DNA of 64,000 bases from Anthoceros angustus (lineage: Eukaryota; Plantae; Anthocerotophyta): assembly GCA_010909165.1 (NCBI GenBank), contig MU008160.1, forward strand, positions 2,108,001 to 2,172,000. Direction: 5' to 3'. The notes under the pieces are model-generated. The model was not told the DNA's origin, did no database searches, and saw only the letters and a list, made by a program, of their open reading frames with translations. This document shows, one piece after another, positions 1 to 64,000 of the stretch (position 1 is its first letter; every line of letters starts with the position of its first letter). The position numbers and the translations under genes were made by a program.

Positions 1-2105
1 GAACAAGCCGATTTGTCGTGAAGGATTGCCGTGGGTACTACTGCTGCAAGAGTTTGATTATGACGTAGAAACTAGGTTGTGGAAGCAAGATCGAATGTCG
101 ATTTCATTTCTCGCCGAAACCGGAGAGCGACTTGAAGCCAGATGACCGATTTCGACGAGGAGTTGGTTGCCACGGCCTGGGTCGAAGGGGGAGGACGTGA
201 GCATGTTGTGGACGGCCTAAGGATTGATCAGCAAGCCTTGCTGCCAGCAGAGAGGTCAAATGAGCAAGAAGGGAGCGCAGTGTGAAAGGCCGCAGCAGAC
301 AACTGGAACCGAGAGGATAAAAGGGCGCCAGTATGGGCGCGAGGAGGAGGCTGGAATGCTCCTCAAGGGTGAGCAGTCAGGAGGCTGCAAGTGGAGGCCA
401 GCCGTTGGCAAAAGAAAGAAGCGAAACGGATATGGGAGCGCCGCCAAGCAAAAGAAAAGGCGCCCACTTGGCGAGGTCGGCCATGCCATGGGGCCGCGAG
501 GAGGAGAAGGCCCTAGGGAGGTAGGTGCGCCAGAGGGCGAGGAAGGAGATGCATCCCATGAGAAGCTTGAGCAAAAAGGAGAAGAAAATGGCGATTCATG
601 GGAAATCACTCATGAGGTGGCCATGGTGCAAACAGCGAGGAGGTCGCCATGGGAGCACGAGCTGGACCTGGACACGAGGCTAGACCAGCAGGAATGGAAG
701 AACCGAACGTTGTTGGAGGAGGAGCATGCAAACGCCGCAGCTCAAAACTGCGATGGACAAAGCGGGAGAAACTGGATTTGTGGATGGAACAACGCCGTCC
801 GGGGCTGCGGCGAGGGCAGGAGGCGACGTGGTATGCGTGGAAGGAGGAGATTGAACGTGAGGGGCGTTCATGCCCAAGATCTGAAATGGTGAGGTACAAA
901 TTTTCTAGAGCATGGAATCATGCCCGATGGTTTGTCTAGGGAGGGCGAGCTGTTTTCTCCACAAGACAGCCCCTTATTGCCTACGGATGGGGTCTTGTAA
1001 GCTTGGTCCGAGAAGATTCGATGTCCGGAAATTAGAGAAGCTGCTTTGGTCACGTTTTACATGCGTAAGAGGCTGGTGGTCATTATTCGACGCAAATCAC
1101 GTGAAGAAGGTCTTGGATGCAGCTCGTGGGCTACAATGCGAGGGATGTGGGAATTTATTAGGAGGTGTGATGCGTGTCGAGGGTTGGAAGGCCCACTTTG
1201 TCAACACAAAGGGCCTCTCACCTACATACTACCTTTGGCACCATTTGAGAAGTGGGTATAGATTTTGTAGGTCCAATCAAGCCACCCACACAATGGACAA
1301 GGAAGCAATATATCTTGGTGGCTACGGACTATTGTACAAAGATGGTGGAGGTCAAGCAACAAGAAAGGACGACGACCGCAGAGAAGTTTCTCTTTGAGAA
1401 CATTATAACGAGGTATGGATGTCCTTTGGAGTTGGTCAGTGATAGGGGAACTCATTTCCTCAACTCGGTGATCGAGACTCTCACCACCTACTTCAACATT
1501 CGGCATCGAAAGACAACTCCTTACAATCCCAAAGCGAATGGTTTGACGGAGAAAACGAATGGGCTGTTGTGTACAATCTTGACCAAGGTAACTGTGACTC
1601 ACATGTATGATTGGGACACTAAGCTACATTCAGTGCTATGGGCTTACAGGACAGCAGAGAAGGTGACAACCAAGAAGACCCCTTATTATTTAACATATGG
1701 CATGTCTCCTGATGCGAGAATTTGAAGTACCTACCTATAGAATCATGGAGGATGAGCGATGATCAGAAGATAGCCGTAGCTAGACTAGAGTCTTCATAGA
1801 GCATGAGGAACGAGGGAAGATGCTTTAGAAGAAACTCAACTGTGGAGCTTAGAAAGGATAGGCATGATGGGAAGTTGAGGAAGCAAGAAGCTATCATGGC
1901 CGGGATTTGGTTCTTCTATATGATAGCTATATGGACTTCCTGGAAGCTTAGATTGAGATGGATGGGACCTTATGAGGTGGTGGCAGTATGAGAATGGATC
2001 CGCAACCACGCAGCCGGATGGGGATTTGCGCCAACTAGAGTGAATGGGTGGAAGGTTAAGAAGTACCTTCACCCGAGTATTCGCTGTTTGCGAGGACGCA
2101 AACAG
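1..2105 (+). mobile_element. Ty3/gypsy (non-chromovirus-like) pol 3' end, family A: RNase H C-terminus, linker, integrase with GPY/F region; frameshifted
   Basis: 1-80 reads across indels as KPDLSxRIAxWVLLLQEFDYDVETR (RNase H end). The integrase core is at 1252-1725. KLRLRWMGPYEVVAV is at ~1945-1990 and VNGWKVKKY at ~2040-2066. Confidence 0.9.
1252..1725 (+). CDS. Retrotransposon integrase catalytic core (rve, DDE)
   Basis: GIDFVGP...ILVATDYCTK...IITRYGCPLELVSDRGTHF...HRKTTPYNPKANGLTEKTN...LWAYRT. Confidence 0.93.
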   Translation: MGIDFVGPIKPPTQWTRKQYILVATDYCTKMVEVKQQERTTTAEKFLFENIITRYGCPLELVSDRGTHFLNSVIETLTTYFNIRHRKTTPYNPKANGLTEKTNGLLCTILTKVTVTHMYDWDTKLHSVLWAYRTAEKVTTKKTPYYLTYGMSPDARI

Positions 2106-2106
2106 T

Positions 2107-2119
2107 GAGGAGGGGAGTA
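2107..2119 (+). promoter_or_regulatory. Polypurine tract of family A element
   Basis: GAGGAGGGGAGTA lies directly after integrase and directly before the TGTGG LTR start at 2120. Confidence 0.85.
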
Positions 2120-2319
2120 TGTGGAACGCAAAAGTTTGGGCAACAAGCTTAAATGAGTTTGCTTTGAACAGCCCACACTCTTTGCTAGAAATGGTTTGGT
2201 GAAGACATGCAAGGAAATTTTTGCCCTTTTTTGAGCGGAGTTGTAGGACCATGCCTGGGAAGGCAGAGGATATGCAGGAAAAGAAACGGGTCAAAACGAC
2301 CTCCGGTGAGGAGAAAAGG

Positions 2320-2562
2320 TAACCTACATGAGTGGTAGGAGGTGTCCTACCACCGTAGGAGAAACTCCTACCATGGTAGACGAGGGTAGGAGAGATCCTA
2401 CCACCGAGGAGGATGACCGCTAGTGTTTTGATCACCTACCAGGAATAGCTCCTACCATGGTAGGAGAGGGTAGGAAGGTATCCCACCAGAGAAACTCCTA
2501 CCGTGGTAGGAGAAAGGGAAAACGCCTACCATGGTAGGAGGATGTCCTACCACGTAGGAGAT
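2320..2562. repeat. Array of ~8-9 dyads CCTACC-N2-GGTAGG at the 5' end of LTR-A
   Basis: Examples: cctaccatggtagg at 2451-2464 and 2525-2538, cctaccgtggtagg at 2497-2510. Further clusters at ~4380-4530, 5785-5862 and 6855-6930, and in other copies (19200-19450, 27240-27320, 28585-28655, 30530-30765, 32275-32350). Confidence 0.9.
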
Positions 2563-2825
2563 AGGTTTCTAAGGAAAGTAGCTTATGTTTTAGGCAGGAT
2601 AGGCTTGCTATATATAGAGTCTTTTAGTGGACTAGATAAATAGGCCAAAATAGGTAATTAAGAAATTAGAGGCTAATTTTCAGAATTAGAAATTAGAAAA
2701 TAGGGAAATTGGTATTTTAGTATAAGGAAATTAGGAAACTAACATCAATGGTGGGGAAAGGGCCACGTGGCACACATCCAAGGGCAGGATAGAATGGTAG
2801 TTACTTTTCTAACCCTTGGGTGACT

Positions 2826-2832
2826 TATAAAA
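2826..2832 (+). promoter_or_regulatory. Putative TATA box for the LTR-internal ORF1 transcript
   Basis: TATAAAA follows an AT-rich stretch and a CCACGTGG G-box-like motif (2763-2770). Conserved at 19711 and in the inverted copy (~30266-30272). Confidence 0.45.
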
Positions 2833-3383
2833 GTGCAGTGCCCGCAGGAGGCCACAACTCGAAACTTGAGGAGACTACCACCAGAAGGCGCCGCCACACC
2901 TCAAGCTGCCCAAGGCCCCCATACAGCAACGCGCCGCACACGCGAGGAGGAGAAGGAGGCGCAAGCTCAAGAAGGAGGCGAAATCCACCAGCGCCCAAGA
3001 GAGGAAGAAGGAGGAAAAGAGGAAGAAGAGAAGGGAGAAGAAGGTTGGGGCGAACCCAACACTTGCCAAGCTCGTGAGGGTGCCTAGGAGGGTGGAGCGT
3101 GGCAAGATTGCTAGGAAACCGTGAAGGGCTCCTAAATTGATGTGTGGTGTAAGAGTCCGTGGGGAATTTTGTTGAGCTTTCTGCAGGAGAAATCGGGTTT
3201 TGAGACGCCAAGGTGTAAGGCTGAGGAAGGAGAGCAAGGGCAAGGACCTTTGAGCTGTGAGCAAGAGCAAATCACGAGGAGGAGGAGAAACGCTTTGCAA
3301 GGATAAGAAGTCGGTGAGCCGCAGGAATTGCAGGAGAGGCATCACTTTTCTTCAATTTCGTGCAAGTACTAACCAAGGAGGCC

Positions 3384-4638
3384 ATGACCAAGCCTACCAT
3401 GACCAAGGGCAAGGAGGTAGTAGCTAAGGAAGGAGCCCACCAAGGAGGTGGCGCAGGAGCTGCAAGAGGTCTAAGGTGAGGATCGACTGAGGGTGGAAAT
3501 TTGACATGCCCTTACGCTATGCAGCCAGCTATCCTCTAGAGACCTTTCGACTTTCGACCTTGGGCAGCAGAGGAGAATATTCAGAGTGGGTGTATGGGCG
3601 ACATTGGTCTTACACCAACCTTGAATTGATAGAAGAGTGTTTTGCTAATTTGCAGCAGACGGAAGAGGAATTGGCCGCCTTACCGGATAGAAACGACGGA
3701 CGGATCCACGGTGTTGGATATGAGGAGCATACGCTGTATATGGCAGCGGATAGCGAGGATAGCGGAATCACGTTGATGGAAGGAACGAGGAGGCAAGCGT
3801 GCATCAACGGCGGATCTTCCCAAGGGAGCCCTTACACTTATGCAAGGGGCATGAAGGCTAAGTCCAAGAATGGTTGGCGACGGACCAAATCTTGGAGCCC
3901 AAGTGGAGATTGTTCACAAGAATTGTTTTGGGCTTGGTGAGCAATCCAAGGGTGTCATATTTCAGCACTACCTTCCTCCATTTTCTATGGAAGATCACTC
4001 AAGGAGCGAAGCCGGATTGGGGCTCATCATGTATGAAGCATACACCTACCACCGGAAAAGTTTGAAACCCAACGCTTGGATGAAGACCCAAGGCCATGCT
4101 ATCTTAGCACTTATCTAGTGCATTTGTGGGAAGTAGAGGGCTACTCACAAGTAAGGAGTTGGATGATTCCAAGCATCCCTTTAACATTGTGTACTTACAT
4201 GTGAGAGGGACAAGGAGTGCTTGGTGCTTTGCCTAAAGGAGGTGCCGGAAGACCACCGACATTATTGCCGGAAGGAATCCTCCAAAGATAGGCCGAGGAT
4301 GTGCAGGAGGACTTGCAAGGAGAAGTTGTAGGGGATTTGAAGTTTGGACCGAAGATGCGGAGATGGAAGGTAGGATAGATCCTACCATGGCAGAATCCCG
4401 CGAGGGTGGGAGGTGTTCCCATTGGTTTGGGACCCCTTCGTCCTCTCATGACAAGGCCTACAAGTGGGGAATTAGTCCTACCACGGTAGGAAGTAGTCCT
4501 ACTGGAGCACCTCCTACCACGGTAGGAGGGAAAGGAAGTCACGGTTTGGAAGCTCCCAAGGGAGATAAGAAGGCAACCGCCCCTGCTAGGTGGGCGAGCG
4601 GATGGAGTCACGGTGGGAGGAGTTGCCCCACCAAGTGA
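3384..4638 (+). CDS. LTR-A ORF1, accessory protein inside the LTR (frameshifted); weak resemblance to plant retrotransposon accessory 'putative plant transposon protein' domains
   Basis: Joined frames give WVYGRHWSYTNLELIEECFANL...ILEPKWRLFTRIVLGLVSNPRVSYFSTTFLHFLWKITQGAKPDWG.IMYEAY...HLWEVEG. Present in all three A copies, with a diverged homolog at ~50400-51200 (-). Boundaries are approximate. Confidence 0.6.
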
Positions 4639-4681
4639 TGAGCGGGAGCTCATCATAGGGAAGCAAGGGATGTAAGATCCC

Positions 4682-7184
4682 ATGAGCAAGGCAAAGGCCT
4701 TGAGTCTCCGGAGGTAAGAAAGGAGACTTAGACATGTTGGAGGAGATGCTGCATAGGGGAGATGTTCAAGGTAGATGTAGGAGCCGCCAAGAGGAGAGTT
4801 GAATTCTTGAAGACGGAGGAGAAGACAAGGACCTACCAAGCAAGGGAAATTGTAGGCGAGCGGAAACCCAGAGGAGGATGTTATGAGGATGGAAGCTCAA
4901 GTGGAGCACTTGGAAAAGAGTCTTGAAACAAGGCTACAGGAGGCAAACAATCATATTCGGAGAACAAGGCTCTTACCAAGCAATTGGCAGCTCGAGAGGA
5001 GAAGGTGGAGCAACTTGCTCACATGGCATACATGGAAAAGAAGGCGAAGACAAGCAAGTGCTAATGGAGGAAAGGTCAAGACGAGAGCAATCAAAAATGA
5101 GGACAAGACAAAGGCAAGTAGGCGCACATGAGCGGTCATAGCCACACAGCCGTGAAGATTAGTGACATGGAAAAGGAGCTGGGAGAAACCACGGAGGCTG
5201 GAATTGAAGGAAGAAGAGCTGGAAGAACGGACACATTTTGTCCAAAGATTGGAAATGGAACGAGAGAGAGTGCACAACTCCCTAGGAGGATAGGGGAGTT
5301 GGAGGAAGAAATGGCAAAGGAGAAAGGCCATGAGGCGGTGCAAAGATATGTTGGCGGTGAGGGAGCGTAGATTTCGGGCCGATTATGCCCTAAGAGATTG
5401 ATCCGCCAACCGTAATGAGAGGACGGAGAATGTGGCTCCATGTCAAGACCGGTGAGCTGGCCTTGGAGCGAGATGCTTACAAAAGCAAGTGTGAGCATGG
5501 AGTATGGCTTGAGGATTACGAAGAATTGGAGATGGCACAACAACGATTTGCCCATCTTCACAACAAGGTGCTCAAGGCCACTAACGAGTTGTTGCGACTT
5601 GCGAGAGGAGGATGTTGGGACCTCATGACGATGATAGGGAGGCCCTCATGCAAGTCCAACCGAAGCCTTAGACTTGGAGAGTGTCCCAAGCAACAGGGTG
5701 GAGAAACTGCACTGTGAGAAGCAAAGCGGGAAGCCGCAGTGGAGAGAATCACCCTGTGAAGGGGTAAGGAAGAAGAAACCTAGGAACTCCTACTGGTAGG
5801 AGGAGTTCCTACTGGTAGGAGGGACTCCTACCGTGGTAGGAGAAGGTCCTACCATGGTAGGAGGGCCGGAAGAAGCAGGATTCAAAGGTCGCTAGCATGG
5901 ATTTGACGGCAAGGGAGGCGAGTACCTTGGCCCTTGCAGAAAGAAGGAAGAGGGGTTGATCTTGCAGAATGGAGCAAGAATCACAAGGAGAAGACCAACC
6001 TCCCAACATGGGTGCAGGGAGTAAAGGAGCTCACTTGCTCCACAAGTGAGAGGAAGAGGAGAAGTCGAGGATGAGCCAAGGCTAAGACAAGCAAGTGCTG
6101 CTAATGGAGGAAAGGTCAAGACGAGAGCAATCTCGCAAAGAAATGAGGACAAGACAAAGGCAAGTAGGCGCACATGAGCGGTCATAGCCACAGTGTGAAG
6201 ATTAGTGACATGGAAAAGGAGCTGGGAGAAATACGAGGTCGGAATTGAAGGAAGAAGAGCTGGAAGAACGGACACATTTTGTCCAAAGATTGGAAATGGA
6301 ACGAGAAGTCCAAAGAACGGAGAGTGCACAACTCCCTAGGAGGATAGGGGAGTTGGAGGAAGAAATGGCAAAGGAGAAAGGCCGTCATGAGGCGGTGCAA
6401 AGATATGTTGGCGGTGAGGGAGCGTAGATTTCTGATTATGCCCTACAAGAGAGATTGATCCGCCAACCGCAGTAATGAGAGGACGGAGAATGTGGCTCTC
6501 CATGTCAAGACCGTGAGCTGGCCTTGAGCGAGATGCTTACAAAAGCAAGTGTGAGCATGGAGTATGGCTTGAGGATTACGAAGAATTGGAGATGGCACAA
6601 CAACGATTTGCAGCCCATCTTCACAACAAGGTGCTCAAGGCCACTAACGAGTTGTTGCGACTTGCCGAGAGGAGGATGTTGGGACCTCATGACGATGATA
6701 GGGAGGCCCTCATGCAAGTCCAACCGAAGCCTTAGACTTGGAGAGTGTCCCAAGCAACAGGGTGGAGAAACTGCACTGTGGAGAAGCGAGAAAGGGGAAG
6801 CGCAGTGGAGAGAATCACCCTGTGAAGGGGTAAGGAAGAAGAAACGACTGTAGGAACTCCTACTGGTAGGAGGAGTTCCTACCGTAGGAGGGACTCCTAC
6901 CGTAGGAGAAGGTCCTACCATGGTAGGAGGGAAGAAGCAGGATTCAAAGGCCGCTAGCATGGATTTGACGGCAAGGGAGGCGAGTACCTTGGCCCTTGCA
7001 GAAAGAAGGAAGAGGGGTTGATCTTGTGAATGGAGCAAGAATCACAAGGAGAAGACCAACCTCCCAACATGGGTGCAGGAGAAGGAGCTCACTTGCTCCA
7101 CAAGTGAGAGGAAGAGGAGAAGTCGAGGATGAGCCAAGGCTAAGAGAGCCCGGCTATTTTATTGGAGGAAGGAACTCAAGATAG
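4682..7184 (+). CDS. LTR-A ORF2, E/K/R-rich coiled-coil accessory protein inside the LTR (frameshifted, partly duplicated)
   Basis: MRMEAQVEHLEKSLETRLQEANN..., ELALERDAYKSKCEHGVWLEDYEELEMAQQRFAHLHNKVLKATNELLRL...LGPHDDDRE. Homologous to the cleaner ORFs at 8766-9833 and 59285-59971. Boundaries are approximate. Confidence 0.65.
5048..7145 (+). repeat. Direct tandem duplication (~1.04 kb x2) inside LTR-A copy 1
   Basis: 6085-7145 repeats 5048-6085, with an AAGA microhomology at the junction. Absent from the other two A copies. Confidence 0.85.
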
Positions 7185-7489
7185 GCATCAAGATAAGGAA
7201 GGGATTCATAAGAAGTCCTTAAATTAGCTTGAAGACATGGGGCAAGATGCCACTTGGGAAGACTTTTCTTTAGAGGAGGATGCATTAATGCTTGTCACCC
7301 AAAGAGAGTGTGTTGACTAGCTAGATAGGAATGTTGACAGTGAGCCATTAAGGCTCACATAGGTGAATTTTGCTAGAATAGAATTTTACCCAAGATGCTT
7401 GGATGTCGAACTTAAAGTCGACAATAGGATACACTAAAATAAGGAGTAAGGCTGGGGAGGCTGTGGGAGGTCAGATGTGAGGACCTCCC

Positions 7490-7496
7490 TATAAAA
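7490..7496 (+). promoter_or_regulatory. Putative main LTR TATA box (U3/R region)
   Basis: CCTCCC-TATAAAA-GGAGGG lies ~870 bp before the LTR end. Conserved in position in A' (~10856), A copy 2 (~32907), A copy 3 (~26701, inverted) and A'' (~60588). Confidence 0.6.
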
Positions 7497-8362
7497 GGAG
7501 GGAGCTTGTGAAGTAAAATTATCGTGTCTTGCGCCCCATCCTCCCGAGTCCTTCACTTTGTGTGAATTTCGTGGCCGCAAGCCAACGCAGTTGTCCGTAG
7601 AGAGGAGAACGCGCGTCGGAGTGCCGGGTGGAGGGCTTGTCTTGCGCTAGCGCCTCCCTTGTGAATGGTCAGGTGAATTGTTTTGCTTTGAGTGTGTGGC
7701 GATGCTCAAGGAACTCTCGGCTTGAGGGTAGACTGCAGGAAAGACTCGGAGGTTCTCCGTCTGCAAACCACATAGCAACCGCCCAAGGAAGAACTCAATT
7801 TCCTGACGACCCTGTGCGCCAGCCGTAAGGGCGAGTTGGAATTAATGAGCCAAGAATTGGTGTTAGAGTAGGAGATTGTGGAGGAAGGAAGGGTAGATGA
7901 GTAGAGAAGAAGAGGGCGTTGTTGATTGAGAGAGTTGTGAGGAGGATTAGAGTGTAGGAAAACTAAGGCCATGTGCAGAGCCTAAGGGACGAATCCCAAC
8001 TGCAAGTAAGAGGGCGCCCTGTGTGGAGAAGAGTGTCTTAGGAGTAGGGACGGTTGCGGTGTGGGTCAGTCCCCTGGCGCCCGTGATAGACACCTTGTCA
8101 TAAGACGAACCGCAATTGTGTGGTGTCGCAGGTTGAGGTTTGGTGAGTTTACGGCAAAGACGGGCGCGAGTCAGTGAGAGGGAGCGTGAGAGGGCGCCTT
8201 GCTTGTTTAGAAGGCTGAGGTAGTGTAGTGCAGTAGTGACGGATTTCAAGATTCGACTGCTTCCCAAGTCTCATGGGACGAAACCCAACGTACGAAACGA
8301 CAGTGGGATAAGTGTGGCCGCTAGAGGGTGCATCTCGGGAGCCCCGGGATCTGCCTCCCACA

Positions 8363-8871
8363 AAGGCTCTGGGATAGCCTATGGCAAAACGTCCTACTTT
8401 CTCCCGTTGTAAATGACTGAGCCAAACCTTTAAACTACGCAAGTCCACAGGTTTCTCTTGCTTCTTGTAAGATAGAAATCCTTCCCTGGGCCAATGATCA
8501 AAAACCTGATGCATGAAGAGATGGTGTTCTAGCTTGCGAAATGCCCCTTCACAGTAGCTGGCCCATACAAAAGTCTGCCAATTCATCCCTCTGCCTGCAA
8601 GCTCAAAAAGATCCTGGTGGTCATATGGAAAGCTTTCGATGTTGCAAGTCTCATGATGAGATTCCACATATAGCAAAAAGGTTTGCAGTTCCAGGAATGT
8701 CTCAGGACATTTGGGCTTCATAGGCTGATACTTTCGAACCAAATAAGTTTGCCATTTATCCTCCCATGGCCGCTCAGGAAATTGCGGCGAAAAAGGCCCG
8801 GGAAATGGAGGAGAGGCAAGTAGGGACCAAATGGCAACTGGAAGCCATGGAGTCCGATGAGAAAGCGGCAA
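8363..8871 (-). CDS. Unknown ORF divergent from LTR-A' ORF2, truncated by the LTR-A insertion
   Basis: Globular-looking W/F/Y-rich sequence (PWEDKWQTYLVRKY...NWQTFVWASYCEGAF...). No family recognised. Confidence 0.4.
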
Positions 8872-9833
8872 CGTTGGAGAAGGTTGTAGAGAAACTCCAA
8901 CATGACATTATGTATCACAAGCGGACAGAGAAGGCCCTGGAGGGGAAGCTGTCCCAATTAAAAGAGAGAGCCATCCGAGCCACCGGTCAACGAGACACAT
9001 GGAGGCAGAAGACGGAGGATCAATTTGTCCAGCTAGAGCAGGAGGGACAGGTCAAATCTAAAGCTCTAGGAAGGGAGAAACGAGCAGCCCAACAGGTGGA
9101 AGCACAGGAGCAAGTGTTGGCTGCCCAAGCCATCAAAATCCGGGATGTGGAAGAAGAGCTGCGGAAAACCCGGTTGAGCTTGGAAGTAAGGAGCATAGAA
9201 TTAATCAGACAAGATCTCCAAGTGCAAGGGCTGGAGCATGAGAAGGAGGCTTGGCAAGAGGAGAGGGAGAGACTTGCCAAGCAAATGGCTGACCTAGAGC
9301 AAAGAAGAGTCCAGGACGAGGAGCGCCACTAGAAGGTGGTGCATAGGATGCTGGTAGTTAGGAAGAGACGATTTTGCGCGGACTATGCCCTTCAATCGAA
9401 ACTAACCAGCCAGCTCAAGAAAGCCAAGGAGGAGAATGTCGCCCATCATGTGAGGGTAGGAGAATTGACGATGGCAAGGGACACCTACAAGGGTAGGTGT
9501 GAAGATGGAGAATGGCCTGCAGATCTCGATGACCTCAAGATGCAATATCAAAGCTTAGGAGCCCATCTTCACAATCGAGTGCTGAAGGCCAACAATGAGG
9601 TGTTGCGCCTTGTGAAGAGGAGGACTTTGGGTCCTCATGATGACGACCGGGGGGCCCTCCTACAAGTAAGACCGGGGGCCTTAGACTTTGATGATGCTAC
9701 AAGTGACATGGACTCTGAAGAGTCAGGAGGGGCGGCGGAAGGAGAAGAAACCGCGGCGCCAAAGGAAGGAGATGGCGCAGGAAGCAAGGTAGGAGATCAA
9801 CCTACGCTTGTAGGGCTCAACCTACCGTGGTAG
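8766..9833 (+). CDS. LTR-A' ORF2 coiled-coil protein (one stop at 9330-9332)
   Basis: ORFs 8766-9332 and 9336-9833 are in the same frame. A heptad-rich N-part is followed by RDTYKGRCEDGEWPADLDDLKMQYQSLGAHLHNRVLKANNEVLRL.KRRTLGPHDDDR. Confidence 0.75.
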
Positions 9834-11677
9834 GTGACCACCCTACCACTAGGGTAGGCGCCCACTGGGGACAAAAGACTCCAATGAGGTCAAGAGAAGC
9901 CGGTGAGGGCTGCTGGGGCCTTGGCCGAGGATGGAGGGGCAGGGGGATCTAGCAACATGCCCCCTAGGATAGATGATAAGGTGGTTGAGGGAGCAACGCC
10001 ACTAGAGGAGACCAAGGATGGGGTACGGCCCATCACGACAGGAGAAGGGGTGCAAAATTCCCACACCCCACGACCAAGGGAAGAACCGGGACCTGGAGAG
10101 GAGTCCAACGCAAAGAAGGCCCGGAGAAATCAGTAGGAGGAGGAAATCATTGGACAGCAAATGGGGAGGAAGGATCTTTTGAGAATGTTCCATGATAGGT
10201 ATGGACAAATCAAACAGTAGACAAGGGAGCAAAGAAGAACTCTTCTTCTTTGCTTCCTTCCCAGGAAGCCTTCTCCGAGGTGAAGAAGAAAGGAGAGCAG
10301 CATTGAGGGAAGGGACCAACCTACCATGGTAGGTGGTCAGCCTACCCTGGTAGGTTGTTAGCCTACCGCAGTAGGGTCAAGTTTGAAGAGGCGCGGCTAG
10401 CAATGAAAGGCAAGAAGACGGGCCGAAAAGAAGGGGGAAGGGGCGCGACCAATTAAAGGATAAGTGGAAACGAGGCGCCGCCCCCGCGGAGAAGGAAGAG
10501 GGGGCAAGAAGATCCTTGCCCCACAAGTCGTTAAGAGTTAGAGGCTGGGTAGGGGCCAGCAGCAGAACAAGGATGTGAGGGCCAATCCGGAGAGAACCCG
10601 TCACCACCCTAGCAAGATAAGGATCCAATTGGTCAATGACCATAAATGTGCTTTGGGAAGTGGGAAGGATAAAAGGTGTAGGCTGAAGTTATTTAAAGAT
10701 TGACATGGGTGGAATTGCTAGAATAAAATTTACCTAGGATCAGACAATAGACTTAGATGTCAGAACTTACATACTGGCAGTAGGAAATAATAGAATATTG
10801 GGAAAGGTGGCCTGCAGCAGGCACACCCAAGGGAGATGGTATGTGGAGGTCCTCCTATAAGAGGAAGAAGATTTCACAAAATAAAGTATCACGCCTTATG
10901 CGCCCATACTGGGCGAGTCCTCGCCTTGTGAAGGAATTGCACACCGCAGCTGTTGTTCAGGGTAGAGAGGAAGTTCACGGCGGTCGAGTGCTTGGTAGAG
11001 GCTCACTCTGCACGCCGACAAGTTGCTCCCTTGTGAATGGTTGAGAAATTGCTTTACTTTGGGTGCGCGATGCCCAAGAACCTCGCTTGAGGGTAGACTA
11101 CATGTGGAAAGACTCTGGAGGTTCTCTCAAAGTGTCAAACTCATGGCAACTAGCCCAAGGAAGAACTTGCTAGCTTGTATGCGGACCCTAGGCACTTGTG
11201 CCGTAAGGGCGAGCCGGGGCCAGTGAGCTTGAAGTGAAGTTAGAGTAGGACAAGGATGATGAGTCGAGTTGAGCGTTGAGGAGGATGATGAGTAGAGGAT
11301 TAGAATGAAGGAAATAGTGGAAGGCCACAAGCAGAGCCTAAGGGACGAATCCCAAATCTGTAACAAGAGAGTGCTCAAATTGTTGGAAGAGTTAGTCTTA
11401 AAGGTGGGGACGAAATCATGGCTCGGGGTCCGGGCGCCTGTGGTGGAGTCCTTTCCTGAGGCATGGCTAGTGGTCGTTGTAGGTCGGGAGTTGGTGAATT
11501 TTGATCAAGGCATGCAACCGGCCGAGAAGGAGAGTTAGAGGCGCCTTGCCTCGTTGAGGGGTTGAGGTCAACCAGTATACAACCATTGATCTTGCAGTAA
11601 TCCTTGCTCACAAAAGTCTCATGGGATCGCCCACGACCGATGGGATAAGTGTGGCCACTAGAGGGTGAATCTTGGAG

Positions 11678-12070
11678 TGTCACACACAGGTAACTGAATT
11701 CATATAAGCACTTCCTCTATTAAACAACCATGCAAAATAAATCTAATACGCAGATATATAGGTGCAAACCAATTACAACATGAGGGAGTAGCTCGCACAT
11801 CGTGGCATAAACACACTCTCCCCATGAGAACAACAAACAAATTCCTCACGCTCTGATCACAGCTTTGGCCTCCTCACAACACCCTAGCATTGAGACATCT
11901 AGAGGACAAGCTATGATCCGAGCTTGTCCTCAATGGAAGGGTCTATATATACTAGGGCATATTCCTAAGATATCCTATATCAAGATATGCCGGAAATATC
12001 TTAAGAATACACTATAATATGCAAGGAATATGCTAAAAGCACATTACTTGAGCTTATCCACTTAGCTATT
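11678..12070 (-). repeat. AT-rich repeat family C (LTR-like or satellite), inverted fragment
   Basis: The reverse complement matches 48815-49210 (GCTAAGTGGATAAGCTCAAGTAAT...GAGGAAGTGCTTATATGAA). Confidence 0.8.
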
Positions 12071-12154
12071 AGATCCCAAAAGCACCCATAGAGGTGCTTG
12101 TGCCTGAGGTCAGCAGATTACACCACCTCCCCGATGTATGATCCATCTTTCCCA

Positions 12155-12582
12155 AAGAAGATTGGTTTGTGCACGCACCACATGAGGTGTGAACGATCGT
12201 TCTACTAATGATAATGTTTGACTTGGAGTCTCACATTATCGTGAGGGATTGGTTTGCACCATATATCCGCGTATTAGATTTGTTTTGCTTGGTTGTTTTT
12301 CGAGGAAGTGTTTATATGAATTCAAGTGCTTACCTCGTGCGACAGCTGTCATGTGGTGTGACACCAATCTCTGCACTTGGGTTTAGTGTTTGATTAGCAT
12401 TAATTAATCTAATTACTTATCTGTAAGTAAGTAATTAGTGTTGATTAATCTAAGGTTTCTATGTTATTTAAATATTGATTAGTGTTAATTAATCTAAGGT
12501 ACTTATGTTAATTAAGTATTGATTAGTGTTAATGAAACATGATTAGCAATAGCTAAGTGGATAAGCTCAAGTAATATGCTTT
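12155..12582 (+). repeat. Repeat family C fragment (end of one unit running into the AT-rich start of the next)
   Basis: Inverted match to ~14520-14960. Contains ATTAATTAATC/GATTAGTGTTAATT microrepeats. Confidence 0.8.
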
Positions 12583-14355
12583 GGAACCTTGCCTTCACTC
12601 GGTCGCCCTCTCTACATTCTGCGACCAGCCTTTCCAAATCTCCATACATCCTGCCTGTATGTGTGGGCCGATATGCTCTAGGCGCGCTTTAGCACCAAAA
12701 TGCCCTAAGCCTTCATGCACGGTGATGAGTCTCACCCGATCCTCCTTGGGTACAATTCTATCTCCCTCAGAATCACGGACATACATTATGTCCTCCTTCC
12801 AATAGTACCGAGCCACCTTCTCGCGTAGCTTGGCCTGCTTCTGAGAGGAAAGCCCATGTGGCAATTCCCCAGACCTTAGGAAGGTCACCGCTATTACATC
12901 CGCCCAGATGTCCCTGACGGACTTTGCATACAAAGCGATGAGTGGAGGGCTGTCTTCAGCATCCTCATGCAGCATGGCCAACATGGTATCCGAACTACTC
13001 TCTCCCCCAACCGGTTGCTCATCATCTGAATCTTGCCCGGCCCCGTAGTGTCTTCACGAGGTAGAGGATTCCTTGACAACCCATCGATTAGAGTGAACTC
13101 TACCGCCGGTGTTCGATGACAAAGTCATACTCGAGAATGAGAGCCCACCTCGCCAGCCTCCCGTAAGCTTGGCATCAACCAATGCAAGGGTTGATGGTCT
13201 GATTAGTCGAAATTGATGTCCAAACAAGTACGGACGAAAGTGTCCGACGCCCACACCGCAAGACATTCTCCTCAGAGGGCAGTAGTTGACTCACCGTTGT
13301 TGTTGCTAACCGGCATAGGCAATGACATGTTCCTCTTCCTTGTCATTGATCCGCGCCAAGATCGCCTATGCCGCATTTGCTCCAATTAGTGTAAAGTATG
13401 AACGGCCATCAAGTTTGATGACCAAGAATTGGCGAGCTCATGAGTCTACCCTTCAACTCCATGAAAGCCGACTCCTCCTCTTGAGTCCAACGCCAAGTCA
13501 CCAACTTCTTCAACAAGTCATTCAATGGTCACAATCCTCGCTCATCCGCTGGAATGAACTTCCCAGTACCAAGAATGCCCTCAACTTGAGATGTCGTTAC
13601 TGGAATGCGATTGCCTCCACCTTGGTGGCATGCGGCGAGATCCCAGCGTGATCCAATGACCAAGTACAACACCTTATCCTCTCCAAATCGACACTTCGGA
13701 TGGGCCTTCAACCCACAAGACCAGCCTAGCTCAAGATGTTGTAGATGCTCCTCAAAGGTATTGAAGATGATGACATCATCAATGTAGCACTTGGCTAAAT
13801 GCAAGTCCTTGAGCTCATTGTCCATGTACCTTTGAACTGCTGATGTCTTCAACCCAAATGGCATGTAATTCCACTGACAAGCAATCCGCCCTGAACGCTT
13901 TTCTTCTTGTCTTCTTGCGATCTCTACTTGGTGAAACCCTAGCCTCAAGTCCAATGTTGAGAAGAACTTGGCGCACCCAATGGTGTCGAAGATCTCTGCC
14001 GCCGGCATGGGATAGTGGTCATGTGGGATTTGCTCATTCAACGGCCGATAGTCACCACACATTCTCCTCTCCGTCCACGATCCATTCTCATCCTTCTTTT
14101 CGAAGCAGCGCAATGCATCGAAATTAGATCGTCGAATCACTAGCTTGAGAAGCTCTTAGCATCGATTCTCAACCAAATCCCATTCAGCCTTGCTGAGCCT
14201 ATGCCTCCTGTGGAACAGTGGTTCATCTGTGGTCAATTCTATGTGGAACTTCCCTTTGGTGTACTTCCCCATCTCCGCAAGCGTGAAAGCAAACACATGT
14301 CATGATGCCTCCAACAACTCCTTTAGCTGACGCCGTTGATTGCTCTTCAATTCGA
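12583..14355 (-). mobile_element. Ty3/gypsy pol (RT, RNase H, start of integrase Zn finger) of the methyltransferase-carrying element; Chlamyvir-like
   Basis: KKDENGSWTERRMCGDYRPLN...YPMP...FSTLDLRLGFHQ...PFGLK...CYIDDVIIF. RNase H VIAYA...YLFGHQFRLI. VHEGLGHFG at ~12700. Confidence 0.88.
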
Positions 14356-14357
14356 CG

Positions 14358-14960
14358 CATGTTAACCATGTTTAATTAACATTAATCAATGCTTAATTAA
14401 CATAAGCTTAATTTATCAATGCTAAATTAATATTAATCAACATTAGCTTAATTTATCAATGCTTAATTAACATTAACATTAATCATTGCTTAATTAATCC
14501 ATGCTTAATTAACTTAGCTATTGTTAACCATGTTTAATTAACATAATCAACACTTAATTAACATAAGTACCTTAGATTGATTAACACTAATTACTTACTT
14601 AAAGATCAGTAATTAGATTAATTAATACTAATCAATGCTTAATTAACATAAGCCTTTAGATTAATTAACACTAATTACTTACTTAAAGATAAGTAATTAG
14701 ATTAATTAATACTAATCAAACACTAAACCCAAGTGCAGAAATTAGTGTCACACGGCATGATAGCTGTCGCACGAGGTAAGCACTTGGATTCATATAAGCA
14801 CTTCCTCGACAAACAACCAAGCAAGACAAATATAATACGCAGATATATAGGTGCAAACCAGTCCCCCCTAATAATGTGAGACTCCAAGTCAAAACATTAT
14901 CATTAGTAGGACGACATACGTACGCACCTCATGTAGCGCATTGTGCACAAAACCAATCTC
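14358..14960 (-). repeat. Repeat family C fragment with expanded TTAATTAAC microsatellite-like tract, interrupting pol
   Basis: Inverted homolog of 12155-12582. The flanking pol sequence is duplicated (14244-14355 is similar to 15115-15226). Confidence 0.8.
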
Positions 14961-14989
14961 CTGGAATGTCCCGAGGTTATGAACCTTGT

Positions 14990-16089
14990 CCATGAGTGGA
15001 GGCTTGTCTTCAACATCCTTATGCGCTCTATGTGGACTACTCTCCCCACCCGGTTTCATTTTCTTCTTGCCTCCGATCGTGCCTCCCGCATAACGTTCAT
15101 TTGATTAGTTCCATGTGGAACTTCCCCTTGGTGTACTTCCCCATCTCCGCAAGTGTGAAAGCAAACACATGTCGCGATGCCTCCAACAACTCCTTTAGCC
15201 GACGCCGCTGATTGCTCTTCAACTCGCCTGTTAACCACTCATGTGGTGTGGCTCGATGGCTTGCACGCTTCCACGTGCTCGCCTCCTTGCCTCCAAACTC
15301 GCCTTCTCCTGAGATGCGAGTGAATGTCCTTCACCCACCGAACCCCGCCGCTTCAACCCCGCCTTCTTCTGGTTTCGTTGGTAAGCGACAAACAACCAGT
15401 GTCATCATGTTCACGTCAAATGCTTGCCCAAGCAATCGACACTTCCTTCCCCCACTTGTCTCGTGGCTCATCAAATCCCATGGCCAACTCCTCTCTGGTG
15501 TTGGCTCTCCAAGGCCTCGCCATGTCCCCACCACAACGCCGGGCCATGGTTCCCAAGGCGTAAGACTTGGACTTAGACACAAAGGTTGGCCAAGCCGCCA
15601 TGGGGTGTCCAGCGTGTTCAGGAAGTGCGCAGCTTGTCACCTTGATGACTTGTTGGGCATGCCTTCCGATGCTAGCACATCCTTGACACATGATTAGGTC
15701 GCTTGGTGAACGACCTCGCACACTTCAAATGTTCCAAGGGAGCAAGGTTAGTCCACATGGACCTCAACCTATGAGCCCTCGAACCAAATTGAGTCGCATC
15801 CAATAGAAGCTCCCGACCCAACACTGGATCGTGGCAAAGTCCTCCGAACTTGCTTCTTCACGCTCATGCCGGCACATTCTCCAACATGTATCCACAAGGC
15901 CTTTCTTGCCCTTTCCGGATCAAGCGCAAGATCCTCATCGTGTCATAGAACAATGCCGTGGATCCTTCGACCTTGACCCTTGCCTCGCAGAGGATAGTCC
16001 TCGACACTCCCAACCCGCGGATAACAAGATCCACCGGCTGCCCAAGACAACTCAAATGGGACAACCCTATCATGCTAACATCCATCTGG
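14990..16089 (-). CDS. C5-cytosine DNA methyltransferase domain (motifs IV, VI, VIII, IX, X) followed by the pre-RT region of gypsy Pol
   Basis: Reading through indels: VDLVIAGWECQDLSSAG (IV, catalytic Cys, ~15985-16035), GYMLENVPA (VI), LDATQFGSRAHRLRSMWTNL (VIII, ~15745-15803), EPTP..RELAMGF (IX), RLLGQAFDVN (X). Continues towards RT. Confidence 0.85.
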
Positions 16090-19001
16090 GTTTCCGTAAC
16101 CCTTCATCGACTGTATGCGCGATTACCGACGGCCACCGGCGCGCAATCCCTGCTGTAGTAAGGGGGTCCGCTCCAAGAGAATGATAGGCCCGCTTGCCAC
16201 GCTTTCAATCGCTTCTCACCTCACGAAAATCGTTTTCGCACTCAACACACACATTCATCGCTTTACGACTAACTACCCGTAACGCTCAACGGACAGTTCG
16301 GGCGCGGCCAAACGTTTAAGGACCGGCTCACGTCTGTATCATTCAAGTTTGTCAATCGCCCTCTCACCATTCACACTACACTCATTATCCTTGGAGAAAA
16401 TCGGGTGGTCAAGCGGGTCCACCTCCTCCGCCGCCAGCTCTCCGCTCTACACGCCTCCCGAGTTCCTCCGGCCACATGCTCCGGCCTGCTCGACTGGCCG
16501 CCGACGCAAGGGTCCCCGATTGCTTTCCTCGCACACCATCACACGCTAGGGTCCGCCACCGTGACCTTGATTAATCTCTCCGGCCGCCGCCAAAGACTCA
16601 AGACTCATGTTAGCAAGAAGACGCAAGGGCCTCGCATGTAAAATGCAGATCAACACCAAGAGAAATATACTTTAGAGAAATGCTCTTTATAATTACCAAG
16701 GTGGCCTTATTATAACACACCTATTCTCGAATGCTGACCCCCAAAGGCAGCCTTTGCCGGGCCGCCTACTATCTCCTTATTCCGCTATCTATGCTCTCGC
16801 GGTAATGGATTGCCCCTCGGTTCCGCCTCATGACCAGCGCCCAAGCCCTAGCTCCCGACAACCGCGCCCCTAATCTGATGATCCGCAAGGCGGCCCCTAC
16901 CTCTCCTCGAGACTCCAGTCAAGGCCACGGCCAAGGGTCGACAACGGCCACCACTAAATCCTCCTCCCCATCCTCTCTTACATCCTCGGGCCTCCAAGAG
17001 ATGGCCTGTCCGACGGTGGCTCCTTCCGCCTCGAGTCCGGACCCTGTGGTCCAGCCTCGACTCGAGTCCTGGACCTCTGGGTCCGGCCTTCTCTCCGGGT
17101 CCGGACCTCGGTCCGCCTTTTTCAGAGTCCGGACCTCGTGGTCCGGCTCTTCTTCGAGTCCCGACTGTGGTCCGGCCTTTCCGGGAGTCCTGACTGACTG
17201 GAGTCCGGCCTGGGCCCGGCCTTCCTCCGCTTCCTGGACCTCGTGGTTGGTCTGCCACTAGAGTCCTGACCTCGAGTCCGTGATTTTGTGGAGGTCGGAC
17301 TCCTGGTCCGCCTTTTCTTCAGAGTCCGACAAAGTCCGACTCACGAGCACTGGGTTCCTCTCTGGCTTATCACGGCTCACCCACCGAGCCTCCCCTGGTT
17401 CCTGCCTGGATGTGCCACCACGGCCTCCCTGTGGCCCCTCCTCCTTCCTTCCATGCGAGGTGCAGTGCTTACCTCCGCCAGACCTTCCCCTGCCCCGCCT
17501 CCCACCGCCTCGCCGCTGCCGCCAAACATCGCCTCCTAAGGTCCCTGGTGGCTGCCTTGGCCTCCTCGCCTCCTTCCGACTCATCTCGAAGTCCCACCGC
17601 TTAGGGTGGCGCAAGACCTCTAGAGCCTTGAGGAGCTCATGGTAGTAGGCAAAGTCGGAATCGACTTAATTGCCTCCTCCACATGGGCCCGAGCACTGCA
17701 TTCTCCTCCAGGTGCTCCGCAATGGGCGTGTTGTCCGCTCGCTGCCCGCTGCCGCCAGCTTGCCAACTATAAGCCGGGCATTTCTTGATGCCGCCAAGGC
17801 GGCCTCCGACACCTCCTCAGCCTTTGCTATCGCTGACGTGCTCCTCCTCCCTTCGCTGCTAGCTCCACCCGCTTGTTGCCATGGAGCCGCTCCCTCGCCT
17901 TCAAGGGGGGAGATCTCCGCCTCCTGCCTCCTTCACCGCGACGCTCCAACTCCTTGATCGCCGCCATTCTCCTCCGCTCTCAAGCCGGCCGAGACGCCTA
18001 TCTCCGCCAAGCCTTGGATTCTCCCGCTGAGAATCCCTGCGTCTGGACGCCTTGGAGTTGCAGCCTGTGGTGTCCTGCCGCCTTCCGCCTCCGCCTCCTC
18101 CGCCTCCCGCACTGACCCGGGAGGTCCCTATTTCCCGAGCTGGCCTCCATTTCTCCTTCACGGCTCGCCTGCTTGTCTCCGCCAATGCCTGGCCTTCAGT
18201 GCTGGGTGCCCGCCTCCTCCCTCGACCGGCCCGATCACGCCGGTAGTGATCCCGATCGACCTTAGCTGCGGGCTTCCGCCTCCGCTACCGCCTTCACCCG
18301 AGCCTCACCGGCTTGGTTGGTCTAGCCGAGCCGCCTCGCCAGTCGCGGCGTCCGCCGCCACGACCTTTCTCCGCCTCCTTCACGCCTCCTCCAGAGGTCT
18401 TCACCGTGCTTGGGCCTCTCACAGACGCTTCAGTCAGACACAAGGGTCTTGGTCCGGCTTGCCGAACTGTCCCTGACCTCCCGCCTCAGCCTCCCTCCTC
18501 GACCAGGGACTCCGCCTACTTCCACTGCCTCACCTACCCTTGAAGTTCCACCATCCTCCGCCGGGTGGCTCCACTGGGTCTTCTCATTGCCATGAGGCCC
18601 CAAAGCATACCGTCCATGACGGTAGCTAAAACTAGCCGCTGCTTCTTCCATGGTCACCGGGAGATGCCTGGAAGTCCGCCGTGGGCGCTGGCATCTCTCG
18701 GGTCCGTCAAGGACTGCCATTCTCGCATCCCGAGCGAGTCCGATCGGGCTCTCTCGACCGTCAGACCCTCAGGTCCCGAGTGCCGGTCCGAGCCTCACCT
18801 CCTTGGCCTCTCTTGGCCGCTAACTCCTTCTCCGCCCTTCTCCTCCCGGGGCTCGGAGGTGAAGGGGTCCGAGCCGGCCCTTTTGCCTCTCCGGCCGGGA
18901 CAGACCCCGTGGCTGCCGGTGGCCTCCCGCCTCCTTGGGCGCCCCTTTCCTCCGCCTCTTAGACCGCCTCTCGCTTCTTGCTACCGCTGGCAAGAGGCAA
19001 G
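16090..19001 (-). mobile_element. Family B large solo LTR, 3' part (contains coiled-coil ORF and dyad array)
   Basis: Colinear homology to 43535-46115, which directly precedes a gag on the minus strand. Interrupts the methyltransferase. Continues at 33736. Confidence 0.75.
17025..17345. repeat. Family B dyad array, ~35 bp unit GAGTCCGGACC-tcgt-GGTCCGGcc
   Basis: About 8 degenerate units. Equivalent arrays at 44505-44705 and 35140-35240. Confidence 0.8.
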
Positions 19002-20092
19002 TGTGGAACGCAAAAGTTTGGGCAACTAGTTTAAATGAGTTGTTTTGAACAGCCCACACTCTTTTGCTAGAAATGGTTTGGTGAAGACATGCAAGGAAAT
19101 TTTTGCTCCTTTTGAGCGGGAGTTGTAGGACCATGTCGGAAGGCAGAGGATATGCAGGAAAAGAAACGGGTCAAAACGACCCACTGTGAGGAGAAAAGGT
19201 AACCTACATGAGTGGTAGGAGGTGTCCTACCACCGTAGGGAGAAACTCCTACCATGGTAGACGAGGGTAGGAGAGATCCTACCACCGAGGAGATGACCTC
19301 GCTAGTGTTTTGATCACCTACCAGTAGGGAATAGCTCCTACCATGGTAGGAGAGGGTAGGAAGGTATCCCACCGTCAGAGTAACTCCCACCGTGGTAGGA
19401 GAAAGGGAAAACGCCTACCATGGTAGGAGGATGTCCTACCACGGTAGGAGATAGGTTGCTAAGGAAAGTAGCTTATGTTTTAGGCGTGATAGGCTTGCTA
19501 TATATAGGGTCTTTTAGTGGACTAGATAAATAGGCCAAAATAGGTAATTAAGAAATTAGAGGCTAATTTTCAATTAGAAATTAGAAAATAGGGAAATTGG
19601 TATTTTAGTATAAGGAAATTAGGAAACTAACATCAACGGTGAGAGGGCCACGTGGCACACATCCAAGGGCAGGATAGAATGGTAGTTACTTTTCTAACCC
19701 TTGGGTGACTTATAAAAGTGGGTGCCCGCAAGAGGCCACAACTAAACTTGGAGACTACCACAGCAGAAGGCGCCCCGCCACACCTCAAGCTTCCCAAGGC
19801 CCCCATACAACGCCCGCACACGCGCCTGCGCCGAGGAGGAGAGAAGGAGGCAAGCTCAACAAGGAGGCGGAAATCCAGGCCCAAGAGAGGGAGAAGGAGG
19901 AAATTGAGGAAGAAGAGAAGGGAGAAGAAGGTTGGGGCGCAACACTGCCAAGCTCGTGAGGGTGCCTAGGAGGGTGGAGCATGGCAAGATTGCTAGGAAA
20001 CCGTGAAGGGCTCCTAAATTGTCAAGGTGTAAGAGTCCGTGGGGAATTTTGGTGAGCTTTCTGCGGAGAAATCGGGTTTTTGGGACGCTAAG
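19002..20092 (+). mobile_element. LTR-A copy 2 (solo), part 1
   Basis: Starts TGTGGAACGCAAAAG with no PPT upstream. Matches 2120-3212. Confidence 0.9.
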
Positions 20093-20339
20093 GAGTGTGT
20101 AACAACTCACCGCCGAATCAACTAGCCCGAAAATGGATGGCTGCTGACCTACACCCGCCATTGGGGCAAGTGCGAGGTTCCAATGAGTAGAAGGGCGTGG
20201 GGGTTGTGGTGCAGTTGGGGCGTGAGCTCAAGGCTTGACCTGCAAATCTTGGTGGTAGTAGCAAATATTCAAATGAGAACTTTGAAGACAAGTGGAGAAA
20301 AGGTTCCATGTGAGCAAGAATTGGACATGGGTTAGTCCT
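20087..20339 (+). rRNA. Displaced 26S/25S rDNA fragment (non-functional)
   Basis: GCTAAGGAGTGTGTAACAACTCACC.GCCGAATCAACTAGCCC...ATCTTGGTGGTAGTAGCAAATATTCAAATGAGAACTTTGAAG...GGGTTAGTC are conserved eukaryotic LSU motifs. Confidence 0.9.
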
Positions 20340-33735: not shown

Positions 33736-35334
33736 AAGAGCACGCGCCTGCCCCGGCGCTGGCGCTGCCCCGCCTTCTTCTTGCCTCGCCGAGTCCGCTG
33801 GGCTCGCCGTTGTTGTTGTTAGCCGGGCCCACCCAGCTGGAACAACTCTGGCCCCGTGGGCCGCTTCTCAAGGCTGGCCGCCTCCTGGGGTACCAGGAGG
33901 AGAAGAAGGATGTCCTCCCACACTTCCCTAGGTGGGGGTCCGCCTGCAGGAGTCCGAATCCTCCGCTCATCCTCCTCTCGACCCTCTTGCCCGGACCGGC
34001 CAGCCCGCCTCGTGACTCTTCCTTCCTCGCCTCCCAGAGGCGGCTGCCCCTTCCCGAGTGCTCGCTCTCCTCACCCTCCTTCGGGAGGTTTGCATGCCCC
34101 CACACATGGATCAAGAACGACGATAACGCCAACGGAGGTGGCATCCTGACCTCACCATAGCCTCCCGGTTGATCCGGCGAAATTATTCTACCCCGCCTAC
34201 AAGGCCTTTTCCGGAGGTCGTGGAGGAACACCAGCAAATTGTCTCCAAGGTGGTCCACCTTGGTCAGCATGTTCCAGTGGACTATAATCTTTGCCATGCG
34301 AGGCCACGTGATGGCGTCAGCCGCCCCGGGATTGCACATTTACTCTCGACGAAAAGAAGCGAGACGGAGGTCATTCTTTCAAACAACCTCGCGACGATTT
34401 TCACACTCTCTGGTACTCAGACACCCGGCTCTCTAGCCAACGTTGTCTTTTCGAGCGCTCGGGCACCCTTCCGCGCTACCGACTCTTGGCAAAGCCGGAC
34501 CAGCGAGGCGTATGATCGAGATTGCCCAAGTCTCAGGTATAGGAGCACAAGGATGGGACCAAAGAAAGAGGCGGAGGTGTGGGAGCCATGGCGCCTGGTG
34601 GAACGCAACATAGTCACCAAGCGCTACCCAGACTTCGGTCCGTGGCTGGAGGAGGCGGAGGAGCTCGTGGAGGAATGGCACTTGGACATTTTCCAGTTGC
34701 GGACCTTCGACAATCAATACCCTGTCCGAGACGTAAATGTTGGCGCGCCAACAAGGAGGTCCGATCCAAGAACCCGGGAGGAGCCTCTGGAGATGGGCCG
34801 GTGAGGTCCCGAGGCGGTCTACAACCGCCCCGAGAGGAAGTGGAGGAGCCGATCGAGCCTTGAAGGTGAAAGGGAAGGTGGAAGCGGCTAGGGCGGCCCT
34901 CTTGTGACCCGGGACGCAGCGATCCTCAAATGGGTGGCTGCTGTCGGACCTCCTGGACAGGAGGGTGCGATCACGCCGCTGTACCCGGAGCGTGAATACC
35001 TACCTATAACGGCCACTGGCAACCCTACGGTCCTGGCTTGCTGCATGCCCGTTCACCACTCTACACCATCCACGTGGCTTCGCCTGTCTAAATCACGCTC
35101 CAACCTCTAAGTTACTTTACTTGGCGTACTTATCCCGTTCTGACCCGGAGTGGGGTCCGGACTTATCCCGATACTCCGGTGCGTGGTCCGGAGGTCCTCC
35201 GGAGTGTGCTCCAGGGTCCTTTCACTCACCCTGTGAGTCCGAGTGCAAATTGCAAATCGTGCTTGTTTCTCCCTTTCCGCCTTATTTTACACTCCATACC
35301 TACGAAAAAAAAACAAGCCCAGCTTATTTCCTAA
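33736..35334 (-). mobile_element. Family B solo LTR, 5' part
   Basis: Lies between the end of LTR-A copy 2 and the resumed methyltransferase. Carries the B dyad motif (35140-35240). No second copy of this part is in the window. Confidence 0.6.
34169..34804 (+). CDS. Unknown ORF inside LTR-B, antisense to the element
   Basis: 211 aa with a protein-like C-half (WEPWRLVERNIVTKRYPDFGPWLEEAEELVEEWHLDIF). No family recognised. Confidence 0.4.
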   Translation: MIRRNYSTPPTRPFPEVVEEHQQIVSKVVHLGQHVPVDYNLCHARPRDGVSRPGIAHLLSTKRSETEVILSNNLATIFTLSGTQTPGSLANVVFSSARAPFRATDSWQSRTSEAYDRDCPSLRYRSTRMGPKKEAEVWEPWRLVERNIVTKRYPDFGPWLEEAEELVEEWHLDIFQLRTFDNQYPVRDVNVGAPTRRSDPRTREEPLEMGR

Positions 35335-35560
35335 CTGAAGGAGAAGTCCTGTCCATGACTCCGTCAGAGGTTAGGTACTCCCCATCAAGTCCCTCATGCG
35401 CTTCTGTGACACAATCCTTGCTTTTGGATCCGGTTCACAATGCACGTATCTTCGTACTTTGATGCCACACTTCAGCACTGCTTCCAAGCCGATACTGATG
35501 CCTCCAAAGAGTTCCACTAGCACTGTGGCGTCTTCCCGAGGTCGCCATGTGATCACCTGA
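35335..35560 (-). CDS. N-terminal part of the same C5 DNA methyltransferase (motif I SAM-binding, motif II)
   Basis: VLVELFGGISIGLEAVLKCGIKVRRYVHCEPDP. Removing 16090-35334 joins ...CTTCTCCTTCAG to ATGGATGTTAGC (LLLQ-MDVS), with (T/C)CAG duplicated on both sides. Confidence 0.82.
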
Positions 35561-35561
35561 G

Positions 35562-36480
35562 TGTTTAGGTTACAAACAAACTCAACCTAAGCAGAACTTA
35601 CTAGCTTCTCCTACTCATAGGACCTTTGGTCCTCTTGCACCATACTCTACAGCTTTTGCACGGCTCATTGCTGCAATCACCAGCTCCGTCCGGTTGACTT
35701 GAAGAACCTCCTCTGAGGGTGGTTGTCTCGCTAGTCCATATGTATATAATGTTGTAAGTATTCGTTTTGGATTTTATTCACCCTCTTTGTTGATCCATTT
35801 GTATCAGGGTGGTATGCTGTGCTCAAACACAATTGCACTCGGATGATGGAGGAATAGTCGATACTAGTGAGAACCCTGGAGGTTATGTTTATGAAGAATC
35901 TTCACCCTCTACGTCACCAACACACCCCTCTCCTTTCAACTTTGGAGGTCCCCATAACCCTGGCGGCTTCAACTTTGGAAGGGGAATTCTTACTGGTGGT
36001 GTCGGTGCTGGAAGAGGTGTTGGAGCCTTCTTTCATAACCCGATTCCAGGGAATCTGGTAAATCCTCCACAAGTGATGGCAGCCTTTCAACCTAGTACAC
36101 TCAAGATCGAGTTTAAGGATCGAGACATATTCAATGGCAATGATTATAGTATCTGGGCCATGAGGCTGACTCAGATACTAGAGGAAAATGAGCTTACGGC
36201 TGTAGTTGATGGGTCTAAACCCATCCCTCAGGCTCAACCCAACAATGCCAATGCTATCGACATATTGGCTTGGCAAAGGAAGAACAGACGTGCCCGTTCC
36301 ATACTCATAGCTTCTTTGAACAAGACTATGATGCCTCATACTCTTGGAGTTGATAGTTCTACTACTGTATGGAACAACTTCAGGCTCATCTACAAGGATA
36401 AAAGTTCGGCATCCCTAATACATGCCTACATAGACTCCTTCAACTCGCGTATGAAGGAGCAGGATATACTGTGGAATCCT
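35562..36480 (+). mobile_element. Ty1/Copia 5' fragment (probable short LTR plus gag N-terminus, ORF 35809-36486)
   Basis: FNGNDYSIWAMRLTQILEENELTAVVDGS...WQRKNRRARSILIASL...VWNNFRLIY is a copia gag (UBN2-like) pattern. Confidence 0.85.
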
Positions 36481-39100
36481 ACATAAATAAGTTCCGCACT
36501 AATCGTGCAAACTTGGCGTATTGTGGCACTATCCTTTCAAAAGTATAGACTACTATCAGACTAGTAAATGCATATCTCAATTGATCTCCGTGTTGTGCGA
36601 TAGCCAAGTCGTCCATTGCCATTGGTATTACACGCTGTGTAGCTTTGGCCTCGCTTTCGTAGCTCACGAGCATTCATCCACATTCTGTGCCCAATTCATT
36701 GGTCTGGAATACGCGTCTGCCACTATGTTTGGCAGTACAACGTTCCTGTTAAACATGATGTAATACGAGCTGAAATTGCCCAAGTCAGCACCGATCTCCA
36801 GAACCAAGGCAACATACGGCGTGTCATCCCAACAATTGGGCTCAACCTCCGTGCAGTACTTGCGAAGTGCGTCTTTGAAAGTTTGCACCAGCCACTCGGC
36901 CAACCCATCCGCTTGAGGGTGGTCTCTTGACGTGCGTCTGTGATCTATCAAACTCCTATCCAACAGTGCTTGGAATTCACCCCTGAATCCATTCCCTTGA
37001 TCTGTCAACACCTCTGCACGGCTTCCATATCTACTCAGAACACACTGCAAGAATGCCCGTGCCGTGTACTGCGAGGTTCTAGCTGGAAGAAATGCCAGTT
37101 CCACCCATTTCGAGAAATGCTCTATCAGAAGCATGCAATGCTTGTTGCCTTGCTTGGTCAATGGCAGCTCAGGCATCAGATTCACGGACCATCGGAAGAA
37201 TAGTCCTCTGATGGGAAGTGAATGTAGCACCACGTCCTAGCTATTGAACCTTGCATCACAAGCAGCACACCTCGCCACTACGCGTTCAACATCGGCATAC
37301 ATTCCTGACCAAAAGTATGCACTCTTCAGCATGTGATGGGTCCGTTTCACGCCGAAATGTCCAAGTGTCCTATGCACCTTGGTCACTATCTACTCTCGTT
37401 CCTCTCTTTACTCATCCCATGATCTGTCACGAACAGCTTGCCATCCCTCCATGTGTAACACATGGTCTTTCGTCACAGTCTTTGAATTGCTGCAGCATCC
37501 AGACCAGCTATCCGCCCATCCTTCAACAATTGTATAGCTGGTCCATGCTTCCATATGTCTCATCCGCCTTCGACGAGCTGTCCTACTCCTTCATGCTCCG
37601 TGGCCATGAGTGCCATATACAAACTTGGCACATAATGAGCATACCCGAAAACCTGTCGTGCACCAGTCGTGTCCCTCTCATTGCGCATTGGGTTTCTGCT
37701 AAGTCCATCAGCATTATGGTGCACCTTTCCTACTCGATGCATGATGTGCATATCGTATTCTGACAGTAGTAGTGCCCACCTCGCAAGCTTGCCACTCAAC
37801 TTCATGTTCGTCATCAGCCAATGTAATGGCTGATGATCAGTCACGAGTTGGAAGCTTCTGCCAAACAAATAGATTTTGAAGTGTAAAACTGCCCACACGG
37901 CGGCTAGACACTCTCCCTCATGAGATGAGTAGTTGGATTCGGCAGAATTATTAGATCTGCTTGCATACGCAACGACTCGTTCTCTTCCTTCCCCATCCAC
38001 CTGTGCAAGCACAACCCCAATTTCGGCTGCACTCCAATCCGTGTATAGGACAAACGGTTTGTCGAAGTCAGGCCTTCTGAGCATGGGCCTCTCTGATAAT
38101 TGTGCCTTCAGTTCCTGCCAAGCCTGTTCATGTTCCTGCTCCCATTGCCATTGCACCCCCTTTTTTAATAACTCATACATCACTTTGCAGGTATTGCTCA
38201 TGTTCTTTATGAAGTGACGATAATAGTTGACGAGTCCTAGAAACGCTCTCAGAGCAGCAACATCCCGTGGCCTAGGCATAAGATTAACAGCTTGCACCTT
38301 TGCCAATTGTGGTAGCACGCCACCTGGGATGATCTTATGACCAAGGTATTCTATCTCTTTGTAGGCAAACTTGCACTTCTTTGGATGTGCCTTCAGTCTT
38401 GAGCTAAATAGCCTCTACAGCAGCGCTTCGAGGTGTTGAATATGCTCCTTCAAACTGTTGTTGAATACCAAAATTTCATCAATGTAACACGTCCTCACAA
38501 ATGGTAGCCCCTATAACTCCAAGTCCGCTACTCGTTGAAAGTAAATGGATGCGTTCTTCAATCCAAACAATATCGTCTCCCATTCCCACAACTGCTCCTT
38601 ACCCCAGGATGCTGTCTTGCACTTGTCTTCTTCCTCGATGACGATTTGATTGAGACCAGACCGAAAGTCCAACGTTGTGAAGTACTTGGCCTCTCCAATC
38701 GCGTCAAAGATCTCATCAAGGGTGGGCATCGGATATCGTTCCATGGGCTAGTAGCGAATAATCCAAAGTGCTTTCACGGTAATCCACCATCGACTTATCT
38801 GTGTGGTTCACCGTTTCTTCATCATTCGATTCCGCGTCCTCTTCTCAGCCTTTCGCTCAAATCTTGGGCTGCTCTTTCAAACCCTTCGAGTCGCGTTGCT
38901 GTTCTTGTGTGGCTTCGTCAGCTGGGATTGTTGATGTGCAAAAATCCACTCTTTCATGTGGTCACTGTCTCCTACACACATCACTGCTGAAAATCGCACG
39001 AAGAGCCATGTGCATGCCCGTGCGCCCGGAGAGATCTTCGTCGCTGAGCCTTAATTGGGCTTGTCCTCGTTCCGCATGCATCGCTCATGATGCCATGATG
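36481..39100 (-). mobile_element. Second Chlamyvir-like gypsy pol fragment (RT, RNase H, integrase)
   Basis: RYPMPTLDEIFDAIGEAKYFTTLDFRSG; FLGLVNYYR...LYTDWS...YASRSNNSAESNYSSHEGECLAAVWAV; IEHFSKWVE...VLTDQGNGFRGEF...HPQADGLAE. Confidence 0.92.
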
Positions 39101-39199
39101 TCCATCCCACACATACATACATGGGTGTCCGCACGCTTTGGTGGCACGCAGCATAAAAAACTGGTTGTGTCATTTGGTCACATTGACCAGCCTCTGTGT

Positions 39200-40530
39200 C
39201 ACCGAAATTCAAAATTACACACGGGAAGGAACCTCCGCGGGAACATAAAAATGTGCGCTCCCGCGTGTTTTCCTGCTCTGTGAAGGGAACCGATCGTGCA
39301 TAACCAAACGGACTTCCTTCGCCCATTATACGCCATATCCCGTTGATGTCAATGTGGACACGGTGGGTCTTGCTTTGGGATGCATTCATGGCATATGTTC
39401 TTTGAATTGATGTGAAAAGCTTGGCATTCTGCGGTGTGGAGGCATTACATCGCACGATCTGTGCAAATGCAGGAGGAGGCGGGAGGTCGCGTGCGTTGTG
39501 TAAGGTTTCGGCATGGATTGTGCGGAATCGCCGATTGTGCGAGAATAAGCCGACTTGTGATGGAAGTTTCTCAAGCTGATTGGGGTGGTTACGCCCATGA
39601 TGGCCCGCTCTCGTAGTCAGCAGCGGTATTGGGTGAGAGGAAGCGTCTGCGGCGGGAGGCAAGCTTTGGCGAAGCTGCGAGAAGCGCAGCGAGGAATGAG
39701 CCGGTGGACATAGTAGGCAGTGCGTAACATCGGCCTCCACCTCCACAAGCCGAGTGCGTGTCGGCGCGCGATGCAGCAGCGTTATTTCAAGGTCGTTGGG
39801 GTTGATACGCACAATCTCGCGTGACAACTAGCAAGGGAGCTTGGAGCAATTCTTGCGGATGACAAGTGAGTTCTCGATTGCAATGTCGGTGAGATCTATA
39901 GTACTTTTGAAGAGCTTCCTCTGTGAAGGACTTTCGGACTCCCGGGCGGGAAAGATGAAGAGTTGTTCTTGTTCTCATGAGGAATATGAGCCAACATGTA
40001 ATTTGAAGGATGTTGGTCGGCGATCACTGAGCGAAATCGCTCTGGAATATCATTTTGTCGCGGGTCGGATGACCATCGATTCCCACAGGCCAAGCACATT
40101 GGTGTGAGTCGGGCGGATCCGATCTGCAGGTGAGTGCGGGGTGGGAAGGATTGCCGGGGCCAAGGTATGTGGTGCGGGTCCGGAAGGAAGCTTAGGTGAT
40201 GTGATCTCGGATGATGTGAAAGCGTGCAGGAGCTCGCCTCGACCTTCCTCCAACACAAAGGACACCAAGCGCCTACGTCTGGACCAAACACTTTTGACCA
40301 GCACATCATCCACTTCTTGGATACTTCACGGTGAGATGAATATGCACCGGATTCCATGCTTGTGTTGTGAGTGCGAACCTTCATCTGCTACTCCCTCACC
40401 TTCCATGCTTGTTTGTACTTCACGGTGTGCGTTATATGTTAGCACTACCTTCCAAATTCGTGTTTGACTCTTGGGCATGATGGTATTGGGGTCATAAGGG
40501 TGTTCACGTAGGCTTCTCGTATGCATCTTG
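39200..40530 (-). other. Unassigned coding-like region with an HNH-like CxxC...H...CxxC pattern
   Basis: WSKVFGPDVGAWCPLCWRKVEASSCTLSH...RLTPMCLACGNR in ORF 39896-40384. Confidence 0.3.
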
Positions 40531-40559
40531 GTGTTGTGATTTAGGGACCGGTGATATGG

Positions 40560-41000
40560 GGTGGAAGTTGGTGTTGACGGAAGGGCTATGTGATGCCTGT
40601 ATGGCCTTGTGATGGTTTGGGCTGATTGGTGATGTTGATTCCTGACTGGTTATGTTTGGGCGGCAAGTCGGGTTCCCAGTTTGGTGTGGGAGGACGGGGG
40701 TGTTTGCCCGTATTGGGGTGGTCGCTGGGTGATTTTAGTGGGCCGTGGATGATGTGAGACATGGTGATGTGGTGGTCTGCTATCTTGTTGATTGATCGTT
40801 GGTGATGTGGATGATGGCATGGTGATAAGGTGGACGGATTGGTGATGTCATGGAGTAGGTGGAGCTCATTTGCAGCCCTTAGTGATGTGGTGGATGTGTT
40901 GGTGTTGTGGATGATGGAATGGTGATCACACATGCGGTTTGGTGATGTTTTGGAGTTGTTCCATTTTAGTTGGCATCACTTGGTGACCTCGTGTCCGTCG
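40560..41000. repeat. G/T-skewed low-complexity tract (GGTGATG-like units)
   Basis: Repeated tggtgatg/tggatg motifs. Confidence 0.6.
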
Positions 41001-41049
41001 TTGGAAGTGTGTTGCACGTTTTGATATTAGCCATCCATCGGTGATACCC

Positions 41050-41912
41050 ACTGTATGTAATGAAATCGCTGTGTGAAATAGTGATGTGCGAGAATTCTAC
41101 CTGCGGTTCTGCGAAAACATCGACATTTCAATTGGGCAGCGAACTTTTGAGAAATTGAAGCCGTATTTTGTGAAGAGCCTGCGAAGCGGAACTTGTCTTT
41201 ATTCTTGTATCATGTGGAAATGGCCTTTCTCAAGGGCGCTTTCAATGCTATCTTGTGATTGTCTTTCAAGTGTGCATCGAGGTCAATGTCGCTGTCCATG
41301 TGACATATGTGCTCCCAAGAAGGTGAGCTTGTTCAAGAGTGTAGTCACAGCAACACATGTGTTATGTCAGGATGTTGTCGAAATTGCTTTGTGTCGAAGG
41401 AGGCAAATGGATGGCACAACCTCGCATGTTTGCGGCACTTGTGGCGTGGGGTGGGGCAAATTGGCTTGTCCCACGAGTCATCGAATGATAAGCTTCCTCG
41501 TCCGTCCTCGGTGGCGCCGTTTTCAATACCAAGTCGTTGGTTCGACCAAGATGGGCATGAAGAAGCGGATCAAACTTGTTTTCATGGAGACTCATCCGGT
41601 GATTTTGTCATGTACTTGAAAGAAAAATTGAAAGAGTTCATCTGCACGATTTTGTGCGTGATGGCAAGAGGTTGGAATTTATCGATTGCTTGGAGTGGTT
41701 CCGTGATGTTGTCGTCTCTGTCATGGACTTGATCGAACTATGCGTTGGTGTTCAAAACGAAATTCAATCTATGCATTGGCATAATGACCAGGTTTCGATT
41801 TTTGTCTTGGTGTTTTATAGGAGGACGGGTCCAATTGATGCACAGGAACCGGCTGCTAACATCGACAAATACTATCACTTCTAAATCAGTGATGATATGG
41901 TCCACAATACAT
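41050..41912 (+). mobile_element. DNA transposase fragment, probably Sola-type (Cys-rich region plus first catalytic Asp region)
   Basis: IGQRTFEKLKPYFVK, several CxC/CxxC, then VVVSVMD...VQNEIQSMHWHNDQVSIFV...YYHF.ISDDMVHN. This resembles the D(F)xEN...QxE(I)QSxHW...ISDDxxH pattern. Confidence 0.6.
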
Positions 41913-41914
41913 TG

Positions 41915-43373
41915 TAACTGCCTTCTCCCCTTTTGCTCCTTTCGGCGGCTTCGGGTTGACACCTCCAGTACCTCCAGGTCTACCTTCCCCTCCTTAGCCG
42001 AACCCGCTCCGTACCACTCCACCCCAAGTTCCTTTGGCGCCTCTTCCCACTCCGCCAGCTGTGCATCCTCAATCTGTAGCACCGGCGCGGTCTTAGGGAG
42101 AGGGGGCGTTGGCGGTCGTGGCTCTCCAGCCGGGGTGCGTTCAAAATCCCCGTTACCTTGCCTAGTGGGGTATGGGCACGCGTTGGAGTAGTGCCCCGGG
42201 TTCCCATTCAGCGGATAAGCCAGACCACCGCCCCGGAACTCCATGCAGGTCTTGACGGAGGTCGATGCAGGATGGTCGGCCGCCGTCACATCGCCTTGGA
42301 CACCCTTGGCCGGTGATGCTTCTCAAGACTTGGTAGCCTCCCAATCGGGTCCCTGACTCTTCCTCATAGTCGTACTCCACTTGGTTTACGGGTCTGGAAG
42401 GGCAGTTAGCCTTCGAATGCCAATGCTGGTGGCACACCGCACACCATAGATGGGTCCGAACTGCAGGCCGCCTTCCGCCTCGCTTCTCCTGCCCTTCACC
42501 GTTGATCGCCAATTCTTCCACCCGCTTATCATTACCTGCTCCAGTCTTCCTCAACCCCGCCCACCTCTTTCAAAGGTTGATCAGCGGAAATTCTCGCACA
42601 TGCATCATGACCTCCTTCTTCTCGACCCTCCGCTTAACTGCGAGCTTTTTCTTCTTATTTCTTCGGCGAGGTTCCTCCTCTTCTTCACAAGGCCCCCTCG
42701 GATTCTTCCTAACCTCCTTCTTCCTCCGAGTAACCCTCTTCTGCCCTTCTTCCGAGGGCTCTTCATCCTCGGACTCCGACCCCCGTTTCTTTTTTTTCTT
42801 CTTCCCGCCTGGAGGCGTCCTCGGCCTTTGTTGGTGCATCGATTCCTCGTAGAGTTCTCCGCCCGACCGCCTTTACTCACATCCTTTCTCGCCAACAGCA
42901 AAGCATGCTTAGCCATTGGCTTGGGTAGGCCACCAACCAACGCATCACTACATGGTGGTGTGGGTGCTTGGCCCAAGAGCGCAGAACCGTTCAATGTACG
43001 ATCCCAACGCCTCCTCCTCGCTCGCCTGATTCTCGAGCTAGATAGACGTAGCCTTCTTGGTCAATCCACGGAATCTTTCCAAGAAGGCATCCTTCAATGC
43101 TCAAGGTCGTGAGCGCCTGGGCGGCCAGCATTCTCCCGGCATCATCGAGCCATTGCTCCTCAAGGACCTCGGTCACCTGGATAAGCAAGATCCGAACCTT
43201 CTCCGCAAGTTCGCGAGACACGAATCCTCCACGAAGGTTTCCGCGTCCCTCCTTCTTACCTCCAAGAGAGTACGCTTGCTTGGTCGATGTTGTTACATCG
43301 ACGCGAAAAGCCAGGGTTGAGGAACCACCCCTTCGCGACTTTTGTGCTACTTCCTCCTCACGATCCGTCAAAC
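41915..43373 (-). CDS. gag: Family B gag with two CCHC zinc knuckles (frameshifted, truncated before protease)
   Basis: CAVCHQHWHSKANCP and ...GNPGHYSNACP. Follows LTR-B on the same strand. Confidence 0.75.
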
Positions 43374-43534
43374 TACACTGCGCTTCTGGCTGAGCTCTCC
43401 CGTTGAGCCTGCGTCTCTCACGTGCATACGGAAGGCCTCACGGCGATCCGCCTCACTCAAAGCACGCTCTTGACTTCCTCACGCCTCCACGCATCCACAC
43501 TTACCTTCCCACTAGGCTACTTTAACGACCTCAT

Positions 43535-46115
43535 TTCCCGGCAACGCCCAAAAATGTGGCGAGACTTTTACGGCCAATGGCACAACCCTCAGTGTGTTGG
43601 AGTAAGGAGTCCGCTCCCAAGAGAATGATGAGTTCTGCTTTGCCTCTTTCAATCGTTTCGTCCTCACTTAGTATCGCTTTAGTCTCAATACGCCTATTCA
43701 TCATTTTAAACCTAACTACCGCAACGCCACCGACAAACCCGGTATGCTGTAAGTTTAAGGACCTGTCACGTCTGTCGCTCAAGTTCGCCACCAACCCCTA
43801 GTCCGCTCCTTACCACTCTCACTACTCTCACCATCCTTGGGAAAAGCTGCGTGTGGCTACGCGGTCCGACCTCCTCCAGCTCGCCGGGCCTCTCCGCCCG
43901 GCTCAGACGCCTCCCGGAGTTCCTCCGGCCACACGCCCGGCCCGGTCACGCCGGGCCACCGCCTGACGAGCAAGGGTCCCAGGCGCTATTCCTCGCACAC
44001 CACCACACGTTAGGGTCCGTCACCAAGACCTTGATCGGCCTCCCGGTCACACCGCTGCTGACTCAGACTCAAGCGTTAACAAGAAGGCACCCAAGAGCTC
44101 GCCAAGACGCATCAACACTAAGAGAAAGATACTTTACTTAGAGCATCCCCTCTTATACTACGCCAAGGTGGCGCCTTTATTACATTTCTATTCTCGAGCC
44201 GAGGGTTACCGATGCCCTAATCGGCCGCCTACTATTCTCCTATTCCTCCCATTCCGCCTGGGTGGGGCTCGGATGGCCCCCGACCGCCTTTGGCACCGGG
44301 CGGCCCAAGGCCGAGCTCCCCGACGATCGCTACACTAATCGGATGATCCGCGAGGGGTCCTCTCCCGAGGTCCGTCAGCCGCACTACCGGGCGGGCCCGA
44401 CAAGGCCACCACTAAGTCCTCCTCCTCTCTTATCTTCCGGGCGGGCCCCACACGGGCCCTCCAAGAGATGGATCTGCCGGGTCAGGATCGGTGGCTCTCC
44501 CACTCCCCGAAGTCTGGACCTCGGGACCCTGCTCGACTCGAGTCCTGACCTCTAGGTCCGCCTCCTCCGGGGTCCACCTGTCCGGCCTTCTTCGAGTTCG
44601 ACCGAGGGTCCGGCCACTAGAGTCCTGGACCTCTAAGTCCACCTCCTCAGGGCTTGACTTCCTGAGTCCGGGTTTTCTTCAAGAGTCCGGACAAAGTCCT
44701 GACTCACAGACCGGTTTTGCCTCCTCGCCGGCTTATCACGGCTCACCCACCGAGCCTTCCGTGGTTCTCGGTTCCCTGCTGCTCTCCACGGCCTCCTGGG
44801 CCCTCCCCTTTCTTCCGAGCGAGGTGTAGAGTGCTTACTCCTGCAAGCAGGTGACCCTTCCTCGCGTCCGCCTCGTTGCTCTCCTGCCCATTATCGCTGC
44901 CAAATGGGCCTAGGGTCCCCGTCCGTGCTGTCCCTGGTCCTTCTCCTCCTCGCCTCCTCCTTCCGACCTTTCCGAGGTCCGCCCACCGCCTGGTGGCGCA
45001 AGACCTCCAGCCTTGAGGAGCTCGTGGTAGGCAAAGTCGGAATCGACTTGTTGAATGGCCTCCTCCACATGGGCCCGAGCACCCAGATTCCTCCGCCAGA
45101 GGTGTTCCACCGGGCATGTCTGCTGGCCTGCCTCCGCTGAGCTTACCAACCGCCGGGCGGACTCTCGATGCCACCAAGGCGGCTCCGACACCTCCTCGCA
45201 GCCTTCGTCTCAATTCTCCTCCTCCTCTTCGCTTGCCCAGCCCGCTGGGCCATGGAGCCGAGCTCACCGCTTCCTCAAGAACCGGACGAAAGCACGCTTC
45301 TCCTCCAGCTTTCTTCCCTCCGCTCATCCTTTCCCGAGGTCCGCCACTTCTTCTCCAGCGGGCCAGATCCCCGCCCCGACTCCTCGGCTTCCTCCACCTC
45401 CCGCACGCGACGCCGAACTCCTCGGACTGCCGCCTATTCTCCTCCGCCTTCAAGCCGGAGCCGGAGGCGCCTATCTCCGCCAAAGTCTTGGATTCTCGCT
45501 GAGAACCCTCACGCCTCGATGCATCTGGAGTTGCAGCTCAAGGTATCCTTGTCTGCCTCCAGCTCCCCGCCGCCTTTTCTACCTCGCACTGCACTCGAGG
45601 TCCCCTATTTCCCTGCCGACCTCCAGCTCCTCCTCACGGCCGACTGCGGCTTGCTGCCGCTCGGCCTTCTGCCAGTTGGCTGTGGGCCCCACTGCCTCCT
45701 CCACCGTTCCGATCACTGAGCATGATCCCGATCGACCTTCGGTGGCTTCGCCTCATGTGCCTCACCAGCCTCACTGGTCCGATGTTGGCCAGCCTTCTCA
45801 GCCTGTCGCGAGCCCTCCGCCTCCCCGCAAGGCCTCCCTTCGTCTGCAGAGATCTCACCGTGCTTGGGCCTCCTCTGCCGCCTCACCGCCACATACTGGA
45901 GAGGACCTTAGTCCCGGCTTGAATCGCCGACTCTCGCGCCCGCCTCTCCCACTGCTTCCTCGATGCGGCCGAGGGCTTCCGCCTTCTTCCTCGCCTCCCG
46001 GCCGCCTCCATCTGCCCCGAGGAGCACCATGCGCCTTGTTGCCTCCACCTCCCGGGTCTTCGGCCGCCCAGAGTCCTCAGAGCATACCATCCATGGCCGG
46101 TGGCCAAGACGCCCG
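43535..46115 (-). mobile_element. Family B 5' LTR (3' 2.6 kb visible; cut by a Copia insertion)
   Basis: Homologous to 16090-18660, including the TATA-like region, dyad array and coiled-coil coding region (VDSDFAY.HELLK). Confidence 0.78.
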
Positions 46116-48120
46116 TGTTGCAAGGGTATTAGCCCAATGACTTAGACTAATACACTTAGTCTAAGTTAGGTGTCGATTAGTCATTAGTTTAGTTGAAGCC
46201 AATCACTGGAAGCTTCTTGCTCCTTCACAGGGCTTCTTGTGGAGCTTCCTAGTTCCTACGGAGGTGCATAAATACCTCCAAGCCTCATCTCAATGTGAGA
46301 GAGCTACACTGCCTCCTCCTCTCCTCCTCTTCCACCATCACGTGCCGCCACACGATCCTTCAACCGGTATCAGAATTTTCTAGGCTGCAGTGGCGGCACC
46401 GTGGAATTGCAGTGATCCACCGCAAAGTGAGGGCCGCGAGCGCCCGCACGAAGCCGCGAGTGGAACGAGGCCGAGCGAGGCAAGATCGCGACCTCACAGG
46501 CGCGAGCCGTTTGCGCGTCAGCGGCCTGGCCGTGGAGGCCGTGGCGACGTGGCGCGGCCGCGGCGACACGGGGCGCTGGGACGCCACAGACGGACGCTGG
46601 CCACGGCCATGGGCGCGGAGCGCTTACCGGCGGAGCCGCGCTGGCGGCTGCCACGGGGCGCGGAGCTACGGCCGCGGGGCGCGGAGAGCGCGGCCGCGAG
46701 GCGTGTGTCGCCAGACGCTACGGCCAGAAGCGCGGACGCGGCGGCCAAAGGCCAGCCGCCAGTACGCGGCGCGCGGACGCGCGGGGCTGGGCCGCGGCGC
46801 GGCGGCAGAGGGCGGGGTAGGGCGCAGGCGCGGCGTGCAAGCCCTGCGGGGCGCGCAGTTGAGGGGCGCGCGGCGGCAGGCGCGGCGGGGCGCGCGGCAT
46901 TTACCGCCGCAAGCGGGCCAGCGGGCACGTGCCGCGACGCAGAAAGCCGCAGAGCGCGGCGCGGCCGGGTGCGATTGCGGCCGCGGTGGCGCGGCGGGCC
47001 GCGACGCAGCGCAGAGCGGGCGGCGCCGGCGGGTGCGATCGGCTGCGCGCGCGCGCCTGCAGGGCGCGCGTTATCAACATGTAGGCGCGGTGTGGCCGTG
47101 GCGGGTGGCCGCGGCGCGGGCGTCGGCGCGCGGTTGCGCAGCGGGGCGCAGATAGCCGGGGCGCGAAAGTACGTAGTTGCCGAACGCCAGCGAGAGCGTA
47201 AAATTGCCGAACGATTTGGAAGAATGTGGAATAGTCAACGGCAAAATACACACGGACCGTGATGCTTTCTTCTTTGACTCGATAAGGCAAGTCGAGGTTT
47301 TATCTCAGACGATTTTTGAGTCATGATGTCTTCATCGTAAAACGCCATGTTCAATATCGAGAAGTTAGATGGTACTAACTTCCCGCTCGAAAGAACAAGT
47401 GTATAGTGTTCTAGTGCGTAAAAAAGGCATCAAGCCCATAAAGTTGTTAGCGCCAAACCGTATAGTATGACTCGATGAGTGGCGGGACTGGATGAGCTTG
47501 CTAGATCTACTATCATGCTAACATTGTCAAAACAAGGTACTTCAATGTGAAAGATAAGACCACGAGTTACTGGACGCGTGTTGGACTGATGAGAAGCAAA
47601 GCGCGGCTTCGTGTTTATTGGTTAAAATGGTGGACTTGAAGATGAAGGAAGGGACGAGGATGTCCGATCATCTCAATGATTTCAATACCATTTCAGCCTC
47701 TCATCTCAAGGTATCACGCTCCCGATTTCAGTGAGAGCTATGTTTCGCTGGTCACATTACCAGAGTTGGGACACCTTTCGTATGGCCTCCGAAAGTAATT
47801 CACCTCGCCAGTGGTCTTACCATTGTTTGTAATGTAGAAGGTAGCCTGTTAAGGCGAGAGGAGGTGAACAGAAAACATGGAACCTTCCAAAGGTTCCAGG
47901 CTCTACAGCGAGAGAGGAGGTCCACCGCGAAGGGAAGCAACCGGGATGTAAGCTTCTCTCAGAAAGTAAATCTAGTAATGTCAGAATGTGGAGTGTCACT
48001 ATTGTCACACAAAAGGGTCACTAAAAGAGAGTGCGAGAAGTTCAAAAAACCAAGGAAAGAGAAGAAGACGACAAGAAGGCGACTTTGCTCACAAAGTTGG
48101 AAGAGTTAAACTCTGAGGAC
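46116..48120 (+). mobile_element. Ty1/Copia 5' fragment (Tnt1/Tork-like): LTR 46116-46364, Met PBS 46365-46374, GC-rich leader, gag from 47323
   Basis: TGTTGCAAGG...CCTTCAAC termini; (T)GGTATCAGA PBS; MFNIEKLDGTNFP; zinc knuckle ECHYCHTKGH.KREC. Confidence 0.85.
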
Positions 48121-48149
48121 GCGAGATGTCCTTATCTCTTCTTACGAAT

Positions 48150-48545
48150 GAATACACAAGCATACGCATCCTCTATAAAGGAGAACATCAATCTTCATCG
48201 AACAAACCTTAACAAATCAGTAGATCGAGGATTATTTAAAGATATTTGCAAGAATATGAGATTTTGAAGTTCATGGAGGAACTATTTCGGTTTAGGTGTC
48301 GCCTTTGGGTAATTTACGTGTTCTAGGAAACCGAAGGGAACAAGTATAGAGAATGAATTCGTTAACACACGCCGGAATATTTATGCATACACCCATCCCT
48401 CTATAAAGGGGACCATCAATTTTGATTGAACAAACCTTAACAACCGTAGATCAAAGGATTATGAAAAGTTACATGCAAGAAGAATGGATAACAAGATTTC
48501 GAAGTTCATAGTCCGGAGCAGCGGTTTCGATTTAGGTCTCGCCCA
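48150..48545 (+). repeat. Two diverged ~235 bp direct repeats
   Basis: CTCTATAAAGG..CATCAAT..GAACAAACCTTAACAA..GTAGATC..TGCAAGAA..GAAGTTCAT..TTTAGGT.TCGCC starts at ~48160 and again at ~48395. Confidence 0.75.
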
Positions 48546-48702
48546 TTTATACCCCATGAGAAACTACAAATTTGGTAGGTTTTCACCAGGCTTCATGTTG
48601 GCAACTACTAAATTGGGAATTTTTCAATGGTGTCAATTGCTATATTGGCATCTATTCCAGAAAGAGATAGTGCTGTTGATTTCCGTTAAATTCATTTATA
48701 TC

Positions 48703-49212
48703 TAGCATTAATTAATCTAATGACTTATCATTAAGTAAGTAATTAGTATTAATTAATATGAAGTGGTTTATGTTAAATAAGCATGGATTAGTGTTAATTA
48801 AACATGGTTAGCAATAGCTAAGTGGATAAACACAAGTAATATGCTTTAGCACATTCATTGCATATTATAGTGTATTCTTTGCATATTTCCGGCATATGCT
48901 GATGCCAATAGGATATCTTAGGAATATGCCCATGCCAAGGGCTAGTATACCTATATAGACCCTTTCACAAAGGACAAGCTCACATCATAGCTTGTCCTCT
49001 ACATATGCAATGCAAGAGTGTTGTGAGGAGGCCAAAGCTATCACTCCGAGAGCCATGTGCGAGCAATTTGCGTGTTGTTCTCGTGGGGAGAGTGTGTTTG
49101 TGCCATAACGTGCGAGCTACTCTCTCCTAGTGTTACAAATTGGTTTGCACCTATATTTGCATATTATATTTGTTTTGCTTCGTTGTCTCTCGAGGAAGTG
49201 CTCACATGAATG
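48703..49212 (+). repeat. Repeat family C fragment, forward
   Basis: Matches 12395-12582 and then the reverse complement of 11695-12070. Contains a TATATA box. Confidence 0.8.
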
Positions 49213-49930
49213 TGATGAAATATGACCTATTTAGGGCACTCTTCACTAGGGCACCTAAGACTATTAATTAATTTAGTTCTTAGGGCTTTAGGTAGTTTAA
49301 TGAGTTAGTTATTGCAACCACTTAGAGGTTAGAACTACTTATGGTTACAACCACCTTATGGTTATAACCACCTAGCCTATATAAAGGCTTTGTACTTCTA
49401 TTATAATCAATGCATACAACTCTTTTGTGCAAAGCTTTCTACTATCACTTGCTATGTTTTGCTACCTAGGCTATGATTCTCATCATGGTATCGAGCATTG
49501 CTGCTCTCTATTTGCATTGGGCAACTTGACATGACTGGTCTACTCTTCTTCTTCATCTTCTTCTTCATTTCCTTTTAGAAGATGCATAGATTCTTTAGAT
49601 TGCATGTCATAGATTCTTTGTCATGTTTTGCTTCCTTAATCTTCAATAATGCACACAAGTGCATCCAATCCTTGCTTCAACGATGGACCCTTCAATCCTC
49701 GCAAGCAAGGCTATTGGAAGAAGATTAAAATGCAAGACAAGATAGAATATAGGAATGCAAAGATTAGAATTGCTAGGAAGTATAGTAAGATAGTAGGAGA
49801 TTCCATACTTATTGCTAACTTCATTGGCTCTATTCTAATCAAAGTAGAAGATCAAAGGCAAATAGAAATTGCTAGAAGAAACTTGCTTACTATCTTTAGT
49901 TTAAGTCAAGTGAAAGCAATAGAACTCGCT
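49213..49930 (+). mobile_element. LTR retrotransposon 5' end: LTR 49213-49485, Met PBS 49486-49496, start of a gag-like ORF at 49649
   Basis: TGATGAAAT...ATTCTCATCA termini, TATATAAA at ~49378, TGGTATC(A)GAGC PBS. Confidence 0.78.
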
Positions 49931-52576
49931 CTTGATCACATCCCAAACCTACATGCGGTCCTCTTTCTTCGTCTCCAATGCAGTTCACAACAACGTAACA
50001 AGCATAGAGGATTTATCAAGAGAAGTCGTGATCTCAATGAGCGCCTCCTTGAGCACACCGATCCACACATCTGTGTCTTCATCACAATCTTCCTTCATCG
50101 CCGCTGTCATCTTGACAAACACGCCAAGAGAGAAAAGATTCCTCCTTGCCTTGCTCCTTGCGCCCGGTCGCCTACCACTTTAGTCCGCCCACCCTCTTGG
50201 GTAGGCCTCCCCGGTAGGTCAAGGGCCTCGCCAGGCACAAGCGAGATGGTGGGGACTCCCCACCCTTGCTCACCCCTCTGTGGTAGTCCTCCTCTCATAG
50301 ACTACCATTCGGCCTTCCTCGGCGGTTCATTCCTCTCCTCTTTCTTGCTCACAGGGGAAAAGATTCCCACTCAGCAACCTTGTTGCCTCTACATCCTCCA
50401 CCCTTGCTCCTAGCATGCTTGTGGAGGTCTGACCTGCCTTTCTCGGTGCAAAAGTCAAGGCCTTTCAAGGGGTCGAGATGGATTATCTCAAGGATGCCAA
50501 GCATCTTCCAACTCCTTGCTTGTGAGAAGTCCTCCTGCTTTCCCACAAATGCACCAAATAGGTGTGCTAAGGTAGTGGCCTTCCTCATCATCAATTTGGC
50601 TTGAGGAGCTTCTCCGGTGGATGTAGGCCTCATACATGATGGTGCCTAACTGCTCTCCTCCTCAAATCTTCCACAAAATTGTGAAGTTGGTGCAAATAGG
50701 AAGTCCTTTAGTAATTTACCAACCCCAATACAATCTTCGAAAGAGCCTCCACTCAGCCTCTTGATGCTATCTCGCTTTCCAGCCATTCTCGCATGGGCCT
50801 CACCTCCGTCCATCATGTCGAGGAGCTCATGAATATCTGAGAGGTCAGCCCTCTTCCCTCCATTCGGACCTTTCGAGGAGAGCAATTCCCGAGCTTTCCT
50901 CCTGGCCTCCCATACACACGAATGCTCCTTACGGTTCAAAGAATGAGGATCCGTCGAGCATTCCTTTCCTAACGCTGCAAGGGCTGCCTCTCGATTGATG
51001 GAGATTGATGAAGCACTCCTCAATCACCCAAATTGGTGTAGGCCCATTGCCGGCCATACACCCATCCTAACTGATATTATCTTCCTCACGCCCACCGCCA
51101 AATCCACTAAATCACGAGGTTGAGCCGCCCCGCAAAACACGAATTGGGGCATTACAACTCATTTCATGGCGGCGCCCTACTGCCCTTCTTCTCCTTGCCT
51201 CCTCACAGGAAGAAGAACCTTGGCAGCGCTCTTCCCTTGCTCTTCCACATGCAGGCATGGCACATTCCTTACTTCCAACGCCTTAACGAAGAGAATTACT
51301 TTCCAATTCCAAGCGTTGTGTGCTCCAAAGCTTCACTCCCAAGCATTCCTTCCTTGTCACTAGGAGCGACACCCAACCTCGAGGCACAAGTCTGCATTAG
51401 CCCGGTTCCGACCCTTCCCGGGTCACGCCAATTTCCCTTCGCGATTTCTCCTCCCGGGGCAAGGCACCGGAGTGAGCTGCTTTCTTCTTCTCCGTTCAAT
51501 TTGCTCCTCTTTGCGCTCTCAATCCCTTCAATCTCACACCGCGCTAGGTTCCTCGACTGTGGCTCCCGCCTCGAGTAAATTCCAAAGACCAAGGCCCTTC
51601 ACAACCGGATCCAAACACCCGCTGGTGTTCGAGGCCGAGTCTGCCTCCTCCTCCTTCGCTTAGGTTTCTCTCGCTCGCGCCACCCTCCTCTTGCTCACAA
51701 GTCGCACACGCACAAGACCTTCCTTTTTTCAAGGCTTCCCCACGCCTCACCTCGCCTTCGCGGAATGAGGGCGCCTCAAGAGGAAGTTGCAAACCGCACT
51801 TTGCCTTTTGGATGATCGCCACGGAGGCCCACAACCCTAGATTAGGTAGGCAAACCACCGCGATAGGGGAGCAGCCACCGCGAAAGGTGCACCTACGCCG
51901 AGGGGTGCGAGCCTACCATGGGAAGGGAAAGAAAAGCAGCCGCTAGCGGCGGGCGCCCAGCCACTACCCACGCTTGGAGGAAGGGCGGATGGGGCGACTG
52001 AGGGGACTGCAGCGTGATGGCCCAGGAGTACAAGGGAGCTGGAGATTTCTAGCAAGGGGCCAACAGCGTAATTTGGGCCCTGAGACTTGGCCGAGTGCTT
52101 GTGAAGCACTTGGGCCCATGGATTTGAAGGGGCTAGGGGGAGCCAGCGCCCTTGTGGGCATGCCGAGAGGAAGTGAGGCCCAAGACATGGCCGGAGGAAG
52201 GCAGTGGACCAAGTGGCACTGGAAGCCATGGAGTCCGGCAGAAGGCAGCCAAGTTGGAGAAGGTCAGAGAGCTTCCGACCTTGTAGATCAGCCGGCTTAA
52301 AAGGCCTGAGGGAAGGTTGTCACAAACAGAGGAGAGAGCCATTCGGGCGACAACCCAAAGGGACTCTTGGAGGCGGAAGAGCATTTTGCCCAATTGGAGC
52401 AAGAGCGGAAGGGCAAAACGGAGGCTCTAGGAAGAGGGAAGCAGGCGACTCAGCAAGTGGAGGCGCAGGAGCAGGTGATGGCCACTCAAGCCATCAAAAT
52501 CCGGGACATGGAAGAAGAATTGCGAAGGACCCGGTACAATTTGGAAGAGAAGCGCTCGGAGCTGGAGACACAAGAC
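49930..52576 (+). mobile_element. Large LTR family A'' (part 1): ORF1 homolog on the minus strand, ORF2 start on the plus strand
   Basis: The minus strand at ~51000-51065 reads WVYGRQWAYTNL..IEECFINL (ORF1). The plus strand at 52200-52576 matches A' ORF2 (AQQVEAQEQV.A.QAIKIRD.EEELR). Confidence 0.75.
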
Positions 52577-55500
52577 TGTTGGGGATAAAACCCTACCATA
52601 GCTTGTACTACAGTTAATATACTTCAGTTAAGTAGTTAACCCAAGAGACACATTAACAATTTTGTATATAAGAGCACCTTCTTTATTAATTAATGCTTTT
52701 GTTTTACACGCTCCGCTTATTAGCATGGTATCGCAGCACCACTCTATCGATCCATTTAGGCCCCATTCTAGAATGCTATTAGCATAGATAATTTATCTAA
52801 TCACATAATACAAAATCTCTCTCGTGAGGAATGTGTGATTGTGTGACTAGTAATTCATCTTGCCTCGCACTCTAGATAGTGTTATTATATTCTAAATTAA
52901 ATGGGATTGTAAATGAGTCCTGGATTCTACATCATGACGGAGATGTGGCGGCGTCCCATGAGCCCTTCTCACAATTTTGTGGGTGCAAGAGATAAAATCG
53001 CCCATGCAAGTTGAGCATCAAGGTGGCTCACGTGGGTGCATTCTCAACGCCCAGGCCACGGACATCACCTCCTCCAACGACAAGATCCCACCAAACAACT
53101 TGGAGGAGAGAGCCCATCTCCGCACTCCCTACAAAGACTGCAGTAATTTCCCAACAGATTGCGACACACGCATCTCAACATCGATCTGAAGGAAGGTTTA
53201 ATACCTGTGGCTCAATACCGGATCTCAGGCTGGAAGCTTTGCGCATGAGAGTTACCAGCGCTGAGGAGATCCTTCTCGCACAAGTCTGCAGAGGACAATC
53301 TCTTTTGCTTCAACAGGAAGAACGCCTTTTCGTGGTGCACGATTTGCTCCAGAGTGTTCAGAATTCACTCGTCGCCCTCACCTTGAGATTGGAGCGTGCT
53401 GAAATTGGACCTTTGTCTGCACGAGCTCCGCTGGTTGCCACCTACTTGCCGACCTTGGTGCCTACACGCGAGGACCCATCCATGGCGCCGAGTGGGCGAT
53501 CAGATCCAGGCGCTACTCGACTGGATCCCGCCCAATCAACCCGAGGATCGCGCAAGTAGGTGCAAGCAGTGCAAGCGCAGACTCTCACCGACCCCAATCA
53601 AGACCTTTGCCTAGGTTAATGATTCGCTGAGTCCCGCCACCGTCAAATTCATGATCACCTGTGGCGTTTCATGTTAGTTTGCACATTTCAGATCTAACCC
53701 TTTAAACAAAGATCGCGTAAACGCCACGTACTTTTAGATGTCGTTTCATTTTCTCTCATGTCGTATGACTTGGGTTACTGCTTGGGGATTCGAGGGGACT
53801 TTGGATGAGGATTTAGCCACGATCTCCTTTCTTCAATCCTGCAGCCTCAATTCCTCGTGATTCAACCCTCCCCACATTTAGAGTACCATCTCCTCGTTAA
53901 CATGGGTTCCGCTGCTCGGCATTATATTCGGTGAATTCAAAGAAAAGATCGCTTGATGGCAAACTGTTACTTAGAGCTGAGAGCACGAATGCAAGCAACC
54001 AACGCGAGGGATGTTTGGGAGTACGCGATGGGAGCATCGCCAATCCACACTGGTCCCATCTACAATGCAAATCAACCAACAATGTATGAGAAGGCGAATG
54101 GGACAAAGGGAACAAAGTAGCTTTCGCCATCTTGCCGTCTGGTCGGATGCTGAACTGTCATTGAGGTTGAGTTCCTGCACAGCATGCTGCAACTCGACTC
54201 AAATTTGACACGCATATGTACAATGTGTGTACCTGATGAATCACAAGGATTTCCACTGCTCGTGATAAGGAAGGAGACCTCGTGGACCCGAGTGGAATTA
54301 CCAAGTTGAGGCTTCAAGGAGCACAATTAGTCGCGCTAGGTGCCAAGATCATTGAGGTCAAAATGGTTGCCCACATTGCCTTTGCCCTCATCCTACCAAA
54401 CGCTTATCTCCTGATGAATTGCCCTCTCTCTCACTGTATGCCGCTGAATCAACCTTATAACCTCGAACTCCGAACATCGTGTTGGGGCCTCTCAAGAGGA
54501 AGCCAAAGACACAAACCAGTGTCGTGGCCTTTGAGCAAGAGGAGAAAAGGTTCTTTGCGGCAAAAGCCGCTTTGTAAAGGGAAGGGGAAAGAAAAGAAGA
54601 CTCACCACCTAAGCGGTTCGTGGCTCGAACTCATCTCCCTCCATCAAACGGCAGGTACGTCTGGTGGTGCTAAATTGCTGGTCACCGGGAGAGGGACCCT
54701 TAAGAAAAGTCTCTGAGACCCAAAGAAGGATCCTCGACTGAAGCACATGTTGCCGCCATAAGGACAAGGATCTTCTCCACAAAGCAAATGTCCTAATAAG
54801 AATAAATGCTTTGTCGCCGTCGATCCACAAACTCTTGGTTTATAGATTCAAAAGCGCCCATGTCTGTAATAACAAAGATCTGCTTTTACATAATCAAAAT
54901 GTATGTCCCAAAGACACTATGGGGACTCTAGAGGCATAGACGTACGTGGAATGGCATCGCATTACCTTACCTTGGCCGATGGGTCCGAATCTTCGGAGGA
55001 TGTTCTCTATGTCCCCGCCATGTCGAAAAATTTGGCCGCCGATTAGGGCACGCACTAACTGAAAGTATGGTTTCTCCTTTGAGCAGGCATGTCAGATGAC
55101 CTGTCTGCACTGGAAAGTGTATTGCTAGAGGTCACGGTAAATGAGCTATATCATGAACCTCGTCTGTGTGGCTTATGTTACCTCAACCACCTCCAAGCAA
55201 GTCTTGCATGCTAGGCTTGGACATGTAAATAGGGAAAAGTTGAACCTTATGTCTTCACCGACATTTAGGAGAAACCGCCTCCTATTTCAAGCAATGCCTC
55301 TGCCCGCCTTGTGTGTCCTCTCAAAGCGTAAGGAGCTTCCTTCAAAACAAACAGTACGTGAGGGCTCAGCGTCGGACCTCATACATGCCGATATTGCCGC
55401 AAGCCGCAGTTAAGTCACCGGGTGGCGCAGAGTATTATCTCACCTTAACGACGATTACTCCTCGCTACACTTGGGTCTTCCCACTACCAAGAGTGATGCT

Positions 55501-58500
55501 TTGAGTGTATAGAAACCTCGGATTTCTATGGTACAGAGACAAACCGGTAATCCGTGAAGTGCTTTCGCATAAGCGGGGGAGTTCGTTGGTCGCCAATATG
55601 ATGTGCTATTTGCAGCTCATGGATCATTCGCCACTGCCATTCCATATACTCAAGAGTAGCCGAACGTAAGAACCAGACTGGTGGGTATGACAAGGAGCAT
55701 GCTTGGATGGGCGGGTTTGCCCAAATACCCAAGGTAAGCCCTTACAATCATGACCACATACTTAATGTGAGTTCCCGACAACTTCATTACCCGGCAAAAC
55801 TCCCTATGAGGCGTTCTCGAAGAAGAAGCCCAAATTGTCAGATTCATGGTGTTCGGCCCACAAAGATATGCATATATTCCTAAATGTAAGAGGCGCAGTT
55901 AGATGACAGTGGCTAGGCCCCTTTGGCTATTCTTCAAAGGCATATAACTCGTATGAGCCTGCAACCCATAAGGTGGTGTTGGCACGTAGTGTTACCTTTG
56001 ACGAGCTTACTACTCCAAGGGGGCAGACTTTAACATATTTCGGGACAGATATACTGCCCATCCGCAGAAGTTACAAGTACTGGCATGAAGAGGACAGCTC
56101 AGGCTTAGTCATACTTGATGCAGCAAACCAAGTTTCACCTCAACACGTGGTTCAACAACCAAAGAAGTGAATTACTCCCGATTCAGATGGCGAGGACTTT
56201 CTACCGCCATGTCGATGTCGAGGATCAAGAGCCCTGGTACTTTTACATGTTGACCGAGGTTTCTTCACCATTCGATGAATATTCGTATTCCATGTTCTCT
56301 GCAGATCCGATGAAATAGTCAATTATCGATGGTGAATTCTCGACCGCCCAAGCAAAGTGGGAGTACCCTTGCAGCCGCGTGGTTGATGAACCCAGATATC
56401 CTACACGTGAGCGACGTTCACGTGAGCACTGGACTGAACCACCTTACCAGGCACTTGATTTTCGACGAGGCTCTCGGCTCATGTTGCGCATTTCACCGTA
56501 CTCAAGTTCGCCAGACTCCACAAACGATGAAGAGGCTATTAATGGCCCCGATGGCCCTCAAGCACTTCAATAGATGATGAGTATGCTTCACTCTTAAAAA
56601 CAACACTGGAGCTCGTGGACTTACTCGAAGGCGTGAAGCCCATTAGTCAGCAAATGGGTGTTTAAGACCTAAGTTGAAAGTGTATGGACGATCGCTAGAT
56701 ACAAATCTACTCGGGTTGCTCGTGGATTTAGCCTAAATTCCGGCATAGATTATGGTGACACTTTCTCACCAAGAGTAAAGCCACCTTCTGCTGGATTCTC
56801 TATGGCAGAAAGAGTACGATCTGGAGGTACAACAAATGGATGTGTGTACTGCCTTTTTGCATGGGGAACTAGAAGAGACCTCTGTATACGCAATGTACCA
56901 CAAGGGTACATCACCACAAATGTTTACTGTGTGGAAAACGATATATGGTCTTAAACAATCACCTCGTGCTTGGTACAAGCGGATAATGAAGTATCTTCGC
57001 AAGCTTGGTTTCCTCTCCCGACACTAATGTTTTTACTTACGATGGCTCACGCTCGTCATTCTAGCTCTTATGTTGACGACGTCGTGCTTCTTAATAATAA
57101 TCGAATAGCTTGATAAGGTGAAGGACATGCTGCGCAAGGAATTCGAGATGATGACCGGGTGATCTACAATCTGCATATGATCCTCAAACGATCCCATGGT
57201 CAGGTCACATTACATCAAACGAAGTACATTACGGAGATACTTAAAAGGTTTCACCTGAACGAGGTAAGATTCAGAGTCACTCCCTCTGCTGGGGAGAAAC
57301 TTACGGCCATGTCCCTCGTAATGAACGTGAACTTGAGGACATGCAACTTGTTCTTGCGCAGAGGCAGCTATCGCTCGATCTTTTGGCAACCTGACAAGAC
57401 CCGACACATCGCCATTACTGGCCTCGATGGTCTCACAGTTTTTGAAGTCTCCTGGACGACATTGGCAGCATGTCAAGAGGATTTACATATCTAAAAGGTA
57501 CCATCTCATATGGTCCGCAATACACCAAAGCGTGGGAGTAACAAGCTAGAACTTATCTCATATGCCGATGCCGACGGGCCTCTGGCGACACCGTGAAGAG
57601 TCTCGTCTGACATCCTTTGTTTCCGTTCCGTACTATCACCGGAGCTGCAAGAAGGCACTTCCTCGCTCAAGTCTGCCGAGTATAAAGCTCTCACCGATGC
57701 CCTGCAAGAAGCCGAGTGGAGAGAGCCGGAGTCGATGAATCAAGCCGCAGACAGTCCAACACTCACGCTATGTGACAACATGAGCGCAATTGCCCTTGTC
57801 TCCAACCCTAGGTTTCATGCCAGAACCAAGCATATAGAACTCTATCATCACTACATTAGGGACACAGCTGAACGGGACATAGTCAAGGTTGAGTATGTTA
57901 GCACACATTTAAATACTGCAGACATATTTACCAAGGGGCTTCCCAAAGCCAAACACTTTCAGCACATGGCCGCTTTAGGTCTCAAGGAGTTCAGCTATCC
58001 CTAGCATGTCTCACTGGCTACATTCTGTGGAGGACTGGCACTAGCAGTCTCTAGGGTTTGTGCACACCACACTGAGAGGTCTGCACCTTGGTGGCTCATG
58101 CCACAACTTCCATTAGGCCTCAGTCTTCACGAGGTGCCACCCTAGGTTCAAGTCCATTCTGCACAGGTCACAGCCTTTGGTCAGTCACATGTCTGCTTAG
58201 AGGATGAAGCTCAATGAAAATTCTAGGCGAAGCAGACATGGTTTAGGTAGGAATTTACTTAGTGGTAGAGCTTTTGTCGACAAAGGCACCGCTCAGTAAG
58301 CACACACACTATGGGCCTCTAGAACCACGACGCCTACCTATTCACCTCAATGTCGCCAAGAGCTTCGTGCAGCAGCCTTTTCCACACTCTATCGCCCGCT
58401 GCCCCGCCACCTCAATTCGTTTTATGTCCAGAAGCTTCTCCATCTCTGCAAGTGTTGCAAACACAGTTTCCACCTGGTCAGCTAGCAGTAGAGCGATGTG

Positions 58501-59119
58501 AGGTCTTCTGAGAGCACGAGCTCTGCTACGAGGGCTGCTCTCCACTTCGGCCCTCCTTACCGCTTGAGTTGGGCATGTATGTGTTTGTGATGCTTTAGAG
58601 GCTGGAGGATTCGTCCGAGTCCAACTCTCGAACACCGGGCGGCGGCGGTCGTCGGCAGCGCCGTGCGCTATATGAGCGCAGCGCCACGGCCGGAATCACT
58701 TTCGTTGGGCGCCACGCCCCGCCCGGCCCCGGCCGGGGCGCCGCTGCCTCCTCTCGCTGGTGCGCCTGGGAGCCATGGCTGAGGAATTGCTGCGCGTGGA
58801 GCCTGAGTGGGTCCTCGTTCTTGTGTGTTACCGCCGCTCCTAGGTGTAGCCACGCCTTAAGAGGGTCAACAACCCATGTGAGCGTACGTGTTCAAGAGGG
58901 GAGTAGCTGGGCGTAATGCTATGTAATGATGCTCTATTCAAACCTATGGTTGCATAAGCTATGTAGGTTTAGTGGGAGTGTTAGATAAAACCCTACCATA
59001 GCTACGCTTAATATACTTCAGTAGTTAACCCAAGAGACACATTAACAATTTTGTATATAAGAGCACCTTCTCTTTATTAATTAATGCTTTGTTTTACAAG
59101 CACGCTCCGCTTATTAGCA
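52577..59119 (+). mobile_element. Full-length Ty1/Copia element (6.5 kb) with ~145 bp LTRs (52577-52725, 58979-59119)
   Basis: TG...CA LTR pair; TSD AAGAC (52572-52576 and 59120-59124); PBS TGGTATCGCAGC; PPT AGTGGGAG; LHARLGH, QMDVCTAFLHGELEE, YGLKQSPRAW, YVDD, CDNMSAI...HARTKHI...ADIFTKGL. Confidence 0.95.
53890..58004 (+). CDS. Copia gag-pol (gag, PR, INT, RT, RNase H; many frameshifts)
   Basis: Domain order INT then RT then RNase H, ending at TAG 58004. The start is approximate. Confidence 0.85.
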
Positions 59120-59124
59120 AAGAC

Positions 59125-61408
59125 CAAACCGCAGGAATTGAGGAGCGAAAGGGTGATCTGGCGTTTAAAGGGAAGGGCTTGCAAAACAATTGGTGGACTG
59201 GGCGGAGAAGGTCCCAGAGGAGGAGCACCACAGAAGGTGGTGCAGGATGCTGGTGGTGAGGCGATTTTGGGACTATGCCCTTGAGTGAGGCCAACCGGTG
59301 AAGCGAGGGAGGAGAATGTGACCTCCATGTCAAGGTGGGAGACCACCATGAGACGCCACAAGGGTAGGTGTGAGGATGGAGAGTGGCCCACGGAGATTGA
59401 TGATCTCCAGATGCAGTATCATAGCTTAGGGGCTCACCTCCATAATAGGATTTTGAAGGCCAACAATGAGGTGCTACGGTTGGCCAAGAGGAGGACAATA
59501 GGTCCTCATGATGATGACAGGAAGGAGCTGCAGCAAGTGCAGCTGGAAGCCTCAGACTTCGACGAGGCTACAAGTGACATGGACTCCGAGGAATCTGGGG
59601 AGTCGGAAGGTGGAGAAGGCAGGCCGGGGAGCAAGGATGGCGTGAGGAGCAGGAGGGGGACAGCCCTCCGGTCACCCTACCGGTGGGTGACCAGCCTACT
59701 GATGATGCGGACTACCGTGGTGACAACAACCCTCTGGGTGAGTATGCGGACTAGGGTGGGCAGCTGCAGGCTTCTGAGCGAAGCGGAGGCTGGGAGGAAG
59801 GGCCGGGGCCTAGTGACACACCCCCTCGGGAATAGAGAGGAGGTGGGAGACAATCCACGGAGAGACCAAGGACGATCCGGCGTCGAGAAGGAGGGTGAGA
59901 ATTCCCTCACCCCTGGGATAAGGAAGAGCCAGGGGCCGGAGAGAGGCGATGCAAAAGGGCCGAAGAGTTAGACATGGCCGATTGGGGAAAAAGACTTTTG
60001 AGAAATGCTCCATGATAGGTATGGACAAACCAAACAGAGGAAGGAGCAAGGAGATCTCACCCAAGAGACATCACCGATGAGAAGAGAAGAAGGAGAAGGA
60101 TCGACTACCATGGTAGGTAGTCACCACCCCGTAGTCCGCCGACTACGGTAGGGGGTCGATAAACGGGCGCGACCAGCGGCGGTCGGAGAAAAGGGCGCTG
60201 CGAGGGGGGGCGCGATTGCGGAGGACCAGAGGAATCAGGCGCCACCTCATGGAGATGGAAGGAAGATTGTACTTGCCCCACACATTAGGAAGATGACAAG
60301 ATCGGGAAGGCAAGAGCAAAAGGAGGGCGAGGGAGCCAATCCAAGACGCCACACCAAAAAGGTGAAGACTAGATATGGTCAAAGACCATAAATGATGAGG
60401 AATAGAAGGATAGGTGGTGTATCGACATCCTTTAAGGATGATCTTAGGTGAAGTTACTAGAATAGAATTTACCAAGGATCGATAATAGATTTAGGTGCTG
60501 CATTAAATGTCAAGTAGGAAATAATAGAATATTGGAAAAGGTGACCGCAGAGGGTCACCTAAGGGAGGTTGTATGTGGAAGGCCTCCTATAAGAGGAGGA
60601 GGATTTCACAAAGTAAAGTATCACGTCTTGCGCCCACCCCATCGAGTCCTTTGCCATTACAGAGGAATTTCGTGTCACGTGAGCCAACGCACTGCAGAGA
60701 GGAAGTCATGTGGTCGGAGTGTTGGTGGAGGACTTGCTTGCAAGTGCCTAAACGAGTTGCTCCCTTGTGAATGGTTGCGTGAAATTGCTTTGCTTTGGGT
60801 GTGTGGCAATGCCTGTGAACTCGGCTTGAGGGTAGACTACAGGAAAGACTCGGAGGTTCTCAGCGTGTCAAACTCATAGCAACCGCCCAAGGAAGAACTT
60901 GCCGGGTGGAGGCCGACCTGTGCCAGCCGTAAGGGCGAGTCAAACCAAGAAGCCCGAATCGAGGTTAGAATAGGAGGAAGAGGATGAGAAGATGAGTAGA
61001 GGATTAGAGGTGTAGGTGTTAAGTGGCCACAGTGCAGAGCCTAAGGGACGAATCCCAAATCAAGTAAAAGAGCGCCCCGAGTGGAGAAGAGTGGTCTTAG
61101 AAGTAGGGACGAAATCGTGTGGATCTGGGGTCCCCTGGCGCCGTGATAGGCTCCTCCGCTAAGTGACAATTGTGTTGTGTCGCTAGGTCGAGGATTGGTG
61201 ATTTTCGAGGCAAGTGGTGCACCGAAGAGGGAGAGTAGAGGGCGCCTTGCTTTAGAAGGTCGAGAAGTTGTGTCTCCGCAGTAGCGACGTCATCACAAGA
61301 CCTCGAACTTTCACACAAGTCTCATGGGACGAAACCCAACGCACGGCGACAGTGGGATAAGTGGCCGCCAGAGGGGAGGATCTCGAAGCCCCGGGTTTTC
61401 CTACCACA
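59125..61408 (+). mobile_element. Large LTR family A'' (part 2), ORF2 C-terminus to LTR end
   Basis: KGRCEDGEWPTEIDDLQMQYHSLGAHLHNRILKANNEVLRLAKRRTIGPHDDDR. Ends GCCCCGGGTTTTCCTACCACA like LTR-A. Confidence 0.85.
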
Positions 61409-64000
61409 CGAGCCTATCTAGAACTCGCAGACCCAAAGATGTGAGAGTAGTGCCCACGTTTCTTAAGGGAGCCGCCCGCTATGGTGGGTTCAATTTTAGA
61501 TGCGGACACGCGGAGGCAACTGGACCTACTACCGCCGAGTTCAAGGATGGTGCGCTAAGTTTGCTCCTGCCGAGGGACTACGGTGTCGTTAGAGAAGCTC
61601 GCAAACAAGACCATCAGAGGCACCTACACCACCGAGTGTCGGCAGTTGGTAATGAGTATCCCTAGGATGACGGATGAGGAGAAGTTGGATCGGTACTCCC
61701 GTGGGCTGAAGCATGCAGTACGGAAGGATGTGGTGATGCACGCCAAGTGCAAGACATTCGAGGAGACTGTTACGACTGCCCAGCAGTCTAACGCACTGTA
61801 TCACGAGTTTAAAGGCTGGTACAAGCCAACTAGGACGTTCGGGGTCGGGCAGGGGGAGGCCACTCCGATGGAGCTCTATTCAGCATTCCGTGCGCTATAC
61901 CGCCAACAAGTATCGCTACCGACGCCTGGCCGACTTCCGCACGAGGAGTCGGACGTGGACGAAGGCGGTTCCATAACAACGGAGGAGGTAACCGTGAAGT
62001 GAACCTTGCACAGTGCACGGGCTGCCGCATATGAAACGGGCCCCCAGCAGCAGTAGGGTCGCAAGCTGCGTGGGCCGACCAGATAAACGCCAAGCCCCGA
62101 GATACCATATTCAGCAGGCCATATCAACGGATACCGAATCTTGAGATCAGTACTAATTTCCGCCCCATTGTTTTGCAAGGAAGGCGTTCGGATATCGGCA
62201 GCCTGTGGGTGCAATTAGCTAATGGTTATACACACACGCCCGTAAACCTACGGATGGGAGCGTCGTGAAAGGGTGAGCACCGGCGGTGGATTTGCGGTTT
62301 CACCACGAGCATGCGGAGGAGCATCAAGAAGAGGGGAGGGCACGGGATGACCCTGTTTGTCATCAAGGAGAGGCTCTGCCCTACACGACCCGACAAGCTT
62401 GTTGCCCCTGAAGGTGATGCTGGGATTACTCAAATCATGACTGATTTCCAGGACGTCCTTGTCAACACCTTGCCTGCGGGGTTGCCACCATCCAGGAGTG
62501 TTGACCATCGGATTAAGCTTGTGCCATGATTTCATAAACCCCCCTATCGACCAATATACCGGATGTCCCCGTTGGAAATTCAGGAGTCAACTTTGCAGGT
62601 GGAAGAGCTGCTACGCAAGGGCTACATAAGACCTTCCAAATCGCCATATGGGGCACCCATTTTGTTTTCGCGTAAGAAGAACGGTATTTACGCATGTGTA
62701 TTGACTATCGGGGTTGAACAACCTCACTAAGAAGAATACATTTCTCCTCGCATTGATGAATTGTTGAGGGATCGGCAGGGCCCGCTACTTCTCAAAGTTG
62801 GACTTAGGTAGTGGCTACCATCGATCGATTGCTGCCGGAGATGAGGAGAAGACGGCCTTTAATATTGTATGGCCACTATGAGTGGCTTGTTATGTCGCTT
62901 TGGCATGACAAACGCCCCTCGCATCATTCCAAAGCTCATGAACGATGTTTTCATGGCCTAATCAACAAAGGTATTTTGGTCTACCTTGATGACATACCGG
63001 TTTATGGTAGGGATAGGGCGAGTACCAGAACCTACGCGAGGCCCGCTACCGTGAAGCATCAACTGTATGTCCAAGCCCCGAAGTGTGAGATACTACAGCG
63101 GCAGGTAGAGTATCTTGGGCACATTGTCGAAGAAACCGGCATTCGGGTCGACCCAACCAAGGTACGGGTGGTCCGAGAATGGCCCACTCCATCACAAACA
63201 CGTGATGTACAAAGTTTTCTTGGCCTCGCATCTTACTATAGAAAATTTATCTTGGGTTTCGCTAAGACACCGCACTGCTGACGCCTTATTGCGTTAGGGT
63301 GGCATGGCTGGGCGTCAATGAAGGCCGCCTGCCATCAAGCGGCGCCACCACCGCCTCCCGCCCCAGACACCCGACCCGTCCGTGCCATTTATCATTACCA
63401 CAGACGCATCCGATATTGCTGTAGGGGCCATTCTACAGCAGGACCAAGGAGGGCAGTAGCCTACTGCCGGAAGCTTAAGGGCGCCGAACTCAATTGGACG
63501 ACAAGCGAGAAGGAGACGCGGCCTGTACTCGCATTAAAAACCGCGTTGTTTTGAAGGGGTAGCTTTGACCTCGAGATGCACCACCGCCCCTTTACTTACG
63601 CATACAGCATCTCTCTCAAGGTGCCCGTGGCTTGAATTCTGCGTAGCATCCAAAGATACTATCCGTTATGTCAAGGGGCGGCAGAATCAAGCTGCTGATG
63701 CCCTTAGTCGATTGCAGACTAATACTCTTGTCACTGAGGTACAGGTCCAGCCAACCTGGCACGTGGAGATTCGTGAGGCCCTTAGCGCCGATCACACCGC
63801 GGTGGCAGCATCCAAGGCGATTCAGGAGGGCTCCGCAGATTGGCAACTGCTGGATGGTTTACTGTGGTATAAGCAGCGCTTGTTTGTCCCCCAACTGCCA
63901 CATATCCATCGCCAAATCATGAGAGGCTCATACACCCTCCGCCGCCATCAAGGTGTTCACTGTGACCACACCCCTCGCTCTCCTACTTTTGGCCTTACCA
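61409..64000 (+). mobile_element. Chromovirus-like (Tcn1-type) Ty3/gypsy gag-pol, partial and frameshifted
   Basis: gag MTDEEKLDRYSRGLK...ATPMEL; LPAGLPPSRSVDHRIKLVP; RMCIDYR; YLDDI; VQSFLGLASYYRKFI; TTDASDIAVGAIL. Confidence 0.9.

Follow-up and report, generated by a model that had tools for sequence, protein, structure and literature searches.

A roughly 5-kb retrotransposon LTR in Anthoceros angustus with two putative accessory genes in its U3 region

Architecture of the LTR and its relatives

The window, a 64-kb stretch of DNA from Anthoceros angustus (contig MU008160.1), carries near its left end the 3' part of a Ty3/gypsy-type pol gene, followed across a polypurine tract (PPT) by an LTR with two reading frames, ORF1 and ORF2. 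Related LTRs lie downstream, in families A (copies A1, A2 and A3), A' and A''. The features are:

909..2108, plus strand: 3' part of pol, a Ty3/gypsy-type integrase without a chromodomain behind it (Pfam rve, six-frame reading, structures)
2107..2119, plus strand: PPT, read from the sequence, directly adjoining the LTR start TGTGG at 2120
2120..8362, plus strand: LTR copy A1 (3' LTR), with TGTGG...CCACA ends; about 5.2 kb without a private duplication
2346..2560: palindrome array 1, built from CCTACCRYGGTAGG repeats and preceding the first TATA
2825..2833, plus strand: TATA-like box in 3/3 A copies, a candidate promoter for ORF1 inside U3
3384..4675, plus strand: ORF1, frame-broken in the window; ATG at 3384, likely TAA at 4673-4675
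4381..4526: palindrome array 2, within the tail of ORF1 and upstream of ORF2
4682..6090, plus strand: ORF2, starting at ATG 4682 or 4736; end not fixed
5789..5861, and again 6859-6927: palindrome array 3, the duplicated copy preceding the main TATA by about 560 nt
6078..7145, plus strand: second copy of 5041-6087, either a duplication found only in A1 or a misassembly
7489..7497, plus strand: main LTR TATA box; the sequence around it is conserved among A1, A2, A3, A' (10855) and A'' (60587)
8266..8362, plus strand: conserved U5 end (GTCTCATGGGA...GGGATAAGTG...CACA), in 5/5 A-type LTR ends
8766..11686, plus strand: A' family LTR, 5'-truncated, with the ORF2 frame 8724-9830
19002..33735, plus strand: A3, an LTR in three pieces (19002-20096, 24665-25871, 30951-33735), without a clean target-site duplication (TSD)
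25872..30950, minus strand: A2, a whole solo LTR of 5,079 bp with both ORFs, nested in A3; flanks CCCAC / CCTAC
50490..51157, minus strand: R, a diverged ORF1 core with 64% nucleotide identity to A2, head-to-head with the A'' ORF2
51860..61408, plus strand: A'' family LTR, with a putative ORF1 tail (~51960-52070), a split ORF2, the U3 end, R region and U5

The pol segment matches the Pfam rve profile on 1249-1722 (E 7e-09) and is likened to retroviral and Ty3 integrase structures. Integrase is the last pol domain; its C-terminal motif stops about 50 nt before the start of A1, and no chromodomain follows before it ends at the PPT. A second copy of the element has the same PPT/LTR junction, since a contig of public run X3 covers 1817-2326 with 27 differences (contigs of this run serve as sequence evidence only). 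On the right, TTTTTGGC directly follows position 8362 in two contigs of public run X1 (eight letters only). This is the same start as that of the primer site behind the family-B 5' LTR at 43554, of which neither strand of the window has another; the full primer-site motif matched the window only at chance level. A single independent contig of 4,405 nt spans 2305 to 7524. The unit 2120-8362 holds neither an internal primer site nor, apart from the palindrome arrays, a terminal direct repeat, and an arrangement of short paired LTRs around internal ORFs was not found. No element with both LTRs occurs in the window, the 5' part of the present one falling outside it. With the PPT on its left, a primer-site start on its right in two contigs and a whole solo copy in A2, the unit is one LTR, as the preliminary description had proposed.

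The primer site of the element begins with TGGC, which fits a primer-binding site (PBS) other than that for tRNA-Met (eight letters seen). The fuller family-B primer site we take to be a match to tRNA-Asp. The PBS of Athila elements is mostly for tRNA-Asp (PMC6317226). As read from the sequence within the window, with RT and RH outside it, the element is likely a non-chromovirus (Athila/Tat-like) Ty3/gypsy retrotransposon. Tat elements are set apart from Athila by an additional RNase H.

The family A copies differ by 0.9-1.6% substitutions in gap-free blocks. A3 is interrupted twice, by a 4.6-kb insertion and by A2, which landed in array 2 of its host. The two further copies had been described as having the same ends and unrelated flanks. 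The unrelated flanks stand, and the TGTGG start is identical in all three copies, with A1 and A3 ending in CCACA; A2, however, ends in CCACG, and a clean TSD is lacking. None was found for A3, and the flanks of A2 match at four of five positions, in a 5-bp register within a tandem array; reading them as a TSD requires that A3 exceed A1 and A2 by two array units. The earlier estimate of about 5 kb holds for the LTR but not for 2120-8362 as its length, as these 6,243 bp include a private tandem duplication of about 1 kb (5041-6087 / 6078-7145, three substitutions in 756 columns). Because this duplication is missing from A2, A3 and the contigs of runs X2 and X3, the true size is about 5.1-5.2 kb.

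Every A copy in the window is frame-broken, and none has an open ORF1 or ORF2. The breaks are mostly private to single copies. Gaps confined to one copy account for 6-7% of alignment columns within the ORFs versus 6-9% in non-coding parts, and over 2305-5188 the independent 4,405-nt contig has 3,050 letters versus 2,884 in the window (+166). Since the gaps are equally dense in non-coding DNA and the independent contig is longer, the breaks look like long-read errors and not decay; such indels would explain why no intact ORF1 is seen. The A' ORF2 frame (8724-9830) has 369 codons, open but for one TAG, and the A'' ORF2 is interrupted by a 6.5-kb element (52577-59119) with the TSD AAGAC. Family B (16113-19001, 43555-46140), tested as a second ORF-bearing LTR, has a shared short protein-like stretch but no codon periodicity, and we do not count it as such. 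The minus-strand frame 8152-8907, considered as an ORF1 relative of A', did not match A2 at the DNA level upstream of ORF2.

The main TATA box has a conserved context in 5/5 A-type LTRs, and we infer that the U3/R border lies shortly after it. Both ORFs lie upstream of this box, that is, in U3, as had been claimed. The TATA candidate reported for ORF1 is likewise present, at 2825 in all three A copies; no box of this type was found before the relative R. ORF2 lacks a separate TATA, and its start lies within about 6-60 nt of the likely ORF1 stop.

The U3 genes and the palindrome arrays

ORF2 specifies a long coiled coil, a block with a C-E-x-G-x-W hairpin, HLHN and GPHDDDR (~5470-5640), and an acidic tail. 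The motif C-E-x-G-x-W...HLHN-K/R-V/I-LKAxNE...GPHDDDR is found in A, A' and A'', which bears out its reported conservation. Structure prediction gives an all-helical protein (pLDDT 77.5), in whose N-terminal part, a long charged helix, E, K, Q and R make up 49% of residues. The comparisons of ORF2 span families that are about 65-70% alike, with dS of about 1.3-1.6. Between A' and A'', pN/pS is 0.21 (0.13-0.31) on 93 codons and 0.17 (0.11-0.26) on 101 codons; between A' and four A copies it is 0.30-0.34, and in shifted frames 0.73-1.45. Mismatch periodicity is strong for A' versus A'' (z 7.6 and 14.4) and A'' versus A (6.8 and 9.0), only 1.5-2.7 for A' versus A, and absent from all five non-coding controls. 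As judged from these codon patterns, purifying selection on ORF2 between families is clear. Codon periodicity appears in none of the four ORF comparisons among family A copies, where substitutions are few and power is low, so that the selection seen is that between families and not among recent copies.

ORF1 probably consists of a globular core (~3490-4230) and a low-complexity tail. Of its reported extent (~3384-4638), the start stands, with MTKPTM at ATG 3384 common to all three A copies, whereas a short alignment suggests TAA 4673-4675 as a more likely end than 4638. A structure model of the N-terminal piece reached a pLDDT of 38.8. Overlooked in the preliminary description was R, the diverged relative of the ORF1 core; it lies on the opposite strand to the A'' ORF2, likely through local inversion or as part of a nested insertion. 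In the N-core, ORF1 and R share 9 identical codons and differ at 12 synonymous and 11 non-synonymous ones, with mismatches of 7/6/20 by codon position and a pN/pS of 0.23 (0.09-0.47) on 24 codons. Periodicity against R gives z of 3.3 for A1 (p 0.004), 0.8 for A2 (p 0.22) and 2.1 for A3 (p 0.03). In pN/pS, three of five ORF1 segments lack a clear in-frame signal, and the ORF1-tail match in A'' scored 30 versus a shuffle maximum of 32. ORF1, too, is probably under purifying selection, with a weaker signal than ORF2. The in-frame ratios obtained are not near 1 (0.17-0.34 for ORF2; 0.23 for the ORF1 N-core against R).

The searches made assigned neither protein to a family. Word searches with ORF2 and with a piece of ORF1 recovered no homolog, and phmmer, run with a 129-aa stretch of ORF2 on 1.84 billion representatives, gave none at E<=0.001. 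In the ESM Atlas, the ORF1 piece (partly out of frame) had no usable match, and ORF2 a best value of 0.86 without a common family; in metagenome contigs, 0/261 and 0/155 pattern matches were confirmed. ORF2 and ORF1 pieces had only below-cut-off matches in Pfam, where Athila ORF-1, Transposase_28 and the plant mobile domain were not matched at E<=0.05 or 10 (ORF1 pieces of 52-176 aa, mixed frame), nor were PF03078, PF04195 and PF10536 on the fragments tested. Foldseek with ORF2 against the PDB gave no match at E<=0.001 and only generic coiled coils. Nothing in the sequence, Pfam and fold searches linked either protein to DNA binding. A resemblance of the ORF1 mid-core to plant transposon accessory proteins was considered and found no Pfam support. 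None of eight natural stretches has a transmembrane-like window (maximum KD19 1.09; ORF1 only in part), so that, over the stretches read, the products are not env-like in the strict sense.

The palindrome arrays in all three families are new here. With at most one mismatch, the 14-bp palindrome has 34 matches, all in A-type LTRs, versus 0.14 expected, an expectation that applies to a pattern chosen from the window itself; with at most two mismatches there are 45, of which 43 fall in A-type LTRs, and arrays occur in each of A, A' and A''. In family A, each putative promoter or start of a gene has one array upstream of it.

Origin and possible roles of the U3 genes

The RNase H cut at the PPT sets the start of U3, and the U3 of the 3' end is copied into the 5' LTR during reverse transcription. 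In Athila/Tat elements, accessory ORFs and repeat arrays lie between pol and the PPT. Because the PPT here sits at the end of integrase, this accessory region has probably become U3. The accessory genes would thereby have been doubled in each insertion and kept in solo LTRs along with promoter and poly(A) region. A U3-internal promoter (TATA 2825) could produce an RNA for ORF1, from which ORF2 might be translated by re-initiation or from a second start. As a dimer, the ORF1 protein might bind the 14-bp palindrome, its candidate target, and ORF2, with its acidic tail, could serve as an oligomeric coiled-coil scaffold; together they may activate the element's own LTRs, or relieve their silencing, by way of the arrays.

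That this LTR holds two once-functional genes we regard as very probable. On balance, we favor reading it as a ~5.1-kb LTR of an Athila/Tat-like element whose U3 carries two genes under purifying selection, clear for ORF2 and weaker for ORF1, which are likely accessory self-regulators acting via the palindrome arrays. A self-targeted regulator in preference to another accessory role is a tentative suggestion, drawn by analogy. Doubtful is the fullest form of the idea, in which the two genes and their target sites make a sequence-specific self-activation or anti-silencing module and each solo LTR is a self-reinforcing unit acting in trans.

The LTR-borne genes could instead have a role in the particle or in trafficking, with ORF2 forming a coiled-coil oligomer for RNA export, assembly or nuclear entry and the palindromes being host-factor sites or neutral. 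The predicted long charged helix of ORF2 suits such a role, as do the coiled-coil (SMC-like) domains described for accessory ORFs of Retand and PvRetro13 (PMC11963269, PMC7264820). Against it stand the lack of transmembrane-like windows, so that the role would not be env-like in the strict sense, and the retention of the arrays across families about 65% alike; we consider this unlikely. What counts against the regulator reading is that repeat arrays are frequent in such elements with no known function (PMC11963269).

A distinctly improbable alternative is that the genes were useful in older families and are now passengers, the recent A copies and solo LTRs being without expression or selection. 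It draws on selection measured over dS of ~1.3-1.6 between families, on the absent codon signal among A copies and on their broken frames throughout the window; but the breaks are mostly private and equally dense in non-coding parts, the independent contig is longer by 166 letters, the A' ORF2 has a single stop in 369 codons, and the A copies, only ~1-2% apart, offer too little for a test. Still less probable is that the unit is an independent mobile cassette, or a short LTR joined to an internal accessory region, that landed behind the PPT. The want of a clean TSD and of a two-LTR element in the window would agree with it, as would five purine runs followed by TG inside the unit, besides that at 2107, and one X3 contig in which the LTR start follows different upstream sequence. 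Against this stand the TGTGG start and CCAC(A) end of all three A copies, the left end adjoining the PPT in two independent sequences, the right end adjoining a primer-site start, and the unit's lack of an internal primer site and terminal direct repeat.

Parallels and significance

The env-like gene and ORF-1 of Athila, the antisense ORFs of Retand, Grande and RIRE2, and the extra ORFs of Ogre are described as lying in the internal region (PMC7264820, PMC6317226, PMC11963269). The present element resembles such plant non-chromovirus elements in being OTA-like, with conserved ORFs 3' of pol, repeat arrays, coiled-coil products and LTRs of up to ~5 kb; unlike in those, the PPT touches integrase and both ORFs lie in sense within U3. 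Retrosat2, RIRE3 and RIRE8 have LTRs of more than 3 kb and an extra ORF0 under purifying selection, but in these grass elements ORF0 is described as preceding gag-pol and is kept distinct from the LTR (PMC3485330).

A gene in U3 is a layout already known from MMTV. With MMTV sag and related betaretroviral LTR genes, as described, the present LTR shares the U3 gene, an internal U3 promoter (a candidate here), retention in solo LTRs and purifying selection (PMC4667437); it differs in that the 5-kb LTR is that of a retrotransposon and holds two genes, whereas MMTV is an animal retrovirus with one, and no sequence relation was seen. For the proposed function, the analogy is the VANC/VANDAL anti-silencing system, which likewise unites an accessory protein and short-motif arrays in one element, VANC proteins being described as binding tandem motifs of their own element (PMC5735166). 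Athila-domain and VANC proteins have been modelled as coiled-coil pentamers (PMC13547354). VANDALs, though, are Mutator DNA transposons, the binding demonstrated for VANC is here a proposal, and no homology was found.

Plant LTRs are regarded as carrying no genes, and an element is assumed to stop coding for proteins once it is reduced to a solo LTR; two conserved genes within a 5-kb LTR contradict both views. Giant LTRs could arise simply, by a PPT shift that turns an accessory region into U3. As candidate proteins and candidate target sites share one unit, the regulator idea is testable with one protein and one 14-bp oligonucleotide. If it is true, solo-LTR recombination, which normally disarms an element, would instead spread the regulator and keep the family active in trans.

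Borders and copies of the gene-bearing LTR

The window is made up of nested retrotransposons in a eukaryotic setting, with LSU rRNA pieces present. The Athila-like features point to a plant as host, probably a non-seed one. The features considered here are as follows.

2120-8362 (+), A1, a 3' LTR copy of family A
2825-2833 and 7489-7497, upstream TATA-like box (candidate ORF1 promoter) and main TATA
3384-4675 and 4682-6090, ORF1 and ORF2, the protein genes in A1 (both 3' ends provisional)
8152-8907 (-) and 34127-34801 (+), protein-like open frames of 252 and 225 aa
8766-11686 (+) and 51860-61408 (+), A' and A'', diverged families of A-type LTR
16113-19001 (-) and 43555-46140 (-), family B, a second large LTR of at least 2.6 kb
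19002-33735 (+), A3, a family-A copy in three pieces
22796-23209, integrase region, duplicated and carrying a PHD finger, adjoining the LSU rRNA pieces
23167-24674, eukaryotic LSU rRNA pieces (Rfam) within the insertion splitting A3
25872-30950 (-), A2, a family-A copy
35374-35586 (-), VLVELFGGISIGLEA...YVHCEPD, a stretch 3' of a gypsy pol
51157-50490 (-), R, a diverged ORF1 relative
52577-59119, 6.5-kb element splitting A'' ORF2; its LTRs measure ~150 bp, its primer site reads TGGTATC and its target site duplication (TSD), AAGAC, is clean

On the left, the integrase upstream of A1 (core matching Pfam rve, E 7e-09) runs through its C-terminal motif and ends at a purine tract (2107-2119) that gives way to TGTGG at 2120, with neither spacer nor chromodomain between integrase end and tract. 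A contig from the public sequencing run X3, with 27 differences, covers 1817-2326 across the pol/LTR junction; the same junction is therefore present in another copy. On the right, TTTTTGGC directly follows 8362 in two of the 145 X1 contigs aligned to 8240-8400, and the sole comparable primer site in the window follows the CCACA end of a family-B 5' LTR, ahead of a gag-like region. A2 is a complete 5,079-bp minus-strand copy that lacks both pol and an adjoining primer site and sits within A3; no primer site was found inside it, and its first and last 1,500 nt share only palindrome arrays and very short matches. These two borders and the whole solo copy bear out the preliminary description of the unit as an LTR. 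Its placement of both genes in U3 is likewise upheld: the U5 end and main TATA context are kept in all five A-type LTRs, and both ORFs lie upstream of the main TATA and therefore, on the inferred start site, in U3.

The rival reading, that 2120-8362 is not a single LTR, is unlikely when set against those borders and A2. A1 has a 1-kb duplication that is missing from A2, A3 and the X2 and X3 contigs. The A2 flanks, CCCAC and CCTAC in 5-bp register, are weak evidence of a TSD because they belong to a tandem array, which would have to be two units longer here than in A1 or A2, and no TSD was found at A3. An LTR with two genes in its U3 is very probably the correct architecture.

Several neighboring features deserve mention. 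The LTR start recurs in an X3 contig placed at window 2108-2141, there behind a repeated segment containing the polypurine tract (PPT) and different upstream sequence; this other copy is possibly a variant or non-autonomous form. Behind the family-B copy that ends at 43555 come the primer site TTTTTGGGCGTTGCCGGG and then a gag-like region with zinc-knuckle-like motifs. Both family-B copies have a short protein-like stretch, HVEEAI...YHELLKA, and no codon signal was found between them. The 52577-59119 element is presumably copia-like, given the appearance of its RNase H region, and the stretch at 35374-35586 we take to resemble the first motifs of C5 cytosine methyltransferases; Pfam returned no match for that stretch or for the two open frames.

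Coding signal in the two genes

Alignment identity between related copies is ~90%, yet substitutions in gap-free blocks amount to only 0.9-1.6%. An X3 contig of 4,405 nt has 3,050 letters against 2,884 in the window over 2305-5188 (170 gap letters), and one-copy gaps take up 6.2-7.3% of ORF columns versus 6.4-9.3% of non-coding columns. Because gaps are similar in both classes, the contig is longer and substitutions are few, the frameshifts are best read as sequencing error in a noisy assembly.

ORF2 has indeed been kept as a protein gene across A, A' and A'', with in-frame pN/pS well below the 0.73-1.45 of shifted frames: 0.21 (0.13-0.31; 93 codons) and 0.17 (0.11-0.26; 101 codons) for A' versus A'', and 0.30-0.34 for A' against A1, the A1 duplicate, A2 and A3. 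In A' it is open over 369 codons save one TAG. A frame-free periodicity test, positive in none of five non-coding controls, gave z of 7.6 and 14.4 (A' versus A''), 6.8 and 9.0 (A'' versus A) and 1.5-2.7 (A' versus A). An unlikely rival is that the U3 genes are passengers in recent copies; among the near-identical A copies, which offer very few substitutions, none of four comparisons carried a codon signal.

For ORF1, the conservation expected of a gene was found in part. R shares 64% nucleotide identity with it (E 7e-46) and motifs including WVYGRxWxYT, IMYEAY and TYLVHLWE; across the ORF1 N-core, 12 changed codons are synonymous and 11 non-synonymous, with mismatches of 7/6/20 by codon position. 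Periodicity against R reaches z 3.3 in A1, 2.1 in A3 and 0.8 in A2, and in-frame pN/pS is clear in two of five segments (0.23, 0.31) and not in the other three. A short plus-strand match to the ORF1 tail lies immediately upstream of A'' ORF2 (tblastn E 8e-05), with six synonymous among 11 changed codons and a DNA score inside the shuffle range. If this match is real, ORF1 would end at TAA 4673-4675, the ORF1-ORF2 order would be old and R would be a local inversion of ORF1.

Neither ORF had a homolog in sequence, Pfam, ESM Atlas and metagenome contig searches. A remote link of ORF1 to a known accessory family is still conceivable, because ORF1 was searched as pieces and its structure model is unusable.

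Palindrome arrays, origin and putative function

The 14-bp palindrome CCTACCRYGGTAGG has 34 matches at up to one mismatch, all within A-type LTRs, versus 0.14 expected, an expectation that flatters the enrichment since the pattern was picked from the window itself. At up to two mismatches, 43 of 45 fall in A-type LTRs, which cover 24,063 of the window's 64,000 bases; family B has none. Family A has three arrays, upstream of the TATA at 2825, of ORF2 and of the main TATA; arrays are retained 3' of ORF2 in A' and A''. Solo LTR A2 is inserted into a family-A palindrome array (25867-25871, 30951-30955), and the junction of the probably inverted R is also near palindrome motifs (51854, 51912); from these two cases, insertion or recombination may be favored at the arrays.

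U3 starts at the PPT cut, and reverse transcription copies it to both ends. A PPT at the integrase end would turn a former accessory region, ORFs and arrays included, into U3. In Athila and Tat elements, additional ORFs and arrays of repeats occupy the interval from pol to the 3' LTR (PMC7264820; PMC11963269, excerpt; lineage context in that of PMC13468544), and non-chromovirus LTRs reach ~5 kb (PMC6317226, excerpt). By analogy, we infer that the U3 genes would derive from an Athila/Tat-type accessory region.

VANC proteins target repeat arrays of their own elements (excerpts of PMC5735166 and PMC13547354). A dimeric protein would recognize palindromic sites, and the U3 gene products would regulate their own element via the arrays preceding the promoters. 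With palindromic sites, arrays before promoters and the VANC parallel, a putative self-targeted regulator is the preferred, if tentative, reading. A particle or trafficking role is a less likely rival. The single-sequence ORF2 model (mean pLDDT 77.5, pTM 0.47) consists of long helices that make a short turn at C-E-D-G-E-W, and its acidic tail is disordered; its fold matches are limited to generic coiled coils, and a membrane-like window is absent from all eight natural stretches.

Among known systems, MMTV sag likewise lies in U3, has its own internal promoter and persists in solo LTRs (PMC4667437, excerpt); Retrosat2 has long LTRs, but its ORF0 is described, in the excerpt of PMC3485330, as upstream of gag-pol. 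The mostly open-access full-text literature searched held no report of genes within a plant retrotransposon LTR. The preliminary observation is real; the LTR-borne gene pair adds two unnamed protein families, and the palindrome arrays supply a testable target motif.
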